Source: Lepidodermella squamata (lineage: Eukaryota; Animalia; Gastrotricha). From it: a DNA stretch of 64,000 bases. The position numbers and the translations under genes are program-made. Below are positions 1-64,000 of the stretch, piece after piece. The notes under the pieces are model-generated. The model ran no database searches and was not told the origin of the DNA. It saw nothing but the letters and a program-made list of their open reading frames with translations. The stretch's first letter is position 1, and every line of letters starts with the position of its first letter. The DNA is taken from the NCBI GenBank assembly GCA_047495785.1, contig JBLDXI010000016.1, positions 1-64,000 of the forward strand, written 5' to 3'.

Positions 1-67
1 ACACATCTCGTGAGAGTAATCTTTTAAAAACGACATTATTGCTAATTATTTAACAAATCCTGGCTCT

Positions 68-1015
68 TTGCCACATCGGATGAAAAGTTTCAACAATCCA
101 TGGGAAACTGGCTTTATTAACAAAGTAAATTTCGGAGGTGAATATTTTGCGAATATAACCAAACTAATCGATCACTTTAATGAAAAAATATCCATCTCAA
201 GTAGTAATGGCTCTATTTTTGCTCATTATGATTCAGTCAACAAAAAAACTAAAATTACCTGTAAATGGCCATATTCTATGTTTATACCTTCAGATTCTGC
301 TGGCCTCTTAGGTTTTGTGTCTCCAATAGAACAGAATACACCGTCTGGAGTTTTCATTTTTCCCAAGGCCCCAAAAAATGACGAGCCAGAATTTAATGAA
401 GTTTCCACTTTTGATATAAAGTCAACGTATGCCTTGGCATATGCGTGGAATATGAGCCACCAAATTCGTGAAAATCCACACATTTTATTCAACTCAGTTG
501 GGATTGTTAGGCTTTCTAGCAGACCAAAACTTAAGGAGGATGCAAATAATGAGACAGCGGCGGTAGAAAATCAAGAAGGCGTAAATTCAGCACAGCACTT
601 TGATTTTTCTGAGCAAACAGTAATCACCAAAGATAATGATTTACCGCCTGCCTTTATTTATGCATGCTATGAAGAAAGTGCTACAGCTCAATACAACATT
701 CAGTTGAATTATGGCAATAACTCACTGTTCATTTACTGCTCAGTTGCAGCGGATGTTTTTGTTGGAGATTGCCAAGCTAGCCTCCTTCGAATGATAACCT
801 ATTCTACGATGGCTTCTGCTACGGCAAATTCAGACTTGTCATCACATTTTACAGTGATTTATAACTCGGGCCTATATTTACCTTTAAAAGCCAATTTTAT
901 AGATTCAATTCAAGTTCAAATCCGCCGCGATAACGGGGCATTGATCGATTTTGTGGATGGTAGCAAAGTTGTATTGCTACTTCATATTCGCCGAAAAACC
1001 GGAGCCTTATATTAA
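68..1015 (+). CDS. Polinton minor capsid protein (penton/PZ), probably 5'-incomplete
   Basis: C-terminal FIYCSVAADVFVGDCQASLLR...YLPLKANFIDSIQVQIRRDNGALIDF...VVLLLHIRR resembles Polinton minor capsid proteins, and the gene lies upstream of the core and MCP genes. An in-frame stop at 17 suggests the true start is on an upstream exon. Confidence 0.8.
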   Translation: MPHRMKSFNNPWETGFINKVNFGGEYFANITKLIDHFNEKISISSSNGSIFAHYDSVNKKTKITCKWPYSMFIPSDSAGLLGFVSPIEQNTPSGVFIFPKAPKNDEPEFNEVSTFDIKSTYALAYAWNMSHQIRENPHILFNSVGIVRLSSRPKLKEDANNETAAVENQEGVNSAQHFDFSEQTVITKDNDLPPAFIYACYEESATAQYNIQLNYGNNSLFIYCSVAADVFVGDCQASLLRMITYSTMASATANSDLSSHFTVIYNSGLYLPLKANFIDSIQVQIRRDNGALIDFVDGSKVVLLLHIRRKTGALY

Positions 1016-1053
1016 TATAAGTGGCTGAGTTCTAATTATTAATATTACCGAAG

Positions 1054-1596
1054 ATGCCCCTAGCTTATTCTAACCAAAACGTTGACAAGTACCAGCAGTT
1101 TTTTCTCCGCCAACACTCCTCCCCGCTGATAGCAGGCTATGGAGCTGGAGCGGGTGCTAACCTGGACCATTTCCGTGGGGCAACAATTCAATTTCCATAT
1201 CATTATAGGGGTCAGGGAATAGGAAATATATTAGGTGCCTTTTTCAGAAATTTCTTCCCAGTAATTGCTCCGTCTATTTTTCAACAAGCATTATCTACTG
1301 GCCAAAAAATATTAGGTGATATGCAACAACCTGAGGGCGCTAGACCTAGTTTTACCGAATCCCTTAAGCGTCATGGCACTTCAGGCGCCTTAAACATGGC
1401 TAAGGATATTGCTGAAACGGCTTTGAAGCAACATCAAGGCGGTGGAGGTGGCCGTAAAAGGCGCCGTCGTCGTGGCCCTAGTAAAACTAGTAGTGTGACT
1501 GCAAAACGTAGGCGCCGTGCTTCTACTACAAAAAGAAAGGCTTATAAAAGGAAAAGACGCGCAACAACTAAATCAGTGCTATTTGAAGCGTCTTGA
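1054..1596 (+). CDS. Basic core (pVII-like) virion protein
   Basis: FRG...YRGQGIGNILGAFFR motif, glycine-rich potential adenain sites and an Arg/Lys-rich C-terminus; located between the minor and major capsid genes. Confidence 0.75.
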   Translation: MPLAYSNQNVDKYQQFFLRQHSSPLIAGYGAGAGANLDHFRGATIQFPYHYRGQGIGNILGAFFRNFFPVIAPSIFQQALSTGQKILGDMQQPEGARPSFTESLKRHGTSGALNMAKDIAETALKQHQGGGGGRKRRRRRGPSKTSSVTAKRRRRASTTKRKAYKRKRRATTKSVLFEAS

Positions 1597-1629
1597 GCCC
1601 ATTGCTGCGTTTGATTCTTCAAATTTGTA

Positions 1630-3120
1630 ATGGAAGGCTTTGGAGATAATTTTGTTCACCCAGCCTCAGCCTCTTCAATAGTATTATCTTCAGATTTAGA
1701 TTTATTTACTGTACCGCCTTCACAGCTTGCTGAAGAAAACCAAATAAGTATAGATGTTTACCCAATTGCCCCTCTTAATAGTTCACCGAACCTGATTGAG
1801 TTTCAAATCGGCCCGTACAATGATTATTTGTGTCTGTCACGCATGCAACTGATGCTCAAGTGGAAAGTAGTTAGAACCCCTTCTGAAGCTCGGAAGAAAA
1901 ATGCTGGCGAAGCTGACGATGCATACAACGAGTATAAGGCTAGTCTTTCGGCTACAAATTTACAAAAAGCCCCGCTTTGTTTAGCCCACCACACAATGTT
2001 CAAAACATGCGAGATTTCACTAAATGGGCAACTTTTAAGTGAACAAAATTCATTATACGCTTATCGGGCCTATATTTCAACGCTTTTGTCTCATAATACT
2101 GATGCAAAAAACACGATATTACAGACACAATTTTGGTATCCTGATACAGCTAAAAAACTGGATAATTTTGACAATTCAAACGAGGGATTTAAAAAACGGT
2201 TGGAAATTGTTCAGGGCGGGAAATCTGTGTGCACCCTGGGACGCCTGTTTGCAGATCCTATGCTGTGTAATAGGCTACTTCTACCTAATGTTGAAGTCCG
2301 CATCAAGCTCTATAGGGCATCTAACAATTTTGCTTTGGTTGGGCCGAGCACAGCTGATCCTCACTCAATCGTCATTGAATCTGCAAAAATTATTGCCCGG
2401 GCTGTTGTTGTGTCGCCGGACATAGTGATTGCTCATACGCGTGCGCTGGAAAAAACTAACGCCAAATATCCTATAATGAGAGTTCGAACAAGGCTTTTTC
2501 ACATACCAAGTAGTGTTTTGAGTTACAGTGTAAGTTTGCTCATCGCGCGTTTCTAAGTCAATTTTTAAAACTCTAATGGTTTAACAGATACCACAATGTA
2601 TTAATGGTAAGCTTCCAAGGCGTATGTTTTTCTGTTTTTTTGAAGATTCCGCCCTGAATGGAACGGCGGGTAAAAATCCATTGAATGCATTACACAGCCA
2701 GCTATCCCGAATATCGATTTATTTGGGCAATGAACTACATCACTCAACAGCTCCCTTGGAAATGGATTTTGCAAATGGAGATGTCACCAGAGTCTATTTG
2801 GAGCTTCTCAATGCTATCAACCCAGATAACCCTTTCAAGGCATCTACGTTAACTATGGATCAGTTTATTAATGGCTTCACAATTTTTGGTTTCGATTTAT
2901 CGCGCAACTCCTCGTTGCAAAATTACTCAGTTATACGCACAGGTACCTGCAGAGTAGAGTTGAGTTTTGCTGTTCAAACAACAATTGTTACTCAGCTGTT
3001 AGTATTAACTGAAACTGATTCAGTTTTTGAGGTATCATCTTTTTTCATAAAATTAAAATTGCCTTAAAATTCAAATTTTTTAAGATCACACGAACGCGTG
3101 ACGTAATTGTTGATTCTTAA
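1630..3120 (+). CDS. Polinton major capsid protein (double jelly-roll, PY), 3 exons, ~459 aa
   Basis: Exons 1630-2529, 2588-3031, 3085-3120 (GT-AG introns of 58 and 53 nt) join in frame. Motifs SDLDLF.VPP, YAYRAYISTLL, GKLPRR, GFTIFGFDL and terminal EITRTRDVIVDS. Confidence 0.92.
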
Positions 3121-3130
3121 GCAGTTTTTC

Positions 3131-3694
3131 ATGTACAACAATGAATTGGAAGATTTCATCCGGATTGATCCAGTACTAAAAAAGTTTGACATTTTTGTTG
3201 TAGCCGCTGATCAGCTACCACAGCAGCTTCCTATTGTGAAAAATAATCCACAATTGATTATCTGTAACACAGGAAATGTATACAATTCTACAGGAAAGCA
3301 CTGGGTCACACTGTTTGTTCACAGCGCACAGCATCCTGATGAGCCCTGTGAGTTTTTCGATAGCCTTAACCTTTCCCCTTCCTATCATAACCTCTATATC
3401 GACAACTTTTTGAAAGCGAATAGCCAAACAGAAGTGCCGTACATTCATTGCAATAGGTCTTACCAGCATGTTTTTTCACAAATCTGCGGCTTATGGGCTC
3501 TATATTACAGCATGCTTCGAGCGCGAGGTAAAGACATGCACCAAATTTTGAGGCATTTTGATCAGCTTGGATCAAAGAACAATTTGCTTATAAAAGACTG
3601 TGTACTTTATCATAAATTTAATACATTATATTCCCACTATGGTCTATCTATGAGACCACTTGAAAGAATAAAACCCTGTAACGTTAGATTATAA
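3131..3694 (+). CDS. Adenain-like (C5) cysteine maturation protease
   Basis: NTG...GKHWV (His), EFFDS (Asp), YQ...ICGLW (Gln/Cys). ATG at 3131 just after the MCP stop. Confidence 0.92.
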   Translation: MYNNELEDFIRIDPVLKKFDIFVVAADQLPQQLPIVKNNPQLIICNTGNVYNSTGKHWVTLFVHSAQHPDEPCEFFDSLNLSPSYHNLYIDNFLKANSQTEVPYIHCNRSYQHVFSQICGLWALYYSMLRARGKDMHQILRHFDQLGSKNNLLIKDCVLYHKFNTLYSHYGLSMRPLERIKPCNVRL

Positions 3695-3697
3695 AGG

Positions 3698-4541
3698 ATG
3701 AGTGATTTGCGCTGCTGCCCTGGCAACATAAATGAAGCTTTGCCTTTTGTTCACCCTAGCACAATTCTCATTGTTGGGCCGTAAGTGACGATGGAAATAA
3801 AAGTCAATATATTTTAGTGTAATTTACTCATCTTCAGGTCGGGGAGCGGTAAAACAAGTCTGGTGCTTCAAATCCTACAGGATGCATTCAGTTTTGAACT
3901 TCCTTTTGAGAGAATTGTCTATTTTTATTCTACTTTCCAACCCATTTACAATGACATAGCCGATGCTGCATTGCAAGTTCACAAAATTAAAGTTGAATTC
4001 GTAAATTTAGCAGACACAAAAAACAGCAGTAGCGATAGCTTCAGCTTAAAAAATTATATCAACGACAATAACGAGACGCAGCCCCGCTGTTGCCTAGTAT
4101 TTGATGACGTGTATCGCCTATTAACTGAAGACGAAACACTGGTACAGCTTTTTTTAGGAGGGCGGCACTTGAATACGACAACCATTCTCCTTCAACAAGT
4201 TTTGTTTACTCGAGCAAAAAATAGCAGGGAAATTCTGGTTTGCCTCAGAAAATTATTGTTTTTTCTTCTATGTATTTTCTATTCTATAGCAAAATGCAAA
4301 CTATTTATTCTATTTTCGCTGCATTTCCGACTCTGCAAGCTTTAGATCATATGCACAACGGCGTTCCCCAATGGGCTGGCGAGGCCTTCTTGAAGCGTTG
4401 AACCAAGCAACTGCTGAATCATCTCACACGCCACTGCTACTGGATAATTGTGCAACTACTCCGGATAATCTCCGCATTCGTTCGAGCAATGGCTTCGGTA
4501 GTAAACCTGGTTACGCTTACATTTTAGTCTCAAAGAAATGA
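3698..4541 (+). CDS. A32/FtsK-like DNA packaging ATPase, 3 exons, ~244 aa
   Basis: Exons 3698-3780, 3838-4237, 4290-4541. Splicing restores Walker A GPSGSGKT. Walker B LVFDD, GRH...Q motif and SREILQNANYLFYF are present. Confidence 0.92.
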
Positions 4542-4592
4542 TGATATGTACTATTATAAAAGGATTCATTGCCGCCCAATTTTCGTCGTTAA

Positions 4593-5006
4593 ATGAATAA
4601 AGTTATTACCTCAGCAACGTCACCATCGTTCAGTCTTGATAAAAAACGGCGGCTTTTTCTTGCATTGAAATGGTTATTGCATGCTCACCCCGGTCAGCGT
4701 GCTGATATTTTAGCAACTAGCTCTGTTAGCCTTATACGATTTCTTAGCCGTTGCGCCTTGTATTGGCTTCGCAGCACTAGTACTGTTCTGGCCCCTGATT
4801 TGGCTAAATTGAAACAAAAAGGTGTCAATTTGGTCGAGCACAACCGGCAAGTTTTTATTCGACACTGCCTTAATAGCAACAAGAACAATAGGCGAAATAA
4901 GGCTTCGAAAGCTTCCTTTTTTGCAGTTTTACCCACTGTATTGAAATCCTTTGCACCCAGGCTAAAGTTTGATTATTCAGAACTCAAGAGGCTTCTTCGA
5001 ATCTAA
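4593..5006 (+). CDS. Small basic Polinton protein (possibly PW-type conserved virion protein)
   Basis: 137 aa ORF with an upstream TATAAAA (~4555), tightly packed between the ATPase and the next ORF. The pattern LKWLL...RADIL...LIRFLSRCALYWL resembles small conserved Polinton ORFs. Confidence 0.6.
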   Translation: MNKVITSATSPSFSLDKKRRLFLALKWLLHAHPGQRADILATSSVSLIRFLSRCALYWLRSTSTVLAPDLAKLKQKGVNLVEHNRQVFIRHCLNSNKNNRRNKASKASFFAVLPTVLKSFAPRLKFDYSELKRLLRI

Positions 5007-5009
5007 ACT

Positions 5010-6161
5010 ATGCAGCGAAACTATGCACAGCGCATGACTATTGTTCCACTTGCGACACCTGGGCCAACTCCAGCACAACAACAACAACAACAACCAAACG
5101 CGAGCGACTTGATTGCTGCTAAAACATTGCTGAGCAATCCTCTGCTTTTCAAACTAGTGCAGCTATTACAGTCTTTAGACCGGGATGTGATAAACAACGC
5201 TAGTAGTAGTGATAATTCAGCCGATTTAGTGCGAAAACGTAACGAACTCATGCATGAGATTATGAATTTGAAGAAGCTGGTAGTTTTACAAGGCAGTAGC
5301 CAGCCGCCAGCCGCTATTCCAATGTCGCCTGCACCAGCAGATCGAGCAGAATCGAGGCCGCGCTCTCCTCCTCCTCCTCCTCCTCCTCCTCCTCCTCCTC
5401 CTCCGCTGCCGCCGCCGCCGCTTCCTTCTGCTTCTTCTCCTCCTCCTCCTCCTCCTCCAAAAAAACAGCAGCAACAACAACTTGCGCGCCAACAACCTAC
5501 TAAATTAACATCTAGTAATTTTGGTCAAGCGGCCGGGCCTAGCTATAACAACTATAACAGAGATTCGGGTATTGGCGGCTTTCAGCAGCAGTTTTCACCT
5601 AATACAACGCCACGACCTTCAACTGATAATAGCAGCAATTATGAATTTGATGATCTTCAAATGGATTTTCTATTCGCTGCCCCGCAAACATCATCGACTT
5701 CTAGCGCTGCAGCCACGACCGTCCTCAGCCACGATGATGTTGTTGTTGATCGGCCTAATGATGAGCAGCTGCCTACGAGAGGAGGGACCCCCCGCGCGCG
5801 CACCCCCCAGGCCCCTCGAGACAGCAACACAACAGCAGGGTCGTCTTCGTTTAGCGGCGATGAGGACAGCAGCGGCAGCAATAGTGAAGAGCTGCAAGAT
5901 GGTGCTGATAATGATGATAATCAAGCAGAAAGGCAAGAAGAAGCCGCTGCCGCTGAACCGATGGAAATTGAGCTAGCTGGAGCAGCAACTGCAGCGGCAA
6001 CGCCACGGAAGGGTCAAAAGCGCGGTAGAAAGCCACGTTCTATGACTGATCAAACACAAATATCACCACCTGGAAAACTTTTCCGAAGAACGTCACAGCG
6101 TAAGATAAATAAAATCAACAAGTTTCAAGCTGGCACAGGGTTTTGGAGTTTATTCATGTAA
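5010..6161 (+). CDS. Polinton proline/glutamine-rich, largely disordered protein of unknown function
   Basis: 383 aa ORF starting 3 nt after the previous stop. Helical N-terminus, polyproline tract, acidic then basic tail; converges on the PolB stop. Confidence 0.75.
   Translation: MQRNYAQRMTIVPLATPGPTPAQQQQQQPNASDLIAAKTLLSNPLLFKLVQLLQSLDRDVINNASSSDNSADLVRKRNELMHEIMNLKKLVVLQGSSQPPAAIPMSPAPADRAESRPRSPPPPPPPPPPPPPLPPPPLPSASSPPPPPPPKKQQQQQLARQQPTKLTSSNFGQAAGPSYNNYNRDSGIGGFQQQFSPNTTPRPSTDNSSNYEFDDLQMDFLFAAPQTSSTSSAAATTVLSHDDVVVDRPNDEQLPTRGGTPRARTPQAPRDSNTTAGSSSFSGDEDSSGSNSEELQDGADNDDNQAERQEEAAAAEPMEIELAGAATAAATPRKGQKRGRKPRSMTDQTQISPPGKLFRRTSQRKINKINKFQAGTGFWSLFM
5367..5459 (+). repeat. (CCT)n microsatellite encoding polyproline
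   Basis: Runs of cctcctcct within the 5010-6161 ORF. Confidence 0.9.
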
Positions 6162-6168
6162 TAATCGA

Positions 6169-9100
6169 TCATTGATCAGCGCTATATCCATGTGGATAAG
6201 TTAGAAAGGAAGCATCGCCGGGGCGTAGCCAACGTTTATCATAGGTTAAACGAATCTTTTTTGTTATATGAACACAATGAATTTCCGATAACGGAGTATG
6301 CACTTTTTTAAACTGAGTCTGATCCAATTCAGCGATGACGCTGTTTTTGTTGTTATCACCCCGGCCCCCGCTTCCGCTGGTTTCGTTATCGTGGAGACTT
6401 TGTATTACATGCTTGATGAACAAGAAAAAATCGAGAAGACTGCGTGAATGAAAACTTTGACGTATTCCCTGCGCGTGACGTAAATAATAAAAAACAGAGG
6501 GCGTAACAACAAGTAGCAATTACCTTTAACATTAGCTTGGCTTTGCCGTCAGCAAAAAGTAGGGCATATGCCTTACAGCCCAGTACAACCATTGCAATGA
6601 TGCGTTGCCCTGTATCAAGCTGATCCGCCAAGCCGCCAAGAACGGGTGTGAACTCAATTTTAGTAATTCCAGGCCCTTGAAGGCAAAAAATTGAATCCGT
6701 GTCTAAAACAAAAGACAAAAAACGTAGAGATGTTGGTAGCATAAGCGGCGCTATTCTCTAACCGCTGTAGATAGCACTTTTTGGGCCGACTCGGTACAGC
6801 TCACGAGCCAGTTTCACACGAGCATTAGCTGTTACGAAGGCCGCTGTTATAACTGAGGTGGATCCATTTGGAACGTCGGCATCTTTGGTTGGCCGTGTTA
6901 CAATTCGCAAGCGAGAGACATCATCAGAGTTGATGAGTAAGCCTAGTGGTTGAATATCCACAATTTCCAAAGCTGGATTATTTAGCATTTGCTGAAGCAG
7001 AAACGGGGATTTGATATAATCTGTTCTCTCTAGATTAGAATTCATAGCAAATCGACCAAAAAAGCTGTTCAAAACTAATTTGGCGATCGCGCGTAACCCA
7101 GGGTTCTTTTTATCCAACTTGGTGCTATCAATCGTTATACCAATGCGTTCCCATTGCTCCAAATACTGTGCTTTTTGTTCACTAGTAGCACAGTTTGGCG
7201 GCCAGCCGGAGGATTCGGCCTTCAAAATGGTGAATCTTTTAATGAAATCTCTGAAAATTGTATTGCTCTTCTTGAACTCCCATATCTAAAAAAAATAACT
7301 TGATAGAAGCCATGCATGAGTTGGCTAAACAAAATTATTAACCTCGTAGACTTCCAGCAATCTGTAGCCATGAACATCTGTAGCGTACTTCAGTTCCACA
7401 GAGCAATACGAACCAATCCAGGACCTTTCATAATCAGAATGGGTGCATTCACGGCTTGAAACGCACAAGTTTGGATTTGCAGTCGACGAACAAGCATAGC
7501 AACATGAGAACACGAGCTTGTTTTGTTTACTACGAAAGCAGAGTACAGGTAGCCAGATGTTTTTCGGCGCTAATACCTAGCAAAATAATGTGGTGATGAT
7601 GAAAGCAGGGAGACGATATGTAGATGCGAAGAGCTTACGCGTGCTTGTACGACACCAAAAAAAGATTCCTTTGAATAAATCTCCTGCAGTTTCTCGTTGT
7701 TTAATCTGAGATCCAAGGTGGATACTTTAGGTGGTCCTATTGCATAGTAGCCATCCATCATACAGCTTGGATATAACGAGTTGAAGTCGGCGGAAATTAT
7801 AGAATAATCGGGCGATGGAAATAAGAAGTCCTTGGTTTGCATCCCGCTTTCCTTACAAATTTGAGCAATCTTTTCCAAATTTTGGTCGCCTGAAGTTGAG
7901 TGTGATTCGGCAATCATAGCCATTAAACGAAAAGCTTCGACCCGCCCTAAAAAGTAGGCATGATGTTTTAATCCCGCGAAGATTAAATAGGGAAAACCTC
8001 CAGTTACCTCCAAAGAAAAACGAACGGCTCTCCATTACATTAGCTATTGTGAGATTATCATAAATCTCCTGTGCTCTCGGGTGTTGTTTGAAACTAGCTC
8101 TAATTTCATGCTCCCAAAAGCTTTGAAGAATGTAACCATTCGAGCGAAACAACTCTTCACGTTCCAAGGTTTGCTTGTAAACTACGCCGTTTGGTTGTCC
8201 AGATAGAAAATTTAGTTGTGAGGCCTCAAAGCATTGCAAGCAGCCATGGACAGCACAACCATGAACCTCGACAATCAGATCGGGTTCACTCGGAATTTTA
8301 TCACGACGTGCAACAAAACCGTCGACGCGATAAGGATAACGGTGGCCAGGTATAGATATTCGAACTTCTTGACGTGAGTTCTGAGCGTGTTTCATTGAAC
8401 CATAAGTTTCAGGGTCAGACTCCATCAGAAATTGAAGAAAAGCTATCGAGAGCCTGCTGTGTGAATCCTTGCCACAGTAGCCAGCGGTCGGGATGACAGG
8501 TAATGTATCCTTCGTAAGAAACAGCTTGCGGAAGCATGTGCTTGTGAGAGAAGCTAGTGTGATGCATTCTTTAAAGGCATCAGTAGAACACAACTCCAGC
8601 ATTAGCGCCCGAAATTTGATTGACGCCTTTTCCAAAACTAGACAATCCTGTATGCAGTATTGCAGTAACGTGTGGCGAACACTGAACCGTTTCAGTTTGT
8701 TTTCGTTGTAGAAAGTTAGAAATTCTGCTCTTTCAGAAGGAGACATTTTGTCAGGCTCATAGTAGATCATATTAGGCAGCTGTGGGAATTCGAGATTGAA
8801 ACTCGAAGGATTACAGCGAATTCAATCACAATAGCTCAAGAAGTTGATGATGTACTTACTTTTCTTTAGTGCATAAGACGTAAGGAAAGAAGGTTTTCTT
8901 GTCTGGGATTCCCATTGTTGCTGGTAAATCCCTGTTGTTGAACAAATACCTGTAAGCAATGTAGTTTCTTAGTGTTTCTTAGGTAACCTACCTTAATCTG
9001 CATTGAAAAAAGAGATATGAATCCAAAAATCTGATTTTTTGTTGTTTGAAATCAATGCATAGTAGAGATCCCTGCCTTTGAAGAATCTTCACTTTAGAAC

Positions 9101-11024
9101 ATCGTGTTTGAATTTCTTTCAGTAATAATAAGGAATCGAAATTGGCTGAGTTGTGAGCCAAATAAATCGACTGGTAATTCATAGGTAGAAGCACCCAGTT
9201 TACGAAATCCTCCAGAGGACGACTTCCATAAAAAATATGAAGTCCACAACTAGAATGGCATCGCTGAATCCTCGCTTCGATGCAGTGAGGTATGCATACG
9301 ACCTTTGCAACGATAAGGCATACTTGGAACTCATTGTTGTTATCAGCAAGTGATGGCGAAAATGTCTCAGTGTCCCAAAAAACTAGGTTACGATAACGTT
9401 CCAGTTTATTCGCCGGTTTCAAGGGCTAAAAATACACCAACCACAGTATTTTGAAAAAAGCTGGACTGAAAAAAATGAGTATACCAAGGGAGTCATGAAG
9501 CAGAAGTGTGTGCCATTTTCTTCGTCGCTGGCTTTCAAAGGCTCCTGACAAATGTGACAGCGCCGCCCGGGACACATAGCCTCATGCTTGAGAAAATGTA
9601 CAAATTTCCTCCCGCATTTAAAGCATGGATTCTTTTTAGCACATTTGTGGTTTTGCTTACAACGTTCGCTATACAAAACTAAAAACATAAAAAGAGCTGA
9701 ATAATAATGAAAAGGTTAAAAACATCAGACCTGCACGACATTGCGGACACCGCGTGTAGTTTTGTTGGTCTGTGTTGGAAATCACACGGCAAATGCTCCC
9801 TGATACACCTAAAATAATATTAATGATAAAAGAAGTGAAATTCAGGTTTTTCATGTAAAAATTACGGCAGGAAGAGCATGCCAACTTGCATCTGTGCACA
9901 GCCGTACTCGTTTTCGTCTGAAAGCAAGTGGGGCATATTCGTTGTGCATTGCTAAGAGTGGCCTTCATAAAGTTGAGATTCGCAATGACATGAAAATGAT
10001 GACTGTTGGGCTGAGAGACGTCGTTGCGATAAACCAGTAGAACAACAGGAAGCAACCCAAGGCTTACGCGATGATCAAATTCTGGGATTTCCCTAATAAC
10101 ATCCTGTGATTCGTACGAGTATACTACGAATCTGTAAGTATTATGTTCAGGATCGATAGCCGAACACAGGGCTGAGTAATGATCATCTAGATTGTAGGCT
10201 GGAAGGTTGAGAGGTAAGCCCGCTTTCTGATATAGCGCCGTGGCTTCGCGAAATTGACGATTGGTTCGCGTACTACGTATCGATTTGAAGGTTGCTTGAA
10301 GAGATGGATCCGTAGGATTCGCCTTCATGTGAGCCAAAGCCACTCCAGTGATGAGAGCTCTGCCCATGCAAAGATTGTTCGTTTCATTCTTGCGCGCTCC
10401 GATTCTAACGATCGATTTGGAGCGAAGAAAAAATTTGTCCAAAGTTTCGTTTATAGCCCGCTCTGCCCGAGAACCACCAACAATTTGACCTAGATCTGCA
10501 TTGGGGTTATCAATGACACAGAGACGAATTGTCCACCGACCAGCAAATGAGAGTTCTTCATTACTCTGTAATATTTTTCTCAGTTGATCAAAAATTGAAA
10601 TTTCCAGCAACCGATCGCGTTTCATGAAGGGTAGGCTAAGAGGCATCTTCAAGTCGGGGTGGTACAGTGTTAGCCGGCAGAAGGAATTCACAGGTAAATC
10701 ACGATGGATATTTACAACAATATCGAACAGGAAGTTGGCCAGAATATTGAAGCGGGTCTCCAAATCAATATTAGCCACCTGGTCGGCTGGTACGTTCTGC
10801 ACAAATGATCGAATATTATCCAGTCGAGGTTCATCAGCGCCACCAGACAATTGAATCATCGGCCCAAGCGAACTAGAAGATTGGCCATATCTGTTGATGT
10901 AGGTTGAGGCAAAGTCGGATGTTACGGGCTGAATGAAGTACTCCACAGAAAACATTTTGAATTTTGTAGAATGAATCAGGCGATTACTTCGAATAAATGA
11001 GTATTGTAAACTATAGTTATCCAT
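6169..11024 (-). CDS. Protein-primed family B DNA polymerase (pPolB), 11 exons, ~1424 aa
   Basis: Introns at 9809-9865, 9679-9730, 9426-9484, 8932-8991, 8802-8859, 7947-8007, 7577-7638, 7286-7342, 6703-6762 and 6469-6523 (581 nt) leave 4275 nt in one frame. Motifs: ExoI FWDTET, ExoII AHNSANFD, ExoIII YCIQD, FFGGRVE, A DFNSLYP, B KLVLNSFFGRF, C YSDTDS, KGIR, terminal YDKR...TYPHGY. Confidence 0.95.
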
Positions 11025-11141
11025 AACAATCTAAGATTAAAAATTTAAAATTGATCGAATTTGGGAAGAGGTAAAACTTTATTACAAGGATAGATTGAAA
11101 TAAATATTCAGTAAGTCATTTTAGTCAAGTTTTGTGTTAGC

Positions 11142-11663
11142 TTATTCATTGGCTGTTTCAATCATCGCTGCAACAGTTAACACCCCAGTTGCAAGGTCTT
11201 GAAACTGAGCTGCATCAAGAGAGACTCCTTGTCTTGAGGGTTGTTTATTTCCTAAAAAGTTAAATCATAAAAAGATTGCTATTACTGTAAATTTGAAGTA
11301 AATACCTTTAGCATCCAGATAAAACCTGCGTATATCTATAAGAATCGGTGAAAATGATGGCACAAAGACACAGACTTCAATTTTGCATTCATGCATCGAA
11401 AATTTAAAGCCTGTGTTGTGAGATAGCAGGGCAAGTTGAGCCTGAGCAACCCAAGCATCATTCGGCGGTCGAAAATAAGGAACGAACTGGCTAAGAAATT
11501 CGTCTTGTCTAAAGGCGAGTTTTTTAGGCTTATCGTTCTTATCTTTGCGATCAGTCATTATGTAGATGAGATTAGAATCCTGAGGATGCTGTTGAATGAC
11601 CAAGTTACTAGACATGTGATGATTGACTGTCTGGTTAGCAGATTCTACTATCGCCTCAGCCAT
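11142..11663 (-). CDS. PC4-like ssDNA-binding/coactivator-fold protein, 2 exons, ~155 aa
   Basis: Removing intron 11252-11305 gives LIDIRRFYLDAKGNKQPSRQGVSLDAAQFQDL, matching the PC4 consensus (DIR.fY...G...P.kkGisL...Q). Confidence 0.85.
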
Positions 11664-11705
11664 GATTATTGAAAATTAAATCTAATGAAATAAGAATGTA
11701 AAACT

Positions 11706-12068
11706 TTAAGGGATGGGTTCTTTATATTGGCATAACTTTTCATGCCCAAAAATGAGGTCATAAGTTAGAGTAATGGGACAGCCTTTATCAGAATATTGGC
11801 ATTTGTAAATCAAATTCGAGATAATGTTCGATAAAATTACAGGGGGTTTAACGAAATCTTTCCCTGTTAATGATTCGCGGCAAAGTGGACAGCAACATAC
11901 TGTTCGAGCTGAATTTTGAAAAATAGCGAGAACACATTTAGTACAAAATAAATGGCCACAGGGGCGCGTTTGAATAGGATTAAGTAGGATAGATAAACAA
12001 ATTGGACATTGCAAAGATTCAGCGTCTAAAATCTGGCTGTTCGAGAGCACAAGTCTTGTTGGATCCAT
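11706..12068 (-). CDS. C3HC4 RING + TRAF-type zinc-finger protein (putative E3 ligase)
   Basis: CPIC...PCGHLFCTKC...CPLCR followed by C.YSDKGC...HEKLC.Y. Confidence 0.88.
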   Translation of the reverse strand: MDPTRLVLSNSQILDAESLQCPICLSILLNPIQTRPCGHLFCTKCVLAIFQNSARTVCCCPLCRESLTGKDFVKPPVILSNIISNLIYKCQYSDKGCPITLTYDLIFGHEKLCQYKEPIP

Positions 12069-12078
12069 CAATGAGGAT

Positions 12079-12843
12079 TCAAGTCTGAGAGATTACAGGC
12101 GTGATAAGAGAGGCAACATACTGAGAAGCTTGCTTTAGAACCTCAGAGGCATTCAAATTATCAGTGTCGATAACAAGCACGGGACATGGTAGGGATTTGT
12201 TTGTAGTCTCAACAGTACACATTTTTTCATGAAACTCATGTACGAGGCGTAAATAATCCAGTGATAATAGCATTTCAGAACCCCGAGCTCTAGCTACGGC
12301 TCTTTGACAAGCTATTTGGGGAGAGGAGCGCAAGTAAATAATAGCTTCAGTTTTTACAAAATTCGGCTCGAAATTATCATACAAATTCATGAGAGCGTGA
12401 TATTCGATAGAATTTATGCGCTTGGATGCATACGCACATGGGATAAAGACGTTTTTAGAACAGAAGGGCGTTCGATCATGCAGAACGATAGTATGCGCCC
12501 CGTAGATTTCAGGTTTGTGGTTAGGGGCTGAATAAAGGCCGCACATATCACTCGTGGCTACAATTTGAAAGTTGAACGCATTTTTCATCTGATAGTAATC
12601 TTTCAAAATGTTAGTTTTATCGTCATCAGTAAAGGACTCCCAACGATGAACAGGCTCGCAAATTGGCCACGCGGTATATCCCTGAAGTTTACGGTTGAGT
12701 GAAGGTAGATTAGTGAGACCCTCGATTAAGGTTGATTTCCCGCTAAAACAAGAGACTTTAAATAGAATTCTATTCGGTGGAGTATATGAGACTTACGCCC
12801 CAATGTTGCCGACTATGCCGAAATGGTAGACTTTAGGATGCAT
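12079..12843 (-). CDS. Deoxynucleoside kinase (dNK family), 2 exons, ~236 aa
   Basis: Removing intron 12743-12796 restores the P-loop GNIGAGKST. Also EPVHRW, DRT and IIYLRSSP...R..AR.R..E....DYL..H motifs. Confidence 0.9.
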
Positions 12844-13277
12844 CCAGCTTGCTTCAAGAAATATGCTAAGTGTATTCTTGAAGCATCTCTCTTAAATAGT
12901 CTGAGTGATATTTCCATAAAAGGAAAAAACAGGGAGATGTTTTGTTTGAATTGTTTAAGGTAATTACACCGTAAAGGGTAAAAAATCCTAATTGCTTTTT
13001 ATTTTGATAAGTAAAAAATCGCATTGTTTAATTAGGGAGGATGTATAAGATTTATTGACATGATGTTTTCTTATTGAATTACCGACAGCAATTAAGGAGG
13101 ATGTATACAATACCAAGAATCTTTGATGAAAAGCATTAAAGCCAGCACTGAGGGGTCAACAGAGCTAAAGGCCCTAATGCATTTTTAAGGAAGATTGAAT
13201 TACAAAAACAATATGCCTGAAAGGAGGTAGCCGCTCACATAAAAATCGAACCTCAGTAACAATATAAATTATAAAAT
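12844..13277. promoter_or_regulatory. Divergent intergenic/promoter region between the dNK and dUTPase genes
   Basis: AT-rich non-coding gap between divergent starts. Near-identical motif AATTA(G/A)GGAGGATGTATA at ~13030 and ~13090; TATA-like sequence at ~13262-13276. Confidence 0.5.
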
Positions 13278-13781
13278 ATGAAGCTGAAGGTAGAGCTAAC
13301 AAGTAACAAAGCTAAAGAACCGACAAAGCATACTAAAGGCTCTGTGGGTTGGGACATCTATTCAGCAGAAGAGACGACACTGCAACCTGGAACCAGGGGA
13401 CTGATTCAAACTGATATTAAAATCTGTTTACCACGAGGATATTATGGACAACTATTCAGTCGATCAGGAATGAGCATCAACCATGGAATCGATACGGTCG
13501 CTGGAGTAATAGGTAAGAAGCAAATAATAATGAAAATTACTAATGAATATCTGTATTTTTCATGAATTAAAGACGCCGACTACACCGGAAAAATCGTAGT
13601 CTGCCTTGCAAACAACAGCAAAACACCTTACAAGATTAAAATAGGCGACCGTATTACCCAGTTGGTGTGTTTAAAATATGGTCGCTTAGAATCTGCAGTA
13701 ACGGTAACGGGGCCATTGAAAAACGCTCTAGCAGCAAATTCGACCCGTGGCGATAACGGATTCGGTTCATCTGGACGTTAA
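13278..13781 (+). CDS. dut: Trimeric dUTPase, 2 exons, ~147 aa
   Basis: Intron 13513-13572. Motifs GWDI, SRSG, GVIDADYTG, GDRITQL, RGDNGFGSSG. Confidence 0.95.
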
Positions 13782-14047
13782 CCCCTCCAATCAAGCCGCT
13801 ACAAATCTCTGAACAAATGAATAGAAAAACTGATAAGACTTATCCCAGCTATAAATTCATTGCTTGAAACGTTAAGACTAATAAAAAGTGTTTGTGTGAA
13901 TGAAAAAGGGCTCTATTGCAGCTGCACTAAAGAAGCAGTGTAAAAATGATTAGTTTAGCTCATAACAGGTGAAAAAACGAAGATTTGTTTATTTTAGTTA
14001 GGTGAAATCATAGCAGTGGGTTAAAACGAAGGTATATTGACAAGAAG

Positions 14048-14234
14048 CGGCTATAGTACAAATCGCCGTACTGCTATTACTCATCCCCAAATTGCGTATA
14101 TTTATACCAAACGGGTATAGTAAAAATCGCCGTACTGCCATTACTGATCGCAAATTGCGTATATTTATACCAAACGGCTATAGTAAAAATCGCCGTACTG
14201 CTATTACTGATCCAAAGTTCCCATCCTTACTACT
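14048..14234 (+). repeat. Subterminal ~63-64 bp tandem repeats (about 2.6 copies) and right terminus of the Polinton TIR
   Basis: Units start at 14048, 14112 and 14175 (CGGCTATAGTAAAAATCGCCGTACTGCTATTACTGATC...), followed by CCTTACTACT. Confidence 0.9.
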
Positions 14235-15206
14235 AGCAGAAGATCTTACTATCAACAATCGCGGCTAAGGGTAGGCAGTTGAAACAGTCGATGAAGGTGT
14301 GCCACAGCTTCGGGCTAAATCTTCGTTTGCATTCGTCGTGAAATCCGTAGATGTACGATATCGTTGAAGTTTCGTGATTGCCGCGGAGGATGAAAAACTT
14401 GTCAGGGTATTTGACTTTGTAACAAAGTAATAGGCACATTGTCTCGAGCTGTTGTGGGCCTCTATCGACGTAATCGCCCAGGAATAGGTAGTTTGAATCT
14501 GGAGGGAAGCCGGCTACACCGAATATTCGAACAAGGTCCGTGAATTGGCCGTGAAGATCGCCTAAATTCAGATGGGTAATGCTGGAATCGATAGATTTAT
14601 TACAGTAATTACCGCAAATTTTGATGGGAGCAGGGATTTCGAGTAGAGTAGGCTGACTTAGAAAAATGTCTCTTGCATTATGGCATAGAGCTGTGATTTC
14701 CCACTCGCTCATCTGCACCCTGTCGCCCAGCCACGCTTCTACAGATAAAATGTTACTTAAGAGGGTCCCCCACAGAGCAGCAGGCTTCAAAGCAGGGTAA
14801 ATGCACAAAACAGTCCTCCTAGCAGGCGCTCAGTCTTAGCCTCTGATTTTCAACCTATGGACTAACATGATGGTCAGCCATTCTAGCTTTTCACACCACA
14901 AATTGAGGAGCAAAAGTCATGAAAACTCCGTAATGTAGCTCAGACCTCAATTTGGTCGAAAGAGTCGTTTTTCAAAAAATTTCTTAAATTTATGATGAGC
15001 CCATATTCAGGAAAATTACGCAGAATTTTAACGTAATTAATTCGATATATTGTTGCGTGGCGTTTGCGCCGCTTTTTGAGTTTATCCTGCTTTAAAGCCT
15101 GCTGCTCTGTATGGGGGCCCGACTTGAGACGCACAAATTTCGAAAACTCACCCTCTAACAGCCTCGAGATCAAATGATCAACGTCCAATACATAACCTCC
15201 AGGCAT
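14235..15206 (-). pseudogene. Host PP1-type Ser/Thr phosphatase catalytic subunit, 5' part, interrupted by the Polinton
   Basis: Exons 15152-15206, 14613-14738, 14235-14561. Motifs GDLHGQ, GDYVDRG, RGNHE. The sequence breaks at AIVDSKIFC, just before the expected CHGGLSP. Confidence 0.9.
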
Positions 15207-15417
15207 TTTATGCTGAAATAATCTAACAGATGAAAATGAATGCATTAAACGCAATTGCCTTAAACGTAACTGTTGACTTCAGATGATTTTATGATTGTAA
15301 GTCTAGCCAAGCATCGGTAGTCGTAATAAAAATCATGAATCAGAAAGGAATATCCTCTCGCTTGGATTGCTTATTGCCTAAGTCAATTTCCCCCCTTTTG
15401 AGTCATTCAGCGCTGAG

Positions 15418-16677
15418 ATGAGAAGGATGCTTAGTAAGCTCGCGATTACCTTATTTGCCATTGTCCCAGCATTTTCTGGGATGCAGCTGCCTAATGACAG
15501 GAAAGCAAAGCCTGTGAGCAAATTGAATCGCGACGATTTGCTAACAGCCTCCCCTACTCCTCCGACATGCGGAAAAGGCAAGTTGAGACAATCGATTCCG
15601 GAAAACGCCGAATCTACCACTGAGGGGCTTAACGCTAAAGCAACTGAATTCCCTCATTTCATACTCTTAAGGTATAAGCTTTTCATCTTTACTTCTCATG
15701 ACCAAAAATATCGTGAAAAAATACAGAAGTAAATGTTTTCTCAGGTTGCTATTTTCATCCTTATTTCGGTAATTTCTTTAGGATCGATTCCGGAGGAGAA
15801 AAGTTTGCTTGGTGTACTGGGGCGCTGATTGCCCGAAAGTGGATCCTTTCCTCGGCAAGTTGCCTCGGAAAGGGAGTCCAGATGGCTGCTTTTTACGGCG
15901 TCGACGTTATTGAAAGGTCGACGGTCGCACGAGAAATCGATTTGATAAACAGTGAAGGCAAAGCTTTGGATGACATCTTAACAGATTTGGTCATCATTCA
16001 TCCGAAATTCGAATCAGACAAGAATCCTGAGTTCAATTTTGCTCTAATACGAATCTCCCCTACTCACTTTGAGTTGAGCAATGGGAAGAGTGTTGTGAGC
16101 GCGAAATCTTACAACAATTTCTCGGAAATCTTTTCCCCGATTTGCCTGGCTGATGCTCCATCTCCTGGTAATAAGTCCTTGCTTCTTGAAACTACGTTTT
16201 CTGGCACGCAAACAGATGGCGACATTACAAAAAATCGCTTGCAAAGTTTCCAACAAAAGGTATGCGATTGTTTCGTTGGGGTTTTTTTGTATACGAATCA
16301 TCTTTTTTCAGCCCTGTCCCGATCTTTTGAATACCAAATCGCCCTTGGTAAGATCAATCTATTCATAAGCATATCTGATTTTGTTGTTGTTATAGTTCTG
16401 CACCGAATCATTTCGAGCTTGTGGGTCACATTCCGGATCGTTGTTGACGTACCTCGGGGAAGGCGATCGATGGTACTTACTCGGCCTTTCTAACAATTTT
16501 GAATGTGTCGATGAGATGAGAAAGTTATTCACGGTGTTAAATCCTGAAATCATGACTTGGATAAAGGCGTGGACGGATGAACAGCAGAAAAATGGTACAT
16601 CGTCGCGTGCAATTAACGCTTCAGGTTCATTTCCCTTGCTTTTATTACTAATAATGACGTTTGCAATTATGGAATGA
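15418..16677 (+). CDS. Secreted/GPI-like serine protease homolog, probably non-catalytic (multi-exon)
   Basis: Signal peptide; CTGALIARKWILSSASC in place of TAAHC; FNFALI in place of D.AL; PICL; no GDSGG; hydrophobic C-terminus. Exon boundaries approximate. Confidence 0.65.
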
Positions 16678-17605
16678 ACAACTTATTGGAAATGTGATCG
16701 TCTCATGATTTTCCCTTATTTCATAAAGAAAATTCTCAATGTGGATCAAATAATTTTATATTTATGTAAAAAATGACCTTGCCACACCCTCTGCGCGGTT
16801 TCCATTGACCACGAGCGTAAACTCCATATTTGATGGTAAATTGCTACGGCAGAAAACGTTTGTTCCAAAAAAGCTAATGGATCGCACGACCAAAATGTTT
16901 CATCGGGGGTCATGGCAACGATCGATTGACCAATCAGCGTGCGCATTGGATTGGAGTTTCAAGTGGTCACGCAATGCAAGCTGTTTTTGATAAACATTAG
17001 AAAAATCACTCATGCGAGCCAGCAATATGCGCCTGGGCTCATAAATTCAAGAAATTTGAGCACTTTGAGTAATTTGAGTGTATTTGGCGTGTGTATTTTT
17101 GAAATTTCGACGTCATGTCGGTTTGGCCAAAACTCGGTCTCAAATGAGATTTTTATAGTTACGAGCTCAGAATTTACTGCCAGTCATTTTTCTGAAAATC
17201 GCACCTCAAAATTTCCAAGTAATATGTCCGCTTTCGTTCCTTTTTGCGAGTTCATAAGCAGTATGTAATATGTTCATAGCATGAGCTCGAGAAGAGCATC
17301 AAAAAATCACTCAATCGCGAGCCAAATGTTGGTGTGAAAATCACCGAAAAAAATCGATGCACGCATGAGGAATCGAACCGAAGCAGCGCGATGTTGATGT
17401 CAGCAGGTGTATTTTTGGCTTTGTGCTTACTGAAAATGAGGAAAATTACCTTCATTGTTTCGAAAATTATGATTCTGGGACAATATTTATTATATTGCCT
17501 GTCTAGACTTGCGAATAATTTTTTCGGTATTTATAAAGCACCAATGTTGAAGTCATTGATTTATTCTTTCTTGAGAATACGAGTTCCGAATTAAAACCAA
17601 GAGTC

Positions 17606-18030
17606 ATGCATTTTATGGGTGTTTTTTGTCTCTCTATCCTTTTGTTTTCCGCGGCTGTATCGTGCTGCAAACCGTGCCGTGCTGCGGATTATCCATTATT
17701 AAATATCGATGAAGACATGCTTGTCGATGCTCAAGAATTAAAACCAGAAGAATACCCTGGTAGAAGCATCAAAACCAACGGCAGAAATAAAAATCACATA
17801 AATGAAAACGGAGAATTCGCGTAAGTTCTGAATTGTTTTATTTTCCCGCATCTAGTATAATAATTACAGACCCGGTCTTCAGCAAGAATTTGGTCTCTGA
17901 AGTTTGATAAGGGAGAAGCTATGATAAAACTTGCAACTTTGGAGGATCACATAATGTATGAGCAGACCGTTCATCGTGATAATAAAGATCTGAGGTTCTC
18001 ATCTAGATGCGTTTTTGGTATCTATGCTTG
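17606..18030 (+). CDS. Small putatively secreted orphan protein, copy 1 (multi-exon; 3' end uncertain)
   Basis: Hydrophobic N-terminus. VDAQELKPEEYPGRSIKT...HINENGEF followed by a GTAAGT donor, shared with copies at ~24921 and ~31370. Confidence 0.5.
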
Positions 18031-18539
18031 ATTGACGGGAATTTAGGCAATTATGACCATTTTATTGCTTCTTCACATCGACCTCTCCGAAGGGATCAGT
18101 CCCATGTCCCATCATTCCGAGCTTGTGGATCATTTTTCTGATCTTTGTTGACGTACCCTGGGGAAGGAACTTACTAGGCCTGTCTAAAAATTAGGTCCAA
18201 GTTTGGCGAGTCAATTCTTTTGGGATGGGTCCAAAATACTCCATATTTGCTACTTTGCCCACCTATCTCGCTTGACCTTGACTTTCAGCTCAATTAAAGG
18301 TTGTTGAATGCTCCTCTCATAACTCACAAGAGTACAGAACGGGCAAGACGTACCTAAAACGTGATCAAAAGTTGACACTAACCGTTATAAATTCAAACAT
18401 CAATAAATGTTAATTAGTTGGTAATGCAGGGGCCTGTATATCTAATTTCGGCTAATTCCTTTGAAACCTGAAACTTCCCACGGCATTTCAATTTATTTAA
18501 CACAACACCTCGGTTCATACCTCGCAATATTCCGCTTTC

Positions 18540-20867
18540 ATGTCCTTTACAATCACTCTTGCAGCTGGGCTTGTGTTTGCGGGGCTGAGTTATAGCTCAG
18601 CAAAGCCTTACAAACTGAACGTTTTATACATAGCGCCGAATGGTCTGGTGAGAAACAGCTCGTTTCAGGTTGTAACTCAATTCGTCACTAATCACGTCAA
18701 TTCAAGAACTGACATTTTACCCGATTACGAATTGCAGCTGGCTATTGGTGACGAGGGAAGTGGTGGCTCGTTATCCGCTCGTCACGTGATCGATTTCGAC
18801 AGAAGTTTCTCGAACTCGTCTACTTACAAATCGCCTCTAATCTTAGGCCCCAGTACCTCGAATGGCTGCAAAGCAGCTGGAGCCTTGCTATTTCACCTGA
18901 ACCTCGTTGAATTGAGCACGTTCTGCGCAGCGCCGATACTGGTTGACCGAACAAGGTATAGGAACCTATTTCTTATGTTCTCAACCGGCCGAGTCACAGC
19001 GATAGGCATTATTCGATTTGTTAAAGATGTCGGAAAATGGTCGCGGATAGGCATATTGGCCGATGCCTCTAATCCTTATTCGTTTGCTACTGCTGTTCAC
19101 GTGAATTCAGTCGCGACCCAAACAGGCATTGATGTTCCCTTCTTCGATGCTGACATCGAAATGAGTTCGGATAAAGTTTCCACGCTGAAGCGGCTTGACG
19201 TACGAATCTTAGTGTTACTATCATTTTCTTCCAATAAATTTCTAGGATGGAGTTTAATCTGTAACTTAGCGAAGCATGGAATGATAGGGCCCAAGTTTTT
19301 CATCATCACAAACACTAACTATCCGGATTTTACGGACGTCCCCGAGGAGCCATATCCTGGCTGCAAAAGGGAAATAATCGCTGAAGCTTTGAAATATCTA
19401 GTTTTCATCTACCAGCAACGCTACGACGAATTTCTGCCTACAAAGTCGTCATTCGGACATTCTTTCACCGATTTTGTAGCTTCGATCAGATCCATTCATC
19501 CTGAGGTTAGGTCATACTCTGATTACGTCTTAAGCTTCACATACTACGACACGCTGCTTCGAGGGATTATAGCTTTGAATGAGACGGAAATTCGGTTGAA
19601 AGCTCGGAATCTCAGTCTTCGGGATTACGAGCTAAACCAACGATTCATCATGGAAATCGCAAACGAGACGCTGTATCAGTTGAGAGTTTCTGGACTTCGG
19701 ATGGGAGAAATGTATTACGGCAAAACTGGAGAGGTCGATAACGACGTCATTTCCATAGGCCAATACACTCCTATCTTAGGATATCGCAATGTTGTATCGG
19801 TCCGGTTGAAGCACAATGCAAATGATTCGAATTTTACTTCGTATGAGACTGTCAAAATTGGAGGTAATCAGTACAATTTCTCATCTGGCCAGCCGCCGAG
19901 GGATCGCAGGAATTACGTTACTTTCATTCAGCAAATCTCATGGGGAGTCTGTCTCACTGTAATCTCTCTCGCCTCTCTACTTTCGATCGTTCAATTAGCT
20001 TCTATGGTGATTGGCGCAAGGGAGTTAATTAGGTCAAGCATTGAAGACGAGCACGACTTTTCAATTAAAATGTTTGGATTGTCATCGTGCATTGTTTTGA
20101 ACATTTCGTCCATTCTTTTCGCGTGGCCGATTGGCCAATCTTCGGTTGAAGCACGTTCTCTTTGGATTAGCAAAATTCTTCTCATTTGTAGTGGAACTTC
20201 TGGAATTTTCGCAATTACCTCATTCCGGGCGGTCTTTCTATGCAATGAACTAAGGCTGAAATACCTATTGAAACGCGAGCGAATTGCTTCAAGAGCTGTC
20301 CTAGCATATACATATCGTCACGATGAAGAAAATATGCCCAGGGACGTGAGAATCGACCACCGCAGAGTTGCAAAACAAACTATAGCTTCCACGGGTGCTT
20401 TCGTGCTTTCGAACATTATTCTTGCTGCGATTTTGTTTGCGACTCGCCGTGTATTTTGTGCACTTGAGTTCTATCATTCTGTCGAAGACGATGAAAATGA
20501 TTTGACGATTCGTCAGCTTATCATGGTTTGTCAAAGTGATAGATTCAAGGTGTATTGTGGAGTTTTTCTGGCATTTCAATTCTTGCTGCTGTTAGCCGGT
20601 GCCTATTCAGCTTATCGGATAAAGAGGGACATCCCGATGGGTAAACGGCAGAAAATTCTGTCGGCTGAACTAGCGTTTGGCCGGTTTGGCATAGCTAACA
20701 GCTTGACTGTTCTCCTCGCATCAGCTTTTATTGTTGAGACTTTGAGCGGAGATTACGCGGCCCAGAACATGTTTGTGGCTTTTGCTGGCCTGTTTCAATC
20801 GCTTATGTCCTCTTTGCTATGGATTTCACCGATTGTTCTAAGCAAGAGTTCTGAGCTATTCTCGTAA
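18540..20867 (+). CDS. GABA-B-like class C GPCR (Venus flytrap + 7TM), intronless
   Basis: Signal peptide, HVNSRTDILPDYEL, ILGPSTS, DRTRYRNLF; seven hydrophobic segments with no cysteine-rich domain. Confidence 0.88.
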   Translation: MSFTITLAAGLVFAGLSYSSAKPYKLNVLYIAPNGLVRNSSFQVVTQFVTNHVNSRTDILPDYELQLAIGDEGSGGSLSARHVIDFDRSFSNSSTYKSPLILGPSTSNGCKAAGALLFHLNLVELSTFCAAPILVDRTRYRNLFLMFSTGRVTAIGIIRFVKDVGKWSRIGILADASNPYSFATAVHVNSVATQTGIDVPFFDADIEMSSDKVSTLKRLDVRILVLLSFSSNKFLGWSLICNLAKHGMIGPKFFIITNTNYPDFTDVPEEPYPGCKREIIAEALKYLVFIYQQRYDEFLPTKSSFGHSFTDFVASIRSIHPEVRSYSDYVLSFTYYDTLLRGIIALNETEIRLKARNLSLRDYELNQRFIMEIANETLYQLRVSGLRMGEMYYGKTGEVDNDVISIGQYTPILGYRNVVSVRLKHNANDSNFTSYETVKIGGNQYNFSSGQPPRDRRNYVTFIQQISWGVCLTVISLASLLSIVQLASMVIGARELIRSSIEDEHDFSIKMFGLSSCIVLNISSILFAWPIGQSSVEARSLWISKILLICSGTSGIFAITSFRAVFLCNELRLKYLLKRERIASRAVLAYTYRHDEENMPRDVRIDHRRVAKQTIASTGAFVLSNIILAAILFATRRVFCALEFYHSVEDDENDLTIRQLIMVCQSDRFKVYCGVFLAFQFLLLLAGAYSAYRIKRDIPMGKRQKILSAELAFGRFGIANSLTVLLASAFIVETLSGDYAAQNMFVAFAGLFQSLMSSLLWISPIVLSKSSELFS

Positions 20868-21053
20868 AGCGTCACAGCCGTCTTCAGCTTTAGATTGATA
20901 AGAATAAAGAGAGCTTTGAACCTTCCCTTGTTGATTAGGCTTCTAACTTCGTGCAGCAGACAGGAGCAGACAGATGCGTGATTTGCATTTTCAACTCATA
21001 ATTCGTAAGCTTTTGCGATTAAATCCTCTACAACGAGTTCATTCGAGTGAGAA

Positions 21054-22388
21054 ATGTTACCCCTCAGGAATATTTGCTTCCTCATACATCCTGTACAAGC
21101 TCTATCCTCAGCTCAGAACTTCGCCCAGTGGACATATCCGCTAAGAAGATTGCAAACAACTCAGCGAATTCAGAACTACAACAGTCACGCTCATAGAGCA
21201 GAGCGAATCCGGGGTGAACTCGACGCATTTTCTCCCCTGCATTGCGGTAAACTTGGCCAAAACGGTAATGGCAAACGGCGTGTTAAATTTGGCATCCTCG
21301 GGCGGATCCTTGGTGGGCTGGAGGTCACCACTAGCATGTATCCATATCAGGTTTTGCTCATGTTAGACCTTTACGGTGTCTAGGTTTAGGAGAACATGTC
21401 TAGCTTAACATTTTCCTGTATTCAGGGTACGAGAAAACAGTGGCCTGCGTCAGAATTGTGGTGGCGTGCTTATAGACCGCGAATGGGTCCTGACAGCGGC
21501 ACATTGCTTACAGAAACCGCAACAGCACGTTGTGTTTTTTGGAGTCGATTCCATTGACAAACAGCGAGGGCCGTTAACTTATATGCTCGAGCCTGCTGTA
21601 CAGCGGACGGTCGATCAAATTACGATCCATCCGAACTTCGAACGAGACAACACCTTGGACCCAGCGTTTGACTATGCTTTAGTTCATTTTGGTAATTTTT
21701 CATGGATATGCGCATATTTTATGACTGAATTTACCTGAAAGAGCCCATCGAGTATTCAGGCTACATAGCTCCTATCTGCATTTTCCGGCAAAATACTCCG
21801 TTTTTCGATGGTGGAACAACAGCAGTTGCAACGGGTTATGGTTTGGTTCAAAGTGGCGGCCCTGTCAGCGAAGTATTGCGATCAATTCAAAACAATATAA
21901 TGCCCATAAAAGTAAGTCCATTGAACTGAATCCGCCAAACCAGTCAATGAATTTACATAGGAGTGTCAAATTGCGAAGTATTACGGAAATCCTATCGATC
22001 CAGGAACGGTAAGTGAATTCCTCAGATTTTCCTTTCAACTCAATGAAATTGCTTTAAATTTAAAGTAACACATTTTCAGATGATTTGCCTTGATACGAAT
22101 GGGCAACGGGATACTTGTACGGGCGACTCTGGTGGACCCTGGGCCACTATAGCCCGCCCGTTCCCTGGAGCTGGGCAGCGAATGACGTTGGTAGGAATTA
22201 CAAGCTATGGGAATCCTAGCGGCTGCGGTGACCCTCCAAGTGTTGGGGCGAGAATTACTGACAACGTTGTAGCTTGGATACTGAAATTGGTAAACAGGAA
22301 GGCGAAGAAGCGGAGAATACGGACCTCCTTCAATCTGTATATAACAGATGGAACACAGAAGTCAACAAATTTAAGAACTGGCAAATAA
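21054..22388 (+). CDS. Trypsin-like serine protease (multi-exon)
   Basis: R-ILGG activation site, CGG, TAAHC, DYAL and DTCTGDSGGP across short introns. Confidence 0.88.
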
Positions 22389-22984
22389 AACCTTAGCGAT
22401 ACTAAGCATACAGTTTTGGCATGATCTAGTTTTCGCTTAAATTTCATTCAATTTTTAATTTTCAATTTCCTGATTAGCTAAGTTGAGCCAAATGTGTTAG
22501 GTCCCATTTTCACGCTTACTTGCCACCGCAGACGTGGACGCACATTTTCGATGCATAAATCAACTCCGTATGAGTCAAATTCGACTTGCTCGCTCGTTAA
22601 AATTCCTAGACATTTTCTTATGGATTTTTCAACAAATTTGCTGACTCTCCTGCTAGCTTCAATTTCGGAATATGTATAATGACGGGCGTTTGGAATCATT
22701 CTCCTATGTATAGGCAAAGACCGCCATTCGACCGAGCCATCGCCATTGCAGCCAAAATTCTATTATGGATTATTTTTCCGCACAGAATGAAAAGCCATTC
22801 TTTCAGGTGGCTGGTTCAGTCATCTCGGATTTGAATAATTTCATCTCTTCCTACCAACCTTCTAATAGGTTGAGTCGGCAGCTGATATGAGCATTAATCA
22901 AACTCACCACAAGAGCGAGGTTACTGCTTCATAAATATATAGTCATCTCTGGTATCAAGCTGAAGTATTTATCTACTAGAAAAA

Positions 22985-24197
22985 ATGAAAGTAACAGTTA
23001 TAGTTTTCTGTGGCTTAGCCGTTGCTGTTTTATTGAATCGACAAGTCACTGGACAGAGCATCGGTATTCACAGGCTTTTTTCGCCATGGAATGCAACTAG
23101 GACACAGGTGAACATTGGTGGACCCAGTAGACGAATCGCCCCGCGAAGACCAGATGAATGGCTGGACGCTTTCTCAAAGGATTACTGCGGTTTCGGGAAT
23201 CTGAATCGACAACTACGGATCGTTGGTGGATCAGATGCAAATACCTATGACTACCCTTACAATGTGCTACTCAAGTAAGGCATCGGGGCTATCTTTAAAC
23301 CCTTAAACCTTACCGTCATTTCCACTTTTCACAGCACTCTAAAAAATGATGGAAAAACGTCGACTTGTGGGGGTGTGTTAGTAGATCGCGAATGGATACT
23401 AACAGCAGCACATTGTGTTGAAACTTCGAGAGCCGTAGCATACCTAGGCGCTCAGTTCCTGTCACCTTTGCCTTCATCGGCCGATGGAAAAGCTGTTGTG
23501 CCAAGAAACGTTAACCGCATATTTCGACATCCAAATTACAGGTCATACGGTACTTATGATGATTATGACTATGCCTTGCTTAGGATAGGTAACGCAAAAT
23601 CACATTTTGAAATAAGAATTCGAATCATCTTTGAGTAGAACCATTAGCTGAGTATACTGACGATTACTCACCGATTTGCATGTTCGAACGAGGAACGCCT
23701 AGCTTCGCAGGAGAGCGCGTAGTAGCAACAGGTTTCGGCCAGCGTGGAACAGAAAAGAAACCGAGCGAAAGGTTACAAAAGCTCTCGCGGAATGTAATGT
23801 CTGACGAGGTAAGCAACATAACTGCTGTATATCGCAATTTGATGTTTTCATTATTTTCAGGATTGCGTTTATTTTTACCGAAAAATCAACAAAGAATCAG
23901 TAAGTATTAGTCATGTTCCATGCCGTTTCACTCCAATTCTTTGTGAAGATGGTTTGCATTAACTCATACTCGGGCCGTGGGATTTGTGCCGGAGATTCAG
24001 GCGGCCCATGGGCAACAGTGGCTGAGCCATTCTCAGGATCAGGAAAACGATCTACCTTAGTTGCATTGACCAGTGTGGGCCCACCGGAGTGCGGAAGCGG
24101 GCCAGATATTGGCGCGCGAATGACAGACAGCATTATCTCCTGGATCAAGGGACTCGTTTCCAAGAACAACAATCAATGGTCCAGACTTCATTGGTGA
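22985..24197 (+). CDS. S1 serine protease, tandem paralog (multi-exon)
   Basis: Signal peptide, R-IVGG, TAAHC, DYAL and GICAGDSGGP (Gly rather than Asp at the S1 pocket position). Confidence 0.9.
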
Positions 24198-24920
24198 AGC
24201 TCCATCGGTTGAAATTTCTGGTGCGTGGCAGCAGGAAATAACATTGCATAACAAGATTTTGTGAATGCTCTGTTAACAGACGCATCTCTTCTTGCAATCG
24301 AAATTGTACAAACCTGTATGCCGTATGTTAATAAGTTGAAATGAATATTAAAAATGCAATCGTTAAGCTTTGAAACTTTAAACAAATCAAACAACCAATG
24401 TCTTCAATCCGTTTGAGTAAAAGCTGTTTGACCTCTCTTTAACTGTAACCGTAACACTGTAACAGATAGGACACCAACGATCTTTCCATAGTGAATTTAT
24501 TCGAGCTGAATTTGCAAAGAGTGCGGTTCGCGACCAATTTTTAAAAATTAGTGCAAAGTAGGATCCTGTAACATAAGGAGCAGAATACTCAGCCAAAATC
24601 CCTAAGGGCCCCCCCCCCCCCCTGTTGATTTTTCAGCCGCACTCTGTATGGAATCCAAGAGCACCCCTGTAACTCGCACCCATGGATCGTTGTTTTCCAA
24701 GCGCAGCATCGCTTGCCTGGATTCATTTCATCGAACTGTCTACAGGTACGATGACGGCCAATGAAAGAGCGGGAAGCCATGTTTGCTTCATTGACTAAAA
24801 AATTATGATCCTGGGACATAAATGATGTTTATTACTTGTCTAGACGAATGTTGTTGTCAGTACTTATTGAGTGCCAACACAACACAATATTCGCCTCTCA
24901 AATATTATAAGATTTCAACT

Positions 24921-25725
24921 CATGGAAGTTTTGAGTTGCTGTTGCTGCCCGATACTTTTGGCTTACGCGGCTGTAATGTGCTGCGAATCGTCCCAAGATT
25001 CAGACAGTGATTCCGATGATGAATCGATTGTTGATGCTCAAGAGGAATTGAAACCGGAAGAATTCCCTGGTAGCATCAGAACAAGTCAGTGGGATCTTTA
25101 TCACATCAATGAAAACGCTGAATTCGTGTAAGTTTTTCATCCCTTTATTTCTCCCTATCAAGTAACACCGATTATAATTGCAGGACAGGGTATCAACGAG
25201 AATTCGTCATCCGAAGCTAGAGAATGAAGAAGCTTAGAACTTGGAAGGGCAGAGCGTTATTACTGAAAATACAGATATATGAAATATTCATTCCGATGCC
25301 GTCTAGATCGATGTGTGATCAATGAGAAGCGGATTTATGACAGCTCTATTCTTCCTCAAAGCGACCTCGTCAAAGGGCTCGGTTCTAACCAGAAGCTTCA
25401 GGCTCATTGCGAAATAAAAAAACTTGCTTCATTTGGGATAGTCCAGACTTCCGTCACATTTCCGAGCCGAGTACAAGAATCTTCCATTGAGTACAGGCCC
25501 ATTTCTATTTTTTGGAGGATCTCTAAACTCTGTTGCATTCATAACAGGTCATTGGAGCAGTTAGTGCAGGCATCGATTGGCGAGAAGCGCTTAGGAAAAA
25601 ACATGCCAGACACTACCTTCGCTTACTACAGTGCTCCCTCGATAAAAGCACTGGGTCGGGAGCCAGACCCGGTCTTTAAACAAGGGAAAGCTATAACGAG
25701 GGCTGTAATTGAATGCAGGAGCTAA
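24921..25725 (+). CDS. Small orphan protein, copy 2 (possibly degenerate; boundaries uncertain)
   Basis: VDAQEELKPEEFPGSIRT...HINENAEF + GTAAGT; the upstream TTATGATCCTGGGACA...TGTCTAGAC motif is shared with copy 1. Confidence 0.45.
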
Positions 25726-26963
25726 AAATAGACCGTTGCTACGTCTTAAGACAGTTGCCATGGCAACGCGCTGTAAGAGACGGACACGGTTTATGTGTAA
25801 TTGCAAATTTAGCTCGCTGAAGGCTGTGAAATGATTAAGCGATGAATCATAAGTGCGTCGTAAAATTTATTTTCCTAGTTGCCAGTTGCCAGGGCGACTT
25901 TGATTTGACTGGTCAGCCATTGTTTTTTTTTACTCAGATCTTCAGTCCTGCCTGAGGTTAACGAACTCACAATAAAAACAGAACGTGGCATCTCATTATT
26001 TCGGTTTACTCCAAGCTCGTCCGACTAAAATAGCAAAAATTCATTTACAATCACAGCTGAAAAATGCAAACATATATAGGTATCCCAAGCTTTAACCCTT
26101 GGGTCAAATGGGTCCTCTTTTTACAGTGAGCGGAACCAAATTAGCTGTCGCGGAACCAATTTTGGAATTTTCCAGTGGCCTGATATCACTTATCTGATAT
26201 TTCTCTAGGGTCAAGATTGACCAGAATAATTCTGAAAAAATCACCAGAAAATGTAGCGTAACATTTTCTAGAAGACGGAGTGTTCAATTCAGAATTCACG
26301 CTTCGCATGCATTTTTTAGAATTATTCAAAAATGACTAATTAATGTGAAAAAATTAAGATAATTTCGATAATTTTTACGCAGCTACGCTGCCTCTTTCTT
26401 TTTTGAATTTCACTGAATTAATGGCATTGGGCGATCACGGACCTCGGGATTCGATAGAAGATTTGATTGAATCGAATGAATTAATATCTTCTCAGGCGTG
26501 GTCTGATTTTCATTCGACTGTCCTATTTAGATCAGAGCAAGCTGAAAAATCGGGCAGAAGCTCCCGCCGCCCCTTCTCGGGATGTTGCAATTTTCAAAGT
26601 CAAAATCGAATCATAAAAAGATGTGAAAAAACCGGGAAAATTGCCAGGGCGCTGAGCAATTAAATTGTTAATTAGTGGCAGCGAGTTGCATGCTAGATCA
26701 GGCCTATCGACTTTCAAAAATCGGCTAAAATATCCAATAACTCAGGACAACTCGAACGAATGATAACGGTTTATTATGAGAATAAATCTATGTATCTAAA
26801 TTCAATTAAATCTGAAAACATGGACACGATTCTTCGTGATTACGCAACGGCAGACCGTCAAAACAGCGTAGTCACGAAACAGCGAACGCGACAAAACAGC
26901 GAAATTACCACTTGCGACGTAACAGAGTGGGACGGAACAGCGATTAAGGCTAAACGCGACATA

Positions 26964-28218
26964 CGTCGTTTTTACACGACGGAGGGGTACGGAGGCGTTC
27001 GTTAACGCCATCGGTTACTATGCTCTATTTAGAGGCTCTGTTAAGACAGATTTCGATTACGCAACTGAGGAATTTCGGAAATTTGAATCTCGATTTTTTT
27101 CCAAAGCGCCAAGAAAGCAATTTCAAAAATGAATTTTAGAAGTATAATTTCTTCTTTATGGTTACTTGAAAGTTATTTTTACTTGTAGCCTCAATTAGTG
27201 GAATATTTCGGCACGTTGAATTTCTTCAATAATTTGATTATCTGATTAAATTTACTAATTTTGCCATATTCAAAGCGGAAATTTGATGAGCAAAGAATAT
27301 TTGACTATCAACCCTAACGTCGATAATTTTTTAAAATCGGTTCACCATTTAGATGGTCACGGATTGAGAATTTCGCCCTATTTTTCTAATAAAAGTCGTG
27401 ACCTACAACAAATAAAACTTGTCCCATGATTTACGCAACCATTTTTTGAATTTTCAAATTTTTGGAATAAAAAAACCGAGGAAAATATTTGATCCTTTTT
27501 AATCGCGATTTATTCCGCTGATATTTGATCCTTTTTAGCCGAAAGAAATTCAGCGTGTTCCATAAGTTATCGTTGTTGATTTTTGCAAGTTTTTGGAGGA
27601 AATTTTGCTGAATTTGTTCAAAATCAAACCTATGGGAAGAATCTTCCAGCCTATATCCGCGATTTACCGTAGAAATTAAAAATTCACGGGGAAAACCCGG
27701 AAAACTCCTGCTTTCCGGTAATTTTGGTTATTTTACACGCTATAACAACAGATTTATAATAATTTTTAATTTTTAATCATCCCCCATTTCGACCTCTACA
27801 AAATATGAAAAACATCGTCGCGGTCCTTGCTTTAAAGAACGACATGTTGTATAAAAAATAATAAAATATAAATATAAAATACAACACATTTTGATGTCAC
27901 ATTCGACATTCAAAATATTCTTCACAGCAGTGAAATGCAGCAAAATGATTTTGCCCAGCCTCCATTTGCCATAGCCACGAAAATTAATTTGCTGCGGTAG
28001 CTGAATTTGATTTCGGCCCAACCTAAACTTAATTTCCTTCAGCTACAACTCATTTTTCAGTAAAAAAAATTCTCAGGGCATTTTCACTCTGAAAACCAAT
28101 TAAAAAATAAAAATTCACTTTTTTCGCGAGAGCGCAGTTGCGTAATCAAAACAAAGCGTCTGGCAACTGATGGCATTAACGAACCCCTCCGTAACCCTCC
28201 GCTAGTCTAAAAACGACG
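26964..28218. repeat. ~1.25 kb AT-rich segment bounded by ~55 bp imperfect inverted repeats (likely non-autonomous DNA transposon)
   Basis: CGTCGTTTTTA...GGAGGGGTACGGAGGCGTTCGTTAACGCCATCGGTT at 26964-27016 is inverted at ~28165-28218. An inner GATTACGCAACTG at ~27056 is inverted at ~28135. Confidence 0.6.
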
Positions 28219-28359
28219 ATAACAGCGTTGAAAAGTATTATTATTACTAAAAACGCGACAAAACAGCGAAGGACGAAAACAGCTGTTGCTATTAAATAAA
28301 CAGCATAGGCTAGAAAACACCGCGCTTTATTACTCAATAAATTAATTAGTTAACTCGCT

Positions 28360-28965
28360 TTAACTCGCTGCTGATAACGTCGAGGCACAACAAAATCCGC
28401 CAGAAGATTGCTTTGGAACTACGACGCCAAGGATACAACGTCACTGAAGAGGGACACTGTATAGCCGAAAACGGATCCTCTCGGCGTTTTGATATATTGG
28501 CATTTCGAAGAGGAAGCAGACATGGAGCAATCATCGACCCCACAATTAGATTTGAATCATCAGAAGGTCAATTCGGAGATGTCGACATTGAGAAGCGTTC
28601 GATCTACGAGCCGTGTAGCAAGTTCATCTGCGAAGCCTTTGATTTGGACTCGATAGAAGTACACGGCCTTTATATCGGCACACGGGGCTCGCTAACCAAA
28701 GAAGCGATCCAATTACTTCAAGATTACGGAATCAGCAGCAGTACAGCTGTTGATATGGCCCATCAAATCCTTAAGGATAGCATTAGGATCCTGAATAATC
28801 ATCTTTACTCAAATAGCCAACCTACTCAAAGACGCTAACTAATCAATCAATCAAGCAATTAATTCATCAATTAACCTCATCAAATTATAAACTTAATAAT
28901 TTATAATCCTGTGTCTCAAAGGCAATGTTATAGTTTGTATATAACACAGTATACCAATAAAAGGT
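28360..28965 (+). mobile_element. 5'-truncated non-LTR retrotransposon fragment (restriction-like endonuclease clade, R2/NeSL/Utopia-like)
   Basis: RHNKIR...EEGHC...RRFDI...IIDPTIRFE...EKRSIY...GLYIGTRG endonuclease C-terminus, then an AT-rich 3' UTR with AATAAA. No RT domain present. Confidence 0.75.
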
Positions 28966-28998
28966 TTTCTCTCTCTATACTAATATAATGTCTCTGTA

Positions 28999-29176
28999 CA
29001 GTAAAATCTCCATAAATTTGATGTCTATAAATTAGACATCTCCATGATTAGACACTTTTTATCGGCGACGAACCGCAAAGACAACTATTGTTTGGAATTT
29101 CTGTATCTTAGACAGCTCCAATATTAGACGGTTTAAGGTCTCTACGGAAGGTGTCTAAATTATGGAGGTTTTACTG
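28999..29176. mobile_element. Tc1/mariner-pogo type MITE (178 bp)
   Basis: TIRs CAGTAAAATCTCCATAA / TTATGGAGGTTTTACTG flanked by TA on both sides. Confidence 0.85.
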
Positions 29177-31329
29177 TATATTGTCTCTTGGAGCACGGTG
29201 GGTAGCTCTATAGATCCAGTATCAAAATGTTTTACCGTATTTTACTGCGGTCATTTATTGGTCATTTCGTTATGTATAGGTGGATCAGATGAAATTAGAT
29301 CCCCGAAAATACTCGAATTTCGACACTGTCGCTATATGGTGATGCTAAATGATTATTTTTGTTTGACTTACAGGGTCAATGAATCGTAATCCAATGGATT
29401 AAAAGCAATTTTTCGTCCATGGAATCGACGCGATTGATTGATCAGCCGTTGAAAAAAGAAACATAATTGAAATCCGATCTGTTGATCAGCCACCGATAAT
29501 CGATTATCGGTTACAGATACAAAAGATTTGATGTCGCCATCTTGTTCAGCGGCATTTTTTACCCTAATTTCCAAATTTTGATGCACCTGTTCCTCATTAT
29601 AACGCAGTTATCGCGGAATCATTTTCGGTTGGGATTAAGTAGGCGGTTTATTAGACCTTGATTGCCCTCCTATCAGCGCGGCCTTTCAAATTTACAATTT
29701 CAAGTTAAACCGGAAAAACCGCTTCAACAACGACTTCAACTCTAACTGAAAATGGTTATAGTGCGTTCACAAACTACTTCGGAGACCGACCGCTTCGGAG
29801 AGAAATAGCAAAACTTCGGCGCAGCGTGACGACCGAAGTTTCTATTGTTCGCGGCCGAAGTTTGGCCGCTCGCTCACACACCACGCGCGGGTATGGCTTT
29901 TACTCAGGGTCAATGCAATTTTTTTCCATTTCACCTTAATTCTCCGAATTGTTTGCATAACGAGACGCGCCTTCTGATGAGGATAAAAAGAAGCTAAATG
30001 AGGTAATATCTTTCTATCGGAATAATGTCTCTCGTTCACGGAACAAAATATCTACAATTATCCGAAAGACATTTTAATGCGGAAATTTGCGGAATTTATC
30101 GGAAAGTATCTCTTTTCCGTCGGAACAATGAAGCAATAAAAATATGACAGTCACGCTAAGGCAATGGCGGCAGCCGGCCCAGTCAATCCTGGCTAATTTA
30201 TAGCCATAGTAACCACATTTCCAGATATTTGAATATTGAAATACCACAGTGCACTCAGTTCTCAAATTAATTTAATTTGCTGAATTATATTTAAACACGG
30301 GGATCTTTTGATGTTGAAATCGCCCTTATCGCATACCACATGGCTGATCAGTCGCTTATACGACCCGAGCTTCAAATCTTCTATTGCTCATAAATTTCTT
30401 CACAAAATGTTCTTGACCTGTCAACCTGTTTTTGCTAGTCATCGATGACCTTCAAACATCAAATTAACTAGCGATAGTTCGTTTTTTTTAATTTATCGCC
30501 TTTTGCGCGTGAAATGTGGATAAAGGATAAAGGGTAAGGTAAATGTGAGACCTTAGTTTCAATTTTGCCACTTTCCGTCGCTTAAAAGACATTTTCAGAG
30601 GATATTCAGCAGCTTTGATGGAAAGTTCGCGACTTTGCTTGTGGTTGCACAGCTGGCGACTTGGAAGGCTGAGGTGACCCATTCCGCCGTTATGAAGACA
30701 TTTTCCTACAGAGCGAAGAAAAAGCCCTGTTGCCATGCGTTGGCTTTGGCCCACGAGCTAAGATCTGTCGCTATCGATCCGTGGCATCAATCTGTTCCTC
30801 TAGCGGTTAGAAGTTGAAACGATGTCCTGAGCCCGTTCGCCGCCGAAAACCGGTTGGAGCTATGGAGTATGAGAGATCGAACAGGCAGGGCCCTGTTGAG
30901 TATACTGAGTTAGGCAAAAATCGGCAGCTCTATTTGAGGAGGTAGTTATGGGTTGCGCTTCGCATGCTTGTATTACTTGTAACCCATAACAAAATCGCGG
31001 TAGAGGTCCTACATATTGTTCCTAATGGTCGTGTGACGTGTGACCCAAAGCTGAGTTTCCCGTTAGGCAGTGGAAGCTCGGCCCCTGTTCGTGATGGCTA
31101 GAGGCGTGGTTGATTGTTCCGTCATCGAAAAGACATTTTTTGAGGAAAAAGATATTGAGAGTGGAAAATAAGTAATTTCGCATGAAAAGAGATATTTTTA
31201 TTATTCCGATAGATTCCGACGGTGGGAGATATTTTGTTCCGCGTAATAGAGACATTGTTCCGATAGAAACATCTACGGCCAGCTAAATTTCAGCGCTCAG
31301 TTCACCAGATTCGCTATAAAGAAATATTT

Positions 31330-31990
31330 GCTAAAATATTCTCGCGCATTCTCATCAAAGCCAGATGGGATGCTGGAAGAAGCATCAAAAGCAATGACTG
31401 GGATCCTAATCCCATCCACGAAAAAGCGCAAAAAGGAGAATTCGTGTAAAGTTTCTTGCCTTTATTATTATTCCCTACCAAGTACCACCGATTACAATTG
31501 CAGGGCAGGGCATCAACAAGAATTTGCTCTCTGAAGTTTGAGAAAGGAGAAGCTTTGACCGGAACAGAGCGTTCATCGTGAAAATAAAGATCTGACGAAT
31601 TCATTTCAACACGCAATTTTCAAAATCGATGACAATTACATTTACTATTGTTTCTTCCCATCAACCTCTCCAAATGGCTGAGTGCCAGTCAGAAGCTGTA
31701 CCAGGGTCATTCAGAAAGGAATCCCACTTCATTCGTGTTAGCCCAGACTCTCGCTATACTTCCGAGCCGGATACAATAAGAATAAGCCTTGTCAATTGAG
31801 TCTAGAGGCGTTCGAATTTCTATTTCCAGGTGCCAGGAGGATCCCTATACATTCTGCTCGATGAAAACAGGTGGTGAGAGAAGTTCGATCAATCAACGAT
31901 TGATGCGGGCCGCTGGGACAAAAACATGCCTCATGCCTCATTAACTAGCCCTGGAATAGCTGACTATTTAGGGCATCAAGTCCGTTGACA
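31330..31990 (+). pseudogene. Small orphan gene family, copy 3 (degenerate)
   Basis: GRSIKSNDWD...GEF plus donor, intron end ACCGATTACAATTGCAG and downstream CCAGACT...TTCCGAGCCG segments align by eye with copy 2 (25070-25620). Confidence 0.55.
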
Positions 31991-32427
31991 ACAACAAAGA
32001 AATGCTCTGTTGATTATTTGAAATTACGTCAATAAGTCGAAATACACGGAATTAGGTTATTTATAACGTGAACTGTGATCAATTCCAAATTGCAACGCTG
32101 AAACTCTGCGAAACACGCGAAACGAGCGTCTCCCAGACAGTTGCTTGGCGTTAATTAGGTGAACATCTCGCAAGGCGAGGTGAGTGCATTAGAGTCATTT
32201 ATCATCTGTATGCCTCTCGTGTTTCTTTCTACCTGACAATTTTTGCTACAATTTTTGATTTAATCAATGTTAAAATGTAAATGATGTAAACCCCGCGTAA
32301 TAATTGCCATGCACTCTCAGGTATTTATACTATTTGAAACCTGATCTTTAGTCCAAAATGATTCTCTTTTCCCAGCGATAAGTCTAGCTTTAGCCTAATA
32401 AGTTTATCACTAGTTCAACAATTTTTA

Positions 32428-34380
32428 ATGGTTTCTACTTCTATTCTTGTAGCGCTGCTCGTGACTACCGGGCTTGGCTATGGCCTAGCAAAGCCCTATA
32501 AATTGAACGCATTGTACATAGCCCCTAATGGTCTGGTTAAGAACAGCTCGTTTCAGGTTGTAACTCAATACGTCATTGATTATGTCAACAAAAGGAGCGA
32601 TATTCTACCGGATTACGAACTGCAGCTAACAATTGGCGATGAGGGCAACGGCGGGATTTTATCTGCTCGTCACGTCATCGACTATTACGGCAGAAGCTTT
32701 TCGACCTCGTCCTACAAGTCGCCGGTGATCTTGGGCCCTAATACTTCGAATGGTTGTAAAGCAGCTGGAGCCCTGCTGGGTTATCTTAACCTAGTTGAGT
32801 TGAGCACTTTCTGCGCTGCCGCTTTCCTTACGGACAGGACGAGATACCGAAACCTATACCTCATGTACTCGACAGGCAAAGTTTTAGCTGTTGGAATCGT
32901 TCGTTTTGTCAAGGATGTTGGAAAATGGTCCAGAATTGCCATTTTAGCCGATGCAACTAATACAAATTCATTTTCCACTGCTATCACGGTTAATTCATTT
33001 GCTATTGCTGCTGGGGTTGATGTTCCAATCTTCGATGCCGATATTGAGATGAGTTCGGACAAAGTATTGAACCTGAAGAAGTTGGATATTCGAATTTTCG
33101 TTCTATTCGCATTTTCAACAAACAAAATAATAACCTGGAGTTTGATTTGCAACTTGGCGAAGCATGGAATGATTGGGCCGAGGTACTTCATTATCACAAA
33201 CACGAATTATCAAGACTTTACCGAAGCCCCTGAAGAGCCTTATCTAGGTTGCAAAAGGGCAGTTTTTGCTGAAGCTTTGAAGTATCTAGTTTTCATCAAC
33301 CAGCAACGCTACGATGAATTTCTGCCAACTAAGTCATCATTTGGGCATTCATTCTCCGAATTTGAAGCTGCGATCAGAGCCGTTCAGCCTGAAGTGAAGT
33401 CTTATTCCGATTATCTATTCAGCTTTACGTATTACGACACGCTACTTCGAGGGGTTATGGCTCTAAATGAAACGGAAATTCGGCTGAAAGCTCGGAATCT
33501 GACCCTAAGAGATTACGAGCAGAATCAGAAGCTTGTCATGGAAACTGCCAATGAAACACTGTATAATTTGAAGGCTTTCGGGCTTCGAGTCGGAGCTATG
33601 TTCTATGGAAGTACTGGAGAGACTGAAAATAATGTGGTATCAATCGGTCATTTCTCCCCCAACTTCGGATTTCGAAACGTTCTATCAGTTCGGTTGAAAC
33701 AAGAAGCTACTGATTCGAATTACACTTCGCATGAGACAGTGAGAGTTGGGCCATACGACTACAAGTTTCTAACTGGCAGTCCACCTAGGGATCAAAGGGA
33801 GTACGTTAACATCACTTTGCAACCTTCAGTGGGAGCTGAAATCACCGTGACTATCCTCGCTTCCGTGCTTTCTTTAACGCAATTCGTGATGATCGCAATT
33901 TTCAGCGCGGCTCTGATTAGGGCAAACATCGGAGATGAGCACGACCTGCTTATCAAATCAGTTGGATTAGCTACATGCGTGATTTTCAACATTTCTGCGT
34001 CTATTTTTGCGTGGCGCGTTGGCGATTCTCTGTCAGAAGCACGTTCTCTTTGGATATTTAATTTTGTAATAATTGTCTTCGGCACCTCCGGACATTTCGC
34101 TCTCACGTCTTTTCGAGCTACATTTCTCTACAAAGAACTGACTATAAAACAAAACTTGAGAAGGGAAAGATCGGCAAGGAGAAGTGTTTTGGTGATTCAC
34201 GGTCGTCAAAGTGTTGCTGAACTGCCTCAAATCTTGAAAATCAATCACAAGCGGATACGAAAAAAGAGTCTGATAGCCTCGGCTTTCTTTCTTCTGATGA
34301 ATATGGCTGTCTTATCAATTTGGCTTACGATTCACCCAATTGATTGCATAAATGAAATGCATAAATATTGTCAACTTTGA
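32428..34380 (+). CDS. GABA-B-like class C GPCR paralog, truncated after TM4 (possible pseudogene)
   Basis: Colinear and highly similar to the 18540-20867 protein but stops at 650 aa, lacking TM5-7. Confidence 0.8.
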   Translation: MVSTSILVALLVTTGLGYGLAKPYKLNALYIAPNGLVKNSSFQVVTQYVIDYVNKRSDILPDYELQLTIGDEGNGGILSARHVIDYYGRSFSTSSYKSPVILGPNTSNGCKAAGALLGYLNLVELSTFCAAAFLTDRTRYRNLYLMYSTGKVLAVGIVRFVKDVGKWSRIAILADATNTNSFSTAITVNSFAIAAGVDVPIFDADIEMSSDKVLNLKKLDIRIFVLFAFSTNKIITWSLICNLAKHGMIGPRYFIITNTNYQDFTEAPEEPYLGCKRAVFAEALKYLVFINQQRYDEFLPTKSSFGHSFSEFEAAIRAVQPEVKSYSDYLFSFTYYDTLLRGVMALNETEIRLKARNLTLRDYEQNQKLVMETANETLYNLKAFGLRVGAMFYGSTGETENNVVSIGHFSPNFGFRNVLSVRLKQEATDSNYTSHETVRVGPYDYKFLTGSPPRDQREYVNITLQPSVGAEITVTILASVLSLTQFVMIAIFSAALIRANIGDEHDLLIKSVGLATCVIFNISASIFAWRVGDSLSEARSLWIFNFVIIVFGTSGHFALTSFRATFLYKELTIKQNLRRERSARRSVLVIHGRQSVAELPQILKINHKRIRKKSLIASAFFLLMNMAVLSIWLTIHPIDCINEMHKYCQL

Positions 34381-35231
34381 TCTGGATTATTCCGATTTTG
34401 ATGAGGCAGCATTGGCAGCAATATTTGATTCCTAGAGTTGTAAAATCTTCAATTTCGTCGTGATTCATAACTTCTCGATAGCAAATTTACAAATGTACCT
34501 AGTCTACGTACTCCGGTGAATGACTGTTGTGATTTTTTTATTTTTTTCGTCATCTACCGTCGTTCGAACTTCACTTTATTGGGTTTTATAATAAAATTGA
34601 CCTGTCCATTGCCACTGTTCTACATGAAATCTAGCCATAAGTATTGCTTACTACTCATGCTGAGAAGTGAAAGGCAACAATAGACTGAAAAATCGCGCAG
34701 GTTCAGCTTTCAGCCATCATCTCAACTTTTCGAAGTAACAAGAGCTATCTATGATTGCTGGTTTCATCACTTATCTAACTAGGAACTAGGACGTATACGC
34801 GGCATCGCTAATGTTTGTGCGATTTTTCGGCTCATTTCCCGTGCTATTAAAGCCCATTGTTTTCAAATTTTATGCGGCTATTAGAAAACGCACTTCGATA
34901 CAGAGTAAAAGTGTATTTACCTTACCGGCATCAGCGCAGTTACGCCGATCAATAGCCCGTAATTCTTGTCATTTCTAATGCGATATTTTCGCCGCAATGT
35001 TGTCTTTAGCTAATGAAAGTGTCAAAGAGGTCGTCACACGAGGCCGACTGTCAAATACACACGACGCTTTTTTCACACCTCGCCTCAAAGCAATCATTCA
35101 AACTATATACCAGCAGACAGGTAAAAAACGAGCGGCTTTTAATTCAATAGATAGTTGATAGTTCGATAGTTGAATTATTTGCTCTTTTTTATTTATCTCT
35201 TCAAGACATTCGAGTGCCCTAATTTCAAACC

Positions 35232-36165
35232 ATGACAGACATCTTCATCGGCAGGCGAAAGAGTGTGGCTAGCCACATGTTCGAGGAGAATGTAATTCCG
35301 GGTCTCTTTCTATTGAAATTCAATTAATGTCCCCATCTCTAAGGTGAAAATGCAAGAACTGCTCCGGGAGCAGCTTTTCGACGCTGTTTTCGAGAATAAG
35401 ATCGAAGAAATTGAAGAGCTGCTGAATCGAGGAGTCGATGTTAACAATCCAGATGGAGATGGAATTACTCCACTGATGATCGCGGTTCAAAGCCGGCAAT
35501 CAGAAATCATCGAATACCTCTTAGAAAAGGCGAAAGCTGACATAGAAGCTCGGGATGGTATCGGAAGGACTGCGTTAATCTGGGCTGTTAAGCTCAATTT
35601 AATCGATATTGTGAAACAGCTAGTTGAAAGGAAGATTCGATTTCATCAGGGCCATGTTCCGAGAAGAATTCGTCGATGCGACATTGACGGCAGTGACAAA
35701 AGCGGTAAAACTCCTTTGATGTATGCCGCGATTTTGGGACATGTCGAAATTGCGAAATACCTCATAGCTAAAAACGCTTCGGTTCAAGCTGTCGATTCAG
35801 CAGGGAAAACAGCTCTCATGCACGCTGCTTCGAATTCTAGGCAGGAAATCGTCGAGCTTCTGCTGAAGAATGGTGCCAGTTACCGGATCAATGATGGTTC
35901 CAGTGTAGATGGCTCGAATGCATTGGTGCAAGCTGCGAGGATTGGCGATGACAGAATGGTTGAGTTGTTGGTGAATCGAGGCTTGATGGATGTTAATGTC
36001 AGAGATACAGCGGGGCGATCTGCTCAAATGCTGGCTGCTGGGAACGGTCACGGTCGATTGAGTGCGAGGCTACTCGGATACAGAGCGCAATCCTGGCGTA
36101 GTACAGCTGATGGGCGGACTACTGAGGACCTTGTACACAGTCGGGTTAGGTTATTAAACCGATGA
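35232..36165 (+). CDS. Ankyrin repeat protein (2 exons)
   Basis: Exon 35232-35291, 52 nt intron, exon from 35344. Repeated G.TPLM.A/G.TAL..A motifs. Confidence 0.88.
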
Positions 36166-37882
36166 AACAGGATTTTTTGATGAAAAGTTATTAAATAAAT
36201 TACAAAACCCAAAAATCATCTGAGTCAGTCGCATTTTTTATTTTTTAGCCTCGTCGTGAGTCATTAACCCCGAAAAGCAAAGGATTGCATCAAAGGCTCT
36301 TCCAAGTGTATACTTTATTCATATTTAGGGTTCTAGAACTGAACTTGAACGCAAGCCCTGGATTTATTTAAATTAAGGTTTTTATCAGTTTTTCGTCTTT
36401 GCTAGAATCTCATTTTTGATATAATGATAGACCACCGAATTTCGGGTAAATTTCAGTCGAAGAGCAGATATTCATTCCAATTATCGCTTTCATGAATTAC
36501 GGACATTTGCGATATCAACTGACTTGAATCCAACTTCGATCAGCTTTCTACTCCGCTGCTAGAGGCTGCTTATGTAGATGAAGTTGAAAATCCAAGGTTC
36601 AACCTGATCAAAAACCGAAAAGAATCGGGACAACAGTAGCCTTTGTAGTGGTCCAATTACAACCTTTCTTTTGTACTTAGAGTTTGGCAATGCCTGATGG
36701 GTATACACTTTTGCTGTTAACATTGCATGATTCCCAATTCTAAAAAATCTTATTTCAGCTTTTTTATGATAGAATTGTTGCCGACGATATTTCTGATAAT
36801 AATGTATATTTAATGAACCAGACTGCTTAAGTGTGGGCCGAGGTTTATTTTGTACCTCGTGTTGTCTGGCCCATTAGCTAGTGTCAACAGCGAGATTTCG
36901 ATTAGCTTCTCTACAAAGCAATTTCAATCGATTGTCGGGTATTAAGGAATTGCGCTAATAATAGATGTATTGATACACGATCTGTATTCTCAGCGTGAAC
37001 AGACTGCAAAAATAAAAAAGCTGATGAGTATGTAAGCTGTGGGCTGGTTATGTTGTAATAACAAATTGCCGATGAACGCGCAGATGCTAGAAACAACAAA
37101 ACCGCGCTGCTGCCTGGTATGTAAAAACCAAACCTCGGTGGTGTTCCAACAAAGTGAAAAGAACTATGGCGAAGATTAATACATACCAGCATCTCATGTA
37201 TATAGGCGCGCGCATAATACGATAGATAGGCCTAATCGCGCGTAACAGCTAACGCACATGGCGCGTAATCTATTATTACAAAAAAATACGCGCTCGCATT
37301 ATTTTGTGTTGCGCGCGCGGTCTTCGCCTATTTTTTGCGCCTGCACCCAAGCAACGGCCGGTTAACAACACGTGTTACAGCGGCGTATGCTCGTATATAT
37401 CTATCTATCTATCTATCGCTAATCTACTCGCCGTCTATCAGCGCAAAAAAATGGGCGGGTAGCCTTCTCTGCGAGCTTTGCACCGGGGCTTCAGATTTGG
37501 CAGTGAGTCTATGCCTTCACCTATGGGCCCATAACTTTTTTACCTGTATCTGCGCCACGTTTTCAGCTTAAACAGCCGTTTGCCTTGGCAGAGATATATT
37601 TGCGCTATGCGTATAATTATTGATGCGCACTTGATCGAATGTCTTCAGCTATAAGCTATACGTTGTTGCTAACTAAGCTCAAGGTTTAACCTCTTTATAA
37701 TACAGGCATGCAATTATCGATATGATTTTAGTCTAGCCTCTGGCACTTCACCAGACTCAATTCATGCTATAAATTGATGACAAGCTGCCCTTCGATTATT
37801 CTTCCTACTATGTTTAACAAATTCTTTTTCAGATTATAAATCATTTATTTTCAGTTTAGACACAAGATTTTATCGTTATCTT

Positions 37883-40253
37883 ATGTGGGCGTATGGCGGT
37901 ATGTCTCATCTCATTCCAGGGCGCATCGACTGGAATCTCACCGGAAAAACCATCATAGTAAGTTTTCCTTGAATTTTCCCCTGTCTAGTTTTTTAATTGT
38001 TGAAAATATCCATATTTGAAACTATTATATTAATGTTAGGGAATGCTACAGTGATAGGATTACTTTGTATACTGTGATCTAAGCTAGGATTATATTGCCC
38101 ACCCCTCTTTTGTGGATTTTTGGTTCTAATTTACAATACTCATTCATTTTAATTTCAAGCCAGCTTTTGCACAAGGATATTGCCAATAGAGCTTTCTAAT
38201 ACATTTCAACTGCCGAGGACCGTAAGCTGGTTGAGGAATATTTCGTAAGAATTTATGACATGCCGCTACGTCTTTTTCTGCGAATAATAGACGTCCTATG
38301 TAAGGATAATCCCATAATAACCTGAATTTAACAGAAATAATTCTTTGATCGAGTATCGATACCCTTCAGAGAAATATTAGGAAACATCTTTGCTAGTATA
38401 CTTTTGGCTTGAAGCCACGTTCAATTAATACCAATTTCCTCATTTTTAATTTTTAAACTCAGATTACTGGCGCCAATACTGGTTTGGGAAAAGCAACCGC
38501 CTTAGAATTGGCTCGAATGGGCATGCGGCGGCTTATTCTGGCGTGTAAGAACGTCGGCGCTGGGGAAGCTACTGCCTGCGAAATCCGTGAACTCGCGGGC
38601 GGTTTGGCGGCGGACGTAGTCGCTGTGCGACAACTCGATCTTTCTTCAGTTGAATCTATCCGGAAATTCGCTCATGATATCAACGCGAACGAGCCAGAGC
38701 TGCATATTCTCATCAACAATGCTGGCTATTTCGGGGGCAGTATTACTGATAAGCGGACGTCTATCGACGGTGTTGAGCTGCATTTTGCCGTTAATTACCT
38801 TGGCAGTTATCTACTGACCTTGCTACTGCTGGATTTGCTGAAAAGGAGCTCACCTAGCCGCATTATCAACGTCACAACTAGCGGCTTTTGGCTTCGATTA
38901 GCAAAGAAGCGCGGCTTCAGGCGAGACGATCCCAACTTTGACCGCGCCCCAGGTAGCTTTCATACTAGCTATTAACCTATTAAGTTACAGGGATTGAATC
39001 AGTCGATTCAAATTGGATTAGGCAAAATTGGTTTTGAGATGGCTTCTTGACCTTGGGGAATTAGGGATTTTTCCGATTTTATCCGAATTCCGGGATTTTT
39101 GTTTTATAATGCCAATCATTTCTAGGCGACTATACTCCTGTGCAAGCGTATGCGCTCTCGAAACTCGCCAATATTCTCTTCACGCGAACACTCCACCGCC
39201 ATTTGCATCCGGTTGTGTTAGATGACGGATCGTTCGAAGAACTCGACTATCAACTGGCAGCTATGTTGCCAACATCGCTATCTTATGAGCCAATCAAAGA
39301 CTTCACTCAAAGTGCGCCGAAATTCAGGAAAAACTCATCGACTCCTGTGCTATCTACTACCGCTGAAAGATGCGGTCATTTCGTTTCTTTCGATGAGCAA
39401 GGTAAGAATCTGAAATCTGAAATACATACCTTAGACACAGAAGTCATAATCCTTTGCCACTCGTCAACCTGGAGTTGTGTTATTCCAATAGTACATACCT
39501 TGGACACAATTAAAGTTTCATATGCCTTACATAAGCTGCCTTACATACCTTGGACAAAAATGATCTGAAAAGAGGCCAAATGTGACCTCATTAAGTCAAT
39601 TCATTTCAAAATTGAGCTTGATCAATTTCATTTATTAGGCGATCGAGCCGATGTCAGATCGACCTCTTCTGGCGCCAGTTTAACCTCGACCCAAACAGCC
39701 CCACCCATCGTTTCAGCCATGCGCAAGCCCGGCTCCGGACGACAACGGTTTTCAATCGCAAGTTCTCTGCCTCGGCCAAGCGTCGGTTTCAGCCCGGTAC
39801 CAGAAAATCATGAAACCGGCAGTGATTCGATGAGCATATCCAGCCGTACCCGAGCGAGGCGAAGTGAACCTACCGTAGTTTCTGTCTTCGCTGTGAGCCC
39901 GGGTACTTTCATGGAGACCGACCTTTATCGACACTTATCTCCGTCTCGAAAGAGACTTATGAAGCCTTTCATTAAAACGGCTGAGATCGGAGCAATCATG
40001 ATTGGGTACTGCGCATCGGCCAGCGGGATTGAAAATTTATCCGGCAAATACTTCGTGTAATATTTTCGATTTTTATTAATATTTAGTATTTTTATTGTGA
40101 CCAAATTTTAACAGGAAATGCCATCCAGTGGAACCAGCCGGAGCCGGTACCAACGATGCTTTGGCTCAAAAGTTGTGGCAGCTCTCAGCGAAAATGGTGG
40201 ACATCATCACGTATCGAAAGCTGAATCCTAGTCGCAGATCATCGAAATTATGA
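37883..40253 (+). CDS. Short-chain dehydrogenase/reductase, retinol dehydrogenase (RDH11-14)-like, multi-exon
   Basis: ITGANTGLG, LDLSS, LINNAG, FAVNYLG, YALSKLAN, VSPG...TDL, SGKYF and AQKLWQLS distributed over GT-AG exons. Confidence 0.88.
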
Positions 40254-41367
40254 CAGAAGAACAGGATCATTCGAGAAGGGCGGAACAATCAATATTCTGC
40301 TTTTGAACACTGCGATTAGCGTCATATTCGCTTCGGCGATTTTCAGCTGGGATTTTATGCGCTCATTTTTACAGACACAGACTCCGCTTGGAAATTGAAT
40401 TTAATACCTGTCCAATTTTTATATGTTTAAGCTGAAAATAAAAATCGATGTATTTTTATATCTTCACGCGTCCATTCAGGCAAGCATTGAATTTATGCAT
40501 TTGCATCACATGTAAATCTTCGATTCCATCACGTTGTTTTGGCAGGTTATTAGTCATAGTAGGAGCTGGAATTTATTCCAGCTGTGTTCAATATACCTGA
40601 ACCGCCCTCTTGGCTCTTGGAGGTAATAAATTGCGTCGGCTAGCTTTATACATTCGGAGCCTATGTGACGTCACGAGTCACGCACACACCTGTTGACACT
40701 ATAGTATAATACGTACGACATGCTTGCGTATAAGCAATAAAGGTAGGGAAAAAAATTACACACAAACAATCTAGAAAACGGGTTCCGTGTTTCAAGAAAA
40801 AACTACAACCACTATAATATATTCCGTATAACCTAGCGTTCGACCTTTCTTGTTCGAGAATATACGCGACATTTAAATTACTACAGCATGGTTAGTTGTG
40901 AAATTTACCCAATCGCATAATGTATGCTTTTAATGCAGATTATAAAGTGTCTTTTCCTAGGTCGCAATTTTTCAATGCAATTTGCCCCACAATTCACTAG
41001 AGCATTTGATAGTTACACGCTCTGTGATTCGCCTAATTCAATTCATCAACTAATGTCTACGATTTGCAGGCCACTCATGACACCTTGAAACTCCATAGTG
41101 ATTAAGTGTGCTTCTAGGCTTATATATTCACATTATACATAATTTTGCTATCAACAGCCTTCTTCCGATTTGGATTATACTAATTCTTTAGAAACAGCTT
41201 GATCTCATATTATTTCGGCATTGCACATACCTTGGACAAATATTTATGTCATTTTTGTATTCCTAAAGATGCATACATATATTAAGGACGTACCTTAGAC
41301 ACAAATGATATATAATCTATCGAATAATTTCAACGTAGACAATTAAAATAGCTGATTTCATGCAAAA

Positions 41368-42027
41368 ATGGTGGCAGAGGCGTCAAATTCGACGGCGCCC
41401 CCTGGAATGGACGATTCATCGACTTTACCTCTCAACGAGACAATGCTCCGAACCGGAACAAAAGTTACAAGCTCACCCGGTTCCACGAGCTCCCTACCCG
41501 ATGCTCCCATCATCCTACCGATCATTTCTTTCTTAGTCATATACGCCGTAGTTTCTACGATAGTTTTACTGCTCAAGCGAAACAAAATTCTGACAACTAG
41601 AAGCTTCTACTTCTTACTACGACGGCTTTGCTGCTGCGAAACTCGTCAACAGCAAGAGATAGCTATTAGGATTGAAATCGAACGGCGGAGACATAGGAGG
41701 AACATGAATTTTCTACATAACAATCCGAGCAATGGGGTTCACGGTAACGACGAAGCTCCGCCTGCTTACACCCTGCACGGCTCAGCTAGTTGCCCGGTGG
41801 ATATGAGCTACGATGAAGATCTGGAAGACCAGCCCTCGACTTCGAGCTCGAGCGCATCTATCACGCCCTGTGCTTGCACCCCGTCGCCTTCTGTTGAAAG
41901 CGTTCCGAAAATGGAGTGTCCCTGCAAAGATGGTTCAGTGTTTTTCGTCAAAATCGCCCCGCCTAGCTACCTGGAATTCGTCGCAGCGGCCAAATATGTC
42001 GCCCCTCAAGATGGGGAGCATTATTAG
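41368..42027 (+). CDS. Single-pass membrane protein with two PPxY motifs
   Basis: TM segment IILPIISFLVIYAVVSTIVLLL, basic/Cys juxtamembrane region, PPAY and PPSY. Confidence 0.7.
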   Translation: MVAEASNSTAPPGMDDSSTLPLNETMLRTGTKVTSSPGSTSSLPDAPIILPIISFLVIYAVVSTIVLLLKRNKILTTRSFYFLLRRLCCCETRQQQEIAIRIEIERRRHRRNMNFLHNNPSNGVHGNDEAPPAYTLHGSASCPVDMSYDEDLEDQPSTSSSSASITPCACTPSPSVESVPKMECPCKDGSVFFVKIAPPSYLEFVAAAKYVAPQDGEHY

Positions 42028-43032
42028 GTCAATGCCGTGCTATATAACTTCATCTTCTACCTGTTTCTTCGTGCTCTAGTTTTTATACACTTCTTTTACA
42101 ATGTAAATGAAGCTGCGAGGTGATGCCCTAATTACAGAAGCTGTGTTCCACGCCGGTGATTGTGATGACTAATAGAACAGCTTCATTGATCAACCGTAAA
42201 CTGCTGCTGTAGTTGCTAATTTTCAACTTTTTTGTCTAATAACCTTTACGGAGCTTTAATTTTGTTTACGTTGTCTTCCATGATTCATTCTATTCGGCCG
42301 CAAAACGGCTTGAAATAAATGTAATTTTTTGATCATTTTCCGCATTTTTAATTGCTTTGACCCGGGATCATTTTTTGGGGAGTTTTGATGAGTCGAAAAG
42401 TGTCCATTAATTTTGTATCAGACAGTTTTTTGAACGTAAAGTTTTTTGACTGAGTTTACGCATGCCACGTTATGAGTTTTTGCCAACTTTTACGCTCAAG
42501 GGTTTTTCCAACGGCAAGGTTCCTGGATTACTTCGAGATTTTTGTTTTTTTTAAGCCAAAAAAGCGACATTTAATTTGCGTGAAGCATCAACAAGCTCAT
42601 AACAACAGGATGAGTTAATAATGTGGAACATCGGAAATTTCCACAAAGGTCGAAGTGTTTTTTTTCGAAACCAAGCGATGGATGTAGGTCAAATTGACAA
42701 ATTTGAACGCTTGACATTATGAGCTTCGCTTTAATCGGGCGAAGGCTGATAGAGCACAAAATCTACAGTGGATTGAATCGCAATCAGACCTGCTATCCAT
42801 GAATTTCTGCGACGAAGCCCAAGGAAAACACTTTCTGCTTTCACATGCTTCTGTTACTTGCGTCATAAATTTGCGCATTTAGCTTCCATTTACGCACGAC
42901 CCAGATTTTGCTCGGAGAAAAAACTACTCACGAGTTTAACTCCAGGGTGCAATTTATTTCAATGTTCAAGGCTGTGAGGAAAAGGGTTTTTCAAAAAGTA
43001 TGGGTATGGGAGATAGTAGGTAGAAGAATAAA

Positions 43033-44010
43033 CTATTTTCTAGTGCAGTTGAATGGAATATCAGGACCACAACCAAATGTGATCAGAACGTCGTCATCTT
43101 GAACATCTTCCTCATGTGCATCTTCAACATCGGTATACCAATCGTCTTCTACATAAACACCTACTCCATGTATTAGAACAGGTTCTCTATAGATGTCGTT
43201 TTCATCTTTGTAGTCTCTCACTTCCTCGATCTTATGCGGTTGCGAGTCGACCAAATGCGCGAGACTTACCGGCACTCCATTAAAGTCATTGGATTCGTGC
43301 GTCAGCAAACGAGCTTGGATGTCTTTGAAATAAAGTTCATGGCTGACATCATCGACTGGAACATGTTTGATTAGGCTACAACCTACTTCCTTGCCGGTAG
43401 TGTTGTTTAGAAAGTCACAAAAATCCCAATTTTCAGCCTTAGCACTGTGTTCAACACTCAGTTCCGTTATGTTCGCTCCTTTTTCAACCAGGTATTGAAA
43501 AAGTTGATACTGCTGATCATAAGCGGCTTGTTCCAAGGCTGTCCAGCCACGTTTATTCACAGGGTCCTCTATTCCAACTTTGCCAGCCAGCAGAAAGTCC
43601 ACGGTCTCAAAATGGCCATTCGAAGCTGCCTGATAAAACGGAGACAGAAAATTCCCGTTATTACGACCAGTATAAGCACAGCGGCTTATCAAGAGCTCCA
43701 AAGCTGGTAAGTTTCCTATTCTAGCCGCGATCATCGCGGCAGTCACGTCGGAATTGTGATAAGTCGCAAAGCCGAGGTCCAAAATTGCGGTTAACAGACT
43801 CAAATGCTTATCAATTTTCGCTGGGTTGTACGATAGAACAATAGCGTTGTTCAAGATTTGCCGACCATAGATGTATGACATGCCGAAATCTGAGGCATTT
43901 TCGTCGATTTCTTCAATCCGCCGCATCAATTGTAGAAATAAAGCTTCATCCCCTTCAGGAAATGCAATCGATCGCATTTTCTCTAGTATACTCCGAACTT
44001 CTTCATTCAA
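43033..44010 (-). CDS. Ankyrin repeat protein (probable last exon; upstream exons likely)
   Basis: TAAMIAA, SPFYQAA, GWTALEQAA repeats; ORF begins just after an AG acceptor-like site. Confidence 0.75.
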   Translation of the reverse strand: MNEEVRSILEKMRSIAFPEGDEALFLQLMRRIEEIDENASDFGMSYIYGRQILNNAIVLSYNPAKIDKHLSLLTAILDLGFATYHNSDVTAAMIAARIGNLPALELLISRCAYTGRNNGNFLSPFYQAASNGHFETVDFLLAGKVGIEDPVNKRGWTALEQAAYDQQYQLFQYLVEKGANITELSVEHSAKAENWDFCDFLNNTTGKEVGCSLIKHVPVDDVSHELYFKDIQARLLTHESNDFNGVPVSLAHLVDSQPHKIEEVRDYKDENDIYREPVLIHGVGVYVEDDWYTDVEDAHEEDVQDDDVLITFGCGPDIPFNCTRK

Positions 44011-44821
44011 AATCTAATATTGGGAAGTAGAAACACAATAGCCAGTTGTTCAAATCTTACATAAGACTTATCCTTGACTTTTTCGATTGGCTGACCAGCA
44101 GGGCAGACAATTTCCCAAGTCGGTTCTTCGATAGGTTCGGGCTACATCAATCATAATAAGCCTTTCAAAGTAATTCCGAGGAGATAATTTTTTACGTCTG
44201 GCTCTTCACATGAGCAATCTTCGAATTGAGGCCTAGTCGTTTCCGGATTTGTTTGATTCAAAAGCAGTATAGCTTCACTCATAATGTTCACCAGCTGGAA
44301 CAGATGCATTGTTCAATATGTATTCAGAGTTCAAAGCTTGTTTTCGCTTAGGTTCAGCTAAACGAAATCATGAATTTCAAATTCATTGAAATCAGTGTCT
44401 GGCCCAGTTCGTTGCGTAAGTCAGGTGACTGCTTTACACTGGCGCAGAGCCGCATTTCCCATTTCTCTCGATTAATTTGAATGAAGAGCATGGCTTCACT
44501 GTTTTTTCACGTCTTAGTTTCTTTCGCTATCCGGACAGGTTACGGATGCTCATTCCCTTTGGTCGCCCAGCAAGAAGAGGTATCCATTATCCCCCTAATA
44601 TTAAGAGAAAGTCCCTATAAGATTTCAATTCAGATCTCTGTCGACCAACTTTACAGGAGTCTCGAATTGAGTTTCGATGACGGCATCGAATTTGATCGAA
44701 CCAAAACGCAAATTAAGAAGATTAAGAGTCACTCTAATCACTTTAACGCAAACTATCGCGTGCAGACCAAAATAGTTCTATGCGACAATACAGCTTCAAA
44801 TAGGACCTTGCTCCACCTTTT

Positions 44822-45688
44822 ATGCCTTGCAAATCTGAAGCTAGAAGTAAGGTTGCAAGGTTTTTGATTGAAAATGGCGCCGAAGTTAACGCGAGAGATG
44901 ACAATGGATCTACCCCTTTGATACTAGCGACTAGAAGTGGAAATTTACAGCTAGTTGACACCCTTCTCCAAGCCGGATGCGATCCTAATCTTACGAATAA
45001 TTTCAACGAAACTTCATTGTCAATTGCCGGGCTTGGGAATCGGGTTGACATGGTAAACATGTTAGTTTCAAATGGAGCAAGGATGAATGAGCCAGAATGC
45101 AACTACGCTCTAAAAATCACAGTTGAACTTGGACTCGGAAATGGGCTTCTCAAATTCATTTTCCAAAGCTCAGGTCAACTGAATAAAGAATCCCGCCACA
45201 CCTGGACTGGTTTGAAAGCTGCCATATACTACAATGAAGAAGCAGTTGTGAAATGTTTAGTCGCGAAAGGAGCAGATGTAAATCTAGGCTTGGAATCAGG
45301 CCGGAATCCACCCATTCATCTCGCAATCGTTGGTAATCACGTCAGCATTGCAAGATTTTTGCTCGGAAAAGGTGCTAAATTGACGTTTGCCAACAATTAC
45401 GATCCTGAAGTAGCAAATATGTGGATGGAACTTTTCACGCGTAATGCATACGAAATGGTACAGCTAATCGCTGATAATGGCATTGATCTGACCATCAAAG
45501 ATGAAGACGGCAGGACTTTGCTCATGCATGCCGCGGCGAAGGGGTGCCTCGAAATCGTCGATACTCTGATCAAGAAAGGCGCAGATGTTAATGAAAGAGA
45601 TAACTCTGGCATGCGTGCAATTGACTATGCTAAGAGGTTTGGCGAAAAGGAAATTATCAAGCGATTGCTTGAAGCCGAAGCTGTATAG
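44822..45688 (+). CDS. Ankyrin repeat protein (5' exons uncertain, from ~44481)
   Basis: GSTPLILA, PPIHLA, GRTLLMHAA and GADVN repeats. Confidence 0.82.
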   Translation: MPCKSEARSKVARFLIENGAEVNARDDNGSTPLILATRSGNLQLVDTLLQAGCDPNLTNNFNETSLSIAGLGNRVDMVNMLVSNGARMNEPECNYALKITVELGLGNGLLKFIFQSSGQLNKESRHTWTGLKAAIYYNEEAVVKCLVAKGADVNLGLESGRNPPIHLAIVGNHVSIARFLLGKGAKLTFANNYDPEVANMWMELFTRNAYEMVQLIADNGIDLTIKDEDGRTLLMHAAAKGCLEIVDTLIKKGADVNERDNSGMRAIDYAKRFGEKEIIKRLLEAEAV

Positions 45689-46040
45689 GAAGTGGATCAT
45701 CCGTTGAGGAAAACAAAAGACTTTCAACTACTTGAATTTTGAATGAATAAAAATTGACGTTCTTGTGATTGAAAATGATTTCATTCTGAATTGGAAGCAT
45801 ATAATAAAGGCTTGGAAACAGAATAACTTGTATTTGCCTACAGCTTGTAGGTTTCTCTTTGGGCTTGCAATTGAGATCTCCAAACTCGAACTTGACCCCG
45901 CCGTCTCTCCCATTCAGCTCATATTCAACGTAACACGTGCTGCGACCTCATCTCACTTCTCACCTTCACCCTTAACACCTTCATCCACATGGAAGTCACG
46001 CATTCACAAACCAAGCTACCCCACTGCTTTCTAAACGGCC

Positions 46041-47063
46041 ATGAAGCCTGTCATAATAGCTGTAATTCTATTCCATTCCATTGTAGTCACATCGTCAGCT
46101 GTGATTTCAGAAAGAGCTAAGCAGCGATATCCCGGTTTCAGCTACCGAACTTCTTGCTTCATCCCTATTGTCAACAATGGCGCATTCAGCTTTCAGCGAA
46201 ATGGCAGCTCGATAACGCCGAGGACTTACATTCCAGAGGGAACTTGGATCAAGCTAAGCTGCTCGCTGAATTTCGCTCCCAAAATCAACTCAGACGTCGA
46301 GAGCATCTGCATGAGAACCAAAGGTACCGAGGAAGATGATGAGGGCTACCTATTCCCCAGCCCGACGATTTGCCAACCTAGGAATCCGTCGCGATTTGAC
46401 GGAGAAGATGGTATAGGGAAGCAATTTGGTGACGCAGCTTCACGGGGCGATTTGACAAAACTTCAAAATTTGATCAAACTAGCGACAGATAACGAGTTTG
46501 ACCTGAAAAACGGGACATCGAGGGTTGCAACAGCTAGACAGCTCGTAAACTGGAGGGATACAGACCTGGAGTACTGCCCGTGTTGGTTTGCCTGCATTTC
46601 CAACGCAACAGCCCTTCTTCGAGCTACATCCTCAGTTTGCCGGAATAATTCCTTAGTAAATACAGTCCGATATTTGTTGAAGGAAGGAGCTGACCCTAAC
46701 GCAGCAGATGGGAATGCCTTACTAAGGCCGTTACATCTAGCCTCAGCGGCTAGTAATTCGAACTACGACATAGTCCGGCTTCTGATCGACTCTGGAGCAA
46801 GGGTGAATGAAACTACCCAAGACAACGGCTGGACGCCTTTGATGTTCGCAGCAGCTTGGGGTAGGACGTCGACTGTCACGCTGCTTCTCGATCGAGGCGC
46901 CGCGATTGATCAAATGGATTCCGCTAATCACACAGCGCTCTACTACGCTGCGTTGAATGCGAGGCCTAGTACAGTCTATACTCTGATTTTACGAGGGGCC
47001 AGCCGCGAATTTTGTACTCTAACGCTGTGCAGAGCTAACTTGGACCCGTTACTCTTCGGATGA
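46041..47063 (+). CDS. Signal peptide + Sushi/CCP-like + ankyrin repeat protein
   Basis: MKPVIIAVILFHSIVVTSSA; four-Cys C..P...NG...G..I...C...C...P.C module; RPLHLA, GWTPLMFAA and HTALYYAA repeats. Confidence 0.75.
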   Translation: MKPVIIAVILFHSIVVTSSAVISERAKQRYPGFSYRTSCFIPIVNNGAFSFQRNGSSITPRTYIPEGTWIKLSCSLNFAPKINSDVESICMRTKGTEEDDEGYLFPSPTICQPRNPSRFDGEDGIGKQFGDAASRGDLTKLQNLIKLATDNEFDLKNGTSRVATARQLVNWRDTDLEYCPCWFACISNATALLRATSSVCRNNSLVNTVRYLLKEGADPNAADGNALLRPLHLASAASNSNYDIVRLLIDSGARVNETTQDNGWTPLMFAAAWGRTSTVTLLLDRGAAIDQMDSANHTALYYAALNARPSTVYTLILRGASREFCTLTLCRANLDPLLFG

Positions 47064-49008
47064 ATGATGATTTTATGAACCCCGGTGAATTTTTTAATAA
47101 AATGGTAGTTTTCATTTGACAAGAAAATGAATTGCGCGTTTTTTTATTGCGTGATTGTGCGAGGTCAATCAAATGAAAATGGGGGTTTACGCATATTTAT
47201 TTAATTGTGCGCCAGTTTTTTTCAGGTCACACACACTTGATGATCATTGAGTGATGTAACGGTGAGTTCCATCAAATATTACCCGGGCCACTCTCTTGTT
47301 CTCGTCTCTCTATACTCAAGCCTTACAGTGATAGCATAACGATGCATTGAAATGTAGCATAATTTATATAGTATTCGCCTCACCTTGCGTTAATTTTTTA
47401 TAATATTATACTACTACTGTCATGCTGAAACGCGCGCGTACTCAAAGCATTAGCATTATATTATAAGTGTAGTAGTAATTTTAATACATGCATATATAAA
47501 ACCTTAGCGCGACGCGAACTATTCATCACATGGCATATTATAAGTACGGCAGGGTCTGAATCATCGTAAAATTATGTCGCCCGTAAAAAGCTGCCAGCAG
47601 GAAAGCGGCAGAGCAGCGACAACTTGGTTGTGAAAAGCCCATCAGAGTCAGTTAAAATATTACACCATAATTCTTATTATTCTAGTGCTTATTCAGTCAC
47701 CTGTAAATGCATCAATTCATCATCATCAGCTCATAGGCAAATTGTTCGAATATTCATTATTTACATAGGATATTTACAGAAATATACTTATATTTCGAGA
47801 TTTTTTTTTAATTTCGCTTACTATTATTCGATTGCTTTAGCCTGCCTTGTTACGATGTTAAAAATTCCTCTCCCACCGGTTCATCAGGAAATGGAAAAGG
47901 TATAACATAGCTAATAATGCTTAGGTCAATCAAAATTGAATTTTCTTTTAATATAGTTTATATTTGAAATTATATTAATTCTGTCTCAATATAATCTCAT
48001 AATGCACAGGACCAAAAATAAAGTCCTATATCATTCCATCACCTTTGACCGAGGTTGAACGAATCGTCTTTCGCACAGAGGCAATAGCTTAAGTTGTTTG
48101 AATCATAAATTTAGGTAATTTGAATTTCTTCTCAAAGATAGTTAGATTATAGCCACCCAGTCACCGTTGCCTGACCAGAGGGGGAATTGCTAAAAAAAAA
48201 TAGCTCTATCCTTAGCGTGCATCCGAGGAAAGAAGTAGGCAGAATTCCAAGCTGCTATATGATCTAAAAAAGCTAGCTCAGCCTTCATCCTGCCTAAATT
48301 TTCGATTAAGTATTACTCAAAATTTATCGGTAAAATTTCTCCTCGTTCCTCTGCAAAATTTGAGAAAGTAAGCTGACAATTATGCTGTTGAATGGGAAAA
48401 TATAAATTCATTTTTCCTGCAGTTTTTTAAATAATTTCAAATTTTGTTCAAAGATATCGCAAGACAATTGTTCGCCGTTTTTATTTCCTAATTACTTGGT
48501 TTAGAATTGTACCTTTAAATAATTAGAGATTTTTCTGAGGGTGAAGGGCCTATTTTTAAAGTAGAAGCAGCAGCAATGCACTTATATGGTCATCTTTGTT
48601 ACCTGATCAAATTTTTTCATTGAAAGTTTTTCCAGCCCAATTTTTCTCTGCTGCTACAGACGTGCTGCAGCCGGTGCCAGCAGCAGCACCTTTTAAGCTT
48701 CTTTACATTCAAGCGTCATTATACACACAGTTTTTTCTGCTATTCATGTGCTACCTGATACTTACTACAACACCAGAAAAAAACTACAATATTATTTCTA
48801 CCAACGAACAACATTTTTTTCAAACACTCTAAAATAACATGCTGAATTTTCTGTATTTTTAGGAATTTTTTTAAATTAACATGAAAATTCTGCTGAAAAA
48901 TTTGAAATTATTCTCATGACAAGAGCTGATTTTTGTATCACCCTGACATTATTATTTCACTGCTCAAAGATCGAACGAAAAATTAACCGGTGCGCGTAAT
49001 AATTAACG

Positions 49009-52000
49009 ATGACATCACTTATTCTTTCAATCGTCCTAATTTTCACCTCAATTTTCGCGTTCAACACCGCCGAATATTTCTCACGAGACGGCGACATCAC
49101 AATAGGCGTTGTCCTGCCTATCCACGACGTCGAGGGCGTTAACAAAGGCATCGCCGGACCGGCTAAGGCCATTGTCTCGAATGGAACCGTCTGCACTGGC
49201 CCGTTGATAGGCACGCGCGCCTTTTTGGTGCCCCAATTTCGCCGGCTGATTGATGAAATTAATGCGGATGCGCGCATTTTAGGTGGCTATAAGCTCGGCT
49301 ATGAGATTGTTGATACTTGCTCGTCGCCGAATGCGGCTGCGGCGCAGGCGACGCGGTGGATGGCGGCCAAGGTGGATATTGATGCGAATAATTTCACTCT
49401 GCCGGCTGGATTCAAGGCTAGGCCGATGCCGTTTGTCCTAGGCGGGTATACCAGCGATATTTCACTGCCACTCGCGTCTATGCTCAATCAGGTAAACATG
49501 TCGGGATTTTCCTGGAATTGAATGCCTTAAAGAACTCAATTCAACCGAGTCTACCCTAAATTTAGCCTATTTTTCATCGATTTACAACCCCATTTGATTG
49601 GGGGAAAATTATTAAAATTATTAGAATTCCTGTAACAAGTTTGGAAAATCATGAATCCAAAATAAATTGGGAAAAAATTTGTAAACGAGATTTGCAGTGA
49701 ATTTTCAATGCTTTAATTCCTAAATCTATCGCAAAATTCGAAATAAGAATAAAATTATATTTTTATCAAAAATATTGCTTTGATATTCTCTCAATTTCGG
49801 GAAAATAGGATCAATATCGCTCAAAACGGGAACAAATTTAACAAAAAAGACTTTCATAACCTTGATAAGGTGTCAATGGGAATTTTCAGGGAATGAATAA
49901 GGAATCGAAGCCTAATGGAACAATATTTTCCTTTCTTCAAAATTCGGGAACGTCGAGATTCATTAACGTAATATCCAAATTAGGAATCGGGATACCATTT
50001 GGTCCTACCTGACGGTTGAGGGTTCAACTGAGAAAATGTGAAGTATTTATTGAAAATATTCGAAAATTGCCCTTTATAATGGTTCGTTTCGATGTCAAAT
50101 TTCGAAATTTAGATTTTATTCCGCTTAATATGCGACTCGATCAGGAATAGCCCTTGGGAGCTCATTAAATTAATGGTGAAAATGCCAATAATTACTGAGA
50201 AATTTAGACAATTTTCTAATTAATTATTTTAAACGGGAAACGAGAAAATAAGCGCACCTCATTGTTTCAGAGGAGAAACATTATATTCAGAGATAAGGGG
50301 CGGTTTTGGAATTCAATTTAACTATCATTTAATTAGCTAGAGATCTTGATTTTTTATTGTTCATTTTTCCTAATATTTGTGTCAATTTCAGGTTGAGATT
50401 CCGATGATAGGATTTGCTGCTACAACGCCGTTGCTAAGCAACCGCGTCGCGTTCCCACTCTACGCCCGAACGTCGGCCAGCCATCGGTTCCAAGCCACCG
50501 CCATTCGGTCAATCATGTTCCAATACTTCCGCTGGAACTGCTCGCACATCATCTACAGCGAGGGTGTCTACGGCGAGACGGGCGCGGACGCCCTGCGATC
50601 AGAATTCGACAACAACGGCATTTGTAGAACAAGCGACGTAAAAGCCCCGTCTGGCCCACGTTCCGACCCGACTGCTGTGTCGAAATTGCGAGACATTGTC
50701 GAGACAATAACGGCGAGGCAACCCACATCGCCGATTATTGTCTGCTTTTGCGACGAAGGCACCATGGCTAATTTGTTAATAGCCCTTCGAGATGCTTATC
50801 AAAGGCAGACCAGGGATAAAAGGTTCAGGTTCATTGTTATGGGAACCGATGCTTGGGGCATTACGCTGCCGTTGGATGATGTCCAGTCTTCAGCCAACGG
50901 TGCTATTACAATAAGACCAGGTAAAAATATCTAATTTTCAATCTCTTGAAAAATCTTCAAAAAATCTTCAAAAAAATCTTCAGAAAATGTTTTTTACGAT
51001 TGCAGTAACCTTAGTTTCAGAAAAAGATGCTGATGAAGCTCAAGCACGTTGGGAACCCTTGTTCATCCTGCGTATATCCCACTACCCAACGTCATCTAAT
51101 ACACTATCTAAATACAAGTATTATATAGTATAAGTCTCGATATGTGATAAGTTTACAAAATGACGAAATTCCCTTAACTTTCACCTTAGTTTCCTTGTTA
51201 TAGTGGTCAAAACCTGCTACGTTTCTGCACCTATATTTATACATTTTCACATGGCACCAAAACTTTATACTGTTTAATCATGTGTTTAAACACGTGTGTT
51301 TTTACAGACTGTTTATACAAGTGCAACTCTGTTTATTGTTCAATAATTTCCTACTTTCTTTTCCAATTTTTTCAAATTTTCAATACCTAATCTTTTAAAT
51401 TCTAAATAATTGTTTCAAATTTTGAGAAAATTGCGAATTTTCCCATTTTTCATGAACTTTCCCTAATTTTCGAACTCTGAAGTCAGACATTTCTGCTTTT
51501 CAATTCAGGTGCAGGCGAAGTGCCAAATTACGCTGAATGGGTGTCTGCGAATTTGCAATCGATTATCAGCCCAGATAACGCCGATCCTTGGATTCCTTAC
51601 TTCCTGCAAGAACGCTACAACCTATCACCACTTCAATACGAACAACAGCGTACCGCTTTGAAATTAGACCCGAAAGATGTGCCAAAAGACGACACCCTTC
51701 TGCTAATGACAATAGCCCTAAAAGCTGGAGTTTACGCCTTGAAGGCAGTTTTAGACTCTAATTGCCCGTTGTTGAGACCTGGGGCTAGTTTGAAGGAAAG
51801 GTGTGGCGCGACTTATGCGCGATATGTCTACAGCGGCAAACAGTTGTATGCCAATTTGAATGGGTCAATCTCGAATTTGCCGCCTAATGAGCGGCTGTAC
51901 TTCTTGGATAACATGGACGGCCAGCCTGTTTACGACTACTACTATTACAGGTAAGTATTTTGCCGGAAATAATAAATTGCATTATTTGAATTACAATGGA

Positions 52001-54144
52001 GGTTGCATGTGAGGAGGGGTATAAGTGAATCGCAACTTCAGCTCGTGAGAAGCCCAAATAAGAGATAAGAGATCCTATATCCATTATATACCTTGGGAAC
52101 CTTCCGTAGACCCTTTGACCTTCGGGGCCTTTTGGGGCCTCTTGATCTTTCGGGGATCCTCTGGACCTCTTGAATTTTCTGATTCTCCAGGGACCTTCTA
52201 TTCGTCGAAAAACATCCTTTTCGAGGAACCTAATACCTAATTCGTAAACTGATAAGCCTCAACATTCACAGCAGCTGTGTAGTATGTAGAACTACATCAC
52301 TTCGTTTTTCAGGTCTTCCCTCGGTTATCAAAAAATCGGCGAGTACAAGCCAGAATACCGCGGATTCGCCAAGACCTCCCAAGTTGCTGAGGACGCTCAA
52401 AACTGGCCAGATTCCGGTTTACCTATCATCGGAACCTGCCCAACCTCAGCCACAAATAAGCCCGACCCAAGGCAGCCAACAATCGGCAACTCCTGCCCAT
52501 CTATCTACTACTACCCGAACCAGGAACTTATCACCGACAACAAAACCCTTCAAATCTCATGCGCCTATTACTGCCGGGAGAACCAAATCAGAACAATATG
52601 CAACAGCACCCCATCGGCGATCATCACAGCCGCGACCTTGCCTACAACTACAACAATAGCTTCAATCCTAAGTACCACCATAGACCAAAGCGGGAAAAAT
52701 ACCGTAACTGGTCTTGCAGTGGTCCTAGCCATTGTAGGATGCGCCTTGGCAGTTTGTCTAGGATTCCTGATCTTCGCAATCGTGAAGTGTCGAAGGTACC
52801 GCAAGCAATTGAGAGAGGCGCAAAGGGTCCCGGTAAAGGTCCCTGCGCCTAGTGAGATCGCCTCGGAGAAGTCGTTCAACCCCTACACCCAGGGCAGGAA
52901 CGGAGCTTATGCCGCAATGTTCCCCAACTCAACAACGTCAAGTTTAACCTACGCCAAACGATACCCGGGCAATAACGGCATCGAATTTTCTGACCTGCAG
53001 CCGGTTTTGATGGAAAAATCACTTCAGGACGAGTTGTACCTAGTGCCTCAGTCGAAAAGTGCCTCGCAGGCGTCTCAAACCGCTAGAATTCGTAGGATTA
53101 TCACGTCTTTAGGTGGAACTGAAGAATTCGTCCGGATGACCGAGCAATTTTTCGTCCCGAATGATCAGCTGATTTGGGGCGAAGCTTTCGCAGATGGCAA
53201 GTTCGGTTTTGTCTACCATGGGACTCTGAAGAAACCTATGCCCGAAGGCAGCAGTAAGGACCCAGCATTGCAGGACCTTCCCGTTGCGATTAAGGTGCTG
53301 AAATCTCGAGACGGCGAGGATTTGTTGGATTTCTTGAAAGAGGCCTACCTCATGCAGGCGTTTCATCACCCGAATGTTATGGAATTGCTAGGCATTTCGC
53401 TGCTTTTCGACCAGCCGCATATTGTTGTGCCACTTATGACTAACGGCAACCTGAGGGATTTTGTTAGACAGTATTTCACGAGTATCAGCGATGAGCGTCT
53501 GCTCAATTTTTGCCTTCAGGTAACCGGTTCATCTACTTTTTCCGAAAATTTATATATTCTTGGGGTTTAGGTTGCAATAGGAATGGAGTATCTATCTCGA
53601 AACAAGTTTATTCACCGCGATTTAGCGGCTCGCAACGTTCTCGTTGATTCTGAGGGTCTGCTGAAAATCGCCGATTTTGGCATGTCCCGGCACCTGCAAC
53701 AGTCCGACTACTACAAACCGGTAACCATGGACCGGCCACTGCCCATTCGTTGGCACCCGCCAGAATCGCTCCAAATGCGAACCTTCGACGAAAGGTCCGA
53801 CGTCTGGTCGTTTGGCGTTGTTATGTGGGAAGTGTATTCTGGCGGGCAGCAGCCGTACGGCGGATTGTCCAATAATGAGGTCATCGAACACTTGGCAGCT
53901 GGGAATCGGCTGCCAAAGCCTGAGCGGTGCTCGGAGGAAATGTCAGTAATTTTTCTATAAATTGAGACTTTTCTGATTCGATTTGTGCAGATATCACGAT
54001 GTGATGATGAGGTGCTGGCAAACAGCCATCAGTGAACGGCCGTCATTCGCGCAATTGATACAATGGCTCAATACGATATCGTCGAACATGCAAGAGGCCG
54101 GGGCTGGAACTGACAACTTGGCATTTGCTGGCAGCAGTGTTTAG
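49009..54144 (+). CDS. Venus-flytrap receptor tyrosine kinase (VKR-like), 6 exons, ~1061 aa
   Basis: Exons 49009-49491, 50392-50920, 51509-51950, 52313-53519, 53571-53941, 53991-54144 join in frame. mGluR-like GDITIG..LPIH / IDEIN...LGYEIVDTC; single TM; VAIK, HRDLAARN, DFG, SDVWSFG. Confidence 0.88.
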
Positions 54145-55348
54145 CATTCTCGCCTATTCAGGCAGCTGATATTCAATTATTTTTTATACCTTTTCTCGAC
54201 TCATCTTCCTTGGTAAAAATTGTGCTTTAATTGTTCGCTAGAAAATTATCTTGCAAATAACTGATTTATGCCACTTGAATGCTGTAAATACGGCGAATGA
54301 TCAAATTATGTACCGAAGTATTCATTTTCAAAGTGAATTTTGGAACCGATGATAAATGCGTTTTCTATTTTCTATGTAACTTTAGCTATGCCTGCAAATG
54401 TCGAAGTGAATTAACTTCGAATTTTACTTACATATTAAATCGCTTCACGTGAATGCTTGCGTGAGTCGAGTATAACATTAACTGACACATGTGTATTTTT
54501 CAAAGGCTTTTTTACAAGTAAAAGACAGACGGACAACTTTTGTATGTCTGTAAAATTTGAATACATATCATGCCATGCCGTTATTACAAGGTTTGGCTCG
54601 GGTTTACCCTACTGTTACCCGGAAGTGATAAAAGTGATAAATTTCCTTTCCATCGCACAGAAATGTTCCGCTAATTAGCAAGAATTCTGGACACACCCAG
54701 ACATGGCGGAAAATTATGAACCTACAATCTTTCATTTTATTGCTTCTCTATCTTTGTTGTCTGAGGGCTGACGTGAGTAGAATCTTTTGCTGCTGTATTT
54801 TGAAATCCTTAACATCGCTTGCATGTCTGGGTTGGTAAGCTGGAAAGTTAGCAAGTTGGAAGCGGCTAGTACAAAAGCTTTATAAATGGTTAAGGTATTC
54901 ATTAACAGCCTTCCTCATCTTGCCTCTTGCGACTTGGTTTCAATAAGAAATGGAGCGAAGTAGCAGACTTCGAACACAGTTTTGATTGCTTTTATGGATC
55001 GCAATTATTTGTAATTTGTTAGTCAAATCCGAGGAATTAAGGGAAGTGATGAACTATAGATTTAGTATGGTACGCTGTCACCAATAAATTATAGGGTTGT
55101 AACATCTTTGTAAGACGACTCAGATCCATGACTTCCTGTTACCGTGAAAGATCATTTTTTTAATCTCACGGAATAGTTGAAGATTATACTTGCTCGACTT
55201 TGTATAAAACATATCATGCTATGAAACGCATGTGTGACTAAAGAAGCAGTATAAAATTAGAACAAGTAGTAGGTTCAAACATATCAACGCTACAGCAGCA
55301 TTAACACTCTTTGAAGGCCTTCCATTTCTGCATGTCACACGAAGAAAA

Positions 55349-58123
55349 ATGCTCGGTTTGATTTGCATATCCTTCTGCTTACATTCAGTCGTAGCACAGA
55401 TAAGTTCCGATGAGGATCAAATTGTAATAAGCCCACCTCAAATTACCTATTTTGGTGACCGCGGCACTTGGGAAATGTGTCCAGCTGGCACTTACGTTAC
55501 TGGTTATAACCAGAAAGTCGAGCCCTTTCAGGATTCGTTCGACGATACCGCGCTTAATGGCATCAACTTGTTCTGCAGTTCCTTAAACACGACAAGCAGT
55601 TCCAGTACGACCATTTCATCGTCAGTTGGTCCGTTTGGCTTCTGGGGCTCTAGTGTTTATTGCTCAAGAAGTTATGCGATTGGATTCGAATTGAAAGTTG
55701 AGCCACCACAAGGTTCGGACGACGACACAGCAGCGAACGGCCTAAATCTCATTTGCGGAGATGGAGTTACCATTAAGGCATCGAATACAATGAGATTTGG
55801 TGGCTGGTCAGATCAGGTTCGCTGCAGAAATGGCTACGCAATTTGTGGAATCTCAACACAGGTGGAGCGTGACAAAGGATTAGGTGAGAAACTTTCAGTT
55901 CATATGGGAAAAATCAATCAAGATCCAAGCTTATTTTGAATAAATCATTAGGTAGATGCGCTAATCTCGCTATAGGACAAATGAGACTGGGCAAACGATT
56001 TCGGCACTATCTCTATCTTTCCTTGCCATTTGAAGATCATGTCTTGTGTAATAATGGCCTTGCCTAGGCTGTTGCCGTCTGAAACGGCTGGGATGATAGA
56101 AATCAGGCCGAAATCGCCTGGCATGATTCAAATACTCATATTTCATGCTTCATGCGTGCCATAATTAAGGGAGATTTGTCTAAAGTTTTGTCCAGAGCTG
56201 AAAAACCTGTAGGGTTTCCTTCGCACTGATTTTGTAATTTCCTACTAAACTACCATCTCCTCCAATTTTTGACTGTGTCCTAAGCCAAAATTGCCAACTT
56301 TTCTTAAAATTTCCTACGCACCTGGTGCGTCACTTCTGCATGTTTTCCAGCTCTGGTTTTGTCACTATCCTCTTACTTTTAAACTTTTTAAATCCTGTGT
56401 GACGGTCAAGAGGAGAATCAAAACCTTGAAATCTGCCTATTTTTCAGGCGACGACACTGCGCTAAATCATGTATGGATGAAGTGTTGTAAATTGCCTGCA
56501 GAAAGGCCGTGCGAGCGAGGTTCGGACAAATTCGAAGAAGTCTTAACTTGCTCGAATTCCGACCAGTCCGATATCGAGGTGAAGTGCACACACTGTGCTA
56601 CTGTCGGCGTGGATCGAGGAACAGAAGATTCACGCGGCAACTTTGAGTCAAACACGAGAGATATCGGAATCTCAGGCGGCGCTGAGGTCAATTTCGGTGT
56701 GATCAAAGCGACCCTTGGATCAACTGTCGGATTGAGCTCAACAACAGGCTTTGACTGGCGCACTACAAGTAGCACCTTTTTTCGGGAGGAAACGACTCAA
56801 CAGGTCGAAGCATCGGTCCCGTTTGGCTTCGAAATTAAAATTCTCCAATTGGTCGGTATCTGCGGGCCTATTGAGGTTCGAATTCCGCATTTCACTGTTA
56901 AAGCATGTTGTGTCATGTCCAATCCAGGTCAGATTATTGAGGTCAAGTAGGAAAAGCACATGGCCGCTACTCACCACGTGGCAGCTGGGCTGGTCGAGCT
57001 TCGCCATTATGGTCATTATGTTTTATGGCTGTGTTTAATAAATTGCTTTTCTTGATCACATGGATTTAATGTTGCTATATTGATAGGGGATCTTTTACGA
57101 TTAAATAAAATACAAGAAGATTGTCAATCGGTCTTTTGTTAAACACAACAAAGCAAAATGCATTCAAAATGTGCATGGTAACTGCGAAGCTTCGGTCTCT
57201 GGCTCGAATATCAAAGAAATGATAAAAACTGCGATTTCAATGACTGACATCGACGATTCAGACACCCCACCACCTCCGCCCCGCCTCAAAAATCCGCCTA
57301 CTACAACCACCATACGTGCTACTGACAGAAGGAATTACGAGATATTACGCGACACCCGATGCATCGGAGGAGACGCTATCGGGGAAATGACGACTGACCG
57401 GAGGCGATGCGAGGCCATTTGCGATTCTACTCCAGATTGTGCCGGATATAATGTGGAGCAAGAAACAGACCGCTGCAGCAGTCGAGGGGGCAGCTGTCGT
57501 GAAACTGCCAACAGCGAGTTTGATTACTATCGGAAAGTGCGACGTCCCAGCCCTACTACTACAACAACAACAACACGGCGAACCACTACGGCTGAGTACA
57601 AGCCAATCAGTATGTTGGCGGATAGAAGGGCGTATGACTTCGTGCGTAACGTCCGTTGCATCGACAGCCCATTGATCGGAGGTTTTGCATACGAAATCAA
57701 ACAGTGCGAGGCTATGTGCGGGGCGGATCCGAATTGCGCTGGCATCAATGTTGAGCGAGATGCTAATCGGTGTATTTGCCGTTCATCGGGTTGCAGGGAA
57801 ATTTCGGATTACGCTTATGATTTTTTCCGAGCAACTCGATCTGCCACTACTACGACTACGACTACTACTGCCCCGCGTTTACCTCTACCACGTGGGTCGA
57901 ACTATGCCTACGAACAGTTGGCGAATTTTCGCTGCGTCGACTCGCCATCATTAGGCGAAGTATTCAGGTCAACCAGGCAATGCGAGAGGATGTATGCAAC
58001 TCATTAGATGATTGTTTTGGCTACAATTTCAGTCGCGATCATGGGGTTTGTATGTCTCGGCAACGCGGTTGTCGGCTGGTTAATGACGACGGCGGTGATT
58101 TCTACCGGAAAATGACCCGCTGA
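55349..58123 (+). pseudogene. VMO1 (beta-prism) + aerolysin-like + 3 PAN/apple-like repeats; disrupted
   Basis: Exon 55349-55883, intron to 56447, three DDTA.N repeats. The frame is broken by the 56906-57150 insertion and by a 2-nt shift at ~57993. Confidence 0.8.
56906..57150. mobile_element. Solo LTR (245 bp)
   Basis: Starts TGTTGTGT and ends ACACAACA; 5-bp TSD AAGCA at 56901-56905 and 57151-57155; internal AATAAA; absent at the same site in the paralog (~60315). Confidence 0.85.
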
Positions 58124-59256
58124 TCATCTTTAAAGTGATACTCCGATTTTTGTAGCTTCCGGTTTTTTCTCGTGTTATGTCTGATTATCGAACTGAAGCA
58201 GAATTTTATTTTCAAAACAAAATGATCTTAAGAAAATAAATAAAATATTGTTCAATGGTGCGATGATTCACGCGCATGTTACTGCTTGTTACTGCTTGCA
58301 CGTTTATGCAGCATGAAGTTTCTTTCGCTTACCTGTTTTGAGAAAAATGAGACCGACTTAGGTAAAGAATCGGAAATGCCGATTGAAGCTAGTAATTCGA
58401 TCTGGGGCGATTCTTATGAGGCGCAATTCTCGAAACGATTGTTGAACATTGTCAAAGCTAGAGGAAGTGATGCTAGCTAATATTTTATATGAAAAATTCT
58501 TCGGCTTAAAAGAGGGTGACCTAATGGGTGTTTCAAAGTCACTTCTTGAATTGTTTGAACTCGCCGAGCTAATGATTTTGAAGCTAGGCGAACCACCTGC
58601 AGCAAACGATCGTTAACTGAATAAATCGGAATAAAGGAATGTGCTCACTGTTGGTTGTCTCTAACATAAGGAAACGGTCTCTGTCAGAGAGCGAAGTGGG
58701 AGCGCCGAACTGGTTGGGATATGCAAAATCGACATAAGGTCTTTGACTGAGTTCACCTTGCAGACCGATTGAACTGATAGGGATGATCCCTACTGTCCCT
58801 AGCGGTACTTCGCTCTCTGGTCTCTGTTTTTTGGCTTGTTTTTCAACAAAAGTTATTGATAATAAAGAATCACACGCTCTGTAATGTGTAAACAAGAAAT
58901 CAAATCGCAGTAAAATTATAATATAAATTATAATATATTCTTCGTGCTTTCTTCTTTGTGCTTGAGTAATTTAGCAGATTTAGTCCTGTCTCATCACAAA
59001 ATTGAAATTGTTGTATGACATATCAGACCCATGACTTCCTGTTACCGTGAAATACGATTTGTTTAATCTTAGGTATGGTTGAAATTTGAGTCAACGACAA
59101 TACGTGCTCGCCTCTGTAAAAACAGATAGGGTATTCGCATGTGTGACTAACTTTAGATCAAGCTGTTGGTGGAAAAAATTCTACTATAAAATGTACTACA
59201 AAATCAACTATAAATACCCAGAAGGCTTTTCATTTCTGCATTCTACAACAAGACAA

Positions 59257-60493
59257 ATGTTTGGTTTAATTTGTTTTTCCTTGTGTGCACATTCGGTATT
59301 AGCACAATACCGATTCGACGAAGATGCTGTTGTAATAAGCCCACCTCAAATTACCAATTTTGGCGACCGCGGCAGCTGGGAAATGTGTCCCTCTGGCACA
59401 TTCGTTGTTGGTTACAGCCAGAAAGTCGAGCCTGCACAGGGTTCAGGCGACGATACCGCGCTTAATGGCATAAAATTGATCTGCAGTTCCCTAAACACGA
59501 CAAGCAGTTCCAGTACGACCATTTCATCGTCAGTTGGCCCGTTTGGTGTTTGGGGCTCTAGTGTTTATTGCCCGGGAAGCTACGCGATCGGATTTGCTTT
59601 GAAAATTGAGCAACCTCGGGGTACGGAGGATGACACCTCGGTAAACGGCATGAAGCTTCTTTGCGGAAATGGAAATATCATTGAAGCCTCGAATACAATG
59701 ATGTTTGGCGGCTGGTCAGATGTGAAAAGCTGCAGAAACGGCTACGCAATTTGTGGTATCTCAACGGAAGTGGAAAGTAACAAAGGAAGCCTAGGTAAGG
59801 AACTCAGATATATAAAATATATTTATCCGAATTTGATATTTGGTCCATCCCTATTTTTCAGGCGACGACACTGCGCTGAATCATGCTTGGATGAAGTGTT
59901 GTAAATTGCCTGCTGCAAGGCCGTGCGAGCGAGGTTCGGACAAATTCGAACAAGTCCTACTTTGCTCGAATCCAGACCAGCCCGGTATCGAGGTGAAATG
60001 CACATACACTGCCACTGTTGGCGTCGAACGAGGAACAGAAGAAGAACGCGGCGGTTCCGAGTCCAACACGAAAGATATCACAATTTCTGGCGGCACCGAG
60101 ATCGATTTCGGTCTAATCAAAGCGACACTTGGAGCAACCGTGGGATTGAGCTCAACAACAGGCTATGACTGGCGTACTACAAGTAGCACCTTTTTTCAGG
60201 AGGCCACGACTCAGCAGATTGAGGCTTCTGTTCCATATGGCCGCGAAGTAAGAATTTTCCAATTGGTCGGCGTTTGCGGGCCATTTGATGTCCGAATTCC
60301 CCATTTTACTGTTAAAGCGAAATGTATTCAAAATATATCTGGAAACTGCGAAGCTACGGTAACTGGCTCAAATGTCGTAGAATTGACAAGGCGTGCGATG
60401 TTTATGGCTGCTTCAACCAGACCTGTTGGATCTGCCAACACGCAACCGCCATTTCGCTTCTCATATCCGACTGCTACATACAGATTTGGGTAA
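59257..60493 (+). CDS. Secreted VMO1 + aerolysin-like protein, 2 exons
   Basis: Exons 59257-59794 and 59862-60493. Signal peptide, DDTALNG/DDTSVNG/DDTALNH repeats and a Ser/Thr-rich beta C-terminal domain. Confidence 0.85.
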
Positions 60494-62560
60494 AATGGGT
60501 AAAGCCTAAACTACGTAGTGGACGATGAATGTTGTTATAATGATGCAAGTCGTTACAGTAACAACCATGTGATGAGTTGTTACAACCTGCGTCACATAGG
60601 AACGTAGTTTTAAATGTTCCATCTTTTTGGGCCCGAAAGCACCCCCAGTTCGAGGGACCTACTTTGCGCACTGTTGTGTAGTTATTAGCCATTTCCTTAA
60701 GCGTATGAGCCTTAATAAAATCGATAGTAGTAACTCTTGGACTTGTTACGTTTGCTATACCTTTTGTTGGCTCTTCATATATACCGTAAATTTTCAAATA
60801 CTAACCCATTCTAACCCGAGGCGGATGTTCGGTTTTAAAATGAACACACCCTGTACAAGCTTTCATGAAAAAGCGTGAATTCACGTCGCAAAAGTCCTTG
60901 TATTTCATGCCTACAAGTTAGGGCTCGATTTCCCCCCCCCCCAAATTTATGACTGACATTTTTCGCACGGGTAAAAATGTTCCAGAGGTCTCGATCCTTC
61001 TCTGAGTTCAACAAAATCAATTGCTTGGGTAGCGGCGCCTTTGCATCGGTTCGGCACTGCACAGCTGCCAAAGATGCTGCTGCCGACAATGCTGTAAAGG
61101 TCGTCAATCTAAGCGCGATTGAACCATGCTTACACACTTATCTTTCGTGCTTCTCCTGCTTGGGCGTTTTCAATTTCAACTGGGAGTGACTGCTGGTTTG
61201 TGCGACGCTTGATAAGTTATCAAAAGAGCTAGCTAGATAATGTCTCATAGTCTTATGTATTAGCATGACGAGAGACGAAACGAACAACTTTATTTGTTCT
61301 CAGTATTTTACTGCTATGCGGCGGGAGAGGATAACCGATTGTTCGCTGAGTATTCCTGTTGTTTAATAGTTTTTTTACATTAAACCTTGCATTACGAAAA
61401 ATGTTCCACGGTGATCGTATGGAATCACTGTTATCTATCGTCGCTCCGGCTGAACAGAGCGTTAGCCTTGCAGCATTAACCATTTCGAGTTGCGAAAGTG
61501 CACACATGGAAAAGAGCGAGCTACGTGTGCAAGCTGCAGGATTTCCGCCTCCGAAGTAAGATACTTATTCTGATAATTTTGGCGATTTGGTTCGAGACCA
61601 TTAGCGCGACTAATGAATATCATAATGTGGCGTTAGAGATGAGCCTGAGAGTGTCTACATAGCTTACTCCTTACTCAATTAACCAATCTGGTAATTCTAC
61701 CATACTGTCTTGTTATCAGTAATGATTTAACTGTTTTAACCCTTTCATGGCGGAAAAACCGACGGGTCCCGTGGCAGACCTCATAAAGATGGTAGTAATG
61801 TAACCGAAATTTCCGAAAAAACTGTTGACTGGACATTTACCGAAACAACGGCGTTAGATCGAGTTGAGTGGCGAAACATAGTTGAGTCTCTGGAAGATTT
61901 TGAATTTTATAACAAAAGTAAGAAGTAAGAAGTAAGCAAGTTTTCTCGGCTGTGGGAGAGGGTGACTAAAATCTTTCTTTTTGGTTTGCCTTGCCTTCGC
62001 CTTCCTCAAAACCCGAAAGGGTACAGACGTTTAGTCGCGGGGAAGAGAAACAAATAAATCATTTTCATTTTCATGGCGGAATTAGTTATCTGCGGTAGAA
62101 AAAATATTTGACGGCAGTTTTAGGAGTTTTCGAAGGCCCTGATCACGATTTTGAAATCCGTTTGTCTTTATCTATCACCGTTAAGGCTATAAAAAACTGG
62201 CCGAAATCGTCCTATCCGCCCAGCTGATTTCAGGCGATTTTTCGAGCACCCTAATTTCTGTTTTACGTTCAGGTGCCTTCAGTTTTTGAATTTTCGATTC
62301 TAAATTACTCCCATGAATGTCCCTAAGATTCTCCCTCACTTAAATCGCCGAAAAAATTCAGTTTGAAAGAGTTTCATGGGCTCAGCATTCAGATCTGAAT
62401 TCAGCTTTTCCAGTTTTTGCTCGCGAAAGTTTTTGCAGAACAAAAATCACGCACTCCGCCGGTATAAGTCCTGGCGGATAGGACGAATTCGGCCGGTTTG
62501 ATTGAAGTTCAAAAGCGTCGACAAATTTTACACAGAGGTAAATGAGACTATGGCGGACAC

Positions 62561-63984
62561 CAGGGCTGCAAAATCTGTTTTCCTGCCCACGAGCATGATT
62601 TTTAGCGGTCCACCTGCCCACACGACCCTACTTTTTTCACCATTCTGTTTTTCACTAGGAGCTGTCAGTTTGTGGACGAATAGGTCCTTCATCCGGCAAT
62701 TATTGATTTAGAGCCACAAAACTTAGTGACATGTTAAGGGGTCCAATTCGCGAGCGGGCAATACTGCCGCGCAGCGAAATTTTTGTGGGATATTTGGAAA
62801 ACATTTTGTGAAAATGAGAGTTATTCGGGTAGGGAAAATAAGCCTAAAACTGCTTTGAATGATACTAAATTTGTTAGAGAATGCGACATTTCTCTCATGA
62901 ATTTCCATCTATTGATGAGGGGGAATTTGAAATTTGTACAATTATTTTGTTTTTTTCGAAAAATCAAGTTTTCAACGGTGAGGAATTTCAAAAAAGAAAT
63001 TAGATTTTCGGATTCAGCGCAAAAAGTTGGGCTAGTGCGCAAATATGCGCGTGATTATCGTTAAAATTGGGAGAGAATGGAATAAACCGCGCTCACTAGC
63101 AAATGCGTGGACGTTTTGTTTCTGCCCGCAAAATGCGCGCAGCCGAGAGCGCGCTCGCGCACACTCACACGCACACACACGCGCGCTCCGATACGATTAA
63201 ACTTTTTCGAGTCAAATCTTCCTCAATTTTGACAACAGCCATGCGCAAACTTGCATCCTAGCCTAACTTTTTGCGCTGAATCCGAATATCTATTTTGTTT
63301 TTTGAAATTCATCACCGTTGAAAACTTGGGTGTTACGTGTTACTCATAATTACGCTGAATGAGAATTTTTAATTCAAATAATTGAATAACTAATGTTGAA
63401 TAAAACAATGTGAGCATCATCAGTTAGTGGGCAGCGCTGAAAATAGTTTGATGGTGCGCGGGAAGTTTCGCTTGTTACACAGTACTGCTTTGAAACGAGC
63501 AAAGTTTGTAGTTAATTGATTTATTAAAATTTTTATAGAAATTTGTTCGTATAGGCAATATAGAAATATCTTCCCACTCAATTCGCCTTTGACCAGGCGA
63601 TCTATAAATAAGTTTTCAAGCTGAGTACAGCTATCTGGTCGAAATTCGATGCGGGCAGGGCTGCCCACGATCTTATGCCCACGACTGCCACGAATTATGA
63701 AGATTTTCCCTTGGTTTGCCCACGAAGACCTATGGAATTCGCTCTAGGCAAAGCCGATGAATTACTCGGCGTAAACAAAGCTAACTGTAACAAGAAAGAC
63801 ACTAGTTGTATGTAAAATTTCCGAGCTTTTGAATCAGCGGAAGGTAAAAAGCGGAAACCTGCCAACATCGTGGTGAGGCACGAAAATGCATGCCTTTTCC
63901 GGACCTGCCCACGAAATCAGGGTTCAGCCCCCTCGACCTGCCCAGGAGCATTACTCGCTTGCTCGGACAGGTTTTGCAGCCCTG
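62561..63984. mobile_element. Non-autonomous hAT-type DNA transposon (1424 bp)
   Basis: TIRs CAGGGCTGCAAAATCTGT / ACAGGTTTTGCAGCCCTG; perfect 8-bp TSD GCGGACAC (62553-62560, 63985-63992); repeated subterminal TGCCCAC motifs. Confidence 0.88.
62965..63329. repeat. ~90 bp-arm inverted repeat (foldback/MITE-like) nested in the hAT element
   Basis: CAAGTTTTCAACGGTGA...CGGATTCAGCGCAAAAAGTT...GCGCGTG at 62965-63052 is inverted at ~63240-63329. Confidence 0.75.
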
Positions 63985-64000
63985 GCGGACACGTTGGTAT

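Follow-up and report, generated by a model that had tools for sequence, protein, structure and literature searches.

Spliced core genes in an integrated animal Polinton, with introns that probably predate its insertion

Is a Polinton-type element with a fragmented ORF track a decayed copy, or a set of genes divided by introns, and where might such introns have arisen? The locus that raises this question lies at the left end of the 64-kb stretch of DNA analysed here (the window). The element occupies positions 18..14234, and its left part runs beyond the window edge, where an integrase, the left terminus and a 6-bp target-site duplication would lie; 'apparently intact', as first proposed, therefore goes further than this right-hand part supports. 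We regard it as probable that the locus represents the right-hand 14 kb of a Polinton integrated into an animal genome, with spliced genes, the introns of which are old and were carried into a recent insertion. The features below draw on joints in contigs of sequencing run X1 and on DNA run X2.

1..17, no strand: non-element DNA; both runs carry different letters upstream of base 18 (X2 in a contig, X1 in a loose end)
18..1015, plus strand: probable gene for the minor capsid protein (penton), its 5' part missing from the window and its frame without any intron found; called from Atlas and position
1054..1596, plus strand: 180-aa ORF with an Arg/Lys-rich tail, at the PW place of vertebrate Mavericks by position alone
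1630..3120, plus strand: major capsid protein (MCP) gene; introns 2530-2587 (predicted) and 3032-3084 (X1 joint)
3131..3694, plus strand: adenain-type maturation protease gene, no intron; Atlas similarity 0.96 to Peptidase_C5 clusters
3698..4541, plus strand: A32-type packaging ATPase gene; introns 3781-3837 (predicted) and 4238-4289 (X1 joint)
4593..5006, plus strand: 137-aa ORF, at the PM place by position alone
5010..6161, plus strand: 383-aa Pro/Gln-rich ORF, at the PZ place by position alone
6169..11024, minus strand: protein-primed DNA polymerase B (pPolB) gene; ten introns, all in one X1 contig (X1 joints 9809-9865, 9679-9730, 9426-9484, 8932-8991, 8802-8859, 7947-8007, 7577-7638, 7286-7342, 6703-6762 and 6469-6523)
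11142..11663, minus strand: small gene, possibly PC4-like; intron 11252-11305 (X1 joint)
11706..12068, minus strand: RING-finger gene, no intron found; zf-C3HC4 E 4e-7
12079..12843, minus strand: deoxynucleoside kinase (dNK) gene, dNK E 1e-21; intron 12743-12796 within the P-loop (X1 joint)
13278..13781, plus strand: dUTPase gene; intron 13513-13572 (X1 joint); poly(A) end at 14046
14024..14234, no strand: right terminus; three 63-nt repeats, (ACT)2 at 14229-14234
14235..15199, minus strand: 5' half of a host PP1-type phosphatase gene; Metallophos and STPPase_N matches; exon cut by the element end

The first-pass annotation had proposed 17 GT-AG introns of 52-62 nt, and all 17 intervals are present with GT..AG boundaries and a mean length of 57 nt, distributed as it had counted them (MCP 2, ATPase 2, pPolB 10, PC4-like 1, dNK 1, dUTPase 1). 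Fifteen of the 17 appear as exact joints in X1 contigs, among the joints listed, including 12 of the 14 introns in the core genes for pPolB, MCP and ATPase, and none of the 15 spliced joints has any depth in X2, again among the joints listed. X1 is a single run whose RNA type was only guessed by the tool, none of the runs listed for the element being recorded as RNA; its canonical joints, and the poly(A) in which loose ends at 14046 and 4953 terminate, mark it as cDNA-derived. Numerous 'opposite strand' joints of X1 were treated as library fold-backs, and its depth, which is higher on the right half of the element, is unfit for ranking expression. After splicing, all six genes are free of stops, with X read at junctions, giving about 8 kb of open intron-bearing coding sequence and products of 461 (MCP), 245 (ATPase), 1428 (pPolB), 155 (PC4-like), 147 (dUTPase) and 236 (dNK) residues, X included. 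No introns were found in six other frames (minor capsid, protease, RING and the three unnamed ORFs). That the element is a decayed pseudogene with insertions misread as introns has some appeal from the fragmented ORF track, and Genewise is known to label large insertions in dead Mavericks as 'introns' (PMC8097293); this reading is refuted by the 15 canonical joints that X1 shows exactly and X2 lacks, and by spliced frames that are all open, so that we give it next to no credence.

The polymerase holds most of the introns. A single X1 contig of 4,731 nt covers 5614-10925, which corresponds to 5,312 nt once 581 nt are taken off for the ten introns, one of which (6703-6762) falls within motif C. 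As had been expected of the spliced product, it aligns at nearly full length (residues 95-1424 of 1428, to P0002, E 4e-112), and it retains all six of the Exo I-III and Pol A-C motifs. Compared with 63 long homologues, six of the ten junctions are free of indels, three carry 1-3 extra columns, and the remaining one lacks nine columns. The named homologues come from coral, hemichordate, fish, spiders, tardigrade, oyster and urchin. In a quick version of the tree, seeded from P0002 with 40 of 119 homologues and a query that is long and compositionally odd, the end branch of pPolB is 3.07 against a median of 0.5; the tree gives distance, not placement. Identity is at most 32% to each of these 40 homologues, among which pPolB is without a close relative.

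Spliced MCP likewise aligns over nearly the whole of a profile of 95 full-length homologues (profile positions 7-434 of 437, E 1.7e-121), and the alignment is contiguous across both junctions (276/277 and 424/425). The structure model of exon 1 (pLDDT 90.7) resembles the PBCV-1 capsid (Z 15.7, rmsd 3.2, 218 aligned) and the mavirus MCP (Z 14.1, rmsd 4.1, 209 aligned), and the capsid protein is a double jelly-roll. We identified 3,725 sequence relatives, the best of which show 29-41% identity among 150 listed; one top match is an insect F54H12.2-like protein. The 46 short matches to the capsid profile stop at profile positions scattered over 208-435, and do not clearly cluster at 276 as a shared MCP intron would require. 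The first MCP intron (2530-2587) has no listed X1 joint, an X1 contig edge lies at 2588, and the interval is the best-scoring of three open choices among 25 GT..AG pairs. The first ATPase intron (3781-3837) also has no listed X1 joint and lies within Walker A; of five open choices among 17 GT..AG pairs it is the sole one that leaves Walker A whole, and an X1 contig of depth 7.5 that spans 3794-3925 covers part of it in unspliced form. From homology and motifs, we infer that both of these introns would prove to be real.

The ATPase assignment is supported by a Pox_A32 match (E 3e-7, 30.6 bits against a cut-off of 22.8). For the protease, the Atlas recognition value is 2772, with the Peptidase_C5 family on 14-28% of cluster members; the Pfam C48 match is weak, and sequence search gave no match to a solved structure. 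The product of 18..1015 has an Atlas feature similarity of 0.97 to the Sputnik V18/19 cluster, with a recognition value below the bar of the tool and no Pfam match, and its frame directly precedes an ORF and the major capsid gene, a position that forms part of the penton call. X1 cover is sparse at 170-1014, an observation without evidential weight. The products of 1054..1596, 4593..5006 and 5010..6161 have no Pfam matches. Among the accessory genes, positions 2-70 and 69-129 of the dUTPase Pfam profile are split over two exons. The gene first annotated as PC4 does contain one intron, which is spliced in X1, but the label itself is weak, the Pfam PC4 match being sub-threshold (E 0.33) and confined to the second exon.

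Genes are tightly packed, with gaps of 10 nt between capsid and protease and 3 nt between protease and ATPase. Their order follows the module integrase-minor capsid-PW-major capsid-protease reported for vertebrate Mavericks (PMC8097293), which would place the integrase just beyond the left edge. Ends of the (AGT)2//(ACT)2 type are represented by the right end, where the (ACT)2 end motif of Mavericks (PMC8097293) is present, the left end being outside the window. Positions 1-17, which may resemble a long-read barcode, are probably a leftover sequencing tag at the contig end. The right end interrupts the host PP1 exon, which suggests that the insertion is recent. Host genes elsewhere in the window include a receptor tyrosine kinase, ANF-type receptors and trypsins, consistent with an animal host.

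These features bear on whether the locus is a single, immobile, domesticated Polinton in which host selection keeps the genes and the introns were gained in place. We consider this unlikely. The genes are transcribed and spliced, the window contains no integrase, and contig scans gave no copies; moreover, no variants are listed in X2 over 1-14234, as expected for a single locus or very few recent copies, and X1 shows one base difference, the samples dating from 2015 and 2024 and carrying different organism labels. Contig depth in X2, about 1,500-1,800 for the long contigs of the element and 1,428 for the PP1 bin, is unfit for estimating copy number. Domestication is opposed, however, by a clean terminus with an end motif that cuts the PP1 exon directly, by the retention of polymerase motifs, capsid, protease and ATPase in genes packed as in a viral genome, and by loose ends at 14095 and 14158, in X1 and X2 alike, that reveal a second sequence sharing this end, possibly the left terminus, possibly a sister element.

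The introns themselves have a high AT content (GC 0.30, as against 0.43 for five large exons), and AG precedes eight of the 17. A recent burst of introners into this copy after integration, as in dinoflagellate polinton-like viruses (PMC12166617), might be suspected from that precedent and from the narrow range of intron lengths. Similarity among the 17 introns does not exceed chance, however, the best pair being matched by 7% of 200 shuffles; they lack terminal inverted repeats, have no copies elsewhere in the 64-kb window, and form no families of similar introns, the hallmark of introners, either among themselves or within the window. Nor were intron-like inserts seen outside the coding sequence of the element, whereas about 25% of dinoflagellate viral introners lie in coding regions. 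An introner burst is thus largely refuted and very improbable. Because the introns are mutually unrelated, they are likely to be old gains, and their age and divergence, in an element whose clean terminus interrupts a host exon, suggest that they predate the insertion.

Introns similar in size to those of the host had also been claimed. They do belong with the host short-intron class, but they are about 6 nt longer and lie off the host mode (median 57 versus 51, host mode 49-52; P=0.036 for 17 versus 11 introns), and introns of at most 52 nt make up two of the 17 viral but eight of the 11 host introns. The proposal of a viral lineage with host-type exon-intron structure stands accordingly for the retention of spliced Polinton core genes, and not for the host length mode. 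Such a difference would be expected if the introns had evolved in a different host, one whose minimal introns are slightly longer, before horizontal transfer of the element to this genome, a variant of our preferred reading that differs in the place of intron origin. We give it only a slim chance, since the host set is small, comprising 11 hand-picked short introns from four genes without RNA support, includes introns of 60, 64 and 71 nt, and leaves introns of 173 and 413 nt out of the length test. Within pPolB, introns occupy better-conserved stretches than random sites (P=0.003, or 0.018 without the intron-free N-terminus); the MCP junctions are not unusually conserved (percentiles 10 and 77).

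On the preferred reading of old introns carried into a recent insertion, the introns were likely acquired one by one, long ago, within the lineage of the element, probably by independent insertions that were often at AG|-type sites, and were likely brought along when this copy recently entered the host gene. Lying within coding sequence, several of them in catalytic motifs, they would persist because only exact loss would be tolerated. Within the nucleus, host RNA polymerase II would transcribe the element and its introns would be removed by the major spliceosome, so that each replication and packaging step would depend on host splicing; the element would copy itself using its protein-primed polymerase and insert by means of an integrase encoded to the left of the window. 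A possible benefit of the introns is better export, or escape from the silencing of long intronless RNA. Six intron-free frames and one uninterrupted host frame of 788 codons weaken the case that introns are required. More tentatively, the element might belong to a hidden, still infectious clade of animal polintoviruses that depends wholly on the spliceosome, even for its capsid and packaging genes, carries introns from genome to genome in its virions, is disguised by them as host genes and so keeps its transcription in settings that silence intronless Polintons, and is missed by intron-blind screens, a possibility that we hold to be doubtful. Pattern searches for related loci gave 154 matches for the capsid pair alignment and seven for a polymerase exon in viral contigs, and 111 for another exon in metagenome contigs, none of which was confirmed.

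With animal Polintons, adintoviruses and Eupolintoviridae the element shares pPolB, a double jelly-roll capsid, a probable penton, an adenain-type protease and an A32 ATPase, as well as the (ACT)2 end motif and the order minor capsid-ORF-major capsid-protease; it differs from animal Polintons and Mavericks in carrying dNK, dUTPase and RING genes, and from vertebrate and nematode Mavericks in that 17 spliceosomal introns divide six of its genes, the capsid gene among them. Core genes had been said to be long uninterrupted ORFs, and intronless Maverick core genes are indeed reported (e.g. PMC8097293). In nematode Mavericks, introns occur in cargo genes only, and transcription of the C. plicata-type elements is undetectable (bioRxiv 10.1101/2022.07.12.499685, PMC10748475). 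No case of intron-bearing core genes in an animal Polinton was found in the literature searched. Dinoflagellate polinton-like viruses are alike in having spliceosomal-type introns within integrated polinton-class elements, but theirs are recognisable young transposon families, mostly post-integration and for the most part not in coding regions (PMC12166617), whereas those described here are mutually unrelated, all coding, spliced, and in an animal. Intron-rich mirusviruses are also alike in having GT-AG introns in virion genes, and provide an active, spliceosome-dependent DNA virus with a nuclear life cycle; they have an HK97 capsid, belong to another realm, infect protists, and carry introns near 80 nt mainly in morphogenesis genes (PMC12768974). 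Their two richest cultured genomes reach 0.62-0.65 introns per kb; the present element has 1.2 per kb, with ten of the 17 in the polymerase.

The prediction that ORF-based screens would see only fragments is borne out, unspliced pPolB yielding four short exon pieces with Pfam PF03175. In vertebrate Mavericks 'intact' is defined by intronless ORFs, and 96% of loci are classed as degraded (PMC8097293); a prokaryotic gene caller has been applied on the same intronless assumption (PMC10120064). With introns in its core genes, this element falls outside 'intact' Mavericks, a working rather than taxonomic definition, and standard virus searches are likely to overlook its lineage or to classify it as decayed. 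A spliced, transcribed element means that working Polinton lineages can slip past the intronless-gene filters of surveys, and that some 'shattered' Polinton copies may be alive. Uninterrupted homologues mark the 17 introns as clear gains within a known set of genes, and thereby provide a rare handle on intron origin in animals. Transcripts for capsid, protease and ATPase bear on the question of whether animal Polintons produce virions, and the proposal that mobile DNA gains protection from silencing through introns becomes testable in a natural element.

Two public sequencing runs hold the stretch: X1, whose RNA label is a guess and not on record but whose joints and poly(A) ends mark it as cDNA-derived, and X2, which is DNA. 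Among the joints listed, X1 contigs skip 13 + 2 = 15 intervals, all GT..AG on the coding strand, and poly(A) ends are present in this run. X2 has zero depth at all 15 joints, and its contigs are continuous across them where pieces are listed. A single X1 contig, 4,731 nt long, matches the span 5614-10925 once the ten polymerase introns are taken out, apart from one base. Splicing is thus shown for 15 of the 17 introns, bearing out the first-pass annotation, which had read the breaks in the ORFs as GT-AG introns. For the first intron of the major capsid protein (MCP) gene (2530-2587), an X1 contig has its edge at 2588, the profile positions are contiguous across the junction, and the chosen pair scores highest (153 bits vs 148 and 141) of the three open pairs among 25 candidates. 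For the first ATPase intron (3781-3837) the Walker A motif speaks in favour, but the sole X1 piece listed at this site is unspliced.

Features of the element and its right flank
18-14234: element within the window
+ strand, in order: probable minor capsid, basic ORF, major capsid, protease, packaging ATPase, two unnamed ORFs
minus strand, in order: DNA polymerase, small PC4-like gene, RING gene, deoxynucleoside kinase
+ strand, after the - strand block and before the terminal repeats: dUTPase
14235-15199, - strand: host gene for a PP1-type phosphatase, 5' half, adjoining the element end

An X1 poly(A) loose end lies at 4953, inside a 137-aa ORF and 17 codons upstream of its stop, with no genomic A-run. 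The X1 polymerase contig extends ~550 nt beyond the stop (5614-6168), antisense to a 383-aa ORF, which reflects either an extended 3' end or convergent transcripts that overlap.

When read with X at the junctions, no intron-bearing frame contains a stop. The spliced capsid and polymerase also align near full-length to Polinton homologues. MCP spans positions 7-434 of a 437-position profile (95 full-length matches among the best 150), and its first exon has a predicted jelly-roll fold matching the PBCV-1, EhV-201, mavirus and Sputnik capsids (Z 13.7-15.7). Nearly the whole length of the polymerase can be aligned with homologues that are uninterrupted (~26% identity), and none of its six motifs is lost. 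The protease is adenain-like; the identity of the minor capsid is weaker, and the PC4 match of the small gene is below threshold. By sequence, a stretch of the polymerase gene at window positions 8200-8450 (- strand) resembles a VSR-type nuclease insert; some homologues bear that name, and such an insert is described for some Polinton polymerases (PMC10748475).

Because the homologues are uninterrupted, the 17 introns are gains. Several lie inside motifs, namely polymerase motif C and the P-loops of the ATPase and kinase. Conservation at the ten polymerase sites exceeds that at random sites (P=0.003; 0.018 without the N-terminus), which is not so for the two capsid sites. A recent introner burst is argued against by introns that are AT-rich, use all three phases (7, 6 and 4) and resemble neither each other nor other sequence in the 64-kb window; eight of the 17 are preceded by AG. 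The description of these introns as host-sized holds loosely, in that they are of the short class, but they are ~6 nt longer than host short introns centred on 49-52 nt (P=0.036, against 11 hand-picked short introns, frame-checked for two trypsins only). This difference would fit an origin of the introns in another host, which we regard as improbable.

The right terminus, at 14234, comprises three 63-nt repeats with (ACT)2 as the last motif, the end motif reported for vertebrate Mavericks in the available text of PMC8097293. A second sequence with the same terminal stretch, present in both runs, belongs either to the left terminus or to a sister element. Both runs also extend upstream of base 18 (X2 by ~1,070 nt) with letters differing from window positions 1-17, so the element is already under way at the window start. 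Positions 1-17, which disagree with both runs, resemble an untrimmed sequencing tag, and the window start is probably a contig end. The module of vertebrate Mavericks, in the same available text, unites integrase with minor capsid, PW, major capsid and protease (PMC8097293), and the integrase of this element would therefore sit just off the left edge.

The element ends inside a PP1 coding exon, a stop is created directly after the cut, and the other half of the gene is absent from the window; insertional disruption is likely. Given 17 diverged introns, a stop-free copy and a clean terminus lying within an exon of the host, the best explanation is probably that introns were gained long ago while the lineage was replicating, and that an intron-bearing copy would then have inserted recently into the host exon. 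The main rival, domestication in place, seems unlikely. The polymerase occupies a very long branch in the tree, and scans of viral and metagenome contigs found no related loci.

Within the first PP1 intron, a 350-nt inverted-repeat element with 43-nt arms (14767-15115) has many variant contigs in X2, which suggests a multi-copy MITE. The host cluster (15717-24200, 35317-47063, 49003-53960) holds genes of the trypsin-like kind, several ankyrin genes, an SDR, and a tyrosine kinase preceded by a receptor ectodomain region. The frames of two paralogous ANF-type (class C GPCR-like) receptor genes (18501-20867, 32362-34380) run uninterrupted over very long stretches, although their surroundings are otherwise rich in introns. 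The tyrosine kinase, ANF-type receptors and trypsins point to an animal host. Tandem VOMI-domain genes (55238-56950, 59083-60493) continue into a Ser/Thr-rich domain without a Pfam match that bears a likeness to aerolysin-type pore-forming domains, and an ORF without a Pfam match (28350-28838) resembles the endonuclease part at the C-terminal end of a non-LTR retrotransposon protein.

By analogy with the HUSH result in human cells, as given in the accessible portion of PMC8770142, the introns may have a role in escape from silencing, although no intron was found in six of the element's frames. We infer that the element may be mobile and form virions, and likewise any benefit of its introns. 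Introners in dinoflagellate polinton-like viruses (PMC12166617) and intron-rich mirusviruses (PMC12768974) are precedents, as far as the accessible parts of these papers go. No report of spliceosomal introns within an animal Polinton's core genes was found in the searched main text of freely accessible papers, and the word 'intron' does not occur in the available part of PMC11131425. A real, spliced element of this kind is at odds with the published description of Polintons.
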